NCBI GenBank assembly: GCA_964035545.1 | Contig: OZ037766.1 | Span: 12,266,722-12,330,721 of the forward strand | DNA length: 64,000 nt | Reading direction: 5' to 3' | Origin: Bugula neritina | Lineage: Eukaryota > Animalia > Bryozoa | Shown: positions 1-64,000 of the stretch, piece after piece | How positions within the stretch are numbered: position 1 is the stretch's first letter | Layout of the letters: every line of letters begins with the position of its first letter | Program-made: the position numbers and the translations under genes | The notes under the pieces: model-generated | The model's input: the letters and a program-made list of their open reading frames with translations, nothing else | Databases searched by the model: none | What the model was told of the DNA's origin: nothing

Positions 1-1074
1 GAGTTGTTCAAAATCTATTGCATTTGGCAAAATAATATTCTCTTTAAATTTAATTTTGCCAATTATTCAAGTTTACAGCTCAACTATAATTTAATAGATC
101 TTTTTAAAATAACTGCAAGAATTTGTTGCATCATTTGTCAAAAGGCATTTAGATGAAAAAACTATCTTTTGGCACACGAAAAGTTCCTTATTGGCTGGAA
201 AGTTCATGATTACAGATTTTTTCCTCAATTATGTCAAACATATCTAAATGAAAATCTGCACAGATATTGATGGCTTAGGTATTTGGTTTATAAAGATATG
301 TTATGTTGTTTTTTCAGCCCATCAAGCTTATACACTACTGACTACACAAGCGAAAATGCTCAATAAACAATTCGGATGAAATCACATCCTTTCCTTGTCT
401 GCTTCAACACTATCTATAATAATTACAAAGCCTGGTTGTATAAGTTACACATGTCTTGCATGACCTATTGTAAAGAATTGGTATCGTTATTGTTATTATC
501 GAAAGGATAACTCCTCGTGGCTTATTCCCTATACGCATCATGGCACGATGTCTACAAGTTCAACAGATCAATTATCGTAACAGCTGACAATTGTAATGCG
601 TATAGTCTCTCTTATACTCGGCTGGACAGTAATTGCTAGCTACTAATGTAAGCTGTGAAACAAGGCAGGACTAGTCAATTAGGAACAATAGCTAGCGTTA
701 GTAAATAGCCAATCAGCTTAGTAAAAGGTTTAAATAACTTGTGAGTAGTTGGCGATTAGCCGGCAGAGTGGATCGAGTTCTGATAATGTAAAGTTGTGTG
801 TAAATCACTCTCTATTATGTAATCGTGTGTACTAGTGTTAACAGTTTTATTTCTTATATAATTCGCAATAATGAAGTCTATTCAATTTGTTCGAAATCTG
901 GTGAAGTGGCTTTGCATAAGTAGACCCACTAATTATAGTGAATCGTAAATTCACTACACTATTAAGTCTTCACTATTTTGTCAAATTAAACATAAAACAA
1001 TTACTGTAACAATCTTTTTATTTAACCATTAATTGACCCTATTTTAAACTTCTCTACAACATATCTCAATAGTT
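1..1074. repeat. Direct copy of the far-upstream flank of paralog C (24853-25422)
   Basis: 1-468 and 959-1074 align collinearly with 24853-25422; the match runs off the left window edge. Confidence 0.85.
469..958. mobile_element. Solo LTR (490 bp, 4-bp TSD, Ty3/Gypsy-like)
   Basis: Ends TGTA...TACA, flanked by CTAT (465-468 and 959-962); the paralogous site at ~25313 has a single CTAT and no insert. Confidence 0.8.
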
Positions 1075-1284
1075 CACTTCCTAGACTGATACAGTAATTA
1101 TGAATGAAGACTGGCTAACTAAATCTAGGCACCCACTCATCATTTATTATTACTCTTGGTGTCAGATTTGATAAATTTATGGGGCGGGCTTAGTTGTGTG
1201 GACCGAGAAGACTGGCATGTACTCAAATTTTGTAACGTGTAAACAAATACTAGTGAGTCAGAATCAGGCAAAAGACTAATTACA

Positions 1285-1560
1285 GTAATAGGGGTATGAG
1301 AGAGAATAATAGGCATAAGAGAATAAATAATGACTATAACGGAGAACTGAGCAAACAATCAGGGTATGAGAGTGCATAATGAAGGTATGGGATTGAATAA
1401 TGAGCATAAAAGAGAGAGAAATAAGGGTGTGGAAATGAATAATAATGGTGTGAGACCAAATAATAGCATAGACCTAAGAACAAAAATGAATAATAAGGGT
1501 ATGAGAGCAAATTATAGACCTATGAGATCGTTTTGTGAGCATATGAGAGAGAATAATGGT
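1285..1560. repeat. Degenerate ~21-bp minisatellite (AATAATAxGGGTATGAGAG)
   Basis: Recurrent aataat..gg.atgaga units; explains ORF 1366..1563. Confidence 0.6.
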
Positions 1561-3469
1561 TAGATACTTTATTGTGAACATATGAGATGCAATAATAAGC
1601 GAATATTTGACCATTTGGCACTTCATATACATTTGGCACTTCAAAGTGTAGGCCTATCATGTGTTCATAAAACATAGTATGTGAAAAGCTCTTATTGGAA
1701 ATCTTAAAAATGCAAATATAGTACATAAAACTTTTGTATGAGGTAATTATCTTTAGACCTTAATAGATTATAGGTTATAGATGCCACTGAAGACATTTTT
1801 TTACAAAGAACTTTATAGATCATAGAATAAAAGAATAAAGATAGTATATAATCAAAACCTAGGATAGATTTTCACCAATAAGTAAAACAGCTAAATATCA
1901 TGTTTTGTAAGTCACAAGTGTCTTTTAATAGATAATAGCAAACATATATAAGAAAGCTTGAATATCAAAATTTTGCAGTTTTTCAATTAATATTATTATA
2001 GCTTTAATATTTTTAAATTCGAATCAGCTTATAATTTGCACATTACTATGTTATGCAATTTGAATACAATTTTACAGATAGGATGACACACAGTGGTTCC
2101 TGCAACTTTGTAGCATATATAAATTGTTATGCAATAAGTTTCTCTCTTAGCTCTGCTATTTGTTACTGAACTAGCTCCTGCATCTGAAACTAAAAACAAT
2201 TAGCACTAATTGAAATAGCAAAATGATGAGCAATAAGAAATAGCTACTGGTTGTGCAAATAAATGGCCAGAGGGGCTTCTAATTCCGAAAAGTACAGATA
2301 ATTACCAAAAACTCAAAAAGACCAAAACGTTTTTTCTTGTTGCAATTATGTTTGATTTTTTGAATTACAATGAAAAACTATGACTAAGTAAGTTACCTAA
2401 ATCTTTTGCTGCCATCACAATCATCCATTTATAGCCATTGGTGCACTCATTCTGCACACGTTTAGGAAGGAAACTGACATCCTGTACGAACTCATCAAAT
2501 ACTTTAACATCTACTTCTGCGTCTTCCTCATCCAGTTCCTGGTCATCGAAGTTTTCCAGGAACTCCGACACCACATCTTCGTTGTTGGTTTCACTGAAAG
2601 CAACAGGACTAATATAGCAGCTCTGATTACACGGAGACCCTAAACAGGTTGTATGCATAAATTTCACAGAACTATATACAGTCAATGTATAACATAGAGA
2701 GAAACTGCAATAGTCTACGCACCCATACTAAATCATAATTCGAAGCCTACGTTTATAGTCAACATCAAAGTCGACTTGCATAAATTGAAAAAAATATGTT
2801 AAAGCAAAACAACTATTCATTGATATAATCTAAACAAGTATGATCATATAAGATAAATTATGTAAAATTTATATATGTGTACAGATTTACATATAATGCA
2901 AGCTTATTTCATTTAGTGGATAGCCTATAAGCTACTTCCACTCAGAAATATTCTTATCTTCATACAAGATATACAAGCTGTAACAGACACATATCTACTA
3001 ACACTTTGCGCTATATGTACTATATAACAGACAAGATATTGCATACTATTCAACATATGTATGAGCTGTATCAACTGCCATTTACCTTTTGAAACAATTC
3101 AGCATGAAAAGTACCATCAGCTCGGTGGTAATATGCCACGTGTTCATCTTTGTTCAGCATAACTTGATCCTTCACCTATATTATTTTAAAGCTTTAGCAC
3201 CATTTTCAACATTTTAATATGATATGAAAATGTTAAAAACAATATACCTAAGAATACATGTACAATTAGAATTAAAAAAAATAATATGTATTTATTATTT
3301 GGTAGCCTTTTATCATATATTATCTGATTTTATTTATTACTTCTTTTTCATTTTAAACGCATTTAGTCTAGAAGTAACCAATTCAATGATTTTTCACTCA
3401 TTACGCTCTGAAGGGTGGTCACACAATTTTGTAGAAATTCAGAGTTTTAAGGGTCTTAATTAATCTGTG

Positions 3470-3780
3470 AAAACTCTAGACTGTTCTGTGCACCCAACTG
3501 GCCACAAAAGCTCCTCAAACTTTTGAAATGAATGAAGAGTTGTCTCCTCCTAATTTTTGTCTAAACCAGTTAAATATCCTGGAATTATTAAAACTACTTT
3601 TGTTTATATATATGAAAAAAAATTGCAGATGGCCATAGATGCATTTTTAAGTTTTATTGTACAGACTCTTGACTGTTTTGTCTACCCAGTTAATCACAAA
3701 AGCTCTTCAAACTTTCGAATAAGTTGTTTTTCCCTAATTTTGTATAAATCGGTTAAATATCTTGAAATTATTCAACCTAA
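3470..3780. repeat. Degenerate tandem duplication, ~190-bp period
   Basis: ACTCTAGACTGTTCTGT...CACAAAAGCTCCTCAAACTTT...CCTAATTTT...AAATATC.TG.AATTATT at ~3473 is repeated at ~3665. Confidence 0.65.
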
Positions 3781-4268
3781 AGATTCTAAATATTGTAACT
3801 AATTTTACCAAAAAAAGTAATAAGGAGCATGAACAGGTTAGTCTAGACTCTAGACTCTAGAGGATATTTTAGGTTTGTACAATTGGGCTTTACCAACAAA
3901 TTTAAATATAACTATATATTGTATAAGCAATGTTTTTAAAATGTTGGTTAAAATGCATAATTTTTATGCTATTTTAACGGTGACTTCTGAGTCAAAATTT
4001 AATTAGTTCAGTTATATTTATGAAGGAAATGCCCTAAAGCTTTGCTATAATTGAAAAAATATCATTTTATAATTATGTTTAATTAGCCACCCATTATAGA
4101 AAAAGATCTGGTGGTGTCTTATTCAAAGATCATGGGCAAGTAAGCTTCTTTTATGTGTGTCATGTGTCACAAAAGACAATAATTTCTTACTAGAAAACTA
4201 GGACAAGCTGTTCTAGAATCTAGACTAATTGAACAAATCAGAAAAACTAACATGCAGGTATCATCCTA

Positions 4269-4575
4269 ACCCCTCATTCACACTTACCGTACCGTAGGCT
4301 GTAACAGCAAAATATCAGCCGGTTTTACAAATTTCTGAGCTTCCTTTACGGCGTTGCGGTACATTAGGATCAAGCACTGCTTGATTCAAAAATGCTGCAG
4401 CGGACTTTCATTGGACAGAAAAACTTGTATGTTAACTCATTGGATATAATTATCTAATGAAGTGTCATAGATCGTACCTAATAGCAGACTTTGAAAACTT
4501 CAGCTCGAACACATTACAAATGGCTGATATTTTATGTTACGACCTACGGCATAATGGTAAGTGTGAATGAGAGGT
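4269..4575. mobile_element. MITE with long imperfect TIRs (PIF/Harbinger-like)
   Basis: CTCATTCACACTTACC...CCGTAGG...AAAATATCAGCC at the left end is mirrored by GGCTGATATTTT...CCTACGG...GGTAAGTGTGAATGAG at the right end. Superfamily assignment is tentative. Confidence 0.7.
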
Positions 4576-4899
4576 CAGTCTGAGCAGGTTAGTTATCACA
4601 GACCTAACACATTTAAGCTAAGGGTTACATAGGCATGTGTTGCCATTATAAAAATATCTCTATCCAATTTTAGGCAACATTTTTGCTATCATATCAGAAA
4701 GTATGAAAGAAGCTTAAATGATAGCTATGAAAATAGGAGTCCAAAAAAAATTTCCTCGCCAAATGCATATAAGCATTGTTATAAGTAGTTGACTTATGAT
4801 AAAAATAACTCACAAAATCATGATAACCGCTTCTAATTCCAATAAAATCGCTTTGTACGATTTTAGAGTCCAGTTCTGGTAGGCTCATAACACTTACTT

Positions 4900-6180
4900 A
4901 AAATGTTAAACCTAACCTTGTTGAACTTAATCTTATGAACCTATATGCGCTCCCATGAATTCTATTAAAAAAGAATTGACTGCAGACTGCTATGCTTCAC
5001 ACATTCTCCTGCATGCCTAAAATGTGCTATTATCTTTGATGAAATCGCAAAACTTCAAAAAGTGAAAGCTGTTCCTATACATTTGATATGCATGCTGATA
5101 CATTCCTTACAGAAATAATTGTAACGGCCCATTCCTAATATTCATGCAAAAGAGACTTTTTCTGTAACTTATCTATAGAAACCAGTTTAAGAATATGAAG
5201 AGATCAAGGCATGCTATGATATGTGGTCATGGAACAGCTGTTGTTGGTTCAAATCAATTATTTCTAGCCAGCTTTTGCAATTTCTTGGCAATTAGCAACA
5301 AGAAAAATTATAGTGCATTTTTGTGAAAAACATTGGGCGAAAAAGGCGATAGAGAAATATTTTCATAGCTATTGGGTTCAAGGAAAACTGCATTTAGCTC
5401 AAATTTTCAAAACATGGCAGAGTTCATAAGAAAATGAAAGTATAGTGTGACGAGACACAAGCCTATAAGCATGATCTTACATGCAAAATATGTCCTGAAG
5501 AATGTTCTCTCAATCAAATGTATAATAATAAAGTCACAATATTTGCAATATCTTACCATTTGAAAATGAATGTTCATTCATAGAACATGATATGGTCACA
5601 TGAGATATTTAGATACCAATTTTGCTGCAAATGAACATGGATATGAGTTGTGTGCAACACTCCCTGGCTTTCATACTCTAGCAGGTTATGATTTCATTAG
5701 CACTTGTATAAAAAAGGAAAGTGCACATTCTACTCCTACCTGAGAAAAACATTCAGAATGTGCTGAAAGCTGTTGTACAGCTTGGAAAGTACTTCAAGCC
5801 ACAACTGCAATAATCTAAATAAAAGGACCTTTGCAAATAAGCATAGATGAAGTTTGATGCGCTGTATTCTGTTTTTCTACACCGATGGCTCAATTAGCAG
5901 GTTTCCCCACAACAAAATGAACTTATGCTGCACACAAAATATTTATCAGACAGCCACTTAAAGAAGGGTAACAAATATTCGATTCCAGAATATTTTGGGT
6001 GAAAATTGTTGAGAATGGCAGCATCACTATAAAATGACTAACTCAAATGTGCCCAAAAATGCATTGAAAAAAACATATCATAATGCTGCTGTAAAACCAA
6101 TACATTCTGATGCGAATGTCAGAATTATCAAATGCAGTGCACTGGTGTATGTCAATGCAAGGATTGTTTAAACAGAAGAT
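4900..6180 (+). mobile_element. Decayed Academ-like DNA transposon fragment (XPG/PIN-like + Cys-rich C-terminus)
   Basis: Frameshifted remnants: TLPGFHTLAGYDFIST..KKGK (~5657-5725), PQQNELMLHTK..YQTA (~5907-5957), PEYFG* (~5985), and CCCKT...CECQ..QMQCTGVCQCKDCLN (~6084-6172). Order and content match the XPG + Cys-finger end of Academ-type proteins as recalled; boundaries approximate. Confidence 0.55.
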
Positions 6181-7946
6181 CCTTTGGAGAAAAATACGAA
6201 AATGGAATTAATAGCAGTAATAATAATGGTAACAAAACTTTATACAATGAAGCTCTACTTTGAAACATTTGTTATATAATTTTCTTCAAACAACAAATTT
6301 TACATTATATGCTTTAATAATTAATCATCCCCATATTCTTGTGATTTTATAATACATTTACAGAATCTTGTTCCTATTTTACAGATATTTAGTAATTACA
6401 GCTAGATCAATAAAAGACTCATGTGGTAGGTGCTCAAAAGATCTCAACATGCATCTTTAATATATAGTTTAAACACTTAATTCTTAGATACATCAGCATA
6501 AAAAACTTTCGATCTCACATAACCAGTTTCTTTTATATACTTATTTTGTTATATGCTTCTGCCAAATGTAATGTGCTATTCATATAGCAAACATGTGTCT
6601 CTAGCTGTTGACAGCTTGGTTTTGAATAGAAGGAGTATTTTGCATTTTATATATAAATAAATAAATAATTTTAAAAAAGAAACAACCAATTTTGGTTTCT
6701 CGCCAAATATTGTTGTTTATAGACAGCTAGTTAATATTTTGCATGATCTCCATTCATTTTTATTACCCATTCAAAAAGATGTATGGTTTGCTTTTTGCAA
6801 TAACTTAAGTTTGAGAAAAGATATAATTCCAGAGTTTGTAAATTCAGAATCCTTACAAAATTCTAATCTAGAAATAACTTTTTTTGAGTGGCCACCTAGT
6901 ACAGTGTAATAAGTTAATTTTTTAAAAACTTTTTGGGAGGTTACTTCTAAAGTCTAGATTTATTGAGCTTTTTTCTTTTAAGAGTATTTTATTAAAATGA
7001 TTGTTGCTACTTTCACACTCAAGACCTCTAGCAATGACTGTTGGTGTGTAAGTAGATAGTGCTGACTTATTGTTTATGGATATACAAACCCTGGCCAAAC
7101 ACCTCATAGTAAATTACTTTAAGTCTTTATGCAATAAAATAAATTTATAAAATTACTGCAATACTACTTTAAAAACTATAAAAATGTAGTATCTTCATGA
7201 TGCGTGTGATTTTATATATTACAGAAAAATAATTTTCATGAAAAAATGTATATACAATTCATTTAATTCCTTACACAGCTGCATGAAATAATTCAAATGG
7301 AGATTTTATCTTGAGAGATAATGTGCAGCAAACGATATTTATAGCGTTTATAAATTATTAAAACATCTTAGATAACAAATGCACAAGAGTTTATATATTT
7401 TAAACTCTTTACTCACATGTTGGTTGTCAGGAGTTCTAATGTTAACAGTTGCTTGGACATCTGCACTCACCCTGGTCATCTTCTCAGGCTCTTTGTGCTG
7501 GCAAACTGTATAAGTTTTAGTCAGGCCCATGTAGATAACAGCTGACACAGAAACAACCAACAGAATGGAGATAACCAGCAAGGAGACTCTAAGGAGCTTT
7601 GACTTGTAGCTTTTCTCAACCATTTGTGAACACAAAATTGAATGAATTTCTACTGTACATACCAATTTAACCTAATTATAAGCTGCTACAATGTGTAAAT
7701 CACAATAATATTTTGACTTTAACAATCTATTTTGAAAAAACTTTGCTATAAAATTATTACTTTGTTTAATTTAGTATTTAAAATTTATCAATAGTAACTT
7801 AGTGCAAGTGAAAATTTTGTTGAATGGTTTTTTAATTAAAATTGATATAAGAATATAAGTGTTAGAGAAAGCTTGCCCTAAAGTCTTCGAATGTATGTTT
7901 GTCTGAGGAGCTCATACTAATCTTTATTTTTATATAAGCTGAGAGT

Positions 7947-7982
7947 GAATGATTTTAACTGACATCACTTCAGCCTTTTATA
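7947..7982 (-). promoter_or_regulatory. TATA box + initiator, paralog A
   Basis: ttttata 7976-7982 and gaatga ~7947-7952, homologous to the B and C core promoters. Confidence 0.55.
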
Positions 7983-8392
7983 CTAGCCTGTTCCGCCTGG
8001 GGGTAGAGCTTTGCAATAGTTATGTTGAATATTTGCCAAAAAAAAGCTTGTCTTAGAAAATCAAATAGAAGTATATTCATCAATCCCAAATTAGCAAAGA
8101 TTTTGATTGACCATAAACTAAGTTGGACGTCTAAAAACTGAAATAAATAAATTTTCCCACATTCTTTTTAATGTTTGTAGTAATTATAACTGTTTGTAAA
8201 TGAAATGTTGTGTCTTTATTAGTTTAAGCTGAGAGTTAATTAAAGAGTCCCTGAAACATTTATGCAGTATCAAATTATTCACATACATATTGGCCATCAG
8301 ATAAACACATTTCAGAGTAGTATCCCCAAACATATAGCTTTTAAAAAGTTATTCTTTCGTGGCAGCTCTTGCTGATATGACGTTGTTTGGCT

Positions 8393-8898
8393 CAGTGTTC
8401 TAGGCGGTGTCATCCCAGTTAGACGCTTGCCATGGTTAGACGCTGTTTATTTATATTGGTACAATATATATTTTACGTGCAATTTATTTGGATATCATTT
8501 AAATATATGTATATTAAATAAAGCATGTATTGAGCACATAAATAAACTTCTTTGATCTGAATTAACTTATTAATTTTACATATGTTTTGCTTTTTGTTTG
8601 AACAAATATTTTGTAATTAATGAGTATTCATTAATTAATGATAATGTTTATTATTAATATATTACTGTTTTTTGTCCCACACAAATCTATGAAAACTAGA
8701 ATATTGTTCCAGATAATTCATGTTAGCTATGGTAGCTATTAGCATTTTAGCTATTTAGCAATCAATGCAATGGTTAGATAGGTGTATTACTATATAAGTA
8801 TATAGCACCGAAATAAAAAAACGGTGTCTAACTGGGAAGCATCCAAGTGGGAAATTTAGCCTAGTGTCTAACTGGGATGAATTATTTTATAGGCACTA
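8393..8898. mobile_element. Non-autonomous TIR element with subterminal CCCAGTTAGAC repeats
   Basis: TCATCCCAGTTAGACGCT (8410) is inverted by AGTGTCTAACTGGGATGA (~8863-8880), with extra degenerate copies at both ends; related motifs at ~9887-9995 and ~24230-24340. Confidence 0.5.
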
Positions 8899-11211
8899 TA
8901 GAGCAGAGAATTACCATCATTGCTGATTTTCATTGCTCGCTCTCCTTTGCTTTGCAGAACTTAAATTAATCACTAAGCTGGCTTAAATGTTTAAATGTTT
9001 AAAACACAGGCTATACTACACGCTGCTAAGTAAAAACTCGGAAAACTATCTAAATTGCTACATATGTTAACAGTCAAAGTTAACAATACTTAATATCATT
9101 TCCGTACTTTACAGTGCCTAGATTTTAGATATATTTGACATGATTGAGGAAAACATTTGTAATCATAAATTTTCCAGCCAATAAGGAACTTTTTGTGTGC
9201 CAAAAGATAGTTTTTTTATCTAAATGTCTATTGGCAAATGATGCAACAAATTATTGCAGTTATTTTAAAAAGATCTATTAAATAGTTGAGCTGTAAACTT
9301 TAATAATATTGGCACAATTAAATTTAAAGAGAATATTATCTTGCCAACTGCAATAGATTTTAGACAACTCTTTTGATGTAAAAGAATCTGCTGCTGCAAG
9401 GATATTACAATATATGCATACTCATCCAATAAGGCATTAATGGGAACTGATATCAACCAATGGGAGGGCATTAATATCTTTATTATAGTTTGTTAAGAGT
9501 ATAGTTAGTAGTTTTATAATACATTTTACGCATCAGTCAGCTCTGATGTGTATCTTTCACATCGCAGGCTGCATGGTCTGAATCTACACTCAATCCTAAT
9601 CCATGCTGTTCTTTGCTCTTTGTTCATCAACTTATAGAAAATTTGACTGTGATCAATACCTATATTGTATTTTCATTTGTAAAACATTCATGCTGCTTTC
9701 TTGCAAAATTGCTCTGGTGAAACACTCTTGACATACGTTAAATTGGTAATTATTTAAAGTCAATTTAAAAAGACAATTGTTCTCAAACCAACGTTGTAAT
9801 ATTTGTGTTCGAGGAACTGGTTAGGTGCAAGAAACATTATAATCTAACAATTTATCCCAAATGCAAAGTACCCAAGACAAGGGTTTCATCCCATTTATAG
9901 ACACTTCTCAAATCCCAAACAAGATACATATATCATACCAACAAAAATAAGTAGCTCCATGTGGAAAACCTAGTGTCTACATGGGAAGCGTCTTTCTGAA
10001 ATGGCACCAAAACAAGCAGTGCATTTGCCTTAAGGCTTTTGTGGTTTCATTTGACGCAACTGTTTCCAAACATTGAATGAAAAATTCATTAGCATAATAT
10101 GAGGCTTGGAAACGTAGCGTATTGCAATTTTCAATTTATGAATGTTAAGCTATAGAAATAATATATATTATAATTCACTTTTTTATAAGCGAATGGTACA
10201 AATAATGTTCGCCAAACCGTCAAAATTGAACGGACAATTGAGATCTTCAAAGTAACAGCTCAGACGCATTATTTTTATAATGCGTATACATAATTATATA
10301 ATGCAAAATGAATCTACATATTTAGCCCAAAAACTAGGTTTTGATATATAATGCAACACTTCACAATGTTCTGCTAATAACTGTCATCATGGATACGAAA
10401 GTTACTTTTAAAACATACAGCTACCATTAAAAAATGTAATTTTGTTTCAACTTAATAGTTTTGTTTACTATATTGATAACAGAAAATGATAGGCCTATTC
10501 TTTTTTTACTATATAAAGCATTACATTATAAATATACATTTGTGCAAATCTAGGTCTTATAGCTTCACCTTTTTTTTAAAAGATGCACATTTCTATGGGT
10601 AAGACAATGCAACAGATTTATGAAAATATAAAGCATAACTATTGATGTGACAGATAAGATGTTGCTTTAGCACAATGTATATATATAGCAAATGCACAAA
10701 ACTCTAAAAGAATTTTATTACAAATTGCAGAATGGCTACATAATATAGGCTACATAATATACACTATATTTAATGTCAATTGCCATTACCATACAAACAA
10801 CCAATTTTAATTTTTGTGAGTGCAAACTTCGTATCTTTGAGGAATTTGCCTTGTTGATTATCAATTTTTAGTGCAGAAAGGGCGTGGCATTAAAACACTA
10901 AAACAAGTTATAAACTATTTATTCTCACAATTTGGCATGAGTTGCTTATCCTGAGTGTGCATTCTTTAAAATTGGAAAAGTTAGTTTCCCCTTTTCATAG
11001 CATGATGGAAAACTACTGGCATTGGAAAAACGTTGGAGAAAGTTTCTTTTTATATTTTAGATGTTAATTGCCCTATTTAAATTTTTGTTTGCCAAAATAT
11101 TTTTCAAATTGCCAATGTGCTTCCTTTTCATATTTTTAAAATAATCTTTCTTCTTTGGCAATTACTCAACATAATTATTACAAAACTCTACCCCCAAGTG
11201 AGACAGGCTGG

Positions 11212-11247
11212 TATAAAAAGCTGCAGTTATTTTGGTTAAAATCATTC
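11212..11247 (+). promoter_or_regulatory. TATA box + initiator, paralog B
   Basis: TATAAAA at 11212 and TCATTC (TCAKTY-type Inr) at 11242-11247, ~30 nt apart; arrangement conserved in A and C. Confidence 0.65.
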
Positions 11248-11275
11248 AATCTGAGCTCATAGAATGAAGATTAGT

Positions 11276-13668
11276 ATGAACTCCTCAGACAAACAGACAT
11301 TCGAAGACGTTAAAGCAAGCTTTATTTTTATAATTAAATAATCATCAAATAAAATTTTCATTTAATTACTACCAATTATTTTTAATTACTAATTCAAACA
11401 AAGAAATAATTTTTAGCAAAGCTTTTTTAAGCTAAATTATTCAGGCTAAACTTTTAAATTGCAGTTTACAAAATGTGGCAACTTTTGATTAGGTTGAATT
11501 AAAACTTCCCTCAATTTTGTGTTCACAGATGATTGACAAAAGTGACAAGTCAAAGCTGCTGGGAGTCTCTTTACTGGTTATCTCCATTCTGTTGGTTGTT
11601 TCTGTGTCAGCCGTTATCTACATGGGCCTGAATAAAACTCATGCAGTTTGCCAGCAGAAAGAGCCTGAGAAGATGACCAGAGTGAGCGCGGATGTCCAAG
11701 CAACTGTTAACATTAATACGCCTGACAACCAACATGTGAGTAAAGAGTTTAAAATATATAAACTCTTGTGCATTTGTTATCTAAGAATTTTAAGACATCT
11801 TGATATATCGAAAATGCTATATAAATATTGTTTGCAGCACATTATTTTTCAACTTGAAATTTTTATTTGAATTATTTCAACTAATGTCAGTACATCCACA
11901 TGCAGCTGTAAGTAAAACATGTATATATCATATCCATTTGCTACCTAAAATATTTTGGCAAGTTAAAAGCACCAAAAAATCGTTCAGCTTAAATTATTCC
12001 ACAACTTGAAGTCCAATTTTGTTATACAATATAGCTGAACTAAGAGTATTTCAACTCATGCTAGTATAACTATTTTTCATGATTAAGTTATTTGTTTTGT
12101 AATATGAAACCACACACATGTTTTAAGATATTACACTTTTTTTAACTTTTGAAATGATATTGCAGTGTTTTATATTTGTTTTCTCGCATAAAGATTTGAG
12201 TGATTTGCTGTAAATATTTAGCAAAAATTTTGTAAATATAAGTTGCGAGTATGACTGTTGGTACACATACTATACGATTGATGTTACAGGCTTTGAGTAT
12301 AAAATTAGTAGCCATCATTTGAATTAATATTGCCAAAAGAAAACAGTTAGTAAATATTTAGTTAAAAATTGAAGTTCTACAATCCATGAAATCAGGTATA
12401 ATAATGGTACTGAAATGTAAAAATTTTGGTTTTTGATTTTAATTATACATGTATTATGCGGGAGGTTGCTACTAAAATTTTCATATATAATAAAAATATT
12501 AGAAATGAGACTAATGGTTTAAAAAACTTTGTGTATAATATAGGTGAAGGATCAAGTTATGCTGAACAAAGATGAACACGTGGCATACTACCACCGAGCT
12601 GATGGTACTTTTCATGCTGAATTGTTTCAAAAGGTAAATGGCAGTTGATACAGCTCATACATAATATGGTGTGGTGATTATAGTATGCAATATCTTGCCT
12701 GTTATGTATACAAGTGTAAGTAGATATGTGTCTGGTGCAGCTTGTATATCTTGTACGAACATTTCTGAGTGAAAGTAGCTATAGTGCTATTCTCTAAATA
12801 AAATAAAAGCTTGCATCATACATAAATTTGTACACATATATAAATTCTATATATAATAGGCTATATGTGCTTATGTTTGCTTAGATTATGTCAATGCATA
12901 GTTTTTTGTTTTAAAATCTTTTTGAGCATATGTATGCAAGTCGGATTGGAATTGTGGTATAATATAACCATGCAAAGTATTGTAGTTTCCCTATATGTTA
13001 TATATATTTATATGGTCGGCTATGTATGCATGGTTCTGTGAAATTTATGCATACAACCTGTTTAGGGTCTCCGTGTAATCAGAGCTGATAAAGGCATCTG
13101 CTATATTAGTCCTGTTGCTTTTAATGAAACCAACAATGAAGATGTGGTGTCGGAGTTCCTGGACAACTTCGATGACCAGGAACTGGATGAGGAAGACGCA
13201 GAAGTAGATGTTAAAGTACTCGATGAGTTTGTGCAGGATGTCAGTTTTCTTCCTAAACGTGTGCAGAATGAGTGCACCAATGGGTATAAATGGATGATTG
13301 TGATGCCAACAGGAGATTCTGGTAACTATCTTGTTTAGTTACACTTTCTGTTACAGCTCACCAAAAGTCAAGCATATATTTTGCAGCGAGGTTGAAAGTT
13401 TTAGTCCCTTTTGACTCTTTAGTATAATAACTTGTATTTTTCCACACACAAGTTAAATAATCTATATTTACTTTTTATTTTAATTACTGCTAAATGTAGA
13501 AAAAAAATTTTTTTAATAAGATTGCTTTTTGTTCCAGATGCAGCTGTTACTTCAGCTACCCATGGAAGAGTTAAACGCCGAGTCAGTTGCTACAATCGCT
13601 ACTACTGCTACATCATTTTCAGGAGAGCTTATTGTTATGTACGCCGTATATGTACTATTAGAGGATAA
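11276..13668 (+). CDS. BRICHOS-domain precursor of a cationic beta-hairpin antimicrobial-type peptide, paralog B (intact, ~240 aa)
   Basis: Exons 11276-11314 (MNSSDKQTFEDVK, GC donor; in-frame upstream ATG at 11264), 11529-11735 (hydrophobic LLGVSLLVISILLVVSVSAVIYMGL), 12544-12633 (VKDQVMLNKDEHVAYYHRADGTFHAELFQK), 13066-13321 (GLRVIRADKGICYISP...FLPKRVQNECTNGYKWM), 13538-13668 (DAAVTSATHG-RVKR-RVSCYNRYYCYIIFRRAYCYVRRICTIRG*). Phases 0,0,0,1 join without stops; introns 2-4 are GT-AG. CYI and C-x5-W motifs match the BRICHOS cysteine pair (pattern recognition, no HMM run). Confidence 0.85.
13579..13665 (+). other. Predicted mature peptide B, 29 aa, C-x5-C-x8-C-x5-C, 7 Arg, C-terminal Gly
   Basis: Follows the RVKR furin consensus and ends at the stop; no acidic residues; symmetric Cys spacing fits a two-disulfide beta-hairpin. 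Confidence 0.75.
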
Positions 13669-15048
13669 GCCAAAAGTCTTTTAATATTGCTTAAGATTGC
13701 TGTGAGTTCATATGAAATTATGATTTGTGTTTAAAAGTATGGCAAGCTACAAAATTATGATTAGAACTTTCTCTATTTTGAACTTCAGCTTTGTTATAGT
13801 GTGCTTTATCTATTGCAAAAAAAGCATTATGATATTTTCCTGTTTTGCTTATTGGTGAAAATTTAGCCTTATGTTGACTGTACCATTTTTATGCATTTTA
13901 TTTAATAATAAAGTTTTCAAAAAATAACCATAAATAATGGCATCTTTGATATGATTCATTAAAGTAGTCGAAAAAGAATATTTCTCTTACAACATTTTGA
14001 ATTTTCTTTTTAAAAGTTTCTAATAAAATTACTTTTTTCTATCCTGATGGCCTTTATGAATTCATAAATATACTGCATTAGCTATAAAATAGCATTTGGG
14101 ATTTTGAACCTGAGTTCCCAAGTATAAACTTATAATTAATAAACTGGTTTACACATCACCCCCAACAACATTCACCTGCATACTTTAACTGTCACATTTA
14201 CTCATAGAATATCCCTATTTATGATGAAGTGGAATTGTTAGATTATAAGTTGTGGCTGTTTTGATTTATGTACATTGTGTTTACATTGGGTATGTGGCTA
14301 TCTGAATATAAATGACGTGGTGTCATTCCTACCCAACCTCTACTATTTTTCTACTCTAGGGCTATGTAGTGAATGGCTTAAAGCACTATAATAGTAATTT
14401 GAACAACATTTTAGAGTATTTATCTATTTTGCCTAACACAGTCATGCAAAGGATTGAAATTGTCACACTTTGTTACTACATAACTTAGCTGGCCACATCG
14501 AATGTTCCCACTGAACAATAACTCCTTTGATACCAGTTCTTAATTAATTATATTTTGGAAAAATGTAACAGCAATAACTAATAAGTAACTACTTCAGATT
14601 AACTAAACAAGTTCAACTAACGGAGAACACATTACTACTTGTACAAAATTATTATATAACTATGAAATAACTAGCAAAACAATATAAAATGAAAATTGGT
14701 TATAAAAAACTAGATAACTAGAAAGCAACACAAATTAACTGACTCTGTTACTTTTTTGCTAACATATTTTTTGTGCCTGTAAATGTGATAAATGTTATTA
14801 TGTTATTAAGTTATTATGCAGTTTATAGTAATATATTAAACTTTTCACCAGTTTTACTATAATCTTTCGAGTTACACATACACAAATTATTAACTCAATT
14901 ACGATTATTACTTAATTGCATTATTGTTGTTATTTTGTTATTACAGTCTACTATAAATAATATTATGCTATGTCTCTACGCAGCATAAATTATACTCTGC
15001 AAAAAATCTTAAGCTGGCTTAGAGAAGGTCAACTCTACACCCAATTTT

Positions 15049-15360
15049 AGGTATAAATGTCACAGGTAAACATGGCACAGGTAAACATGGCACAAGTAAA
15101 CATTGCACAGGTAAACATGGCACAGGTAAAAATGGCACAGTGAAAATGGCACAGGTAATAATGGCACAGGTGACAATGGCGCAAATTGAAAAGTAGGTAA
15201 ATATGGCATGCTAATGTTAAATTTTTCAACTCCTCAAACTCCAAACCTAAACCCTTCACCCTAAATCCCCAAGCCCCCACCTCAAACCCCAATATTGAAG
15301 ATGGGCCACTTTTACCCACCTTTCCGTTTGTACCATTGTTACCTGTGCCATTTGGACACT
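15049..15360. repeat. 15-bp tandem repeat (CACAGGTAAACATGG) with inverted copies; probable non-autonomous DNA element
   Basis: About 9 units at 15050-15210, a C-rich CCTAAACCC tract, then inverted units GTACCATTGTTACCTGTGCCAT at 15330-15351. Confidence 0.7.
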
Positions 15361-15699
15361 CTGCACCAAGTTCTACTTCGCAAATGTTTGCTTACAATTT
15401 GAGCCTAAAAGACACACGAAACAGCTATAGTGCATGATCAGTATGCTTTATTTGGACGTTATTAACTGAATGTGCTTTGGAGTTTCCCTTAGCTCACCTC
15501 AGCTTTAACAGCCTGCATGAACACCTTGACCTTAGAAATTACCAGGAGTTGCTGTATAACAGAATAATTAGATCACTATACTAGTGGAACAGAACAATAA
15601 CACCAACTAATCTCCCAAATTTAATCGCAGCACTTCAAAAGCATAGTTTTCAAATACAATTAGACATATGTAAATTTTTTAAACACTGTTGAACATGTG

Positions 15700-16800
15700 G
15701 GTCATACCATTAACAATTAGGAATAGGAAATGCCCAACAAATTCTTTTCTGGCGGCTCTCTTTAAACTACCCAGAATCCTAGACTTCCATTGTTGCAATG
15801 GTTGTTTCATTACCAATGTTGTGTGTCTGCTATGATCCCATCATCTCCAATATGTTGGTGTGTCGTCTCCAATTCCGAAGATAAAACTGCTCTGCTGTAT
15901 AATTTCCTCACCAGTGATATTTTGTTTACAAAGTCAGAAAAATTTGAACAAACCTTTACCTAGCTATATAGAACAGCATCACCAAGCCACTAGCCTAGCA
16001 CACTATACCCAAACACAATAATTCATCTTATGGAGTAGGAGTTGTGCTGTCATAAGTGATTGATCAAGAAGAACTCCCATATTGAGTTGGCCAGAAAATC
16101 TTATAAAGTGTGCACCCAATTTCTTGTTGTACTATTAGCTTATTAACTTAACAGGTCCAGACTAGAATTCTACACTTAGAAGCAGTAGTGGAGAAATTGA
16201 GACAGCCTAAGCTATTTAATTCTATTATTAATTTTTGATTTGGAGCTCGAGTTAAAATTTTTGCAAAAATCTAACTTCTTTTGCTAAATTTTTAATCTAG
16301 AACACAGGCTTTTTTCAATTTCTCTATTGATGCAATCAGCTCGAATTTTAAGTCCCCAGCTGTTCACCTGTACATTCATTTGACAGCTACTCCCAAGCAT
16401 TTCATCTGTACCGAAAGCCGTATGTCATAACTATATCGCATCAGATCCATAATCCTACAATTGAAACTCACACATGTAGATTTTCTTTGACTCTTCAGTA
16501 GTAAGGTGTAGCTTTTCTGTACTGATTGTTCAAATTTCTCATGATTTACAGGATAGGCAAATAATTAATAGCAAACAATGCAAGTATTGAAGGGCATCTG
16601 TACTATTGAGGCTGTATGTGCAACTTTTCTTACAGGTCATTACCCACATTTTTCAGTCAGGAATTTGCTAGTTTATGCAATACTTTCTACTTGAAATGTG
16701 TTGCTTCAACCTCCTAGTGACTTTTTTATAACTTTCAAAAGCTCTGTAAACAAGAATTGTGAAAGATGAGCACTTTTAGACAATAGTATTATATCGTCAT
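15700..16800 (-). mobile_element. Possible heavily decayed hAT (BED-finger) transposase remnant in the inverted-repeat spacer
   Basis: Broken minus-strand fragments such as VMTCKKSCTYSLNSTDALQYLH (BED-like), KSTCVSFNCRIM and IIADTQHW; many stops, weak resemblance only. Confidence 0.3.
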
Positions 16801-17936
16801 CAGCATATTACCTAACCATTCCACATCTATTTTTGCAGTGGAAAATACCTGCAGAGGTCTTGGATGGCAACTGATTGTGAAGATATAACTCTCCAGTTTA
16901 CAAACAAACTGCCAAAGAAGACAAGCTATAAACAGGTTATTGACCCATTAGTGTATGCTGCAACTATAGTTCTGGTTCAATATAGATTCCAGCAAATTTT
17001 TATCCAAACAAGAAAATATGATGTTACATTTTTCCAAAATATATTTAATTAAGAACTGGTATCAAAGGGGTTATTGTTCAGTGGGAACATTCGATGTGGC
17101 CAGATAAGTTATGTAGTAACAAAGTGTGACAATTTCAATCCTTTGCATGGCTGTGTTAGGCAAAATAGATAAATACTCTAAAATGTTGTTCAAATTACTA
17201 TTATAGTGCTTTAAGCCATTCACTGCATAGCCCTAGAGTAGAAAAATAGTAGAGGTAAGGTAGGAATGGCACCACCTCATTTATATTCAGATAGCCACAT
17301 ACCCAATGTAAACACAAGGTGTATAAATCACAGCAGCCACAACTTATAAGTTAACAATTCTACTTCAACATAAATAGGAATATTCTATGTGTAAATGTAA
17401 GAGTGAAAGTATACAACAGAACAAATAGGGGATCAAGTGTAAACTCTTTTGTAAATTATAAGTCTATACTTGGGATCTCATGTTAAAAAACCAAAGTGCT
17501 ACTATGGCTAATGCGCAGTACAATTATAAATTCATTTAAAGACAATGAGTTATAATAAATTTATTTTATTATAAACTTTTAAAAGGAAAACTCAATATAA
17601 AGAATTTCATAAAAGAAAAGGTATTTTTCAATCAGTTTAATTTATTATACTACAGATGCCATTATTTATGGTTATATTTTTGACAATTTTATGATTAAAT
17701 AAAATTTGTAAATATTATATAATTAAATTAGGCTAAGTTTTTACCAAAAACAAAAACAGCAAAATATAATGTTTAATAACTCACAAACTTCTTTCAATAG
17801 ATTATATTAAGCAGATTATAACAAAGGTGAAGCTCAAAACAAAGCAATTTGTAATTATAATTATGGTTTGTCATATTTTTCAACGCAAATTTTAATTTTA
17901 TGAAAGCAATGTTTGCATGTAACTTACTGAAAGACA

Positions 17937-20900
17937 TTACACACAAATGCGATATATATAACAATAAATTTCTTCGTCAAAAGGATAGCATCGATAGTAA
18001 TAGTAATAGGAACAAATAACTTGGCGTTTGGCTCTTCCATGTGAAGCTAAAGTGACATCTGCATCTGAAATAAAAACAACTATAGTAACAAATTTTCTTT
18101 TAGATTTAGCTGTGTAATTAAAAAAACCTAATAAATTATATATATCATTTTTGTTTGTTTTTGTGCTTTGCTAATCAGAAAAATCCATCATTAGAAGAGT
18201 GTCAAAAGTATGAAACCAATTTTCATTGTAAGTATGTTTAACTTTTGTGAACTGTAACAGAAAGCTCTAGCTAAGCAAGATAGTTACCAGAATCTCCTGT
18301 TGACATCACAATCATCCATTTATAGCCATTGGTGCACTCATTCTGCACACGTTTAGGAAGGAAACTGACATCCTGCACAAACTCATCGAGTACTTTAACA
18401 TCTACTTCTGCGTCTTCCTCCTCTATTTCCTGGTCACCAAAGTTGTCCAGAAACTCCGACACCACATCTTCGTTGTTGGTTTCATTGAAAGCAACAGGAC
18501 TAATATAGCAGATGCCTTTATCAGCTCTGATTACACGGAGACCCTAAATAATTTGTATATGCATAAATTTCACAGAACCATGCATATACAGCCGACCATA
18601 TAAATATATATAACATATAGTGAAACTACAATACTTTGCATGGTCGTATTATGCCACAATTCTAATCCGACTTGCATACATATGCTCAAAAAGATTTTAA
18701 AGCAAAAAACTATGCATTGACATAATCTAAGCAAACATAAGCACATATACTATATTATGGTAAATTTATATATGTTTACAAATTTATGTATGATGCAAGC
18801 TTTTATTTTATTTATAGAATAGCACTAGCTACTTTCACTCAGAAATATTCGTACATGATACACAAGCTGTAACAGACACATATCTACTTACACTTGTATA
18901 CATAACAGGCAAGATGTTGCATACTATTCACCACACCATATTATATATGAGCTGTATCAACTGCCATTTACCTTTTGAAACAATTCAGCATGAAAAGTAC
19001 CATCAGCTCGGTGGTAGTATGCCACGTGTTCATCTTTGTTCAGCATAACCTGATCCTTCACCTATATTATACACAAAGTCTTGTTAACCATTAGCCCCAT
19101 TTCTAATATTTTTATTATACATAAACTTTTAAAAATAACATTGCTATAAATTCATATGATATGATATGAAAATGTTAAAAACAATATACCTATACATTTC
19201 TAATATTTTTAATATATTATATGAAAATTTTAGTAGCAACCTCCCACATAATACATGTATAATTAAAATAAAACACCTTAAAATTTTTACATTTCCGTAC
19301 CAATATTATACCTGATTTCATAGATTGTAGAATCTCAACTTTCAACTAAATATTTACTAACTTTTTCTTTTGGCAACATTACTTCAAATAATGGCTACTA
19401 ATTTTATACTCAAAGCCTGTAACATCAATCTATTAGTATGTTTACCAACAGTCATACTGGCAACTTATATATAGATATACAGAATTTTTGCTAAATATTT
19501 ACAGCAAATCACTCAAATCTTTATGCAAGAAATCGAATATAAAACACTGCAATATCATTTCAAAAGTTAAAAAAGTGTAATATCTTAAAACATGTGTGTG
19601 GTTTTATATTACAAAACAAATAACTTAATCATAAAAAATAGTTATACTGGCATGAGTTGAAATACTCTTAATTCAGCTATATTGTATAATGAAATTAGAT
19701 TTCAAGTTGTGGAATAATTTAAGCTGAACGATTTTTTGGTGCTTTTAACTTGCTAAAACATTTTAGGTAGCAAATGGACATGATCATATACATGTTTTAC
19801 TTACAGCTGCATGTGGATGTACTGGCATTAGTTAAAATAAGTCAAATAAAAATTTCAGGTTGAAAAATAATGTGCTGCAAACAATGTTTATATACATGTA
19901 GCATTTTCGATTTATCAAAATATCTTTAAATTCTTAGATAACAAATGCACAAGAGTTTATATATTTTAAACTCTTTACTCACATGTTGGTTGTCAGGAGT
20001 TCTAATGTTAACAGTTGCTTGGATATCTGCACTCACTCTGGTCGTCTTCTCAGGTTCTTTGTGCTGGCAAACTGCATGAGTTTTAGTCAGGCCCATGTAG
20101 ATAACAGCTGACACAGAAACAACCAACAGAATGGAGATAACCAGCAAGGAGACTCCTAGCAGCTTTGACTTGTCGCTTTTCTCAACCATCTGTGTAAAGT
20201 CATCACATATGACATAGCATAATTATTTCAAGTTGTAAAAGCAGCATAACGTAATGAATGTACTACAGTTTATATACCAGGTTGTCAGCATTTTAAACTG
20301 TTGAGAACCTGGTTGTGGTGTGAAGATACCATTATTACTGCAGTCTATATGCAGTACAGAGTGTAATCTATTTATGGTACAACCAACTTCCACAATTATT
20401 TCATAGCATACCTTTCCACTCAAATAGGCTATCCGCATCGCTTGATTCCTGCCTACAGCCTACGCAACGACTGCTAGTTGTCAATTCATTAATTAGATAA
20501 CAGCACGCCCTCGCCCATTGGCTGTGGCTTTACGCTTTGGCAGCCCGGATGTTCAGTGCAGACGTTGAACCTACAGCTAGTAGAATAGTAGGCGCTAGCA
20601 ATGCAAGTTCCATCGCATCAATAACAATCAATTTTAATGATATAATTAACAAAATATAATTGAATTTGAATTTGAATTAACTTAAAGAGGCTCAGGTTAG
20701 TTTTGTTTTTCAGTATTTGTAATAGTTTGAAGCTTTCCTTAAGTATTTTTTGATCTATTTCAACTTAATAATAAATATTTGGTTTATTTAACATGTTTAG
20801 AAGTTTAACAAGTTTGGAATGCCAGTGTGGTCAGTGCATGATAGAATTCATGGCTATGTGTTTACTCTATAGTAATATATTTCTCATAAAATTACAAATT

Positions 20901-21677
20901 CTTAAGGCAGGTTTTCCAGTTATTGATCAGTTTGTCACAGGATAGTACCCTAATTTGTAGGTAGCTTAAAGTTTTACTTTTACTCATAACAGTATTTTAC
21001 TGCAACTACTAATTCAAGTCAACTTTGAATACAAGTTTAATCTTTGTTTATGTGATTTATGCACTATTATAACTTGTCTTAACCAATATAATTACTTAAC
21101 TTTGTCTATGGCAATTATCATTTAATGTCATTTTATTATAAACTTTAATATTTTTAGTAAACCTACAATGTCATTTCCTAGAGTCAAACTCACCCTAGCT
21201 AGCCACTAAAAGAAGGCAAGAGGTGACTAATCCAAAATATGTATATATGTTTGAATACTTTACAACGACATAAATAATATTTTGTTGGTTTTATTTTAAA
21301 AACCTATTGTAATTGCATATATCAACCTACTTTTACAGTTTCTTACGGCAGTTGGAATAAGTAAAAATAAAGTTACTAACACCAACACCAGTACAACTCA
21401 TCTAAAGTTAGTGGCAACGCTACAATCTGCGAACACAAAATTGAATGAATTTCTAATGTACATGATAATTCAACCTAATCAAAAGTTGCCACGTTTTGTA
21501 AACTGCAATTTCAAAGTTTGGCCTAAATAATTTAGCTTAAAAAACTTTGCTAAAAATTATTACTTTGTTTGAATCGGTAGTACCATAATTAAATTAAAAC
21601 TTTATTTGATGATTTTCAATTATAAAGAAGAAGCTTGCCTTAACGTCTTCGAATGTGTGTTTGTCTGAAGAGCTCAT
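17937..21677 (-). CDS. BRICHOS-domain peptide precursor, paralog C (coding exons intact, ~239 aa; solo LTR at the exon-2 acceptor)
   Basis: Exons 21677-21639 (MSSSDKHTFEDVK, AAG|gcaagc), 20189-19983, 19061-18972, 18543-18288, 18064-17937 (DADVTLASHG-RAKR-QVICSYYYYYRCYPFDEEIYCYIYRICV*). Exons 1-4 have the same lengths as in B (39, 207, 90, 256 nt) and the same phases. Confidence 0.8.
17940..18023 (-). other. Predicted mature peptide C, 28 aa, C-x7-C-x8-C-x5-C, Tyr-rich, net -1
   Basis: Follows RAKR; QVICSYYYYYRCYPFDEEIYCYIYRICV then TAA at 17939-17937. Confidence 0.7.
20193..21424. mobile_element. Solo LTR (1232 bp, 5-bp TSD, BEL/Pao- or Copia-like)
   Basis: Ends TGTA...TACA, flanked by ATCTG (20188-20192 and 21425-21429); absent from paralogs A and B. 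Confidence 0.8.
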
Positions 21678-21705
21678 ACTAATCTTCATTCTATGAGTTG
21701 AGATT

Positions 21706-21741
21706 GAATGATTTCAACGGAAATAACTGCAGCCTTTTATA
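21706..21741 (-). promoter_or_regulatory. TATA box + initiator, paralog C
   Basis: TATAAAA (plus strand ttttata 21735-21741) and TCATTC (gaatga 21706-21711) upstream of exon 1. Confidence 0.6.
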
Positions 21742-21780
21742 CCAGCCTGTCTCACTTGGGGGTACACAGTTAGTTTAAGG

Positions 21781-22118
21781 CAGGGGTGTCCAACCTTTTT
21801 AGACCAAGGGCCACTGAAAGGGGAATTTTGTGGCGAGGGCCACATTGTAAACTTTAGCTTGTGCTGGGGGCCACAGTCAGTATTTTTTAAATTATTTTAT
21901 TTAAAATTCTTATGAATCATTACACAATAAAGTCCTAATAGTTAATACAGGCTGCATATTTTGTAGCATGTGTATAAATAAGGCATATGAAAGGTGGTTT
22001 TTAACTTTAATTCATGTATATATGTGAAAAATAATTTTAGGTTCAAGTCTTTGAGGGCCACATGAATGTAGGCTGGGGGACCACATCCGGCCCTGGGGCC
22101 GCCTGTTGGACAGCCCTG
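21781..22118. mobile_element. hAT-family MITE (338 bp)
   Basis: TIRs CAGGGGTGTCCAAC / GTTGGACAGCCCTG (1 mismatch) and a perfect 8-bp TSD GTTTAAGG (21773-21780, 22119-22126). Confidence 0.9.
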
Positions 22119-25100
22119 GTTTAAGGTCATGTTTTTCAGTTTCTGGCTCTTTGCCAGGTGCTTTACATTCTATATGAACAATGTTTCACTGATATCTCAA
22201 ACAGGTTGAATGTCATGGCAACAAAAAAAATATGAAAAAGTAAAGAAACTTATGTTCTCCAATATCCTTTTTTTAATTTTTTCAAACGCCAATTCATGTT
22301 TAAGTTATAGCTTGTTGAAAAACATTGTCCCCATTTCACATTCTTTCTAATTTATACGCTCCTGACTTGTATTGTATCTCAATAATATACTGTATTTGAG
22401 TGCTCGTTAGTCTTGATTCACTAACTTTGCTTATACTTTACAAGTGCCAGTGCTGCTGGCTCAAAAGCTACATACTCTGGCCTGTCAGCTAAAACCCAAT
22501 CTTGTATTCCTAGGTTAATTAGCCTAAATAAAACAATTGTCAAATCATGATTTCATGTTTTAGGGATCTTTTCTATTTCAACCTGCTGCCTAGGTAGTTC
22601 TATTTTCTTATCAAAATTTTTGATGTAATTACAGAATTAGTGTTACAGATTTCTTTGGCAACCATCCGAGTTATAAAATGCAGTAATGGTACCTATAATA
22701 TTATATTATCATCGTCATAATATATTATATAATATCATGTGTTTTTCATTATATTGCATAATATATATTTTATTATTGTTGTGCAAACAAGTGCAATTAA
22801 CCTAGTTTTAAAAATGTATCTCTGAATTATTAGAATATTAGTTTAGATATTTTCGTGGTTTGTTAGGTAAACCTAAAAAAAGAGGCTCTATTCCCAAAGT
22901 AAAGGGTGTTGAACAATAATAGATTTCTTGATTAGCCAGTCTGCTACCAAGTGCATCAGTATATTATATGAATAGCTGTGATGCTTTTGTCTTTGTCTAT
23001 AATTTTAATAGGGCAATTAAAATCTGAAATATAGAAAGAAACTTTCTCCAATGTTTTTCCAATATCAGTAGCTTTCCATCATGCTATGAAAAGGGAAACT
23101 AACTTTTCCAATTTTAAAGAATGCACATTCAGGATAAGCAACTCATGCCAAATTATGAGAATAAATAGTTTATAACTTGTTTTAGTTTTTTAATGCCACA
23201 CCCTTTCTACACTAAAAATAGATAATCAACAAGGCAAATTCCTCAAAGATACGAAGTTTGCACTCACAAAAATTAAAATTGGTTGTTTGTATGATAATGG
23301 CAATTTACATTAAATATAGTGTAGGCTATATTATGTAGCCATTCTGCAATTTGTAATAAAATTCTTATACCAATATTTTTAGGGTTCTGTGCATTTGCTA
23401 TATATGTACATTATGCTAAAGCAACATCTTATTTGTCACATCAACAGTTATGCTTTATATTTTCATAAATCTGCTGAAATGTCTTAATCGTAGAAATGTG
23501 CATCTTTTAAAAAAAGGTGAAGCTAGACCTAGATTTGTAATAATGTATATTTATGATGTAATGCTTTATATAGTAAAAAAAGAATAGGCCTATCATTTTC
23601 TGTTATCAATATAGTAGACAAAACTTTTAAGTTGAAACAAAATAAAATTTTTTAATGGTAGCTGTATGCCTTATAAGTAACTCTCGTATCCATGGTGACA
23701 GTTATTAGCAGCACCATGTTTTCTCATTTTGAAGTGTTGCATTATATGTCAAAACCTAGTTTTTGGCTAAATATGCAGATTCATTTTGCATTATATAATT
23801 ATGTATACACATTATAAAAATAATGACTGGAAATGTGTATTTTTATAGAAAACAGATGCATCTGAGCTGTTAATTTGAAGATCTTAATTGTTCGTTTAAT
23901 TTTGACGGTTTGGCAAACATTATTTGTACCATTCGCTTTTAAAAAAGTGAATTATAATATATATTATTTCTATAGCTCAACATTCATAAATTGCAAATTG
24001 CAATACGCTACGTTTCCAAGCCTCGTATTATGCAAATGAATTTTTCATTCAATGTTTGGAAACAGTTGCATCAAATGAAACCACAACGATAAGTTCATAC
24101 ATGCAAATGCATAATGCAAAGCAATGGAAAGGTATTGATATAAGGTGAACAGCTTTTCCTAACTCAGTGAATACAGTCTAAGCCCTAAGCCTTAAGGCAA
24201 ATGCACTGCTTGTTTTGGTGCCATTTCAGAAAGACGCTTCCCAGGTAGACACTAGGTTTTCCACATGGAGCTACTAATTTTTGTTGGTATGATATATGCA
24301 TTTTGTTTGGGGTTTGGGAAGTGTCTATAACTGGGATGAAACCCTTGTTTTGGGTACTTTGCATTTGGGATAAATTGTTAGATTATAATGTTTCTTGCAC
24401 CTAACCAGTTCCTCGAACACAAATTACAACGTTGGTTTGAGAACAATTGTCTTTTTAAATTGACTTTAAATAATTACTAATTTAACGTATGTCAAGAGTG
24501 TTTCACCAGAGCAATTTTGCAAGAAAGCAGCATGAATGTTTTACAAATGAAAATACAATGTAGGTATTGATCACAGTCAAATTTTCTATAAGTTGATGAG
24601 CAAAGAGCAAAGAACAGCATGGATTAGGATTGAGTGTAGATTCAGACCATGCAGCCTGCGATGTAAAAGATACTCATCAGAGCTGACTGATGCGTAAAAT
24701 GTATTATAAAACTACTAACTATACTCTTAACAAACTATAATAAAGATATTAATGCCCTCCCATTGGTTGATATCAGTTCCCATTAACGCCTTATTGGATG
24801 AGTATGCATATATTGTAATATCTTTGCAGCAGCAGATGCTTTTACATAAAAAGAGTTGTCTAAAATCTATTGCATTTGGCAAGATTTTCTCTTTAATTAA
24901 CTTGATTGTGCCAATTAGAGTTTGCAGCTCTACTATTTAATAGATCTTTTTTAAAATAACTACAAGAATTTGTTGCCTCATTTGCCAATAGGCATTTAGA
25001 TAAAAAAAATATCTTTTGGCACACTAAAAGTTCTTTATTGACTGGAAAGTTCATGATTACAGATTTTACCTCAATTATGTCAAACATATCTAAATAATAT

Positions 25101-26464
25101 TTTGCAAGGATATTAATGGCTTAGGTATTGTGTTTATAAAAAATATGTTATGTTGTTTTTTCAGCCCATCAAGCTTATACACTACTGACTACACAAACGA
25201 AAATCCTCAATAAACAATTTAAATAAAATCATATCCCTTCCATGTCTGCTTCAACACTCTCTATAATAATTACAAAAGCCTGTTTATATAAGTTATAAAT
25301 GTCTTGCATAACCTATTATCTTCACTATTTTGCCAAATTAAACAAAAACAACTGTAATAGTCTTTTTATCTAATCATTGATTGATTCTATTTTAAATTTC
25401 TTTAAAACACTTCTCAATAGTTAAAAGACCATAAATGAAATAAAAGGAAAGAAAGCAAAACAACATTAAAATGATCTCGTTACTTTTATTTCCAAATTAT
25501 AAGATATACTATGTCTTACTATATTTTAATATCATCTAATTCTGTACATATAGCTGAGTTTTTACTGCTTGGAATTGTGCCTAAACATAATTAGCAGTGA
25601 TTATGTAATTATTTTTATTTTATGCCAAGATGGAAATTTTAGCCTAGCAGCTTGAGCTTTTTATTTCTTGTTTGAAGGTTAGGTCCACACAGAATGATCC
25701 GGATATCTTGCAACCATTTTTCAACAGTGAAATTTTGAAAAGTTCTAAAATATCTAAAACTTTTCTTGAATAGAAAAGATCCTGTGTTTATTTTAACTAT
25801 TTAGGTTTCTGCAATTTTCTGCATCATATAAACTTATATGTCATCTACAAATTCTCCCATTTTTTATTTTTATTATATAAGGTTTTTTTAGCTAAGTGTC
25901 TCATTAAATAGACATGCAGGCATCTGACTTGTTTGTTTGGTCTGGAAATATACACAAATATTTTTACAGCTTTGAATTTCAAGTACTAAAACTAATCAAA
26001 ATCTAGAAAATTGAAGCAAGACATTCTGAAAGGTATTTGATAAAATACTGAAACTTCCAATAAGCTTGAGAACTCTTCTTTCTCGATCAACCATCTGTGA
26101 CTGGCCACCATTATTGAAGTGATAACTTTTGAGTTGGTTGCTGAATAAACCTGAAAACTTTAGAAATCCCATTTTATATACACCATGTCTACTTAGTCAA
26201 TAGAAATGAGGTCTCGTACATGAGAACTTCTCAGAGCGTTTTAAACATTCGACTGCTGTTATTGCATATTAGCAAAATTCATGAAAATAATGGTAACTTG
26301 TTATGCCTTAAAGGGCCATATTAATTCAAGTAGGGCCTGTATTCTTGCATAGTTACATTGACTAATTACATAAATGTAAAATTGGTCCAATACAGCAAAT
26401 TTAAACCTTATACAAGTTTTAACTAAAAGTAAATAAAAATGATCGTGATTTACTTTAGCCGGGT

Positions 26465-26630
26465 TTGCATATCTAACACGATGTATGCCTGTAGATTTAG
26501 CATGACACATGTCACTTAGGTCTGGCATAACACATGCCTGCAGGTAGCACATAACATATGCCTGCAGGTCTAGCATGACACTTGTCTGCAGGTCCAGCAT
26601 GACACATGTCTGCAGGTCCAGCATGACACG
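26465..26630. repeat. 24-bp minisatellite (CTGCAGGTCCAGCATGACACATGT)
   Basis: About 6-7 units decaying leftwards; produces the MLDLQTxV repeat of ORF 26301..26624. Confidence 0.8.
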
Positions 26631-28352
26631 TTTCAGCTAGGTCATGGGGTTGAATCTCAACAGGAAGAGTATTGTGCTATATGCTTGCTCTTGTGCGACA
26701 TGAAAGCGGCAAACTATAAATTAACAAGATGGAGTCTCCACCGAAGTTGTGCCATCATTGTTTATTTGTTTTCATACATTACAAAATAATATCCATTAAA
26801 CGAAATAACTTAGATATATTTTACAAGAGTTGTTTCTTACAAATCAGCTCCCTTTAGTAACATGACCTAAACGTAGATCAGCAGAAGTAGATTGCAGTTA
26901 TACTTGAATGTTTACTCTATCTGATAGCACATACTATTTGCAGCATAAGTTGTCTATCTATTAGAGTAAGCTTCAAGTCAACACAAAAAAGAAACTGTGG
27001 TGGTGGACGCCAAAACTACCCATTATATTGAATAATAAATACAGAATAAAATATGAGTTTGGGTCAGATTTATTTGAAATTATATAGCCCAACTATATTT
27101 TACATTTTGGCTCAAGACAAAACTGCAATTATTTTTGTGATGCATTAACTGCATATAACAGTGTGCTATGCGTTATATTCTAATGCATAGCACACTGTTT
27201 AAATTAAGCACCCAATAAAATGCACTTTATTCCTGGCACTACATTTAAAGTTTGCACACTTGAGAAGCTAAGTTATGCTAATGGTAGGCTTGCTATGACT
27301 CATGACCAAAGCATGCACATGGTGGGATGTGACAAGAAAGAGAGAGCATCACTACAAGTTTGTAACTCTGGTTAATGGCATCTTTTTGAAAAATACATCA
27401 ACAGTAAAAGATGTAATTTGTTTCTAGTAATATTATGTGGTAACCAATATCATTTTGATGTTTATAGAGGAACACAACTGTGTATAGCTGAGCCATAAGC
27501 CGTTGGTGGTTGTTGGCAAGGTTGCAACACTAGAGTATTTTATGTAATTGACTAAAGGCACACAAAGAATTGCATCATCACCATATAGGTACAAGCTCAA
27601 AAGAATCAAAGCAGTTTATTTTAGGTTCAGCAGCTATCGAAAATAAATTTACAACATAAATATACAAGACTGTAACTAAAACGCAAGTGTAAAATATCTC
27701 AGTATACTAATATGTTAAGACAATAAACATTTGATAATAATAAAATACAACAAAAAAATACAGCTAAATCATTTGGCCTGTTAGCAGGGCAAAAATAACT
27801 TAAATCTCTTGACACTGAAAATTATGAAAGCAGTAGTTAAAATATAGTTTACAACAAAATAACGAAGCCATTTGGCTTTACACATTGACAGTTAATATCA
27901 TTTGTTATACTGATAACTGTGTACCAAGAAAAGTTCTAGGAATGTGGTCTAGTATTTAATATTATTGAGATGTTTCAGTGCTATGATGGGGGAGCAGAAA
28001 TATCACAATCTTTAAAATCACAGGCTAATTGATCAATTTTTGCTTGTAACTGAGAAGGAGGTTGATCTCCAGACTGATGCATTAAAACTCTCTCTGTAAC
28101 CACATCTTGTTGTCTTAATCCATCTCGAAATAATGTTCTTGTTAGTCGCTGCTTCACCCAATGGACTCTAATAATAACAGTTCCATAGTAATTCAAACTC
28201 TGGCGCATTCAGTGTTAGCAGTGCAACCACCACACACTCTGTTAATGCTATTTTAGGAGAGTACATATAGTAAAGATTTCAGCCAGTTCATTGCCACTGC
28301 ATTCATGCTCCTTGGGGGTAAACATGGTACTAGCTCTGAGAAAGGGGCTATT

Positions 28353-28621
28353 CTACTCTAGTCTAAGAAAGAGAAGAGGTTTTATAGACATGAGAATATT
28401 ATTACTAGACTGCAGCCGACATCAAATCCAAAGAAATAGCAGCAAGTCATTGAAAGGTTAGAATAAGTTACTGCAAGTAATGAGATAACACAGGGTAATC
28501 TAAAAATAGTGTCACAGAAAGGTTCAGGCGGACAAACAGATCAAGTCATACAGTCTTTACCTTGTGGTACCAATATCAGCTCCAGCAACGTCTTTATTTG
28601 TTGCTTCTGTCGAGTCACCAG
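28353..28621 (-). CDS. Last two coding exons of the giant gene (...AGDSTEATNKDVAGADIGTT-RLE*)
   Basis: 28621-28561 (phase 1-2, donor AG|gtaaag) and acceptor ctctttcttag|A CTA GAG TAG at 28362-28353; AATAAA on the minus strand at ~27615-27620. Confidence 0.55.
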
Positions 28622-29153
28622 CTAAAAATGTGAATAAAATAAAATTACATGACACACATGAAGTTGGCAGCACCAGATGCAGTAGGAGTATTCAGATCAA
28701 AAGAGCAAGCTGTTAGACAATTAAAATGGTAAACATGGCAACTTTGGGAGCAAATTTAAAAAAAGTCACACATAGCTTTTTATATCAGTTAAGCAAGCAT
28801 ACATTTTTACAATGAAGAACATCTGCACTACATTACATGAACACCCGGGATAGCTGCAATCTACAATACACTGTAATTACAACATGCAAGATGCAACTCA
28901 TAAAATCAATAATCGAGACATGCAACTAAACAAGAGAATGCTGGGGATTTCAGCCTAACCTTTTTGCTGCAAATATTGTACATGCGTTGAGAGCACATCT
29001 ACCAACTACAAACCACAAAAGCTACAACAATGGGTTGAAAAAAAGAAACTGAAAAAGGCAAGCGGCGACAAACAAAAATGTCTCAAGCCAAAAGCAACTA
29101 CAGCCTCACAAGCCAACTAACAATTAGACCAGCCACAACATTGACAAAAGTAC

Positions 29154-32100
29154 CTTCAGAATTATGACTTCCAGTAGATGATGCTGGAGATTGACAACGG
29201 CTACTTCTTTGAGTGCGTTTAGCTTCTCTTTCAGCTTCAACATCTGCCATGGTGAAAACTTTTTGACGTGGTTCATATCGATAATCAGACTCATAAAACT
29301 CCTTTAGTCTAGTCGAATGACTAGAGCGGCTTGATGTAGTTGATCGTGTTTCATTATCACTATCCCCATTGTCTTTACTCAGTGCAAATGGGTTTGATGT
29401 TGATGGATAACTTTGGTGAAATGACATGCTCATAGAATCTTGATCTTTTTCTTTTTCGACAACTGCATTGGTATCAAATTCAGTAAAATCTGTGGCTGAC
29501 ACATTATCAGCATTAGAAGAATCATGGAGAGTAAGTGAGTCGGTACTGACCGTCATCGGATCAGATGACTTGGGCATCACTAAGGAGTCAGAAGATTCCG
29601 TCATCAAAGTTTCATCAGCAGTTTCAGATGACACTGAATCAACCATTACCTGATATGAAGACTCCGTCATTGGATCTACAGGAGACTCCTGCAGATAGGG
29701 CTTGTGAATTGCTTCACTGCTAAGTGAATCTATTGATTTTTCCATTACGGAAGGCCGCTCACCACCAATTGAATCAATAGACTTGACCATGACTTCATCT
29801 TGTGTATCACCTTGCAGTGAATTGTTGGAAGTTGAAGCAAATAAATCTTGCTCTCCAATATTACCTAATGAGTCGTTGGATTTGGTCATACATTCACCCT
29901 TGTCTTGTTTCTCATCAACAAGACTATCTGTTGATGTTTCCATTTCTTCACACACTGCCAGGTCCTGTGTAACAACTGGTTCATTCATCAGAATGCACAT
30001 TTTCTCTGGCTTCACTATTTTCTCGTCAGATAGATTTACTTTGTTGTCACTAGGTGAACAGCCATTGTTAGTTGTTGAATCTAGCTTATCAAGTTGATTT
30101 AATGGTTTATCTGCTTCTAGCTGATTGATGCTAGTGTCACGACCCTCATGAGGCTTATCACAATTAAATTCATCTAGTGTACTTGCTAAAGCTACATCCT
30201 CAAAGTTGTGAGTTAAGGCAGAATTAGCTGGAGCTGATGAAGCAACAGGGGAATTGCAACTCAAATTTTCTTGTTTAGCTTCATCTAATTGCGGTTCATA
30301 ACTACTTGACTTAGCATTTAGTTCTTCTAGGTGTTTCACAACTTTGTTTGCCTCCCGTTGAACTTCTTCTGACTCAGCATCCATTTCAAGTGATTCAAAC
30401 TCAAATAATGAACTATTAGAGTTAGCTTTTCTTGAACAATCTAAAATTTTGTAAGTATGCAACTGAGAATGATTATCATTGTCTACAATAGCAGCTTCCA
30501 AATGTTCAAACTCTAGCACTGAAGAGCTAATAGATTCTTGATCTCGGTCAATGGCTTTCCTGACTAGCCGATCACCATAAATTGAAGATCTTGGTGAATC
30601 TTTATTATGTGCAACATGACTTTCCAATTGCTCAAACTCAGCTAAAGATGAAGAGACAGATATGGCATCTGCATCGCGGATGTTTGAAAATTTTTGAATG
30701 ACTACAATTTCCGATGATGGCGTACTCACAGCTGATCTCTGGGGGCTATCAATCCGAGGAGTTGTGGGTTCTTGAACTAAAGCAGATTGCGAGTCGGTTA
30801 ATGGCAATGAGATTATTGGTAATTCAGGACCACTAATGCATGTAACATCAGACGTTATAGATGAAGTCATAGAGGCAATCTCATGAAGTCGATCCTCTGA
30901 CTCTTCAACTAATCCACCAGGGGCTATAACAGTATTATAGCTATCAACACTAGATATATCAGCATCGTCGTCAAAGCTGTTATCTTCAAAAGAGTCAATG
31001 GCAGAAGCCTGTTGAGACTGATCAACATAAGAGTTTTGAGGACTATTATTGGAACACATTTCTTCAAGGATTGTATCTACAAATCCTCGATTATCTTCTT
31101 GCTCAGAACTAATAGAACCTTCACTTTCAGATAACTCTTCAACTGCTGACAGCTGCCGATGCTGGTACAAAGAAGGTTCTTCTACATCAAGGATGGTCAC
31201 TTCATCCAACTCCGAAGAATCCTCGGTTAACAAGTTGTCATAAATACTGTTACTAGAACCAGAGTTACTACCCTCAGCAGGTGGAGACACTTCTTGACGA
31301 TAAAACTTGATGGAATCTGAAATGGCTTGAGAAACAATTTGAGAAACTAGATTGCTTTCATTCAGTTCATTTGTGCCATGACTAGAAGTAAAGTCTGTAG
31401 TAGCCTCAAAACTAACACTTCCAGGCACGTTGAAATTGTTTTCTTCAGAAGAAATATTTGTACTGAGGTCTTCATGAACTGGGTCAACACTGCTTGTTGT
31501 GCATGCTGTATCATTACTAGCTGGAGTGTTACCATCATTAGTAAACCTTACTGAAAGCTCCATTTCATCAATGGGACTTTTATCTAGCTCACTTGGATCA
31601 TATGTGAAAGGTTTTAAAGCTGTTGAACTTGCAGGTACATTGAAATCGTTTTCTTCAGAAGGAGTATTTGTACCGAGGTCTCCATGAAGTAGGTCAACAC
31701 TGCTTGTTGTGCGTGCAGTATTCTCACTGGCTGGAGCATTACCACCATCAGTAAACCTTACTGAAAGGCCTGCTTTATCAATTGGACTTATATCTAGTTC
31801 ACTTGGATCATATGTGATAGAAGGGTTTGAAGCTGTTGAACTTGCAGGTACGTTGAAATCGTTTTCTTCAGATGAAATATTCGTACCAAGGCCTTCATGA
31901 ACTGGGTCAATACTGCTTGTTGTGTGTGCAGAATTTTCACTGGCTGGAGCATTACCATCATCAGTAAACCTTACTGAAAGGCTTGCTTTATCAATGGGAC
32001 TTTTATCTAGTTCACTTGGATCATATGTGAAAGAAGGTTTTGGAGCTGTTGAAATATGACCTAGACCAAAATCAATTATGCTAGACAGTGGATCAACTGT

Positions 32101-33941
32101 TGATGGCAGGTGCACTGTTTCTACCCTACTAACTTCACTACTGGCATCGCCAATATTCTGAGAAAAGCTGTCAGAAAATACTTCATCTGAAACACTAGTT
32201 GAAGCAGTAGGCACAGAACTATCGCTAGAATCATGTGTGCTCTTACTGCTTGGCAATATGTCAGTCAACTCTCCAGTTTCCAAGACATAGCACGCGCCTA
32301 TCACACTAGTTTCTGCTGAAGAACATGGAGTTTCATTCAACTCATCCGTAACCGTTTTTGAACTTACGAAGGATGTTTCCAAAACATCACCAGCATCATC
32401 ACTTTCTACATCTGAAAAACTTAGCCTGCGTTCTCCTTCGGAAGAGATACCGGAAAAGCCCCCAAAAGACAATCGACCATGTGCTGAATTAAAACTAGGG
32501 CACAAAGTGGCATCACTAGGTGGTAACCCTGCAGCTTGTTTTACATCTGATGAAATATCCTTTTCAGAATTACACAGCGTATCACAGCCACCACCACAAT
32601 CTTTAGCATCTTCACCAGAACTTCCAAAATCATACGAGGTGCCACTATCTGTCATTATTTGTGGAGATGGAAAAATATCCTGTTTTTCAGTTATACTAGA
32701 ATCTTCTCCGGATGAAAGCTCTTGATCTGATAACATGACTTTGTCAGATGCAGTTTCTGCATCTAAATTAGCAGCACCTAATGACTCCTTTTCTCCACAA
32801 GTCAGCAAAGGATCAGCTGAAGGTGCTGAAATTTCGGCCTGCTTAGCAACAATGCCATCTGTAGAACTACTTCTTGATTGGGAAATGCTTTCTCCAACTT
32901 TAAACACTTCGTTTGAATTAGAATGTTGCTCCTCGTTTGATGCAAGTTCAAAATCTTCGTTTGCGGCTTGAGAGTGTATACTCATCAATGCATCATTAAC
33001 TAGACTTCTAGCTAGTTCATAGATGCTGTTGTCGGCGCTGGTAGGAGATTCAACAGGTAATCTATCTTCTTTAGAAGATATAGCTGCAGAAGAATTATCA
33101 TCAGGTAATAATATATCTCCATCAGCTTCAGAATTGCTTTCTATAGAACTTGAACACTCTAAGTGATGAGCCTTTTCATTTTTGTGTGAGATATCTTCAG
33201 ATGAGGACATCCCATCTGCTACCATACTACGACTAAAATCTTCTGAACCTGGCAAGTCACCCAAATCTTCTAACGGCTTTAGTTTTTCTGCATCGTGAGT
33301 ACTGTCCTCAGTACAATCATCAGTTTGCATGTCCTCATTTTCTTTGTCCGGCAAGAAAGTATTATCCTTAGCTAGACTGGACTCACCACTAACTTGATCA
33401 TCAGATAAAAATGAATCAATTTTTTCAGCAGCACGCAAATTTTCATAAAGTTGATCTAGTGAACTGTTTTTGTCATCAGAAAGAGTAGGTGTGAGTGATT
33501 TATCATCTTGGCTTAAATCCAAAAGCTCACTATGCTTTCCAAGTGATGGATTATCGACATCACCCTCTAATTTACCAGATTGTTCATTTTCTAACGAGCC
33601 TTGCACTTTATCCATTAGTTTTCCAATATAATTGTCAGCTTGATCATCAATAATGTTGAAATCTGGAATTTCTGAATCTTTGTCAACATCCTCAATTGAA
33701 TATATTGTTGATGGCCTAGATAAGTCATCGTATGAGCGATAGGTCTGTGCTGAGTCGGAGCTATTGCTAGTAGTTTTAGGTAATTTTCCAATACAAGCTC
33801 CTTGGACATCACAAACTGTTTTAGGAACTATTAAATCATGGTCAATGACGTCATGTTCGTTCGGACTAGCAGACAAAGTGTGATCACCAGAGGAGCTCAG
33901 CAATGTGCCACCACCAACCTCACAAGCATCAACACCAATAC
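29154..33941 (-). CDS. 4788-nt exon of the giant gene; acidic Ser-rich region with UNC-44L-like SSLxEFExLE and MxxSxDSL repeats
   Basis: Within ORF 29098..33996; acceptor atgcag|GT at 33941, donor GAAG|gtactt at 29154; length divisible by 3. Confidence 0.85.
31420..32045 (-). repeat. Three tandem ~70-aa coding repeats (FTYDPSELDKSPID..LSVRFT.DGN.PAS)
   Basis: Period ~210-213 nt inside the 4.8-kb exon. Confidence 0.85.
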
Positions 33942-34476
33942 CTGCATAGGTGAAAATATCCATCAATTTCCAGATAAAGAAACTAGTGAAACACAAATTG
34001 CAAAAAAATAAGATGGCTTCAGCATCAACCGCTAAAACTTATTTTACCCCAAATTATTGCAAAAAACTAAAGATTCTATCAACCACATGAGAATAAACTT
34101 GAGAATTACACCTTTTTAGACAGGTTTTCACCAATTTAAAACTCGCTTAATTTTTTCAATTGCTGATAACACAGAGTTCACAGTTATCAAGTTTTGTCAG
34201 TATTGCAAAGGTCAAAATTTAATTAAATTATTTAATTTGGGAATATATACACTATACAAAAATGGTCTGTAGATTTCCAGATTAAAACTTTACCAAGACC
34301 TAAACGAGGCAATTGTAATTTTTAAGAACAGAAATCAAACAACATAACCTTGATAATAATTTATAAAAACAAAAATGAATTATATTATACAATATTTAAT
34401 TCACATTAGCTTGATTGCATTACTTGATCTACCACATTGACTATCAACTGTCACAGGATCACAACAAAAAAATTAC

Positions 34477-35634
34477 CTCTCTGGTTGCTATCAATCGAAT
34501 CACTACTGTCTAAAAAGTAAAAATTATTGCCAAGGCCATAAATATTAGTATTAGAAAAAAGTTGAAAAGAAACCAAAAGATGAGGACATATACAGACTCC
34601 ATACCACCCAGTAGATGAGGATTGAAAGAGACACAAATGCTTTTAAATATTTTTCAACAGAAGTCACTCATTCAACATAACCTCGGTAGCTAGCCATGTG
34701 AAAATCACTCAATAGGCAAAACTGAGCTGTAACAATAATAATTAAACAGCTTCATAATATTTGCTGTAAAACCTTTATAGCAAGATTAACTAAATATTGA
34801 CTTACCAGACATCTCTGAATTGAGATTGTCGGGAGATGAGTGGTGCCTAACTTTATCTAAGGTTTGTAGTGACAGCTTGGAGAGATCTTGGTCCGACTGA
34901 GAGCGTTCCAACAGCGGACTGGCAGGATGTGATTTGACAGAGCAATCATCATCTCTACAACACCAAAAGAAATCACAGAATGAGTTCTGTTTATATAAAA
35001 TCATAAATATTGACTTTATGTGAAATGAATGAAATCATAAAAACTGACAGATATCTTAATATGAGATACCAGCGTTTATTTATGAAATATAAGGACAAAT
35101 GTAAACTGTCCACCACTGTTATTAAACCATTACAGTTGGAGTATTTGACTACAGGAAATGAGTTTCAAGCATTAAGATCCGTACTGTATTAGTATATGCA
35201 AACACATTTCTTGCTCCAAAAATTTACAATATAATACCAACAAGCTAACCATAATTAATTCCCTGTAAGCACTGCATTACAAAATCATTAGCACTAATGT
35301 CATTAGTGCTGGATATACTTAATGGTGGAACTACAAATAGGAAATTGGACTCATTTTAAATATATTTTCGAGCAAATGTGTTTGGTTCTCTATTTTAAAA
35401 AAGAACTTTGATAACTTGTAAAACACAGTTGGCTGCAATTACATATGACATATGCCTGGTGTAAGCAAATTTGAAAAAAGAACCTTGATGAAATTAGATC
35501 AAGTCCCGATTCATACGTGACATCTATGGGCGGCTCAGAGTGTTGTGACTGTATTGTGCTGGGCATTTCTTCAATAGTACCAAGGCCTCGCTGCTTGCAC
35601 GCATACCTGTCACCCTCGTCACTGCTGCTGTAAT
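34477..35634 (-). CDS. Three small internal exons of the giant gene
   Basis: 35634-35484 (or a shorter donor at 35607, both phase 2), 34954-34806 (RDDDCSVKSHPASPLLERSQSDQDL..., donor G|gtaagt), 34509-34477 (DSSDSIDSNQR). Phases chain 1-2, 2-1, 1-1. Confidence 0.65.
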
Positions 35635-36023
35635 CTGTGTATAAAACAATACCCTTTTTCTTACAACTGACTCAAGATAATGTAGATTAATAGCTTAAAA
35701 TAAAAAACATAATGGACATACATATAACAACATCTATTGCAAAACATCTATTGCAAGATTAGTGTATTAAATATAACAGTAGGGAAGCAGAATACGGTTA
35801 AGGTTTGGAGGAGTAACTCAATGCAGTCATTAGAAAGGGAAACTCTGTGCAAATAATTGATCATGCTGGACAAAATTTTCCAAGCTGCTGTAATAATATG
35901 ATAAAACACAAGTTGAATGGGGGAAACAGATGGCTTATTTAGGTAACTGCTTAAACTATTATTACAAAAGCTTGGAATATGAGAGAGCCAAGGAAGAAGG
36001 AGTATGTTAGTTAAATGAAGTAC

Positions 36024-37046
36024 CTTTAGATACCACAGAGACATCAGCAAGAATTAAGGACTGCTCAACATCCAAACCTTCCACAAACAAGGCACTTTTA
36101 TTCTCAGACATTTGAAAATCAGAGACTTCAGTTACAAAATCATGTGCTACAACTGCTGCAGAAATGTCAGCATCAACCACTTTGGTAACGTCTGCAATAG
36201 TTTCAGATTCAAAAGCATTATCAATTAGAGATGTGACACTATTATCGGATGAAGAGCCTTCTGGCTCATCAGAATGTAAGCTTTGAGCTTCAGAAGAGAC
36301 ATGCACGTCAAGAGATGAGGCGCAGCTGAGTGCTTTGCCTGCAACGGCTCTGAGTGTACTGGGACATTCGACCACGCCTTTTCCTGCTCCAGCAATTGCA
36401 GCCGGTTCTAGCTCAGCTTCAGAGTTTATGGTTTCAGGTTCAGAAGTTGGCAACTCGGTTGGTGAGCGTACATCTAGCGACGCATCTGTCAACACGCTGG
36501 ACACTATGCTTGACGACTCCTTTTCTTCTTCATTGGAATTTTCTTTTGGTCGGCCTTTGGACAGTTCATCTACTGCGCAGTGAATAAATTTGGAAGAATT
36601 GGCCTCATCACGTAAAGCTGCTGCAAAATTATCTGGTTCTAAAAAACCCTCGTAACTTTCTGAGAGTCGCTCATTTGTATATAGAACATCAGTAGTTGCT
36701 TCATCTTTAGGAAATCTCACATGCTTTTCGGAAGATTTCATTTCAGAAACGCATTTTTCATCAAATGATATTGACAGAGCGTCTTCTTCAAGAGCCGTTT
36801 CACAATCTTGGATCTCCTCAAAGCCCTGGATGTATTCTTCGGTACCACTCTCAATGGTGTCTTCAAGCTCGTGCTTTTCTGCCTCAGAAAGTTGACTGAT
36901 GGCACTTATTTCGCTATGAACCGACAGCGACATGGGCTGACTGCTGACATTTGACGCTGACATGGGTGTGCTGTCACTGAGAGTAGAAGTAGTGAGCACT
37001 TCAGCCTCTTCCAGAGTCATTGTCCCATGATTAGTGACAATTGTTT
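36024..37046 (-). CDS. 1023-nt internal exon of the giant gene (Ser/Glu-rich)
   Basis: Covers ORF 36007..37020; acceptor ttctatag|AA at 37046, donor AAAG|gtactt at 36024; phase 1-1. Confidence 0.8.
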
Positions 37047-37560
37047 CTATAGAAAAGGAAGTACATCAAGTAAAATACATAACACATGTTGCAGATCACG
37101 GAAATAACTATCTATAGAGCTCAATGTAGCTTTAAGTTCTACATATGCTATGTACGGAGAAAAACAATTATTTGTGACAAACAGTATAGTTCAAAATAGC
37201 CATTGCACATATACACATTGTTCATGCTTTAAACTTTAAAGCATATGCAAGATTGAAAAAATAAATTATCAACTATCACATGGCAGAAAGAATAGTTCAT
37301 CTAATATAACTAATCTGAAATACTACTGAGCATTGGGCCATACAACATGCACTGCGGGCTGCAGCAAGTAACCAGCATCAAGCAAGTTTATGAAACAAGT
37401 TTGCTCCTCACAACAACTTAGTTGGGTAAAACAATGATATGAATATAAAACTATAATTTGATCAACTCTCTTTTAGAAAATCTACACAACTGCAAATGAG
37501 CAACAACTAAAATAAAGCAGTGTTACAATAGGTATACACGTATAAAGACATTAATTATAC

Positions 37561-37581
37561 CTGTGAAATATGGATCCGCTG
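37561..37581 (-). CDS. Candidate 21-nt micro-exon (AADPYFT)
   Basis: tttacag|CAGCGGATCCATATTTCACAG|gtataa; phase 1-1. Confidence 0.45.
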
Positions 37582-38999
37582 CTGTAAATATAAGAGGTGG
37601 AGATTTAGTTGTAGACATCCCATTCCATATGATAATCAACAGAAGATGCTACTTGCATCATATTACGACAGCAAACCATGGACAGTCAACAAACTTAGTG
37701 TGACTTTGTACAAAATATATTTCAGAATTACAATAAAACTCGGCGCTTCTCCAGAAGTTGTCTTATCACCCCATGATGATGGGCACACGTGCATACATAA
37801 ATAGCAGAAGTTATGTATTAAAATACCACTTTTCAAAGAAAGCTGCTGAATATGATAAAACCTGTTTTAGAGGAAGTTGTTGACATATATATGAGTATTT
37901 GCTAGTAGTCGTCTTATGTGCAACACTGATTTTACAGGCAACTGATACTCATGTGCAGATGGAATAACCAACAACCGCTGGAACAATATGACAACTGCCT
38001 AATTCTACTATCTCAACGACCCAAATGCAAATTATTAGATGTGAAGATGCCTGGAGTTATACTCTCACAAGTTTTGAGATTGCCACAACATATGAAAGCA
38101 TACAAGTTGAAAGCAGCTGTTACAATATTATAGAAATAAAATGCAGAAACACACTGCAACCAAAATATTAATTCACAACACTGAATAAAGTCTACACAAT
38201 TCATGCTCTAACAAGTTCTATTAGCTGTCAAAATGTAACCCAACAAGTTGTCACACGGTTTAAGTAAGTAGATATATATTTAATCATAGTCTGATAAAAT
38301 ACAAGTGTAAATTAAGTAGCAGGCACAACAAAGAGATGTTGTGCAAAAGATTTACAATTGAATAACAATATTACAAAAGTCAATAGCAGCATACTCCAAA
38401 CATATTGCTTAGCTCACTTAAGCCCAGAATAATAAAATAAATTATAGCAGTTGGCAGAATAGAATGATGCTCATACAACATGCACCTGTACATAGCTACA
38501 CAACAGCACAATGTACATTTGTATATTAATTTAGCAATGCATGAAAAATACAAAAACATTAGAAGATAAGTAGAGCGGCATAAATATAAACAGAAAAAAT
38601 TCTAAATACTCTAAGCCTTCTTTTCCAGAATGCAAGAACATAAAAAGCTAAGCATAATCTGGTAAGTTGAAATATCTTTAAGTAGTCTAAAGGAGAGGGG
38701 TTGGGACTACAGTATAATATAGACATAGAACTAGTAACAAACGAGGGGAGAGCGGGAGAGGTAGGTGTGTGTGCCAAGGCTACCAGATAGACCAATAACC
38801 CAAAACACCACAAAATCAATTCAGTGTCACATTTGCAAATCATGTGATTGCACAGAAGTTGTCTGCTCAGCGGAATAGTGAATAAATTACACATCAATGG
38901 AGTATGTCGACTAGATAAAAGCCTTCATTCGGCTTAGAAAAGTTTGTAGAGTTTAAATACTTGTGACGGGCAGACATAGCGGTAGGGTAACTCACTGAC

Positions 39000-39668
39000 C
39001 TGGCTCATCTGACAGATAACTACCAGCATCAAGATAATGATCAACTTCTCCAGCTAATGGTGCTGCAGTAACATGTTCGCAAGAATCAACTACAACAATT
39101 ACGAATCTGGATATAGTCTTCTGCACCACTTTAGAATTTTTTTGCAAGGATTATGATTAGCAAAACTTAGAAGACCTTAAGCAACAATTGAAGAGTAGGT
39201 CAACACACAAAATTGAATTGAAAATTGTATTGCTTATGGAACATGAGAAGCTATGTACCTTACAGAACCCAACATGTGAATTTATAACATGGCAAAACTG
39301 ATTTAGGCCAACGAGGTGAATGCCAGCTCTCATTAGATAAGTCTGTCCAAAGGGTTAAACGTTAAATAGGTTAAAGGTTAATATATCACACTGAGTCTGT
39401 CAGCTTCAACGTTATGCAAGTTACCATACTGTACCTGAAGTTGATTTGCTTTGAGCCTCATTAGCATCACCAAGCAGTGAACTTTCGAAATCTATGGGAA
39501 TAAAAGATGCAATTTATTTATAAAACGGAACAAATATGCTTGGATTTTAGCAATGAAAACTCACATAACTAAATGTAAATGTAAAGTTTGTAACATAATT
39601 ACACCAACCTTGAACTAAATTGTCCGACTGAGTGGAAGATTGATCATCATCACTAACTTTCCATTTGT
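39000..39668 (-). CDS. Three small phase 1-1 exons of the giant gene
   Basis: 39668-39609 (60 nt, DKWKVSDDDQSSTQSDNLVQ), 39491-39435 (57 nt, DFESSLLGDANEAQSKSTS), 39062-39000 (63 nt, APLAGEVDHYLDAGSYLSDEP); all AG/GT bounded and frame-preserving. Confidence 0.6.
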
Positions 39669-40562
39669 CTAAAAAATTAGTTCACCATACAAGTTATTTC
39701 AAAAATAGTATGCAAGCAAAATAACTAACAGAAGAAGATGTGACAAGACAATGGGAAAGTTGAGTTGAAGATGTAGGAAAGAAAAGAATGGAGCGTAGAT
39801 TTATAGCAATCGGCAAGAGAATTCTTGCACCAGTATATTTTAACAGATATTGTGCTAGAAATTTCTGTGGGTATATAGGCGGCATGTTTTAAGAAACTGC
39901 AACAAAATTGTTAATATAACAGAACATAGGAAATATTCAGTTTTATTGTCGCTATTTATTATATATATATAAAAATATTGTACAACATTGAGTTGACTGA
40001 AATTGACCATCATGCAGTCAATTGAATCTACATGCGTTGTTGGTGCAAATTGATGGCAAATGGCATAAACAACAGGGTGAGTAAAGTTTTAATTTGATTA
40101 TTGGATTAATAGGACCATAAAAATCTTTACAGAAAACAAGGCGGATCAAGCATATATAAAAATATCTTTGTAGGATACAACAGCTAAAGGGAACTCATGA
40201 AGAAAAAATATAAATATAACATATGAGCAACAAAGTATACATACTACTTTTGTCTTTGTTATCAAATACTACAAATCACAATAAAATTATTATATATCAT
40301 AGAAAGTAGAACTTACTAACAAAGAGAATGAATATTGCAAAAGTTGTACAATTGTAGATTTGCAAAATAAGAAGAAAGTAACAGTAGTAAGTCTGTGGTA
40401 CCAGTTTAGTAGATAGCATGTGGGTAAATTAGAGAAGCATGAGGCTTAGTGTTGCGGATATTTTCGGATGTAAATTTAGCATTAAGTGCCACAAACTGTT
40501 TTAGTCAAGGGTAGAGCATTTAAGTGGCTTGTTATTTTGGTCAATGCAAAGAGGCGGGGATT

Positions 40563-41602
40563 TCATTGCTGCGAAGCACTACTGCTATGCACATCCATAG
40601 CCATTCCCGGGACACTACTTGCAGCTAAATTCTCTTCACCTTCAATACACGTGGTTTGAGATTGAAGAACAGTAATTGTTCTCTCAACTTCTATATCAGC
40701 TGGCAGATCTTTGGTGTGGGAATGTCCAAGGTCATCAATATCACCCGGACTCATTGCAAGAAAATGAGTCGCTGCAGAACTCTCATCAGGCGATTGATCA
40801 GCAGAAACAGCAGGTGGTGATACACTTTGATCAGAAGAGCCAAGAGACAAAAACTTTTTCACCATAGAAGAATTACTTTCTTTGGTAGAAAGGGTGATAT
40901 CACCATCTTCATTCTTGGTTATCAAATTTTTAGCTACCATTCGTTTTCGAATTGTTTTAGTGATTTTTCGCGTAACAACAGTACCATCTGGTAAAACCTC
41001 AATCTTAGTTTCGGTTTCCAATCTAGGGTCATCTGTAGTAATTTCAGTTTCAAAAGTGATGTCATCAGATTTAGACTGGGTGTGAATATCCAAGGTGCAA
41101 GAGTCATTTGAGGTGGAAACATGGCTGTCAATATCGACATCAATGGCCAACTTCTGTTCAGGATTTGAAGTATTTTGGAAATCGACCTCAATCTCAGAAG
41201 GGCTGGGATGAGATGAACTGTAGTGATGAACGTTGTCAGAAGAATCAGAAGATGGACAATTAACATCATCAGAAAGGGGCTCATGGGCTAGATTTATTTT
41301 AATCTGATTATTTTCACAATCAGTAGTATTACGGGTGTAACTGATTAAGCCAACATCAGCCTGAGGCATGGTCCCAGAAAGCTGGCCTAGATGAGAAGTT
41401 GCTCCGGTAGGGCATGGAAATTCAGAAGAGATTGGGACTTTTTCAAAAGTGCCATCTGTACGGAAAAGAAGTTGATCCTCATGAACTTCAGCACGGTAAT
41501 CAGTTGACGCAACTGAAGAATGCAACGAAAACAGTTGAGGTGTTGGCGAGGAAACATGCACCCATTCATCTTCGTGAACTTCAGAGGGCAGCATATGCAC
41601 AT
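40563..41602 (-). CDS. Alternative terminal exon of the giant gene (LIR-like and obscurin-binding-like motifs)
   Basis: Acceptor ttctgtag|AT at 41602 continues the giant exon in frame; EDEWVHV and LPDGTVVTRKITKTIRKR motifs; TGA at 40563; AATAAA signals on the minus strand at ~39942-39960. Confidence 0.75.
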
Positions 41603-41809
41603 CTACAGAAAGAAATCAAATGAAACATAAAAATACAAAAAGAAAGTGAAGAGGGCAGGATTTAAACTGAAATCATTACAGATAATTATTCTAAACACCC
41701 TATATAGAAATATACAAAACACTAAAAAGGATAATACAAGTGCGAAATTTGGACTGCTGCATAAAAGTAAAGCCAAAACAATTACTAAAGAAGCATTAAA
41801 AATACAAAC

Positions 41810-44800
41810 CTGAAGAAGTGATAGCAGGAAGAGCGTGCTGCGAGACTGAAGTAGTAACATTTTGACAGACAACAGTTCCATCACGAAGAAGACGATAATT
41901 GGACTCAGTGAAAGTATGACCTGTAGGAACAACCTGGGCACACTGGTCAATGGTATAAGTAATAGAAGCAGAGCCGACAGGCTTATTGTCGACTAGCACA
42001 TAATCGGAATCAGACGATGAACCAGAAGAAATCACAGTTTCATCATCATCGATAACCAGCAGTGAAGGTGCCTTATTACCAAAAACAGTATCAGAAGAAG
42101 AATGACTGAAAGTCACAGGCTGCTCAAGAGGCAAAACAGTGCCTGAATCTAAATGTCTGGAATGACTGGAGACGATAGGAGAGAAGGTTATGACAGAATC
42201 AGCCTCCACAACTTCAATAGCGGATGAACCAGGTAAAAGCTGGGCATCATGAGATTGAAGAGAGACAGGTACAGTGTGACCATTGGAATGGCTGGAAGAA
42301 GGAACGGCCTGTGGAAAAGAAGTATCAAGGGAGTTGGGAGGGGAGGAAGAACTGCGCTGCTCAGTTGTAGAGAGAGAAGACGAATCGTTTGTTCCAAGCA
42401 TGTTAGGTCCATCACTGGTCGAAATATCAGCTTCAATAGCAGTAGAAGAGTTCAACAAAACCATCTCATGTACAGAAACCGACTCGAAAGACTCAACTAC
42501 TCCTGTTGTGTTACAAGCAAGCTGAAGATCACATGTAGACTTCTCAGAATCAGTTGCTTTGTTAAGAATAGACTGGTCTAGTTGCTCATTGACCACAGGC
42601 TCACATTCAACAGCATCTGTAGCTTCAGGTTCGACCTCCTGTTCAAGAACAACATATTCAGCAGAGTCTTGAACTTTTGCTTCAACGTTCTCAGTTGCAG
42701 GTTGTTCAGCATCTGCAGGTTCCTCAGCAACTGGCTGGCCTGCTTCCTCAGCACCCGTCTGGGCTGCCTCTTCAACAACCGTCTGGTCTGGCGCATCAGC
42801 AATAGTCAGATCTGGTTCTTCTGAGACAGGCTGGTCCTGTTTTTTAGCGACCGGCTGGGCTGGTTCCTCAGAAACAAGCAGGTCTACTTCCACAGAGACT
42901 GGCTGGGATGGCTCTTTGACGACAGTCTGTTCTGGTTCTTCAGAGACAAGCTGGTCTTGTTCAGCAGTGGCCGCAAGATCACTTTCAATGGCATTTGCAG
43001 CTACAGGAACAACATCCTCTTCAAGAACAACAGACTCAGCTGCGCCTTGGGCTTCTGCTTCACTGTCGTCAGTTGCAGGTGGTTGAGCATCTGCAGGTTC
43101 CACACCTGCGTGCTGGTCTGGCTCTTCGACAACTGGCTGATCTGGTTCCTCAGCAACAGTGTGGTCTGCTTCCTCAGCAACTGGCTGGTCTGCTTCCTCA
43201 GTCACGGTCTGGTCTGGCTCTTCACCAACAGGATAGTCTGGCTCTTGAGAGACTGGCTGGTCTGGTGCATCAGTGGGCGACTGGTCTGGCTCATCAGCAA
43301 CAGTCAGATCTGGCGCTTCACCAAGAATATGGTCTGTTTCTTCAGGCTCAGGTTGGTCTGGTTTCACAATGACCACAGGTTCACTTTCAACAGCATCTGT
43401 AACTTCAGGTACAACGTCCTCTTCAGCAACAACAGATTCAGCAGCGTCTTTGATTTCTGCTTCAATGTCATCAGTCGCAGGTTGTTCAGCATATGCTTGT
43501 TCCTCAGCAACAGGCAAGTCGACTTCTTCAGCAACATCCGAGACTGATTCCTCTACAACTGGCTGGTCCAGTTCTTCAGCAGCTGTCTGGTCAGGCTCCT
43601 CAGAGAATTGCTGGCCTGGTTCATCAGTGGGCATCTGGTCTGCCTCATCAGCAACAGTCAGATCTGGTTCTTCTGAGACAGACTGGTCTTCTTCAGTAAC
43701 TGTTGGGTATGGTTCTTCACAAACCGTCAGGTCTGGCTCTCTACCAACAGTATGGTCTGGTTCTTCAGACACTGGCTGGTCTGATTCTTCAGCAACCGTC
43801 TGGTCAGGCTCCTCAGAGACTTGCTCGTCTGGTTCATCAGTGGGCGTCTGGTCTGGCTTCTCAGAGACTTGCTGGTCTGGTTCATCAGTGGGCGTCTGGT
43901 ATGGCTCATCAGCAACCATAGGCTCTGCTTCCTCAGCAACAGTCTGGTCTGGTTCTACAGTGACCACAGGCTCACTTTCAACAGCTTCTACAGCTTCAGG
44001 TACAAGCTCTTCTTCAGCAGCGACAGAGTCCGCAGCGTCTTTGACTTCTGAATCAACGTCGCAGGTTGGAGGTTGTTCAGCATCTGTAAGTTCTTCGGCT
44101 ACCGGCTGGTCTGGGTCCACACGAGCTAACGGGTCTGGTTCTTCAGAAACCGTCTGGTCGAGCTCTTCAGCAACAGTCTGGACTGGTTCTTCAGCCACAA
44201 TCTGGTCTGTTTCTTCCGAGGCTGGCTGGTCTGGTTGTTCAGCAGCCGTCTGGTCAGGCTCCTTAGAGACATGCTGGTCTGGTGCATCAGTGGGCGTCTG
44301 GTCTGGCTCATCAGACACAGGCTGGTCTGGTTCCACAATATCCACAGGTTCACTTTCAACAGAATCTGTAACTTCAGGTACAACGTCCTCTTCAGCAACA
44401 ACAGATTCAGCAGCGTCTTTGATTTCTGCTTCAATGTCGTCAGTCGCAGGTTGTTCAGCATCTGCTTGTTTTTCAGCTGCTGTCTGGTCCGGTTCCTCAG
44501 CTACAGACAGGTATGGTTCCTCAGCAACAAGTTGGTCTGCTTCCTCAGTCGCAGTCTGGATTGATTCTTCAGAGGAAGGCAGGTCTGGATCTTGAGCAAC
44601 CGGCTGGTTTGATTCTTCAGCCACAGTCTGATCTAGGTCTTCAGCAAAAGGCTGGTGTGGCTTCTCAGCAACTGGCGGGTTTAGTTGTTCAGCAACCGTC
44701 TGGTCAGGCTCTTCAGAGACTTGCTGGTTTGGCTCATCTGTAACCGTCTGGTCTGCCTCCTCAGCAACAGCCTGGTCTGGCTCTTCAGAGACAGGTTGGT

Positions 44801-47800
44801 CCGGTTCTGCAGTAAACAAGGGCTCACTTACAACAGCATCTGTGGCTTCAGGTACAACCTCCTCTTGAGCGCCAACAGATTCAGTGGCGTCTTTGACCTC
44901 TGCAGGTTGTTCAGCAGACGTCTGGTTCGGTTCCTCAGCCACAGTCTGGTCTGAGTCTTCAGAGACTGGCTGATCTAGTTCTTCAGCAACAGTCTGGTCT
45001 AGGTGTTCAGCAACAGGCTGATCTGGTTCCTCAGAAACTGGCTGGTCCGCGTCTTCAGCAATAAACTGGTCAGGCTCCTCAGAGACTTGCTGGCGTGGTT
45101 CATCAGTTGGGGTTGCGCCTGGCTCCTCAGCAACAGTCAAATCTGGTTCTTCAGGGACAGACCGGTTTTGTTCTTCAGCAACAGTCTGGACCGGTTTTTC
45201 AGCCACAGTCTGGTCTGGTTCTTCAGAGAGAGGCTGGTCTGGTGGCTTAACAGCTGGCAGATCAGCTTTTTCGGCAGCCGTCTGTTCTTGTTCTTCACCA
45301 ACAGTATGGTCTGGTTCTTCTGAGACAGGCTGGTCTTCTTCTGCAACAGTCTGGTCTGGTTCTTCAGAAACCGTCTGGTCGGGCTCTTCAGCAACAGTCT
45401 GAACTGGTTCTTCAGCCACAGTCTGGTCTGGTTCTTCAGCAACCGTCAGATGTGCTTCCACAGCAACAGTCTGGTCTGGTTCTTCAGCAACAGTCAGGTT
45501 TGATTCTTCACCAACAGTCTGGGTCAGCTCATCAGAGACTAGTTGGTCTGGTGCATCAGTGGGCGTCTGGTCTGCCTCATCAGCAACCATAGGCTCTGGT
45601 TCCTCAGCAACAGTCTGGTCTGGCTCTTCAGAAACCGTCTGGTCTGGTTCTTCACCAACAGTATAGTCTGGTTTTTCTGAGACAGGTTGGTTTTCTTCTG
45701 CAACAGTCTGGTCTGGCTCTTCAGCAACAGCCTGGTCTGGTTCTTCAGAAACCGTCTGGTCTGGCTCATCAGCAACCATAAGCTCTGCTTCCTCAGCAAC
45801 AGTCTGGTAGGGTTCTTCAGGGACAGGTTGGCCCGGTTCCACAGTGACCACAGCCTCACTTTCAACAGCTTCTACAGCTTCAGGTACAAGCTTTTCTTCA
45901 GCAGCGACAGAGTCAGTAGCGTCTGAATCAACGTCGCAGGCTGGAGGTTGTTCCACATCTGTAGGTTCTTCGGCTACGAGCTGGTCCGGGTCCTCACCAG
46001 CTGGCTGGTCTGGTTCTTCAGAAACCGTCTGGTCGGGCTCTTCAGCAACAGTCTGGACTGGTTCTTCAGCCAGAATCCGGTCTGGTTCTTCAGATACTCG
46101 CTGGTCTGATTCTTCAGCAACAGTCGGGTCAGGCTCATCAGACACTTGCTGGTCGGGTTCATCAGTGGGCGTCTGGTCTGGCTCATCAGCAACCATAGGC
46201 TTTGCTTCCTCAGCAACAGTCTGGTCTGGTTCTTCAGAAACCGTCTGGTCGAGCTCTTCAGCAACAGTCTGAACTGGTTCTTCAGCCACAGTCTGGTCTG
46301 GTTCTTCAGCAACCGTCAGATCTGCTTCCACAGCAACAGTCTGGTCTGGTTCTTCAGCAACAGCCTGGTTTGATTCTTCACTAACAATCTGGGTTAGCTC
46401 ATCAGAAACTAGTTGGTCTGGTGCATCAGTGAGCGTCTGGTCTGCCTCATCAGCAACCATAGGCTCTGGTTCCTCAGCAACAGTCTGGTGTGGCTCTTCA
46501 GAAACCGTCTGGTCTGGTTCTTCACCAACAGTATAGTCTGGTTCTTCTGCAACAGTCTGGTCTGGCTCTTCAGCAACAGCCTGGTCTGGTTCTTCAGAAA
46601 CCGTCTGGTCGGGCTCTTCAGGAACAGTCTGGACTGGTTCTTCAGCCACAGTCTGCTCTGGTTCGTCAGAGACAGGCTGGTCTGGTGAATCAACAACTGC
46701 TTGGTCTGCATCTTCAGCAGCCATATGCTCTAGCTCTTCAGCAACAGACTGGTCTGGTTTTGCAGAAACTGGCTTGTCTGGTTCTTCAGCAATGGTTTGG
46801 TTTGGCTCATCACCAACAGTTTGGTCTGGCTCTTCAGCAACAGCCTGGTTTGATTCTTCACCAACAGTCTGGGTTGGCTCATCAGAGACTAGTTGGTCTG
46901 GCTCATCAGTGGGCGTCGGGTCTGCCTCATCAGCAACCATAGGCTCTGTTTCCTCAGCAATAGTCTGGTCTGGTTCTTCAGAGACAGGTTGGTCCGAAGC
47001 TACAGTGACCACAGGCTCACTTTCAACAGCTTCTACAGCTTCAGGTACAAGCTCTTCTTCAGCAGCGACAGAGTCAACAGCGTCTCTGCCTTCTGCTTTA
47101 ATGTCGTCAGTTGCAGGTTGTTCAGCATCTGCTTGTTCCCCAGGAACGGGCAGGTCGGCTTCTTCAGCAAGAGCTGAGACTGAATCCTCGACAATTGGCT
47201 GGTCCGGTTCTTCAGCAGCTATTTGGTCTGGCTCCTCAGAGACCTGCTGCTCTGGTTCATCAGTGGGTTTCTGGTCTGGCTCATCAGCAACAGTCAGACC
47301 TGGTTCTTCTGAGACATGCTGGTCTTCTTCAGCAACCGTCTGGTCTGGCTCTTCACCAACAGTATGGTCTGGTTCTTCAGACACTGGCTGGTCTGATTCT
47401 TCAGCAACCGTCTGGTCAGGCTCCTCAGAGACTTGCTGATCTGGTTCAGCAGTGGGCGTCTGGTCTGGCTCATCAGCAACCATAGGCTCTGCTTCCTCAG
47501 CAACAGTCGGGTCGGGTTCTTCAGGGACAGGTTGGTCCAGTTCCACAGTGACCACAGGCTCACTTTCAACAGCTTCTACAGATTCAGGTACAAGCTCTTC
47601 TTCAGCAGCGACAGAGTCAGCAGCATCTGAATCAACGTTGCAGGCTGGCGGTTGTTCAACATCTGTAGGTTCTTCGGCTGTGGGCTGGTCCGGGTCCTCA
47701 CCAGCTGGCTGGTCTGGTTCTTCAGAAACCGTCTGGTCGGGCTCTTCAGCAACAGTCTGGACTGGTTCTTCAGCCAGAATCCGGTCTGGTTCTTCAGATA

Positions 47801-50800
47801 CTCGCTGGTCTGATTCTTCAGCAACCGTCTGGTCTGGTTCTTCAGACACTTGCTGGTCGGGTTCATCAGTGGGCGTCTGGTCTGGCTCATCAGCAACCAT
47901 AGGCTTTGCTTCCTCAGCAACAGTCTGGTCTGGTTCTTCAGAAACCGTCTGGTCGAGCTCTTCAGCAACAGTCTGAACTGGTTCTTCAGCCACAGTCTGG
48001 TCTGGTTCTTCAGCAACCGTCAGATCTGCTTCCACAGCAACAGTCTGGTCTGGTTCTTCAGCAACAGTCTGGTCTGGTTCTTCAGCAACAGCCTGGTTTG
48101 ATTCTTCACTAACAATCTGGGTTAGCTCATCAGAAACTAGTTGGTCTGGTGCATCAGTGAGCGTCTGGTCTGCCTCATCAGCAACCATAGGCTCTGGTTC
48201 CTCAGCAACAGTCTGGTGTGGCTCTTCAGAAACCGTCTGGTCTGGTTCTTCCCGAACAGTATAGTCTGGTTCTTCTGCAACAGTCTGGTCTGGCTCTTCA
48301 GCAACAGCCTGCTCTGGTTCTTCAGAAACCGTCTGGTCGGGCTCTTCAGCAACAGTCTGAACTGGTTCTTCAGCCACAGTCTGGTCTGGTTCTTCAGCAA
48401 CCGTCAGATCTGCTTCCACAGCAACAGTCTGGTCTGGTTCTTCAGCAACAGTCTGGTCTGGTTCTTCAGCAACAGCCTGGTTTGATTCTTCACTAACAGT
48501 CTGGGTTAGCTCATCAGAAACTAGATGGTCTGGTGCATCAGTGGGCGTCTGGTCTGCCTCATCAGCAACCATAGGCTCTGGTTCCTCAGCAACAGTCTGG
48601 TGTGGCTCTTCAGAAACCGTCTGGTCTGGTTCTTCCCGAACAGTATAGTCTGCTTCTTCTGCAACAGTCTGGTCTGGCTCTTCAGCAACAGCCTGGTCTG
48701 GTTCTTCAGAAACCGTCTGGTCGGGCTCTTCAGGAACAGTCTGGACTGGTTCTTCAGCCACAGTCTGCTCTGGTTCGTCAGAGACAGGCTGGTCTGGTGA
48801 TTCAACAACTGCTTGGTCTGCATCTTCAGCAGCCATATGCTCTAGCTCTTCAGCAACAGACTGGTCTGGTTTTGCAGAAACTGGCTTGTCTGGTTCTTCA
48901 GCAATGGTTTGGTTTGGCTCATCACCAACAGTTTGGTCTGGCTCTTCAGCAACAGCCTGGTTTGATTCTTCACCAACAGTCTGGGTTGGCTCATCAGAGA
49001 CTAGTTGGTCTGGCTCATCAGTGGGCGTCGGGTCTGCCTCATCAGCAACCATAGGCTCTGTTTCCTCAGCAATAGTCTGGTCTGGTTCTTCAGAGACAGG
49101 TTGGTCCGAAGCTACAGTGACCACAGGCTCACTTTCAACAGCTTCTACAGCTTCAGGTACAAGCTCTTCTTCAGCAGCGACAGAGTCAACAGCGTCTCTG
49201 CCTTCTGCTTTAATGTCGTCAGTTGCAGGTTGTTCAGCATCTGCTTGTTCCCCAGGAACGGGCAGGTCGGCTTCTTCAGCAAGAGCTGAGACTGAATCCT
49301 CGACAATTGGCTGGTCCGGTTCTTCAGCAGCTATTTGGTCTGGCTCCTCAGAGACCTGCTGCTCTGGTTCATCAGTGGGTTTCTGGTCTGGCTCATCAGC
49401 AACAGTCAGATCTGGTTCTTCTGAGACATGCTGGTCTTCTTCAGCAACCGTCTGGTCTGGCTCTTCACCAACAGTATGGTCTGGTTCTTCAGACACTGGC
49501 TGGTCTGATTCTTCAGCAACCGTCTGGTCAGGCTCCTCAGAGACTTGCTGATCTGGTTCATCAGTGGGCGTCTGGTCTGGCTCATCAGCAACCATAGGCT
49601 CTGCTTCCTCAGCAACAGTCGGGTCGGGTTCATCAGGGACAGGTTGGTCCGGTTCCACAGTGACCACAGGCTCACTTTCAACAGCTTCTACAGATTCAGG
49701 TACAAGCTCTTCTTCAGCAGCGACAGAGTCAGCAGCATCTGAATCAACGTTGCAGGCTGGCGGTTGTTCAACATCTGTAGGTTCTTCGGCTGTGGGCTGG
49801 TCCGGGTCCTCACCAGCTGGCTGGTCTGGTTCTTCAGAAACCGTCTGGTCGGGCTCTTCAGCAACAGTCTGAACTGGTTCTTCAGCCAGAATCTGGTCTG
49901 GTTCTTCAGATACTGGCTGGTCGGATTCTTCAGCAACCGTCTGGTCAGGCTCCTCAGAGACTTGCTGGTGGGCTTCATCAGTGGGCGTCTGGTCTGGCTC
50001 ATCAACAACAGTATGGTCTGATTCTTCTGAGACAGGCTGGTCTGGTTCTTCAGAAACCGTCTGGTCGTGCTCTTCAGGAACAGTCTGGACTGGTTCTTCA
50101 GCCACAGTCTGATCTGGTTCCTCAGAGACAGGCTGGTCTGGTGACTCAACAACTGCTTGGTCTGCATCTTCAGCAACAGTCTGGTCTGGTTCTTCAGCAA
50201 CAGCCTGGTTTGATTCTTCACTAACAATCTGGGTTAGCTCATCAGAAACTAGTTGGTCTGGTGCATCAGTGAGCGTCTGGTCTGCCTCATCAGCAACCAT
50301 AGGCTCTGGTTCCTCAGCAACAGTCTGGTGTGGCTCTTCAGAAACCGTCTGGTCTGGTTCTTCCCGAACAGTATAGTCTGGTTCTTCTGCAACAGTCTGG
50401 TCTGGCTCTTCAGCAACAGCCTGCTCTGGTTCTTCAGAAACCGTCTGGTCGGGCTCTTCAGCAACAGTCTGAACTGGTTCTTCAGCCACAGTCTGGTCTG
50501 GTTCTTCAGCAACCGTCAGATCTGCTTCCACAGCAACAGTCTGGTCTGGTTCTTCAGCAACAGTCTGGTCTGGTTCTTCAGCAACAGCCTGGTTTGATTC
50601 TTCACTAACAGTCTGGGTTAGCTCATCAGAAACTAGATGGTCTGGTGCATCAGTGGGCGTCTGGTCTGCCTCATCAGCAACCATAGGCTCTGGTTCCTCA
50701 GCAACAGTCTGGTGTGGCTCTTCAGAAACCGTCTGGTCTGGTTCTTCCCGAACAGTATAGTCTGCTTCTTCTGCAACAGTCTGGTCTGGCTCTTCAGCAA

Positions 50801-53800
50801 CAGCCTGGTCTGGTTCTTCAGAAACCGTCTGGTCGGGCTCTTCAGGAACAGTCTGGACTGGTTCTTCAGCCACAGTCTGCTCTGGTTCGTCAGAGACAGG
50901 CTGGTCTGGTGATTCAACAACTGCTTGGTCTGCATCTTCAGCAGCCATATGCTCTAGCTCTTCAGCAACAGACTGGTCTGGTTTTGCAGAAACTGGCTTG
51001 TCTGGTTCTTCAGCAATGGTTTGGTTTGGCTCATCACCAACAGTTTGGTCTGGCTCTTCAGCAACAGCCTGGTTTGATTCTTCACCAACAGTCTGGGTTG
51101 GCTCATCAGAGACTAGTTGGTCTGGCTCATCAGTGGGCGTCGGGTCTGCCTCATCAGCAACCATAGGCTCTGTTTCCTCAGCAATAGTCTGGTCTGGTTC
51201 TTCAGAGACAGGTTGGTCCGAAGCTACAGTGACCACAGGCTCACTTTCAACAGCTTCTACAGCTTCAGGTACAAGCTCTTCTTCAGCAGCGACAGAGTCA
51301 ACAGCGTCTCTGCCTTCTGCTTTAATGTCGTCAGTTGCAGGTTGTTCAGCATCTGCTTGTTCCCCAGGAACGGGCAGGTCGGCTTCTTCAGCAAGAGCTG
51401 AGACTGAATCCTCGACAATTGGCTGGTCCGGTTCTTCAGCAGCTATTTGGTCTGGCTCCTCAGAGACCTGCTGCTCTGGTTCATCAGTGGGTTTCTGGTC
51501 TGGCTCATCAGCAACAGTCAGATCTGGTTCTTCTGAGACATGCTGGTCTTCTTCAGCAACCGTCTGGTCTGGCTCTTCACCAACAGTATGGTCTGGTTCT
51601 TCAGACACTGGCTGGTCTGATTCTTCAGCAACCGTCTGGTCAGGCTCCTCAGAGACTTGCTGATCTGGTTCATCAGTGGGCGTCTGGTCTGGCTCATCAG
51701 CAACCATAGGCTCTGCTTCCTCAGCAACAGTCGGGTCGGGTTCATCAGGGACAGGTTGGTCCGGTTCCACAGTGACCACAGGCTCACTTTCAACAGCTTC
51801 TACAGATTCAGGTACAAGCTCTTCTTCAGCAGCGACAGAGTCAGCAGCATCTGAATCAACGTTGCAGGCTGGCGGTTGTTCAACATCTGTAGGTTCTTCG
51901 GCTGTGGGCTGGTCCGGGTCCTCACCAGCTGGCTGGTCTGGTTCTTCAGAAACCGTCTGGTCGGGCTCTTCAGCAACAGTCTGAACTGGTTCTTCAGCCA
52001 GAATCTGGTCTGGTTCTTCAGATACTGGCTGGTCGGATTCTTCAGCAACCGTCTGGTCAGGCTCCTCAGAGACTTGCTGGTGGGCTTCATCAGTGGGCGT
52101 CTGGTCTGGCTCATCAACAACAGTATGGTCTGATTCTTCTGAGACAGGCTGGTCTGGTTCTTCAGAAACCGTCTGGTCGTGCTCTTCAGGAACAGTCTGG
52201 ACTGGTTCTTCAGCCACAGTCTGATCTGGTTCCTCAGAGACAGGCTGGTCTGGTGACTCAACAACTGCTTGGTCTGCATCTTCCGCAGCCATCTGCTCTG
52301 GCTCTTCAGCAACAGACGGGTCTGGTTTTGCAGAAACTGGCTTGTCTGATTCTTCAGCAATGGTCTTGTCTGGCTCCTCACCAACAGTCTGGTCTGGTTC
52401 TTCAGCAACAGCCTGGCTCGATTCTTCACCAACAGTCTGGGTTGGGTCATCAGAGACTAGTTGGTCTGGTTCATCAGTGGGCGTCTGGTCTGCCTCATCA
52501 GCAACCATAGGCTCTGTTTCCTTAGCAACAGTCTGGTCTGGTTCTTCAGAGACAGGTTGGTCCGGTTCTACAGTGACCACAGGCTCACTTTCAACAGCTT
52601 CTACAGCTTCAGGTACAAGCTCTTCTTCAGCAGCGACAGAGTCAGCTACGTCTCCGATTTCTGCTTTAATGTCGTCAGTTGCAGGTTGTTCAGCATCTGC
52701 TTGTTCCCCAGGAACGGGCAGGTCGGCTTCTTCAGGAAGAGCGGAGACTGAATCCTCAACAACTGGCTGGTCCGGTTCTTCAGCAGTTATCTGGTCTGGC
52801 TCCTCAGAGACTTGCTGGTCTGGTTCATCAGTGGGCGTCGGGTCTGCCTCATCAGCAACCATAAGCTCTGTTTCCTCAGCAACAGTCTGGTCTGGTTCGT
52901 CAGAGACAGGTTGGTCCGGTTCCAGAGTGACCACAGGCTCACTTTCAACAGCTTCTACAGCTTCAAGTACAAGCTTTTCTTCAGCAGCGACAGAGTCAGT
53001 AGCGTCTGAATCAACGTCGCAGGCTGGAGGTTGTTCAACATCTGTAGGTTTTTCGGCTACGAACTGGTCCGGGTCTTCACCAGCTGGCTGGTCTGGTTCT
53101 TCAGAAACCGTCTGGTCAGGCTCTTCAGCAACAGTCTGGACTGGTTCTTCAGCCAGAATCCGGTCTGGTTCTTCAGATACTGGCTGGTCTGATTCTTCAG
53201 CAACAGTAGGGTCAGGCTCATCAGACACCTGCTGGTCGGGTTCATCAGTGGGCGTCTGGTCTGGCTCATCAGCAACCATAGGCTTTGCTTCCTCAGCAAC
53301 AGTCTGATCTGGTTCTTCAGAAACCGTCTGGTCGGGCTCTTCAGCAACAGTCTGAACTGGTTCTTCAGCCACAGTCTGGTCTGTTTCTTCAGCAACCGTC
53401 AGATCTGCTTCCACAGCAACAGTCTGGTCTGGTTCTTCAGCAACAGTCTGGTCTGGCTCTTCAGCAACAGCCTGGTCTGGTTCTTCAGAAACCGTCTGGT
53501 CGGGCTCTTCAGGAACAGTCTGGACTGGTTCTTCAGCCACAGTCTGCTCTGGTTCCTCAGAGACAGGCTGGTCTGGTGTATCAACAACTGCTTGGTCTGC
53601 ATCTTCAGCAGCCATCTGCTCTAGCTCTTCAGCAACAGACTGGTCTGGTTTTGCAGAAACTGGCTTGTCTGGTTCTTCAGCAATGGTCTGGTTTGGCTCC
53701 TCACCAACAGTTTGGTCTGGCTCTTCAGCAACAGCCTGGTTTGATTCTTCACCAACAGTCTGGGTTGGCTCATCAGAGACTAGTTGGTCTGGCTCATCAG

Positions 53801-56800
53801 TGGGCGTCGGGTCTGCCTCATCAGCAACCATAGGCTCTGTTTCCTCAGCAATAGTCTGGTCTGGTTCTTCAGAGACAGGTTGGTCCGAAGCTACAGTGAC
53901 CACAGGCTCACTTTCAACAGCTTCTACAGCTTCAGGTACAAGCTCTTCTTCAGCAGCGACAGAGTCAACATCGTCTCTGTCTTCTGCTTTAATGTCGTCA
54001 GTTGCAGGTTGTACAGCATCTGCTTGTTCCCCAGGAACGGGCAGGTCGGCTTCTTCAGCAAGAGCTAAGACTGAATCCTCGACAATTGGCTGGTCCGGTT
54101 CTTCAGCAGCTATTTGGTCTGGCTCCTCAGAGACCTGCTGCTCTGGTTCATCAGTGGGTTTCTGGTCTGGCTCATCAGCAACAGTCAGATCTGGTTCCTC
54201 TGAGACAGGCTGGTCTTCTTCAGAAACCGTCTGGTCTGGATCTTCACCAACAGTATGGTCTGGTTCTTCAGACACTGGCTGGTCTGATTCTTCAGCAACC
54301 GTCTGGTCAGGCTCCTCAGAGACTTGCTGGTCTGGTTCATCAGTGGGCGTCTGGTCTGGCTCATCAGCAACCATGGGCTCTGCTTCCTCAGCAACAGTCG
54401 GGTCGGGTTCTTCAGGGACAGGTTGGTCCGGGTACACAGTGACTACAGGCTCACTTTCAACGGTTTTTACAGCTTCAGGTACAAGCTTTTCTTCAGCAGC
54501 GACAGAGTCAGCAGCATCTGAATCAACGTTGCAGGCTGGCGGTTGCTCAACATCTGTAGGCTCTTCGGCTGTGGGCTGGTCCGGGTCCTCACCAGCTGGC
54601 TGGTCTGGTTCTTCAGAAACCGTCTGGTCGGGCTCTTCAGCAACAGTCTGGACTGGTTCTTCAGCCACAGTCTGGTCTGGTTCTTCAGAGACAGGTTGGT
54701 CCGGTTCTACAGTGACTACAGGCTCACTTTCAACAGCTTCTATAGCTTCAGGTACAAGCTCTTCTTCAGCAGCGACAGAGTCAGCAGCGCCTCTGATTTC
54801 TGCTTTAATGTCGTCAGTTGCAGGTTGTTCAGCATCTGCTTGTTCCCCAGGAACGGGCAGGTCGGCTTCTTTAGCAAGAGCGGAGACTGACTCCTCAACT
54901 ACTGGCTGGTCTGGTTCTTCAGCAGCTGTCTGGTCTGGCTCCTCAGAGACTTGCTGGTCTGAGTCATCAGTGGGTATCTGATCTGGCTCATCAACAACCG
55001 TCTGGTCTGGTTCTTCAGAAACCATCTGGTCTGGTTCGTCGCCAACAGTATAGTCTGGTTCTTCAGCATCATGCTGGTCTTCTTCAGCAACAGCCTGGTC
55101 TGGTTCTTCAGAGACAGTTTGGTCCGGTTCCACAGTGACCACAGGCTCGCTTTCAACAGCTTCTACAGCTTCAGGTACAAGCTCTTCTTCAGCAGCGACA
55201 GAGTCAGCAGCATCTGAATCAACGTTGCAGGCTGGCGGTTGTTCAACATCTGTAGGTTCTTCGGCTGTGGGCTGGTCCGGGTCCTCACCAGCTGGCTGGT
55301 CTGGTTCTTCAGAAATCGTCTGGTTGGGCTCTTCAGCAACAGTCTGAACTGGTTCTTCAGCCAGAATCTGGTCTGGTTCTTCAGATATTGGCTGGTCTGA
55401 TTCTTCAGCAACCGTCTGGTCCGGCTCCTCAGAGACTTGCTTGTGGGCTTCATCAGTGGGCGTCTGGTCTGGTTCTTCACCAACAGTATAATCTGGTTCT
55501 TCTGAGACAGGCTGATTTTCTTCAGCAACCGTCTGGTCTTGTTCTTCAGAAACCGTCTGGTCTGGCTCTTCACCAACAGAATGGTCTGGTTCTTCAGACA
55601 CTGGCTGGTCTGATTCTTCAGCAACCGTCTGGTCAGGCTCCTCAGAGACTTGCTGGTGGGCTTCATCAGTGGGCGTCTGGTCTGGCTCATCAACAACAGT
55701 ATGGTCTGATTCTTCTGAGACAGGCTGGTCTGGTTCTTCAGAAACCGTCTGGTCGGGCTCTTCAGGAACAGTCTGGACTGGTTCTTCAGCCACAGTCTGG
55801 TCAGGCTCTTCAGCAACAGTCTGGACTGGTTCTTCAGCCACAGTCTGATCTGGTTCCTCAGAGACAGGCTGGTCTGGTGACTCAACAACTGCTTGGTCTG
55901 CATCTTCCGCAGCCATCTGCTCTGGCTCTTCAGCAACAGACTGGTCTGGTTTTGCAGAAACTGGCTTGTCTGGTTCTTCAGCAATGGTCTTGTCTGGCTC
56001 CTCACCAACAGTCTGGTCTGGTTCTTCAGCAACAGCCTGGTTCGATTCTTCACCAACAGTCTGGGTTGGGTCATCAGAGACTAGTTGGTCTGGTTCATCA
56101 GTGGGCGTCTGGTCTGCCTCATCAGCAACCATAGGCTCTGTTTCCTTAGCAACAGTCTGGTCTGGTTCTTCAGAGACAGGTTGGTCCGGTTCTACAGTGA
56201 CCACAGGCTCACTTTCAACAGCTTCTACAGCTTCAGGTACAAGCTCTTCTTCAGCAGCGACAGAGTCAGCTACGTCTCCGATTTCTGCTTTAATGTCGTC
56301 AGTTGCAGGTTGTTCAGCATCTGCTTGTTCCCCAGGAACAGGCAGGTCGGCTTCTTCAGCAAGAGAGGAGACTGAATCCTCAACAACTGGTTGGTCCGGT
56401 TCTTCAACAGTTATCTGGTCTGGCTCCTCAGAGACTTGCTGGTCTGGTTCATCAGTGGGCGTCGGGTCTGCCTCATCAGCAACCATAGGCTCTGTTTCCT
56501 CAGCAACAGTCTGGTCTGGTTCGTCAGAGACAGGTTGGTCCGGTTCCACAGTGACCACAGGCTCACTTTCAACAGCTTCTACAGCTTCAGGTACAAGCTT
56601 TTCTTCAGCAGCGACAGAGTCAGTAGCGTCTGAATCAACGTCGCAGGCTGGAGGTTGTTCCACATCTGTAGGTTCTTCGGCTACGAGCTGGTCCGGGTCC
56701 TCACCAGCTGGCTGGTCGGGCTCTTCAGCAACAGTCTGAACTGGTTCTTCAGCCAGAATCTGGTCTGGTTCTTCAGATACTGGCTGGTCTGATTCTTCAG

Positions 56801-59800
56801 CAACCTTCTGGTCAGGCTCCTCAGAGACGTGCTGGTGGGCTTCATCAGTGGGCGTCTGGTCTGGCTCATCAACAACAGTATGGTCTGATTCTTCTGAGAC
56901 AGGTTGGTCTGGTTCTTCAGAAACCGTCTGGTCGGGCTCTTCAGCAACAGTCTGAACTGGTTCTTCAGCCACAGTCTGGTCTGGTTCTTCAGCAACCGTC
57001 AGATCTGCTTCCACAGCAACAGTCTGGTCTGGTTCTTCAGCAACAGCCTGGTTTGATTCTTCACTAACAGTCTGGGTTAGCTCATCAGAAACTAGTTGGT
57101 CTGGTGCATCAGTGGGCGTCTGGTCTGCCTCATCAGCAACCACAGGCTCTGGTTCCTCAGCAACAGTCTGGTCTGGTTCTTCAGAAACCGTCTGGTCGGG
57201 CTCTTCAGCAACAGTCTGGACTGGTTCTTCAGCCAGAATCCGGTCTGGTTCTTCAGATACTGGCTGGTCTGATTCTTCAGCAACAGTCGGGTCAGGCTCC
57301 TCAGACACTTGCTGGTCGGGTTCATCAGTGGGCGTCTGGTCTGGCTCATCAACAACCATCGGGTCTGCTTCCCCAGCAACCGTCTGGTCTGGTTCTTCAG
57401 CAGCCGTCTGGTCTGGTTCTTCACCAACAGTACGGTCTGGTTCTTCACCAACAGTATGGTCTTCTTCTGCAACAGCCTGGTCTGGCTTTTCAGCAACAGT
57501 CTGGTCTGGTTCTTCGGAGACCGTCTGGTCAGGCTCTTCAGCAACAGTCTGAACTGGTTCTTCAGCCACAGTCTGGTCTGGTTCTTCAGCAACTGTCTGG
57601 TCTGGTTCTTCACCAACAGTATAGTCTGGTTTTTCTGAGACAGGCTGGTTTTCTTCTGCAACAGTCTGGTCTGGCTCTTCAGCAACAGCCTGGTCTGGTT
57701 CTTCAGAAACCGTCTGGTCGGGCTCTTCAGCAACAGTCTGGACTGGTTCTTCAGCCACAGTCTGATCTGGTTCCTCAGAGACAGGCTGGTCTGGTGACTC
57801 AACAACTGCTTGGTCTGCATCTTCCGCAGCCATCTGCTCTGGCTCTTCAGCAACAGACTGGTCTGGTTTTGCAGAAACTGGCTTGTCTGGTTCTTCAGCA
57901 ATGGTCTTGTCTGGCTCCTCACCAACAGTCTGGTCTGGTTCTTCAGCAACAGCCTGGTTCGATTCTTCACCAACAGTCTGGGTTGGGTCATCAGAGACTA
58001 GTTGGTCTGGTTCATCAGTGGGCGTCTGGTCTGCCTCATCAGCAACCATAGGCTCTGTTTCCTTAGCAACAGTCTGGTCTGGTTCTTCAGAGACAGGTTG
58101 GTCCGGTTCTACAGTGACCACAGGCTCACTTTCAACAGCTTCTACAGCTTCAGGTACAAGCTCTTCTTCAGCAGCGACAGAGTCAGCTACGTCTCCGATT
58201 TCTGCTTTAATGTCGTCAGTTGCAGGTTGTTCAGCATCTGCTTGTTCCCCAGGAACAGGCAGGTCGGCTTCTTCAGCAAGAGAGGAGACTGAATCCTCAA
58301 CAACTGGCTGGTCCGGTTCTTCAACAGTTATCTGGTCTGGCTCCTCAGAGACTTGCTGGTCTGGTTCATCAGTGGGCGTCGGGTCTGCCTCATCAGCAAC
58401 CATAGGCTCTGTTTCCTCAGCAACAGTCTGGTCTGGTTCGTCAGAGACAGGTTGGTCCGGTTCCACAGTGACCACAGGCTCACTTTCAACAGCTTCTACA
58501 GCTTCAGGTACAAGCTTTTCTTCAGCAGCGACAGAGTCAGTAGCGTCTGAATCAACGTCGCAGGCTGGAGGTTGTTCCACATCTGTAGGTTCTTCGGCTA
58601 CGACCTGGTCCGGGTCCTCACCAGCTGGCTGGTCGGGCTCTTCAGCAACAGTCTGAACTGGTTCTTCAGCCAGAATCTGGTCTGGTTCTTCAGATACTGG
58701 CTGGTCTGATTCTTCAGCAACCTTCTGGTCAGGCTCCTCAGAGACGTGCTGGTGGGCTTCATCAGTGGGCGTCTGGTCTGGCTCATCAACAACAGTATGG
58801 TCTGATTCTTCTGAGACAGGTTGGTCTGGTTCTTCAGAAACCGTCTGGTCGGGCTCTTCAGCAACAGTCTGAACTGGTTCTTCAGCCACAGTCTGGTCTG
58901 GTTCTTCAGCAACCGTCAGATCTGCTTCCACAGCAACAGTCTGGTCTGGTTCTTCAGCAACAGCCTGGTTTGATTCTTCACTAACAGTCTGGGTTAGCTC
59001 ATCAGAAACTAGTTGGTCTGGTGCATCAGTGGGCGTCTGGTCTGTCTCATCAGCAACCACAGGCTCTGGTTCCTCAGCAACAGTCTGGTCTGGTTCTTCA
59101 GAAACCGTCTGGTCGGGCTCTTCAGCAACAGTCTGGACTGGTTCTTCAGCCAGAATCCGGTCTGGTTCTTCAGATACTGGCTGGTCTGATTCTTCAGCAA
59201 CAGTCGGGTCAGGCTCTTCAGACACTTGCTGGTCGGGTTCATCAGTGGGCGTCTGGTCTGGCTCATCAACAACCATCGGGTCTGCTTCCCCAGCAACCGT
59301 CTGGTCTGGTTCTTCAGCAGCCGTCTGGTCTGGTTCTTCACCAACAGTACGGTCTGGTTCTTCACCAACAGTATGGTCTTCTTCTGCAACAGCCTGGTCT
59401 GGCTTTTCAGCAACAGTCTGGTCTGGTTCTTCGGAGACCGTCTGGTCAGGCTCTTCAGCAACAGTCTGAACTGGTTCTTCAGCCACAGTCTGGTCTGGTT
59501 CTTCAGCAACTGTCTGGTCTGGTTCTTCACCAACAGTATAGTCTGGTTTTTCTGAGACAGGCTGGTTTTCTTCTGCAACAGTCTGGTCTGGCTCTTCAGC
59601 AACAGCCTGGTCTGGTTCTTCAGAAACCGTCTGGTCGGGCTCTTCAGGAACAGTCTGGACTGGTTCTTCAGCCACAGTCTGCTCTGGTTCCTCAGAGACA
59701 AGCTGGTCTGGTGACTCAACAACTGCTCGGTCTGCATCTTCAGCAGCCATCTGCTCTGGCTCTTCAGCAACAGACTGGTCTGGTTTTGCAGAAACTGGCT

Positions 59801-62800
59801 TGTCTGGTTCTTCAGCAATGGTCTGGTCTGGCTCCTCACCAACAGTCTGGTCTGGCTCTTCAGCAACAGCCTGGTTTGATTCTTCACCAACAGTATGGGT
59901 TGGCTCATTAGAGACTAGTTGGTCTGGTTCATCAGTGGGCGTCCGGTCTGCCTCATCAGCAACCATAGGCTCTGTTTCCTCAGCAACAGTCTGGTCTGGT
60001 TCTTCAGAGACAGGTTGGTCTGGTTCTACAGTGACCACAGGCTCACTTTCAACAGCTTCTACAGCTTCAGGTACAAGCTTTTCTTCAGCAGCGACAGAGT
60101 CAGCAGCGTCTCTGATTTCTGCTTTAATGTCGTCAGTTGCAGGTTGTTCAGCATCTGCTTGTTCCCCAGGAACGGGCAGGTCGGCTTCTTCAGCAAGAGT
60201 GGAGACTGAATCCTCAACAACTGGCTGGTCCGGTTCTTCAGCAGCTATCTGGTCTGGCTCCTCAGAGACCTGCTGCTCTGGTTCATCAGTGGGTATCTGG
60301 TCTGGCTCATCAGCAACAGTCAGATCTGGTTCTTCTGAGACAGGCTGGTCTTTTTCAGCAACCGTCTGGTCTGGTTCTTCAGAAACCGTCTGGTCTGGCT
60401 CTTCACCAACAGTATGGTCTGGTTCTTCAGACACTGGCTGGTCTGATTCTTCAGCAACCGTCTGGTCAGGCTCCTCAGAGACTTGCTGGTGGGCTTCATC
60501 AGTGGGCGTCTGGTCTGGCTCATCAATAACAGTATGGTCTGATTCTTCTGAGACAGGCTGATCTGGTTCTTCAGAAACCGTCTGCTCGGGCTCTTCAGGA
60601 ACAGTCTGGACTGGTTCTTCAGCCACAGTCTGCTCCGGCAGGTCGACTTCTTCAGCAAGAGCGGAGACTGAATCCTCAACAACTGGCTGGTCCGGTTCTT
60701 CAGCAGCTATCTGGTCTGGCTCCTCAGAGACTTGCTGCTCTGGTTCATCAGTGGGCATCTGGTCTGGCTCATCAGCAACAGTCAGATCTGGTTCTTCTGA
60801 GACAGGCTGGTCTTCTTCAGCAACGGTCTGGTCTGGTTCTTCAGAAACCGTCCGGTCTGGTTCTTCAGACACTGGCTGGTCTGGTTCTTCAGACACTGGC
60901 TGGTCTGATTCTTCAGCAACTGTCTGGTCAGGCTTCTCAGAGACTTGCTGGTCTGGTTCATCAGTGGGCGTCTGGTCTGGCTCATCAGCAACCATAGGCT
61001 CTGCTTCCTCAGCAACAGCCTGGTTCGATTCTTCACCAACAGTCTGGGTTGGGTCATCAGAGACTAGTTGGTGTGGTTCATCAGTGGGCGTCTGGTCTGC
61101 CTCATCAGCAACCATAGGCTCTGTTTCCTTAGCAACAGTCTGGTCTGGTTCTTCAGAGACAGGTTGGTCCGGTTCTACAGTGACCACAGGCTCACTTTCA
61201 ACAGCTTCTACAGCTTCAGGTACAAGCTCTTCTTCAGCAGCGACAGAGTCAGCTACGTCTCCGATTTCTGCTTTAATGTCGTCAGTTGCAGGTTGTTCAG
61301 CATCTGCTTGTTCCCCAGGAACGGGCAGGTCGGCTTCTTCAGGAAGAGCGGAGACTGAATCCTCAACAACTGGCTGGTCCGGTTCTTCAGCAGTTATCTG
61401 GTCTGGCTCCTCAGAGACTTGCTGGTCTGGTTCATCAGTGGGCGTCGGGTCTGCCTCATCAGCATCCATAGGCTCTGTTTCCTCAGCAACAGTCTGGTCT
61501 GGTTTGTCAGAGACAGGTTGGTCCGGTTCCACAGCGACCACAGGCTCACTTTCAACAGCTTCTACAGCTTCAGGTACAAGCTTTTCTTCAGCAGCGACAG
61601 AGTCAGTAGCGTCTGAATCAACGTTGCAGGCTGAAGGTTGTTCCACATCTGTAGGTTCTTCGGCTACGAGCTGGTCCGGGTCCTCACCAGCTGGCTGGTC
61701 TGGTTCTTCAGAACCCGTCTGGTCGGGCTCTTCTGCAACAGTCTGGACTGGTGCTTCAGCCACAGTCTGCTCCGGCAGGTCGACTTCTTCAGCAAGAGCG
61801 GAGACTGAATCCTCAACAACTGGCTGGTCCGGTTCTTCAGCAGCTATCTGGTCTGGCTCCTCAGAGACTTGCTGGACTGGTTCATCAGTGGGCATCTGGT
61901 CTGGCTCATCAGCAACAGTCAGATCTGGTTCTTCTGAGACAGCCTGGTCTTCTTCAGCAACCGTCTGGTCTTGTTCTTCAGAAACCGTCCGGTCTGGTTC
62001 TTCAGACACTGGCTGGTCTGGTTCTTCAGACACTGGCTGGTCTGATTCTTCAGCAACTGTCTGGTCAGGCTTCTCAGAGACTTTCTGGTCTGGTTCATCA
62101 GTGGGCGTCTGGTCTGGCTCATCAGCAACCATAGGCTCTGCTTCCTCAGCAACAGTCTGGTCTGGTTCTTCAGACACTGGCTGGTCTGATTCTTCAGCAA
62201 CTGTCTGGTCAGGCTTCTCAGAGACTTTCTGGTCTGGTTCATCAGTGGGCGTCTGGTCTGGCTCATCAGCAACCATAGGCTCTGCTTCCCCAGCAACAGT
62301 CTGGTCGGGTTGTTCAGGGACAGGTTGGTCCGGTTCCTCAGTGACCACAGGCTCACTTTCAACAGCTTCTACAGCTTCTACAGCTTCAGGTACAAGCTCT
62401 TTTTCAGCAACAACAGATTCAGTAGCGTCTGAATCAACGTCGCAGGCTGGAGGTTGTTCAACATCTGTAGGTTCTTCAGCTTCGAGCTGGTCCGGGTCCT
62501 CACCAGCTGGCTGGTCTGGTTCTTCAGAAACCGTCTGGTCGGGCTCTTCAGCAACAGTCTGGACTGGTTCTTCAGCCAGAATCTGGTCTGATTCTTCAGT
62601 TACTGGCTGGTCTGATTCTTCAGCAACCGTCTGGTCAGGCTCCTCAGAGACTTGCTGGTGGGCTTCATCAGTGGGCGTCTGGTCTGGCTCATCAACAACC
62701 ATCGGGTCTGCTTCCTCAGAAACCGTCTGGTCTGGCTCTTCACCAACAGTATGGTCTGGTTCTTCTAAGACAGGCTGGTCTTCTTTTGTAACAGTCTGGT

Positions 62801-64000
62801 CTAGCTCTTCAGCAACAGTCTGATCTGGTTCTTCAGAAACTGTCTGGTCGGGCTCTTCAGCAACAGTCTGGACTGGTTCTTCAGCCACAGTCTGGTCTGG
62901 TTCTTCAGAGACAGGTTGGTCCGGTTCTACAGTGACCACAGGCTCACTTTCAACAGCTTCTACAGCTTCAGGTACAAGCTCTTCTTCAGCAGCGACAGAG
63001 TCAGCAGCGTCTCTGATTTCTGCTTTAATGTCGTCAGTTGCAGGTTGTTCAGCATCTGCTTGTTCCCCAGGAACGGGCAGGTCGGCTTCTTTAGCAAGAG
63101 CGGAGACAGATTCCTCAACAACTGGCTGGTCTAGTTCTTCAGCAGCTGTCTGGTCTGGCTCTTCAGAGACATGCTGGTCTAGTTCATCAGTGGGTATCTG
63201 ATCTGGCTCATCAGCAACAGTCAGATCTGGTTCTTCTGAGACAGGCTGGTCCTCTTCAGCAACCGTCTGGTCTGGTTCTTCAGAAACCATCTGGTCTGGT
63301 TCTTCACCAACAGTATAGTCTGGTTCTTCAGCAACAAGCTGCTCTTTTTCAGCAACAGTCTGGTCTGGCTCCCCACCAACAGTCTGGTCTGGCTCTTCAG
63401 CAACAGCCTGGTCTGGTTCTTCAGAGAGAGGTTGGTCCGGTTCAACAGTGACCACAGGCTCACTTTCAACAGCTTCTACAGCTTCAGGTACAAGCTCTTC
63501 TTCAGCAGCGACAGAGTCAGCTACGTCTCCGATTTCTGCTTTAATGTCGTCAGTTGCAGGTTGTTCAGCATCTGCTTGTTCCCCAGGAACGGGCAGGTCG
63601 GCTTCTTCAGCAAGAGCAGAGACTGAATCCTCAACAATTGGCTGGTCCGGTTCTTCAGCAGCTATCTGGTCTGGCTCCTCAGTGGGCGTCGGGTCTGCCT
63701 CATCAGCAACAGTCAGATCTGGTTCTTCTGAGACAGGCTGTTCTTCTTCAGCAACAGTCTGGTCTGGTTCTTCAGAAACCGTCTGGTCTGGCTCTTCAGA
63801 AACCGTCTGGTCGGGCTCTTCAGCAACAGTCTGGTCTGGTTCTTCAGCAACCGTCAGATCTGCTCCCACAGCAACAGTCTGGTCTGGTTCTTCAGCAACA
63901 GTCTGGTTTGATTCTTCACCAATAGTCTGGGTTAGCTCATCAGAGACTAGTTGGTCTGGTGCACCAGTGGGCGTCTGGTTTGCCTCATCAGCAACCATAG
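41810..64000 (-). CDS. Giant exon (>=22.19 kb, >=7,390 codons) of an acidic E/D/P/Q/V/A/T-rich repeat protein; putative giant ankyrin insert
   Basis: Uninterrupted ORF 63998-41796, apparently continuing past the window edge; phase-1 donor TCAG|gtttgt at 41810; built from EEPDQTVA 8-mers. Repeat indels all preserve frame. Confidence 0.85.
46400..52280 (-). repeat. 2112-bp (704-aa) higher-order repeat within the giant exon
   Basis: Shadow ORFs recur at an exact 2112 offset: 46774/48886/50998, 48137/50249, 48521/50633, 49764/51876. Confidence 0.9.
55850..59680 (-). repeat. 1917-bp (639-aa) higher-order repeat within the giant exon
   Basis: Shadow ORFs recur at an exact 1917 offset: 55966/57883, 56681/58598, 57112/59029. 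Confidence 0.9.

Follow-up and report, generated by a model that had tools for sequence, protein, structure and literature searches.

The 64,000-nucleotide stretch of the genome of the bryozoan Bugula neritina analyzed here (the window) contains part of a multigene cluster of five paralogues, A to E, that lie within ~31 kb of each other. Three are in the window, and D and E are found 2.4–11.5 kb to its left. The initial annotation had described three paralogues within 2029–21677; these, A, B, and C, stand, and the collecting of paralogues by exon 4 that it proposed (matches within the genome at E 1e-40 to 1e-53) added the other two, so that the true total is five. Taken as a whole, its observation is partly confirmed. 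The features of the three copies in the window are as follows.

2029–7927, minus strand: copy A (promoter region reaches 7983)
7883–7983, minus strand: copy A promoter, with a degenerate exon 1 in which ATA has replaced the first ATG and TT the donor GT
7417–7623, minus strand: copy A exon 2; preceding acceptor CAG changed to CAA
3086–3175, minus strand: copy A exon 3; intron 2 enlarged to 4.2 kb
2397–2639, minus strand: copy A exon 4; 13-nt deletion between 2620 and 2621
2029–2183, minus strand: copy A exon 5; R-A-K-R and 37-aa cargo (2142–2032)
11211–13668, plus strand: copy B
11211–11308, plus strand: copy B promoter with exon 1, a region that recurs in all five copies (degenerate in A); TATA box 11211–11218, Inr-like ATCATTCA at 11241, 15 coding codons at 11264–11308, then donor GTTAAA; Watersipora has a TATA box and a 9-codon exon 1, phase 0, in the same place
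11529–11735, plus strand: copy B exon 2; 69 codons, phase 0/0, with a short basic N terminus, a 25-residue uncharged hydrophobic putative transmembrane (TM) anchor, and a luminal linker
12544–12633, plus strand: copy B exon 3; opening strands of the BRICHOS-like domain in 30 codons; the Watersipora exon 3, also of 30 codons, is collinear
13066–13321, plus strand: copy B exon 4; BRICHOS-like core, ends in phase 1
13538–13668, plus strand: copy B exon 5; R-V-K-R between the propeptide tail and a 29-aa cargo that ends at the stop codon
13579–13665, plus strand: copy B cargo; net charge +7, six Tyr, C-x5-C-x8-C-x5-C, C-terminal Gly
17937–21742, minus strand: copy C
21645–21742, minus strand: copy C promoter and exon 1; TATA box at 21742, coding part 21689–21645, donor GTTAAG
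20195–21424, minus strand: copy C intron-1 insertion; dispersed repeat that starts TG, ends CA, and abuts the exon-2 acceptor
19983–20189, minus strand: copy C exon 2; putative TM anchor
18972–19061, minus strand: copy C exon 3
18288–18543, minus strand: copy C exon 4; BRICHOS-like core, PF04089 E 0.0063
17937–18064, minus strand: copy C exon 5; R-A-K-R and 28-aa cargo (18023–17940)

The sequence supports a five-exon model, in which a TATA promoter and a short coding exon 1 are followed by a TM exon, two exons encoding a BRICHOS-like domain, and an exon 5 that carries R-x-K-R and the C-terminal peptide, or cargo. This structure, proposed in the initial annotation, is borne out by the TATA box, Inr-like element, exon-1 donor, and exon-2 acceptor, all of which are kept in four of the five copies, and by an annotated gene of Watersipora subatra, also a bryozoan, with the same intron positions and phases (0,0,0,1). 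Open frames, splice sites, and promoters are intact in D, E, B, and C. No RNA run holding the cluster stretch was found, and the protein collections searched contained no transcript-derived B. neritina protein; splicing and expression of the cluster are therefore predictions, the exon 4–5 junction resting on the conserved signals and the Watersipora annotation. The gene product would be a proprotein of ~240 aa, predicted to be a type II membrane protein anchored by the uncharged stretch in exon 2, with which a helix at residues 15–49 in the model of the Watersipora homologue P0004 aligns.

Protein identity between A, B, and C is 87–91% in exon 2, 100% in exon 3, and 85–95% in exon 4, in keeping with the near-identity of exons 2–4 noticed earlier, and in every copy R-A/V-K-R is followed by a Cys-rich tail that runs up to the stop codon. 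That the cluster is not a product of chance follows from the strength of the exon-4 matches and from K-mer depth (~128x in unique flanks versus 395x for a contig with paralogue-type bases over exon 4), which is as expected for real copies. Genome-wide, at least 14 exon-4-like copies are spread over five places.

Lesions occur in two of the three window copies: four in A, in the start codon, exon-1 donor, exon-2 acceptor, and exon 4, and an insertion at the acceptor in C. Read from its sequence, copy A is probably a pseudogene; a public-run contig that covers 7740–8010 has zero differences, and the exon-4 deletion shifts the frame; splicing to a downstream AG at 2622 could avoid this, at the cost of the first 10 residues. 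The copy C insertion is of 1230 bp with a 5-bp target-site duplication, CAGAT, exactly at the exon-2 acceptor, and the repeat has at least 40 further genomic matches (82–91% identity), some of them paired ~3.2 kb apart. These lesions, together with the GTTAAA donor of copy B, which is a weaker form, and the failure to find RNA evidence, are what would be expected if the window copies were decaying, unexpressed duplicates whose apparent constraint reflects recent duplication and gene conversion rather than function. We regard this as very improbable, since open reading frames, splice sites, and promoters are kept in B, C, D, and E, two bryozoans have the family with the same intron structure, exon-4-like copies occur at several places in the B. 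neritina genome, and the four Cys and the stop position of the cargo are retained despite near-saturated divergence. The dN/dS values of the scaffold, discussed below, argue in the same direction.

The scaffold is under purifying selection, with dN/dS of 0.16–0.45, well below 1 in every pair, and a significant synonymous excess (p 2e-3 to 6e-6) in all four pairs given a Fisher test. The cargo exon is diverging faster than adjacent non-coding DNA: its pN is 0.37–0.54 compared with 0.21–0.31 for the flanking non-coding DNA (p 0.007 to 3e-5), which upholds the earlier view of a diversifying peptide, although synonymous sites in the cargo are saturated, such that dN/dS > 1 cannot be shown. Identity drops at the end of exon 4; between B and C, it falls from 94% in introns 1–2 to 79–80% in intron 3 and the 3' flank. 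This pattern suggests that the scaffold has probably been homogenized by gene conversion up to that point, and the contrast between scaffold and cargo is in part explained by an older origin of the 3' module and conversion of the 5' part.

The cargos are 28–37 aa long, Tyr/Ile-rich, and contain four Cys. Only these Cys and the inner C-x8-C loop are constant, with 5–36% identity between peptides at non-Cys positions. The C-x5-C-x8-C-x5-C frame previously ascribed to the family thus holds for its four Cys and its x8 loop, but the full 5/8/5 spacing is found only in B and the identical cargo of E; the others have 5/8/3 plus a fifth Cys (A), 7/8/5 (C), and 6/8/3 (D). By direct reading of the sequence, both Cys pairs of the B cargo satisfy i+j=29, the register of a regular hairpin, which among the copies is seen in B and E only. 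Net charge ranges from +7 (B and E) through +3 (A) and −1 (C, with nine Tyr) to −2 (D), and only one of the four distinct cargos is strongly cationic, C and D being anionic.

The best reading of the luminal domain is that it is a divergent BRICHOS-like domain, toward which individually weak lines of evidence, none of them decisive, converge. The Pfam search proposed in the initial annotation returned PF04089 as the top match for exon 4 in each of the three window copies (E 0.006–0.008; positions 22–86 of 91 at E 0.007 in copy B), but at 17 bits against a cut-off of 25, and every Pfam BRICHOS match lies below the gathering score. Among family members PF04089 is also the commonest match (6 of 25, best E 4.6e-4). 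Full-length Watersipora P0004 and P0009 gave no Pfam BRICHOS match at E ≤ 1, scanning all six frames of the genome with PF04089 left the cluster locus unflagged, and a sequence comparison of the family profile with the PDB found no BRICHOS chain. Copy B exon 4 does match P0004 (phmmer E 1e-8); its sequence has an N-E-T sequon and a pair of conserved Cys in addition to an acidic insert (net charge −13). In ESM features of the Watersipora homologues, BRICHOS takes the first three places among named clusters (0.90, 0.87, 0.87), and the ten best all belong to the BRICHOS family or clan; window exon 4 alone gave RsmB-type fragments, at chance level. By ESM-Atlas shape, the same homologues rank highest with BRICHOS clusters and with OAF, a related family (TM 0.43–0.47), and Foldseek placed 2YAD (probability 0.96, TMt 0.56), 8OVI, 8OX2, and 8RNU in its top 17.

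The PDB matches 2YAD, 8RNU, and 8OVI are recurrent, yet level with LolA and ependymin folds: in VIA, BRICHOS chains score Z 4.8–5.0 (2YAD: Z 5.0, rmsd 3.0 Å, 67 of 79 residues aligned) and LolA, LolB, and ependymin Z 5–6, which amounts to a tie. It is therefore conceivable that the domain has another β-sheet-plus-helix fold, LolA-, LolB-, or ependymin-like and possibly lipid-binding, and that the likeness to BRICHOS precursors is convergent. The best VIA rows, LolB, LolA, and EPDR1 (Z 5.2–6.0), do lie slightly above the BRICHOS chains, and the Pfam matches all fall short of the cut-off, but Z gaps of less than ~1.2 leave these rows tied or nearly so. Only BRICHOS recurs in all four types of comparison, by Pfam, by language-model features, by Atlas shape, and against the PDB; its chains align over 85% of their length with the highest sequence identity among the listed rows (18–19%), and the two conserved Cys and the type II TM/furin site/C-terminal peptide plan fit BRICHOS proproteins such as ITM2B. 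A different fold is accordingly judged unlikely. The layout originally proposed, of TM segment, BRICHOS-like domain, furin-type site, and C-terminal Cys peptide, agrees with the TM exon, the domain evidence, R-x-K-R, and the Cys-rich tail.

We consider it reasonably probable that the cluster encodes BRICHOS-like type II proproteins that release a Cys-stapled cargo, the B/E peptide most likely acting in host defense as a membrane-active peptide of the arenicin type. The predicted parts are, in order, a short basic cytosolic N terminus, one TM anchor, the luminal BRICHOS-like domain (net charge about −12 with its acidic insert), a short linker, the furin-type R-x-K-R, and the C-terminal cargo. 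The BRICHOS-like domain would keep the β-prone cargo soluble in the secretory pathway, until cleavage after R-x-K-R by a proprotein convertase yields what may be a two-disulfide hairpin; for the B and E peptides, amidation at the C-terminal Gly would follow. A complex prediction for the P0004 domain with its own cargo scored 0.47, against 0.24 for the best of three controls. Of 78 solved complexes, 51 attain the mark used, as do 2 of 108 mismatched pairs; with a score of 0.60 or lower, it is attained by just 5 of those 78, and by every one of the 4 mismatches that passed. The runs agreed in at least 79% of contacts, with a partner pLDDT of at least 53; the modeling lends weak support to a chaperone contact of this domain with its cargo.

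The composition of the +7 peptide is what points most likely to a membrane-active role, and the same architecture and processing could also serve peptides that are not antimicrobial: deterrents or toxins against predators and settlers, signaling molecules, or Tyr-rich structural, adhesive, or cross-linking (possibly amyloid-like) parts of the cuticle. The family-wide trait is aromatic/Tyr richness with four Cys rather than positive charge, as illustrated by the anionic, nine-Tyr, 28-aa cargo of C, by that of D, and by the Watersipora cargos, which are Tyr/Trp/His-rich and not clearly cationic. Furthermore, one acidic scaffold type bears cationic and anionic cargo alike, and a constant precursor with a hypervariable mature region is also the pattern of toxin families. 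Against this, nothing indicates a venom or gland context, and the B/E cargo, being Arg/Tyr/Ile/Val-rich with two putative disulfides and a C-terminal Gly, matches the composition of the annelid BRICHOS hairpin antimicrobial peptides (AMPs). Acidic proregions paired with cationic cargos are a usual feature of AMP precursors (PMC6265681). On balance, a non-antimicrobial role is a minority possibility, though a more credible one than either of the alternatives above.

The nearest relatives of the cluster are Watersipora subatra XP_067942708.1, XP_067947259.1, and their paralogues (exon 4 E 1e-8, 34% identity), annotated only as uncharacterized and with no Pfam domain on record. The XP_067942708.1 gene shares the five exons, the phases, an exon 3/4 junction at the same residue, and a TATA promoter, and in the homologues, too, a TM anchor precedes the domain, which is followed by a K-R site and an aromatic cargo with four Cys, several of these cargos ending in Gly; their cargos, however, are of at least 46 residues and have other Cys spacings. 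Among vertebrate proteins, Bri2 (ITM2B) spans the membrane in type II orientation and has BRICHOS on its luminal side; furin cleavage releases from it a short C-terminal peptide closed by a disulfide. The B. neritina proteins would follow this plan, and an "Integral membrane protein 2" cluster scored 0.87 in the ESM-feature search, but the cargo of ITM2B and proSP-C is conserved, in contrast to the diversifying cluster described here. No significant sequence match of the family to vertebrate ITM2B or proSP-C was found, and orthology is not claimed. The evolutionary mode is that of toxin and amphibian skin-peptide precursors, in which the prepro region is constant and the Cys framework is retained while residues between the Cys change rapidly, although these have unrelated folds and carrier domains and lack BRICHOS.

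To date, this layout is on record only for marine-worm antibiotic peptides; we found no paper on such BRICHOS peptide precursors in Bryozoa. The precursors of arenicin, alvinellacin, capitellacin, nicomicin, and HfBRI likewise form multigene families and combine an N-terminal anchor or signal, BRICHOS in an acidic proregion, a dibasic/furin site, and a C-terminal Cys-stabilized β-prone peptide. The comparison with these precursors is one of layout; because the nearest relatives are bryozoan, not annelid, the extension of the system to another phylum, which the initial annotation had made conditional on the host, holds. Its picture of annelid precursors as TM-anchored is true of five HfBRI, as in B. 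neritina, but most have signal peptides (PMC10745061). The B. neritina cargos are also longer than the arenicin, alvinellacin, and capitellacin peptides (28–37 versus 20–22 aa; PMC13001179), have a C-x8-C inner loop with outer arms of 3–7 residues, and include anionic siblings. In the preproalvinellacin family, too, duplication and recombination have shaped tandem paralogues that combine BRICHOS with a peptide cargo (Papot et al. 2017, PMC5431198), but selection has worked in opposite directions: there, the peptide is conserved and BRICHOS diversifies, whereas in B. neritina, it is the scaffold that is conserved and the peptide that diversifies.

The cluster of BRICHOS-type precursor genes proved to be larger than the three paralogs of the initial annotation. 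All three, named here A, B and C, do lie in the window, where they were traced by ORF listing, self-BLAST and alignments, but a six-frame search of the entire genome with exon 4 added two close copies, D and E, to the left of the window on the same contig (C2), making a cluster of five members in ~31 kb. A pattern scan of 104 kb found exactly five cargo exons, which encode the C-terminal Cys peptide of each precursor, and no orphan cargo exons. The DNA of the window is AT-rich and eukaryotic, with a GC content of ~30% up to 42 kb, and the assembly has a size of 216 Mb. The copies are located as follows.

Copies of the precursor gene (A to C in window coordinates, D and E on contig C2)
2029-7927, minus strand: copy A
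11211-13668, plus strand: copy B
17937-21742, minus strand: copy C
~C2:12,255,257-12,257,609, minus strand: copy D, exons 2-5 counted
~C2:12,262,195-12,264,309, minus strand: copy E, exons 2-5 counted

A and B are arranged head-to-head, and B and C are inverted tail-to-tail. Positions 12473-14500 of B and 19131-17092 of C form a large inverted repeat, with arms of ~2 kb that are 83% identical over the aligned 2.1 kb and are separated by a unique spacer of ~2.6 kb. This geometry favors arm-to-arm conversion. Every copy appears to be made up of five exons.

Predicted exons of the precursor genes
Exon 1: after a conserved TATA box and Inr-like ATCATTCA; 15 codons, then the phase-0 donor GTTAAG (GTTAAA in B)
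Exon 2: 69 codons; acceptor AG/ATG (boundary at the slash); basic N terminus and a 25-residue uncharged hydrophobic stretch
Exon 3: 30 codons
Exon 4: 85 codons and one base
Exon 5: completes an Asp codon; 12 further propeptide residues up to R-x-K-R, then the cargo and stop codon

The exon junctions that we infer for these copies have independent support from the annotated gene of a second bryozoan, Watersipora subatra. In the NCBI annotation, the exons of the XP_067942708.1 gene, with phases 0,0,0,1, start and stop at the same aligned residues as those of the cluster copies; this gene also has a TATA box, and its exon 1 is 9 codons long. The R-x-K-R site expected before the peptide is present in all five copies, directly preceding the cargo as R-A-K-R in A and C and as R-V-K-R in B, D and E. 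The transmembrane anchor encoded by exon 2, a luminal N-x-T sequon and a C-terminal cargo rich in Tyr, Ile and Cys give the predicted protein the proprotein context of BRICHOS domains, that of a type II transmembrane or secreted protein with a β-prone client segment.

The luminal domain is probably a divergent BRICHOS domain. Searches were made exon by exon, and two full-length W. subatra homologues, P0004 and P0009, served as proxies for folding. The Pfam BRICHOS family (PF04089) is the top match of exon 4 in A, B and C, at E values of 0.006-0.008 and a score of 17 bits, below the curated gathering score of 25, with exon 4 alone covering profile positions 22-86 of 91. It is also the commonest Pfam match in the family, being found in six of the 25 members (best E 4.6e-4). 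Full-length P0004 and P0009 gave no PF04089 match, a six-frame scan of the genome with this profile did not flag the cluster locus, and a family profile produced chance matches only among PDB sequences (E 0.3 or worse). Alignment within the bryozoan family reveals two conserved Cys, one within I-C-Y-I and the other within E-C-T-N-G-Y, and, common to the window copies and Watersipora, an Asp that precedes the first Cys by 21-24 residues. The net charge of exon 4, -11 to -14, makes it an acidic proregion comparable with that of the nicomicin precursors (PMC6265681).

In searches of protein collections, the nearest relatives were bryozoan. Of 1.8 billion representative proteins scanned with phmmer, 16 matched, and no annelid precursor was among them; two are full-length W. 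subatra proteins of 250-252 aa with the same order of parts. The matches P0005 (“saposin”) and P0015 (Biomphalaria) were set aside, their similarity being confined to an acidic stretch. A word-indexed protein search with exon 4 returned a blank, and the same kind of search with P0004 and the family alignment returned Watersipora proteins and short genomic fragments only, with no spliced Bugula neritina protein. Automatic annotation assigns no domain to the full-length Watersipora homologues and misses the family because these proteins carry no Pfam domain.

At the level of ESM features, residues 58-190 of P0004 resemble the gastrokine, ITM2 and proSP-C clusters (0.90, 0.87 and 0.87, respectively), all of which are BRICHOS proteins. 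The likeness to ITM2 is at feature level only, and orthology with ITM2 is disfavored because the cluster is lineage-specific and multicopy and its cargo is hypervariable. RsmB-type fragments, suggested by the features of the window exon 4 alone (0.88 with 134 shared features), were rejected as chance-level similarity of a partial domain.

Structural evidence was drawn from the homologue models, the BRICHOS fold looked for being a β-sheet flanked by two helices. AlphaFold modeled the domain of full-length P0004 with pLDDT 65-90 and residues 55-192 of P0009 with a mean pLDDT of 78 and a pTM of 0.71. Foldseek retrieved 2YAD (TMt 0.56, probability 0.96), which is recovered by both models, with 8OVI, 8OX2 and 8RNU additionally among the best PDB matches of P0009. 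When the ESM Atlas was searched by shape, the leading clusters were chondromodulin, SP-C and OAF, which are BRICHOS or belong to the related OAF family (TM 0.43-0.47). A broader choice of folds came from VIA-align, in which BRICHOS at Z 4.8-5.0 tied with LolA, LolB and ependymin (EPDR) at 5-6; the method did not distinguish a BRICHOS domain from the folds of LolA or ependymin or from polo-box-like ones. For the P0004 domain paired with the cargo of the same protein, complex prediction scored 0.47, against 0.24 for the best control, with at least 79% of contacts shared between runs and a partner pLDDT of at least 53. In the benchmark of this score, 51 of 78 solved complexes reached the mark, as did 2 of 108 mismatched pairs; only 5 of these solved complexes reached it at 0.60 or under, where every one of the 4 passing mismatches lay. 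The predicted contact between domain and cargo is weakly supported.

The cargo peptides differ markedly between copies.

Predicted cargo peptides (Cys spacing as residues between successive Cys)
A: 37 aa, net charge +3, Cys 5/8/3, a fifth Cys
B (identical to E): 29 aa, net charge +7, Cys 5/8/5, 6 Tyr, C-terminal Gly
C: 28 aa, net charge -1, Cys 7/8/5, 9 Tyr
D: 28 aa, net charge -2, Cys 6/8/3

The Cys frame that the initial annotation took to be kept is conserved in its four Cys and its inner C-x8-C loop, but the other spacings vary between copies. In the B/E cargo, both putative Cys pairs obey i+j=29, the register of a regular hairpin. One of the four distinct cargos (B/E) is cationic, as in an annelid-type antimicrobial peptide, and a second (A) weakly so; the other two (C and D) are not.

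The reading of a constant scaffold, encoded by exons 2-4, with a variable cargo held up in the comparison of all five copies. At the protein level, exon 2 is 87-97% identical among them, exon 3 97-100% and exon 4 80-99%; with the identical E/B pair left aside, identity is down to 38-69% for the propeptide tail and 5-36% for the non-Cys positions of the cargo. The proposed dN/dS comparison pointed in the same direction, with a ratio of 0.16-0.45 in the scaffold (dS 0.12-0.24, dN 0.02-0.08) and a dN of 0.5-0.95 in the cargo, where the saturation of synonymous sites precluded a demonstration of dN/dS >1. The pN of the cargo (0.37-0.54) exceeds the divergence of intron 3 and the 3' flank (0.21-0.31; p 0.007 to 3e-5). 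Nucleotide identity falls at the end of exon 4: B and C are 94% identical in introns 1-2 and 96% in exon 4, whereas beyond that point intron 3 shows 80%, the propeptide tail 82%, the cargo 71% and the 3' flank 79%. From this step, the 5' module seems to have been homogenized, via conversion or recent duplication, and the 3' module is older, with a cargo that is changing faster still.

B, D and E look intact. Copy A has four lesions: its first ATG is ATA, the exon-1 donor GT is TT, the exon-2 acceptor CAG is CAA, and a 13-nt deletion between 2620 and 2621 shifts the frame in exon 4. Its scaffold dN/dS is high in most comparisons (0.28-0.45), and its intron 2 (3176-7416) measures 4.2 kb, whereas that of the other copies spans 0.6-0.9 kb. 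Short stretches of this intron reach a k-mer depth of up to ~9500x in a public DNA sequencing run, and the intron thus contains high-copy repeats. A search of public runs for this stretch yielded that DNA data set (X1) and no RNA run. In X1, possibly from the same sample as the assembly, contigs cover the A region without differences at ~128x, and a contig with paralogue-type bases over exon 4 has a depth of 395x; these depths fit several real genomic copies. Copy C carries a 1230-bp insertion (20195-21424) that starts with TG, ends with CA and is flanked on either side by a duplicated CAGAT (5 bp). It sits exactly at the exon-2 acceptor, where the adjacent AG survives and the pyrimidine tract is lost. 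At least 40 further genomic matches (82-91% identity over the first ~1020 bases) place the insert in a dispersed family, and since some of these relatives occur as pairs ~3.2 kb apart, it looks like a solo LTR.

Beyond the cluster, a profile search found ~14 exon-4-like exons in the genome.

Exon-4-like exons by contig
C2, 12.26-12.29 Mb: 5
C2, 29.42 Mb (29415684-29424598): 2
C3, 22.52 Mb (22516676-22523018): 2
C6, 10.97-11.02 Mb (10969493-11015652): 4
C9, 7.90 Mb (7900534-7900792): 1, broken

The BRICHOS-like paralogues outside C2 12.26-12.29 Mb (loci L007-L011) are closer to the Watersipora proteins than are the cluster copies. At one of them, L010, a short ORF downstream of the exon-4-like exon encodes Q-K-R and then a tail with eight Cys, possibly a further type of cargo. 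In W. subatra, OY755164.1 carries two tandem paralogues 6 kb apart (L016:1-3612 and 10001-13710) with cargos 89% identical, and hypervariability of the cargo is thus not uniform across the family.

Elsewhere in the window, a single open frame of >7400 aa (41796-63998, minus strand), which runs off the window, is made up of ~790 copies of a 24-nt unit and encodes acidic 8-aa repeats (E-E-P-D-Q-T-V-A type); its GC content is 52% and its AT skew is strong. Other long minus-strand ORFs lie at 40563-41600, 36007-37020 and 29098-33996, and the upstream Ser/Asp/Glu-rich ORFs may be part of the same giant gene.

The layout of the bryozoan precursors equals that of the annelid BRICHOS-related antimicrobial peptide precursors, most of which have a signal peptide and five of which, all of them HfBRI precursors, a transmembrane anchor (PMC10745061). 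Reviews up to 2026 confine BRICHOS-coupled peptides to marine worms (annelids) (PMC10745061, PMC13001179). A full-text search for literature linking BRICHOS precursors to Bryozoa found an unrelated review only, and nothing on BRICHOS precursors was among the matches listed for B. neritina and antimicrobial peptides. The extension beyond annelids that was anticipated for a non-annelid host is borne out by the same precursor layout in a bryozoan, with full-length relatives from W. subatra. On its sequence, the cluster would represent a known kind of precursor in a phylum new to it, with a putative function for its peptides. In preproalvinellacin, the peptide is conserved and the BRICHOS domain diversifies (PMC5431198), whereas the bryozoan cluster does the reverse, a pattern of selection that is the mirror image of that of alvinellacin.

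Opposite-charge cargos on one chaperone scaffold offer a natural experiment on client recognition by BRICHOS. The vertebrate protein Bri2 shares the layout of the bryozoan precursors. It is conceivable, though improbable, that the family is a “carrier plus exchangeable cargo” system, in which a conversion-homogenized scaffold would deliver cationic and charge-reversed hairpins that act together, either as neutralizing partners, as heteromeric ones or as a graded series managing the animal's bacterial symbionts and surface microbiota, similar to the control of epibionts that has been proposed for alvinellacin. If true, BRICHOS-coupled peptide defense would be an ancestral lophotrochozoan trait, not an annelid specialty. 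The family adds new disulfide-hairpin candidates, above all a 28-residue peptide of charge +7 that is probably amidated, and, with a gene structure conserved in two bryozoan species, it would extend the range of a biosynthetic strategy coupled to BRICHOS.

Follow-up and report, generated by a model that had tools for sequence, protein, structure and literature searches.

A candidate cationic beta-hairpin peptide encoded by the last exon of a BRICHOS-type precursor gene in a bryozoan

The window analyzed here, a stretch of 64,000 nucleotides from a bugulid bryozoan, contains a gene (gene A) whose BRICHOS-type proprotein is predicted to release a cationic hairpin with two disulfides that is most likely a membrane-active host-defense peptide, a reading that we base on sequence comparisons together with structural models and to which we assign a probability of roughly 0.55. 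As far as can be judged from sequence, the stretch encoding the peptide is no free open reading frame but closes the last exon of a gene with 4 to 5 exons, and this terminal exon is a real, conserved coding exon that supplies the cargo of a bryozoan precursor of the BRICHOS type. The predicted precursor is of a known kind and comes from a phylum, Bryozoa, in which this kind was previously unreported. That the peptide is expressed, cleaved off, paired in its disulfides, amidated, and active against microbes is inferred.

In the working that we propose, the gene A proprotein would be anchored in the membrane of the endoplasmic reticulum by an N-terminal type-II helix, and its luminal BRICHOS-like domain would guard the very beta-prone C-terminal segment against aggregation. 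A furin-like convertase would cleave after an R-V-K-R motif in the late secretory pathway and thereby free a peptide of 29 residues whose terminal glycine may become a C-terminal amide. This peptide would fold into a ladder-type hairpin that turns at F14-R15 and has two disulfides (C4-C25 and C10-C19). One of its faces would be hydrophobic and bear the disulfides, and arginine would alternate with tyrosine on the other. The net charge is about +7 to +8, and the peptide would most likely act as a membrane-active host-defense peptide like the BRICHOS peptides of polychaetes.

Structure of gene A and its terminal exon

Gene A lies on the forward strand and extends from 11264 or 11529, depending on whether a probable mini-exon is counted, to position 13668, with a proprotein of around 245 residues encoded by 4 to 5 exons. 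The DNA is eukaryotic and AT-rich, with about 30% GC. The probable first coding mini-exon (11264..11314, forward strand) comprises 17 codons from an ATG, is followed by a GC-AG type donor (AAA/GCAAG), and was recognized by conservation: Its open reading frame and the donor motif (AAR/GCAAG) are kept upstream of gene A and its paralogues D and E as well as in GenBank contigs of B. neritina, and its product matches the N-termini of the GenBank Bugula neritina models P0036 and P0037. Genes of the bryozoan Watersipora likewise begin with a short upstream start exon.

Exon 1 (69 codons; 11529..11735, forward strand) opens with an ATG that is in frame and immediately follows an AG acceptor (11529) and is predicted to encode a short cytosolic stretch, a long hydrophobic stretch further downstream as the membrane anchor, and the start of a luminal linker; in alignments it matches the anchor of the Watersipora proteins, which is modeled there as a helix (16-51). 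Exon 2 (30 codons; 12544..12633, forward strand) is delimited by AG/GT borders and would contribute the N-terminal portion of the BRICHOS-like domain, including a conserved D-G-x-F motif. Its protein sequence is 100% identical in paralogues B, C, and D, and its intron position is common with Watersipora. The putative core of the BRICHOS-like domain with 2 conserved cysteines is encoded by exon 3 (13066..13321, forward strand), which ends at a phase-1 donor GT at 13322, and all 3 exons are in phase with AG/GT borders. Intron 3 (216 nt, GT..AG; 13322..13537, forward strand) was defined by its splice motifs and runs up to the exon 4 acceptor AG at 13536-37, and the G at 13321 completes an Asp codon, which fits the phase-1 donor. 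If intron 3 is left unspliced, the frame ends in a stop 6 codons past exon 3, and it is for this reason that the GenBank models of the Bugula homologues end before the cargo exon.

Exon 4 starts with a short linker (13538..13566, forward strand) that precedes the R-V-K-R motif of a putative furin-type proprotein convertase site (13567..13578, forward strand); an R-x-K-R motif occupies the same place in 5 out of 5 paralogues, and Watersipora has REKR or KVKR. The predicted mature peptide, a cationic Cys4 peptide of 28 residues (13579..13662, forward strand), was delimited by translation, an AlphaFold model, and comparison of cargos and is followed by a C-terminal glycine codon, the possible amide donor, and a TAA stop (13663..13668, forward strand). 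Since the cut site is part of an R-V-K-R-R run, the N-terminus of the peptide is ambiguous by one residue. An earlier note on this DNA had described the peptide as rich in arginine and tyrosine, free of acidic residues, symmetric in its cysteine spacing, and ending in a glycine before the stop. All of this is borne out by the translation of 13579-13668 on the forward strand, which has 7 Arg, 6 Tyr, no Asp or Glu, cysteines at positions 4, 10, 19, and 25 (gaps of 5, 8, and 5 residues, with i+j=29 for both pairs), and a Gly codon directly before TAA; the residue count further gives no Lys. For the oxidized amide, the computed average mass is about 3669.3 Da. Translation of the strand opposite to 13579-13668 gave nothing notable.

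Database searches with gene A were made exon by exon, with Watersipora protein P0004 as a stand-in for the full-length fold. Protein collections contained no transcript-derived full-length protein of the precursor. The exon 4 product had no family match in Pfam, and the peptide had no match among PDB sequences up to an E value of 10. In a public DNA run, a contig spans positions 13532-13749 with zero differences, but this run may come from the source sample and therefore lends no independent support. It is the single public run found to contain the locus, and its content is DNA because introns are covered, so that the search for runs yielded no RNA evidence.

The BRICHOS-like proregion and the predicted hairpin

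We regard the proregion as BRICHOS-like on the basis of convergent evidence in which each single line stays below its significance threshold. Exon 3 alone had Pfam PF04089 as its best match, with an E value of 0.007 and 17 bits compared to a cut-off of 25 bits for a domain that spans exons 2 and 3. Of 20 family members, 7 matched the same model (best E 4.6e-4), which was the sole recurrent family. A six-frame scan of the genome for PF04089 returned nothing, the gene A locus included, and is insensitive here because that locus itself was missed; a search of PDB sequences with the family profile gave only noise. For comparison with the BRICHOS fold, in which two helices flank a central sheet, Watersipora P0004 was modeled by AlphaFold on the basis of the family alignment (mean pLDDT 56, core 68-89), and the top PDB match of this model by Foldseek was the BRICHOS domain of proSP-C (2YAD; E 0.12, probability 0.84, TM 0.49 by target). 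Comparison of the same 2 structures by VIA-align gave a Z score of 4.2 with an rmsd of 3.3 Å over 62 residues. A feature search of the ESM Atlas was headed by tenomodulin, LECT1, and ITM2 clusters (0.92), and the top 3 hits of a shape search were BRICHOS clusters (TM 0.33-0.41).

BRICHOS proteins share an architecture of a cytosolic N-terminus, a transmembrane segment or signal, a linker, the BRICHOS domain, and a beta-prone C-terminal region, and they conserve two Cys as well as one Asp (PMC10182729). The bryozoan family presents the same plan with the hydrophobic anchor of exon 1, conserved Cys and Asp, and a tail predicted as strands; the two cysteines (both in exon 3) and Asp residues conserved across the family are typical of BRICHOS (PMC10182729). 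Among the paralogues, the dN/dS of this scaffold ranges from 0.15 to 0.27, which indicates purifying selection.

The peptide was modeled by single-sequence AlphaFold from the 42-residue exon product alone, which resulted in a hairpin with a mean pLDDT of 77 and values of 86-95 along most of its length. The hairpin with a turn near F-R-R and the disulfides C4-C25 and C10-C19 that the earlier note had proposed hold up in silico: The predicted strands comprise residues 1-13 and 16-28 with the turn at F14-R15, and their register places C4 opposite C25 and C10 opposite C19. The modeled hairpin is facially amphipathic, with a mean hydropathy of +1.66 and one Arg on the face that bears the cysteines and a mean hydropathy of -1.54 with 5 Arg and 5 Tyr on the other. 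Its turn residues (F-R) are atypical. Foldseek searches with the peptide model returned generic hairpins alone, at E values above 3.

On the side of processing, the genome encodes P_proprotein (furin-type) and copper type-II monooxygenase domains. Because the monooxygenase matches could stem from an amidating enzyme or from dopamine-beta-hydroxylase-like genes alike, amidation continues to be predicted from the terminal glycine. The precursor context of a membrane anchor, a BRICHOS-like proregion, and a conserved R-x-K-R motif fits a released peptide. As in annelid-type BRICHOS antimicrobial peptides, the furin-type site lies directly before a C-terminal, cysteine-containing cationic tail, and a disulfide-stabilized two-stranded sheet is predicted for this tail by AlphaFold. 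Beta-hairpin antimicrobial peptides as a class have been described to carry charges of +1 to +8 on 11-25 residues, with a pair of cysteines at least 3 residues apart and a preference for Arg over Lys (PMC13001179). The assignment to this class in the earlier note agrees with a charge of +7, the cysteine pairs 10/19 and 4/25, and 7 Arg without any Lys, but not with the length of 28 residues (29 with Gly), which is beyond the range of 11-25 (PMC13001179).

A paralogue cluster with diverse cargos

Searching the window and 29 kb upstream by tblastn with the 4 exon products revealed 5 paralogues on the contig whose scaffolds are 90-100% alike and whose four-cysteine cargos are very different. Gene A (11529..13668, forward strand, without the mini-exon) is faced in convergent orientation by gene B (17937..20189, reverse strand), which has the same scaffold with a slightly anionic, Tyr-rich Cys4 cargo. 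Gene C (2029..7623, reverse strand) again shares the scaffold, but a 13-nt deletion in exon 3 causes a frameshift, and its tail is longer with 5 cysteines. Upstream of the window (coordinates relative to it) and both on the reverse strand are gene D (-2412..-4526), with a second copy of the cationic cargo, and gene E (-9112..-11443). The exon layout of gene A recurs in 4 paralogues and in the Watersipora RefSeq genes, and no upstream mini-exon was found within 1.4 kb of genes B and C. More distant family members are located on 4 further contigs (C3, C2, C9, and C6), and no cargo exon was recognized within 1.5 kb downstream of those on C3 and C2.

Beyond this genome, HMMER was run exhaustively with exon 3 and returned 16 relatives, of which the named ones are uncharacterized proteins of the cheilostome bryozoan Watersipora subatra (XP_067942708 and XP_067947259). 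Homologues scored E values of 1e-8 to 5e-6 with exon 3 and of 1e-82 to 1e-30 with the family profile; besides the named bryozoan proteins, the searches returned only metagenomic relatives. A profile search added 3 hypothetical proteins of Bugula neritina (EB796_014394, 015194, and 015195), which are about 90-93% identical to exons 1-3 and end before the cargo exon. With proteins of these two species as its closest named relatives, the gene belongs to a bryozoan host. The Watersipora genes share intron positions with gene A, are arranged in tandem, and encode the cargo in a separate final exon. The homologues of both genera follow one exon plan and tandem order with R/K-x-K-R before a four-cysteine aromatic tail. 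Watersipora cargos are longer (46-56 residues compared to 28) and neutral to strongly anionic, whereas the gene A cargo is cationic. All of these homologues are annotated merely as "uncharacterized" or "hypothetical", and a literature search by the GenBank locus tags of the Bugula homologues retrieved no paper. GenBank contigs of B. neritina are syntenic with the region at 85-92% nucleotide identity. We therefore rejected the idea that both represent the same genome and view our DNA as coming from a bugulid lineage that is close to B. neritina yet separate from it.

The cargos of this family are hypervariable. Among the paralogues, the tails that follow R-x-K-R cannot be aligned apart from this motif, the cysteines, and a middle gap that is constant at 8 residues. 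Along the alignment of genes A and B, nucleotide identity is 92-99% in exons 1-3 as well as in introns 1-2. Beginning with intron 3 it is lower, at 75-80%, and it has its minimum of 0.38-0.46 over the part encoding the mature peptide. The E-type cargo and its GenBank orthologue share every cysteine but have different residues at 10 of 28 positions, and pN is 0.174 in the cargo versus 0.029 in the scaffold, yet positive selection is not proven by these values because dS is raised as well. Of 12 family cargos from the 2 bryozoan genera, only that of genes A and D is strongly cationic (+7). The charges of the remaining 10 range from +3 to -12, all with four cysteines and 11-36% aromatic residues; the value of +3 belongs to the frameshifted gene C, and the others lie between 0 and -12. 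The family is therefore not obviously one of antimicrobial peptides, and its ancestral role may not have been antimicrobial. A C-terminal glycine is also present in one Watersipora subfamily.

The cationic cargo occurs exactly twice in the genome, in gene A and in gene D, which precedes the window by about 4.4 kb, and the 42-residue exon 4 products of both genes are identical. Only 1 of 131 nucleotides differs between the 2 copies of exon 4, a synonymous change (99.2% identity), compared to 50 of 667 (7.5%) in intron 3 and the 3' flank; identity is 90.4% in intron 3, 93.3% in the 3' flank, and 90.8% in exon 1. This deficit of substitutions (Poisson P about 6e-4) argues for constraint on the cargo sequence itself, though part of the identity could come from recent gene conversion of a short tract rather than from selection. 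An assembly duplicate was considered and rejected as the origin of the 2 genes, which are oppositely oriented on the same contig and are 9% apart in exon 1 and 7-10% apart in introns and flanks.

The 10 cargos of lower charge that keep their cysteines and aromatic residues speak for a peptide that, like its neutral or anionic siblings rich in Tyr and Trp, is released as a disulfide hairpin with an extracellular role other than antimicrobial activity, and for which the cationic charge is just one, perhaps recent, variant among many. Such a peptide might be a signaling peptide, a toxin or deterrent directed at predators or competitors, or a component of structures, adhesives, or the cuticle that can be cross-linked. 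In line with this, there is no sign of a tie between the genes of the cluster and immunity, and vertebrate BRICHOS proteins release C-terminal peptides that are not antimicrobial, such as Bri23 without antimicrobial activity (PMC6780910). However, the cargo of genes A and D fits the class of beta-hairpin antimicrobial peptides in its charge, its use of Arg over Lys, and its cysteine ladder, the fast divergence of cargos on a conserved scaffold is the very pattern of annelid BRICHOS antimicrobial peptides (PMC6780910), and there is no positive evidence for any specific alternative; we thus see a non-antimicrobial role as a possibility to be taken seriously but somewhat unlikely. Considerably more speculative, and in our view improbable, is a BRICHOS-cargo system of cheilostomes' own in which the scaffold is homogenized by conversion and fast-diverging Cys4 hairpins switch between strongly cationic and anionic, and in which the neighboring, oppositely charged siblings of the A/D and B/E kinds would co-assemble or neutralize each other instead of acting as independent antimicrobial peptides.

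Other readings question the peptide itself. In a recent array with some pseudogenes, the exon could be intact in a gene that is silent or decaying, or the tail could stay uncleaved, and no free peptide would form. The frameshifting deletion of gene C, the lack of a mini-exon within 1.4 kb of genes B and C, a sole sequencing run of DNA without RNA support, and the relatives' GenBank models that end before the cargo exon would all suit this scenario. It is nonetheless an unlikely one, given that the exons of gene A are all open with canonical splice sites, that the A/D cargo exon is more conserved than its flanks with a synonymous sole change, that the scaffold is under the low dN/dS reported above, and that Watersipora RefSeq models do include the cargo exon. 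An origin by chance, with non-coding, AT-rich DNA in which an open frame happens to resemble a peptide, would be compatible with the fact that an open frame of 43 codons is by itself not rare and with an exon product that matches neither a family model nor a PDB sequence. Yet the peptide frame goes beyond chance because of the phase-matched splice sites, the layout common to paralogues and Watersipora with a homologous exon bearing R-x-K-R and four cysteines in all paralogues and another genus, and the identical second copy in gene D with its substitution deficit, and we consider this reading, already contradicted by conservation, as extremely improbable.

Comparison with known precursors and peptides

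Among the closest known parallels of the host-defense peptide that we propose are the BRICHOS antimicrobial peptides, which have been reported "in polychaetes only" and whose precursors consist of a hydrophobic region, a BRICHOS proregion, and a C-terminal cysteine-rich two-stranded peptide, with cargos that lack mutual homology (PMC6780910). The polychaete Heteromastus filiformis alone has 13 such precursors, each with a dibasic site before the cationic tail, of which 5 are membrane-anchored (PMC10745061). Gene A would follow the same plan of an anchor or signal, BRICHOS, a dibasic or furin-type site, and a cysteine-rich cationic two-stranded peptide (PMC6780910, PMC10745061), with a product predicted to be membrane-anchored like some of those in H. 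filiformis (PMC10745061) and with the same combination of a hypervariable cargo and a conserved proregion. This likeness is one of architecture as published, and it sets a gene from Bryozoa beside those of polychaetes. The bryozoan cargo differs in having no detectable sequence relative, in its 28 residues with cysteine gaps of 5/8/5 and very high tyrosine content, and in sibling genes that carry neutral or anionic cargos. In the literature searched, we found no paper that connects BRICHOS to bryozoans and none on antimicrobial peptides from Bugula.

Arg-rich, aromatic, ladder-type hairpins with two disulfides are also known from tachyplesin, polyphemusin, protegrin, and gomesin, several of which are C-terminally amidated and membrane-active (PMC13001179). 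These peptides of arthropods or mammals differ from the bryozoan candidate in that they are made from unrelated precursors without BRICHOS, comprise 16-18 residues, and have cysteine gaps of the 3/4/3 type. Natural families of beta-hairpin antimicrobial peptides come from 5 phyla according to a 2026 review, and Bryozoa is absent from these (PMC13001179).

Provided that the peptide is produced and has activity, the design of a chaperone plus a hairpin would extend to a second lophotrochozoan phylum, and a class that counts fewer than 30 families would gain a new sequence family that is longer and rich in Tyr and Arg. The peptide would also be a candidate for synthesis from a fouling bryozoan, a host better known for bryostatins of symbiont origin. 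The cluster, in which a uniform scaffold carries charge-switching cargos, could in addition serve as a compact natural system for questions about BRICHOS protection and the diversification of cargo exons.

Among vertebrate BRICHOS proteins, Bri23 (from ITM2B/Bri2) and chondromodulin-I are released by furin. ITM2B/Bri2 and chondromodulin/tenomodulin have the same organization of a type-II anchor, BRICHOS, and a beta-prone C-terminal part as the bryozoan family (PMC10182729), but their released parts differ in that none is a cationic hairpin antimicrobial peptide. Sequence identity between vertebrate and bryozoan proteins is too low for significance in HMMER; by language-model features and shape, chondromodulin, tenomodulin, and ITM2 are the nearest named clusters to the bryozoan family.

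Structure of the gene copies

The five paralogues on this contig (genes A to E) encode a membrane anchor, a BRICHOS-like domain and a Cys-rich cargo behind an R-x-K-R site, and a probable start mini-exon of 17 codons is kept at window 11264-11314 in gene A, before genes D and E, and in the GenBank B. neritina contigs L026 and L027. In all of these copies, it is directly followed by a donor of the GC-AG type (AAR|GCAAG). For genes B and C, the mini-exon was not found in the 1.4 kb upstream.

Genes A and D, which carry the same cargo, are 90.8% identical in exon 1 (anchor and linker; window 11529-11735 in the A copy) and 93.5% identical in the next intron. Judged by these identities, exon 1 is less conserved than the intron adjoining it, the opposite of the usual pattern for coding exons.

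Gene C is probably a pseudogene because its exon 3 (window 2380-2660, minus strand) lacks 13 nt relative to gene A, which shifts the frame within the BRICHOS-like exon, and because it has a first intron of 4.2 kb as well as a longer tail with 5 Cys.

Distant relatives and the published genome

More distant family members with the anchor and BRICHOS-like domain lie at C3:22516676-22523078, C2:29415735, C9:7900522 and C6:11015416, with 31-43% identity to the Watersipora protein P0009 across the four loci. In the 1.5 kb downstream of the C3 and C2 loci, no R-x-K-R site with a Cys tail could be recognised.

L026 and L027 match window -21672 to 17023 at only 85-92% identity over syntenic stretches of 0.7-2.5 kb. 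By this sequence comparison, the assembly scanned here and the published B. neritina genome (GCA_010799875.2) therefore represent different lineages, and the scanned one may be a cryptic species. One GenBank B. neritina copy of the family has an exon 3 interrupted by stop codons.

Large open frames on the minus strand

Three minus-strand open frames without a Pfam family lie at window 29098-33996 (1,632 codons) and, smaller, at 36007-37020 and 40563-41600. A single frame of 7,400 codons, also on the minus strand, occupies window 41796-63998 and extends past the window end; its first 1,000 residues matched no Pfam family. It contains a tandem array of around 790 copies of a 24-nt unit (44905-63930) that encodes an acidic 8-residue repeat in which E, P, D, Q, T, V and A are abundant. 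The frame has 52% GC, compared to around 30% in the surrounding DNA.

Follow-up and report, generated by a model that had tools for sequence, protein, structure and literature searches.

A tyrosine-rich, non-cationic hairpin peptide as predicted C-terminal cargo of a BRICHOS-like carrier gene in the bryozoan Bugula neritina

Does a short, tyrosine-rich reading frame in the genome of Bugula neritina encode the released cargo of a BRICHOS-type precursor and, if so, what is a peptide of such composition likely to do? The stretch of DNA analysed (the window; 64,000 nucleotides of contig OZ037766.1, assembly GCA_964035545.1) contains five clustered paralogous genes (A, B, C, D and E), each comprising a BRICHOS-like carrier, a furin-type site and a short peptide with four cysteines (Cys4). 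The 28-residue peptide of gene C that was originally predicted is real as a reading frame: window positions 17937-18023 on the minus strand are exactly 28 codons plus TAA, and translation of 17931-18068 (minus strand) ends in SHGRAKR/QVICSYYYYYRCYPFDEEIYCYIYRICV and the stop, the slash marking the predicted cleavage point. Peptide C has 9 Tyr (32%), 4 Cys, 1 Phe, 2 Arg and 3 Asp/Glu residues, a net charge of -1 and the Cys spacing C-x7-C-x8-C-x5-C. As read from the DNA, gene C has five exons on the minus strand with usable splice sites and the peptide in the last of them (Table 1); its boundaries and phases are canonical, and its exon 1-exon 2 junction is also used in the GenBank B. neritina models P0030 and P0031.

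Table 1. Features of gene C and its surroundings, in the order of transcription (a slash marks a splice junction)
Feature	Position in window	Strand	Basis or remark
TATA-like box GGTATAAAAGGCTGCAG, 5' of exon 1	21727..21743	minus	consensus match; conserved in 5/5 paralogues
Exon 1 coding part MKISMSSSDKHTFEDVK, then GC donor AAG/GCAAGC	21639..21689	minus	
Original exon 2 acceptor ttttgtgttcgcag/AT, now a decoy; ends in the upstream CAGAT copy of the 5-bp target-site duplication	21425..21440	minus	
LTR-like insert, 1,232 bp	20193..21424	minus	TG...CA ends, CAGAT duplicated on either side
Exon 2: MVEKSDKSK, hydrophobic type II membrane anchor and linker; 69 codons, phase 0	19983..20189	minus	
Exon 3: 30 codons, start of BRICHOS-like domain VKDQVMLNKDEHVAYYHRADGTFHAELFQK	18972..19061	minus	canonical ag/.../gt boundaries
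Exon 4: BRICHOS-like core with two conserved Cys (GICYIS, NECTNGY), ends in phase 1	18288..18543	minus	Pfam PF04089 sub-threshold match
Intron 4	18065..18287	minus	start of the divergence island relative to gene B
Exon 5 propiece (D)ADVTLASHGRAKR, ending in the furin-type site R-A-K-R	18024..18064	minus	83% nucleotide identity to B
Mature peptide C, exon 5: QVICSYYYYYRCYPFDEEIYCYIYRICV	17940..18023	minus	translation, alignment, AF2 model
Hexamer repeat TACTAT (coding strand), 2.7 copies, perfect	17994..18009	minus	Tandem Repeats Finder
Stop codon TAA	17937..17939	minus	not preceded by a C-terminal Gly
First polyadenylation-like hexamer ATTAAA, 41 nt past the stop	17891..17896	minus	pattern match

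The peptide C exon, which is single copy genome-wide, is by its sequence context more than a chance ORF, since it has a conserved acceptor (tttcag/AT), a phase-1 junction in common with the paralogues, a propiece ending in R-x-K-R and a preserved Cys framework. The opposite strand and the remaining frames of 17850-18150 hold only short ORFs without support. Because no ATG, GTG or TTG lies in frame upstream of the 41-residue exon 5, an ORF caller would not have recorded it. Directly before the released part gene C has the furin-type motif R-x-K/R-R (G-R-A-K-R/Q), at which cleavage is predicted; at the corresponding place, paralogues B, D and E have RVKR, A has RAKR and the Watersipora proteins have REKR or KVKR, such that R-x-K/R-R or K-x-K-R precedes every cargo in both animals. 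The N-terminal Gln exposed by cleavage behind RAKR could cyclise. Without a C-terminal Gly, peptide C has no amidation signal, whereas peptide B ends in Gly.

The assignment of the carrier to the BRICHOS superfamily draws on several partial matches. Exon 4 alone matches Pfam PF04089 over profile positions 22-86 of 91 (E 0.0063, 17.2 bits, the gathering score being 25 bits); exons were searched singly and concatenated only for codon-difference counts, and the first 21 profile positions would fall in exon 3. BRICHOS is the sole recurring Pfam match in the family, found in 5 of 15 members, always in register, with a best E of 4.6e-4 and none reaching 25 bits. Every Bugula copy, Watersipora and the metagenomic relatives retain the two domain cysteines (Table 1), which are predicted to form a disulfide. 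For the Asp expected in the first strand of a BRICHOS domain, the candidates in exon 3 (LNKDEHVAYY) and in the Watersipora protein P0006 (ISYDQNSRVAYY) are offset by two columns, and P0003 has no Asp there. Exon 4, of net charge -12, also contains a motif for N-glycosylation (NET) and a run of strongly acidic sequence, and exon 2, in which KSKLLG is followed by a hydrophobic stretch of ~23 residues, aligns to the N-terminus of the Watersipora relatives, in a region modelled as helical at residues 17-49. Gene C thus has the stub, anchor, linker, BRICHOS and β-prone C-terminus of the general BRICHOS proprotein plan (PMC10182729). Of the 30 named ESM Atlas clusters nearest to P0006, 21 are BRICHOS families, namely chondromodulin, tenomodulin, ITM2 and a mollusc family.

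In the BRICHOS fold (PDB 2yad), two helices flank a central β-sheet. For the Watersipora carrier P0003, the AF2 model (15 sequences) has a mean pLDDT of 50.3 and, at this low confidence, gave no Foldseek match in the PDB at E 0.001 or better; the carrier profile found no solved structure among PDB sequences. At the distant BRICHOS-like genome loci L006 and L007, the matched exon gave no Pfam match, and positions 13000-22000 of the window gave none in Rfam. A profile search of a 5.8-billion protein set returned only partial GenBank B. neritina models, which do not include the cargo exon, and Watersipora proteins; it returned no transcript-derived precursor of any Bugula paralogue.

Peptide C had been described as a charge-reversed sibling of peptide B (window 13579-13665, plus strand), which contains 7 Arg, lacks Asp and Glu and has a net charge of +7. 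The kinship on a common scaffold and carrier is supported, with 13 of 26 aligned positions alike, including all four Cys, and so is the difference in charge itself (-1 versus +7), which includes the loop PFDEEI in C versus IIFRRA in B. What is not supported is the suggestion that C is thereby exceptional. The cargo of gene D is also anionic (net -2), and in Watersipora subatra, the sole other bryozoan with full-length models, every cargo found is Cys4, 19-33% aromatic and of net charge 0 to -12; there was no cationic cargo among the Watersipora proteins found. It is therefore the cationic type of B and E (E likewise net +7) that is in the minority. Judged from these predicted sequences, the Watersipora relatives as a rule carry aromatic Cys4 cargo of neutral to anionic charge, and C is no family oddity. 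Three of these proteins, XP_067942708 (P0003), XP_067942194 (P0015) and XP_067947259 (P0006), are true carrier homologues, with 32-45% identity to the Bugula exons, and share with gene C the architecture, the basic site and a Cys4 cargo rich in Tyr, Trp or Phe; unlike in C, their cargo is 46-56 residues long, has other Cys spacings and is not alignable to peptide C.

Within the cluster, the Cys spacing is C-x5-C-x8-C-x5-C in B and E and begins C-x5-C-x8-C in A, so the x7 arm of peptide C is most simply read as a C-specific insertion. In agreement with the original prediction, its two extra codons fall in a slippage-prone hexamer array, albeit a tiny one (Tandem Repeats Finder score 32), which spans the Tyr run.

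Comparison of genes C and B, convergent neighbours 4.3 kb apart, reveals gene C as a mosaic, its carrier being young and homogenised and its cargo cassette old and divergent. Identity to B is 90-98% over the exons and introns of the carrier. In intron 4, ~45 nt beyond the donor, identity falls from >90% to 43-65%, and it ranges from 43 to 83% across intron 4, peptide and 3' flank; the divergent cassette has been kept distinct between flanks that are both 93-98% identical to B. The mature region (pS 0.67, pN 0.35; Fisher p = 0.04) has diverged as much as the intron (identity 59% versus 61%), and it is consequently the open frame, the four Cys and the KR site, rather than the rate, that carry the argument for constraint. 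In neutral simulations at d = 0.2-0.3 per site, the ORF, the four Cys and KR survived together with P about 0.002-0.01, which argues for past constraint on the cassette. Two other origins for peptide C were rejected: a fast-evolved copy of B, as intron 4 and the 3' flank have diverged too, and a copy of the D cargo, which has a different framework and no DNA similarity.

Past constraint leaves room for a recent loss of function. An LTR-like insert of 1.2 kb, absent from A, B, D and E in the alignment, coincides exactly with the acceptor of exon 2 in gene C (CAG/AT). The element has >40 dispersed genomic copies of 82-91% identity, some of them paired ~3.2 kb apart, and the insert differs by 9-10% from its nearest copies, which implies that it is not brand new. 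The intact upstream acceptor, now a decoy, is the stronger one, the downstream acceptor having a weaker polypyrimidine tract; splicing at the decoy would read IVALPLTLDELYWCWC and a stop into the insert and so truncate the protein. Gene C may thus have been silenced recently, its cargo exon being intact for want of time to decay. The simulations allow for this, since at d = 0.05 exon 5 would survive neutrally with a probability of about 0.28-0.34 (~28% of the time for d <= 0.05), and gene A, which is broken yet has an open cargo exon, provides a precedent in the same cluster. We nevertheless consider a dying gene C fairly unlikely. The target-site duplication restores an AG immediately ahead of the exon 2 ATG, the TATA-like box, the exon 1 ORF and the GC donor are intact, and no exon carries a lesion. 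The unique changes in the carrier exons (three synonymous and three conservative) leave gene C no worse than B, D or E, and 13 of the 28 peptide C codons (9 Tyr, 4 Cys) could each become a stop by a single change, yet none has done so.

If the gene is functional, the composition of its product bears on how it may work. In the AF2 model of the exon 5 fragment, peptide residues 6-15 and 18-27 form the two strands and D16-E17 the turn; the best of five models has a pLDDT of 86-89 over the hairpin and the other four have 51-58, the input having been two sequences. Both faces of the predicted hairpin consist of Tyr, Ile and Cys with one Arg each, and the acidic residues lie at the turn. In this model, which is of moderate confidence in only one run of five, C12 and C21 (sum 33) are in register and C4 and C27 (sum 31) are two residues off, whereas in peptide B both pairs, 4+25 and 10+19 (each 29), are fully in register. 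The cationic amphipathic mature peptide of the arenicin type is not what gene C encodes: its net charge of -1 and, as modelled, its two aromatic/aliphatic faces bear out the expectation that C is unlike the classical lytic peptides and indicate that it is not built to lyse anionic bacterial membranes.

We propose that the precursor would enter the secretory pathway with carrier and cargo in the lumen, where the BRICHOS-like domain would hold its very β-prone cargo as an intramolecular client, as proposed for Bri2/Bri23. A furin-like convertase would then cut behind RAKR and free a 28-residue β-hairpin with an acidic tip (D16-E17-E18), with Tyr and Ile on both faces, an in-register inner disulfide (C12-C21) and an outer pair (C4/C27) put out of register by the hexamer insertion. 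Once free of its chaperone, the likeliest mode of action would be self-association, or binding via the stacked aromatic faces. Fibres, microbial traps and metal binding, put forward in the original prediction, would be further candidate roles. We take peptide C not as a degenerate antimicrobial peptide but as a member of a diversifying cargo repertoire; the full reading, i.e. a C-terminal cargo of a carrier gene that acts as an aromatic hairpin by self-association or binding and is one of such a repertoire, has in our estimate about an even chance of being correct.

Other functions would fit parts of the same evidence. Rather unlikely, in our view, is a conotoxin-like role in which a constant carrier delivers hypervariable, target-specific effectors (anionic antimicrobials, deterrent toxins or signalling ligands) under diversifying selection. 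The carriers, 90-98% identical among the paralogues, do bear entirely different cargo frameworks, the mature region is more diverged (53-59% identity) than the 3' flank (70-83%), and the co-orthologous cargo in the GenBank lineage differs at at least about a third of positions; however, dN/dS in the mature region is <1, intron 4 is equally diverged, and an older origin of the cassette suffices without positive selection.

It is very unlikely that C is a charge-complementary partner of B and E, be it as neutralising antidote, storage partner or synergist in mixed hairpin assemblies. The arrangement of the genes would suit such pairing, for D (anionic) and E (cationic) are tandem neighbours just as C and B are convergent ones. 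A charge switch on one scaffold occurs twice, in B/E (+7) versus C (-1) and, on a second scaffold, in the cargo of GenBank contig L011 (+4) versus D and L010 (-2), and the Tyr and Cys backbone positions common to C and B would pair in a mixed sheet. Against this, +7 cannot be neutralised by a net charge of -1, C has its acidic residues only in the turn, and the Watersipora proteins found offer neutral and anionic cargo with no cationic partner. As a bolder extension, neighbouring genes might deliver matched cationic and anionic hairpin sets (B/E with C; the D type in both charges) that join after release into a material or weapon of two components, an idea that we regard as a long shot. Such an assembly might be an amyloid-like trap with patterned charge, a coacervate, a cement or a toxin-antidote pair, and the chaperone domain would hold each half inert until furin cuts.

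We see just as little prospect for a structural or adhesive role, in which oxidation of Tyr to DOPA or dityrosine would cross-link the cuticle or the larval cement, or in which C would attach to chitin or mineral: the Tyr content of C, the aromatic cargo of the Watersipora family P0003, P0015, P0022 and P0023 (24-33%), the strongly acidic cargo of P0023, P0006 and P0019 (net -9 to -12) and the chitin-protein, partly calcified walls built by Bugula and Watersipora are in its favour, but C is a single 28-residue unit with two disulfides and no repeats, it lacks the Lys/Gly-rich context of known DOPA adhesives, and the literature searched gave no tie of BRICHOS to invertebrate skeletal matrices or biomineralisation.

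To our knowledge, the mining of BRICHOS-linked peptides for new antibiotics has so far been confined to marine worms and to cationic cargo. With gene C, this carrier logic is seen in a second phylum. On one scaffold the cargo has shifted from +7 to -1 with the Cys/Tyr backbone retained, and in bryozoans the aromatic, non-cationic cargo appears to be the commoner type. Together these observations argue that the primary link between BRICHOS domains and their cargo is control of β-aggregation rather than antimicrobial charge. Although the insertion in gene C limits the value of the locus, peptides B and C are a natural matched pair for the effects of charge on folding, chaperone dependence, self-assembly and activity.

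Among known systems, chondromodulin-1 and tenomodulin resemble the predicted product of gene C in the type II anchor, the BRICHOS domain, the furin-type cleavage and the release of a Cys-rich, hydrophobic C-terminal active part, a likeness that consists of language-model features (ESM Atlas, via a Watersipora homologue); their cargo differs in being ~60 residues long, with eight Cys, conserved and active on endothelial cells. The BRICHOS-related precursors of annelids (arenicins, alvinellacin, capitellacin, HfBRI-25; PMC6265681, PMC13001179, PMC10745061) have an anchor, an acidic BRICHOS proregion, a basic site and a short C-terminal peptide that forms a disulfide-stapled β-hairpin, a plan like that predicted for gene C, and their carrier is better conserved than their cargo. 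No sequence relation to them was detectable among the 14 matches of a representative protein search, and peptide C differs in its phylum, its non-amphipathic character and its outer Cys pair, predicted to be off register; with its charge and Tyr content, the cationic membrane-lytic logic of the annelid peptides does not apply. In ITM2B/Bri2, a type II membrane protein with a lumenal BRICHOS domain (PMC11168071, PMC10182729), a furin-type site precedes a disulfide-closed, β-hairpin-forming, non-cationic peptide of ~23-28 residues, Bri23, which is the domain's own client and has been modelled as a β-hairpin docked on it (PMC11168071). Bri23 has one disulfide and is not Tyr-rich, and the ITM2 genes are single-copy and conserved, unlike the bryozoan cluster with its hypervariable cargo; the likeness between the two systems stands at the level of BRICHOS.

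The cargo exon of gene C, one of five clustered paralogues (genes A-E) that each encode a type II BRICHOS-like carrier, a furin-type site and a short Cys-rich cargo, agrees in every detail with the original prediction, i.e. with respect to the Tyr count, the charge, the exchanged loop and the repeat-borne expansion. The translated mature peptide (peptide C, QVICSYYYYYRCYPFDEEIYCYIYRICV) contains 9 Tyr, 4 Cys, 2 Arg and 3 acidic residues (net charge -1), is preceded in frame by the propiece (D)ADVTLASHGRAKR, and has its Tyr run encoded by a perfect hexamer array. A search of the 216-Mb genome found this exon in single copy; only the B and E cargo exons are related to it there (51% identity).

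Features of the gene cluster and its surroundings (window positions unless a locus is named)
Feature	Position	Strand	Description
Gene A	2029-7930	minus	5-Cys cargo, net +3
Gene A cargo exon	about 2029-2185	minus	ETYCITIYICYKVAGTTVCHPICKIVFKLHNIVMCKL
Gene A exon 4 deletion	about 2617/2618	minus	13 nt
Gene A exon 2 acceptor	about 7624	minus	AG to AA
Gene B		plus	cargo net +7
Gene C		minus	cargo net -1
Gene C exon 1	21689-21639	minus	MKISMSSSDKHTFEDVK, GC donor
LTR-like insert	21424-20193		1,232 bp
Gene C exon 2	20189-19983	minus	membrane anchor
Gene C exon 3	19061-18972	minus	start of BRICHOS-like domain
Gene C exon 4	18543-18288	minus	phase 1 at end
Exon 5 acceptor	18065/18064	minus	tttcag/AT, canonical
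Gene C exon 5	18064-17937	minus	propiece and peptide C
Hexamer array	17994-18009		TACTAT, 2.7 copies
Peptide C	17937-18023	minus	28 codons and TAA
Gene D		minus	cargo GYTLCLEMVFECHTVSGQQYCEFVCIRW, net -2
Gene E		minus	cargo identical to B
Tandem array	15047-15319	minus	CAMFT / HLCH motifs
1,632-codon ORF	29098-33996	minus	...FTYDPSELDKSPIDKASLSVRFTDDGNAPASEN...
7,400-codon ORF	41796-63998	minus	EEPDQTVAEEPDQ...
D-type cargo exon	L010:5285-5413		VXIV02002110
D-type cargo exon	L011:7230-7355		VXIV02002268

Two GenBank models of Bugula neritina, P0030 and P0031, have the same exon 1/exon 2 junction as gene C, and a third, P0027, has its exon 2-3-4 junctions; the cargo exon is absent from all three. 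The five paralogues are packed into 33 kb of one contig, C2. Over kilobases, introns included, the cluster region (G000 C2:12252000-12290000) is only 86-87% identical to the GenBank B. neritina contigs L010 and L011; the genome is therefore that of a bugulid close to that assembly but of a different lineage, whether a separate lineage or cryptic species within the B. neritina complex or another bugulid. A short tandem array with motifs repeated in two frames, probably a minisatellite, sits midway in the inverted duplication of B and C. Elsewhere in the window, an uninterrupted 7,400-codon ORF of acidic Pro/Glu/Asp/Gln-rich repeats (52% GC, against about 30% elsewhere) is a giant repetitive exon, and a Ser/Asp/Glu-rich ORF in which roughly three repeats occur probably represents a large exon belonging to an adjacent gene.

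The mature peptides C and B align with a single two-codon gap and are alike at 13 of 26 aligned positions, among them V2, the RIC motif, five Tyr residues and every Cys; both have an eight-residue loop joining the inner Cys pair, but its sequence is wholly replaced (IIFRRA in B, PFDEEI in C). The first Cys arm is x7 in C and x5 in A, B and E, indicating an insertion specific to C, at the site of the hexamer repeat. Positions paired in a regular hairpin sum to one constant; both Cys pairs of B are in register (4+25 and 10+19, each 29), whereas in C only the inner pair is (12+21 = 33, but 4+27 = 31). The best AF2 model of the 41-residue exon 5 fragment (pLDDT 71.5, with 86-89 over the hairpin; 51-58 for the other four models) places strands at residues 6-15 and 18-27 of peptide C, with a turn at D16-E17. 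One predicted face comprises Y6, Y8, Y10, C12 and P14 opposite I19, C21, I23, R25 and C27, the other Y7, Y9, R11, Y13 and F15 opposite E18, Y20, Y22, Y24 and I26; both are aromatic or aliphatic, with the acids gathered at the tip. The modelled hairpin is not an amphipathic cationic design, which favours the earlier doubt that peptide C is a classical cationic lytic antimicrobial peptide.

The carrier is probably a BRICHOS family member. Searched exon by exon, exon 4 alone matches Pfam BRICHOS over profile positions 22-86 of 91 (E 0.0063; 17.2 bits, short of the 25-bit cut-off), and the missing domain start lies in exon 3. No Pfam family other than BRICHOS recurs among the relatives, with matches in 5 of 15 members (best E 4.6e-4), and 21 of the 30 ESM Atlas named clusters nearest to P0006 (XP_067947259), a full-length homologue from Watersipora subatra, belong to BRICHOS families (chondromodulin, tenomodulin, ITM2 and a mollusc group among them). 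Both domain-defining Cys are kept in the carrier alignment, in which the Asp position is ambiguous; the AF2 model of the Watersipora carrier P0003 is poor (pLDDT 50), and no PDB structure matched it. The precursor starts with a short stub in the cytosol, a type II anchor and a linker; these are followed by an acidic lumenal domain (exon 4 net -12) bearing a NET glycosylation motif, and then by a basic site and a beta-prone C terminus. Exon 4 also has a variant, DNFGDQEIEEED, common to the carriers of the anionic cargoes C and D, and another, DNFDDQELDEED, common to those of the cationic cargo of B and E (comparison of window 18400-18450 with loci L008 and L009 and window 13170-13210); given that only two carriers are compared with two and that gene conversion is at work, this division may reflect history rather than co-adaptation.

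From the exon 2 ATG through roughly the first 45 nt of intron 4, genes C and B are 90-98% identical in exons and introns alike; beyond that point, identity is 43-65% in intron 4, 77-83% in the propiece, 53-59% in the mature peptide and 70-83% in the 3' flank, and 93-98% at 17305-17065. By this profile, the carrier has been homogenised or recently copied and the cargo cassette is much older. The mature part has pS 0.67 and pN 0.35 (exon 4, 0.126 and 0.022), a synonymous excess that is nominally significant (p = 0.04). Of the 28 peptide C codons, 13 (9 Tyr, 4 Cys) need only a single change to become a stop. The probability that the open frame, four Cys and KR site all persist in a neutral simulation is 0.002-0.01 for 0.2-0.3 substitutions per site, and 0.28 for 0.05. 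Unique changes in the carrier exons of gene C are three synonymous and three conservative, with B, D and E similar. The cassette was thus constrained through most of its history, and may have lost its function recently.

That gene C is a recently dead copy is, in our estimation, unlikely but the alternative to be taken most seriously. The LTR-like insert lies exactly on its exon 2 acceptor, is missing from the other four paralogues, has TG...CA ends with the pentamer CAGAT duplicated at both sides, and belongs to a family of more than 40 dispersed copies (82-91% identity), some paired about 3.2 kb apart, consistent with a solo LTR. The original acceptor and its polypyrimidine tract are now a decoy, use of which would give IVALPLTLDELYWCWC*; the CAGAT duplication rebuilds cag/ATG at the true exon 2, where the preceding tract is weaker. 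By its sequence, gene A is apparently a pseudogene, having lost its exon 1 ATG (to ATA), its exon 2 acceptor and, by the deletion in its BRICHOS exon, DKGIC with the first conserved Cys and the frame, and its cargo exon is still open; an open cargo ORF alone is therefore no proof of a living gene.

A query with exon 4 against 1.84 billion representative proteins returned only 14 relatives, the full-length ones being RefSeq models of the cheilostome W. subatra. Their cargoes follow REKR or KVKR and are always four-Cys and aromatic-rich, one group (e.g. GLYYWHYHKYWWYC...) having 7-12 Tyr and 3 Trp in 46 residues (net 0 to -9) and the other being Phe/Tyr-rich (net -12); the search turned up none that is cationic. 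In the GenBank Bugula lineage, two unannotated D-type cargo exons share one Cys framework, C-x6-C-x7-C-x3-C, and encode an anionic (GSTLCLDLVFECRIVSGQPYCEYVCLSL, L010, -2) and a cationic (GTRCRRFVMQCSTVAGQQSCQLVCRHA, L011, +4) peptide; frameshifts in the carrier exons of the two draft contigs may be assembly errors. In being Tyr-rich and non-cationic, C is thus a typical family member, and charge has switched at least twice on a fixed scaffold. One Watersipora model, P0018 (XP_067947260, 481 aa, RefSeq), contains two complete precursor units fused head to tail, each with anchor, BRICHOS-like domain, KVKR and cargo, and reflects either read-through across tandem genes or a genuine double-BRICHOS protein, such as those mentioned in PMC10182729.

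The sequence data establish the gene structure, the basic site, the Cys framework, the past constraint and the place of C in its family. Beyond this, we propose that the precursor would enter the membrane in type II orientation, that its BRICHOS-like domain would hold the beta-prone cargo as an intramolecular client, in the way modelled and measured for Bri23 and the Bri2 BRICHOS (PMC11168071), and that a furin-like convertase would cut after RAKR. The freed peptide, possibly with an N-terminal pyroglutamate, would form a hairpin stapled by disulfides, with an acidic tip and with aromatic, sticky surfaces on both sides; it would self-associate or bind a partner surface and not lyse membranes. 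We regard this overall picture as having about an even chance of being correct, and any specific end use as far less certain. Among the alternatives, some of which overlap with it, a target-specific effector is improbable, and a partner of B or a structural cross-linking unit each has only a slim likelihood. Peptide C is of interest chiefly because it forms a natural matched pair with B and as evidence that what ties carrier to cargo is the control of aggregation, an interest limited by the insertion in gene C.

In the literature searched, BRICHOS and bryozoans are linked only by incidental co-mention. The architecture of the gene C precursor fits the general BRICHOS proprotein plan (PMC10182729). 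The BRICHOS-linked hairpin peptides described from annelids are cationic (PMC6265681, PMC13001179, PMC10745061), in contrast to peptide C with its net charge of -1; the BRICHOS superfamily at large carries non-cationic, beta-prone C termini (PMC10182729).
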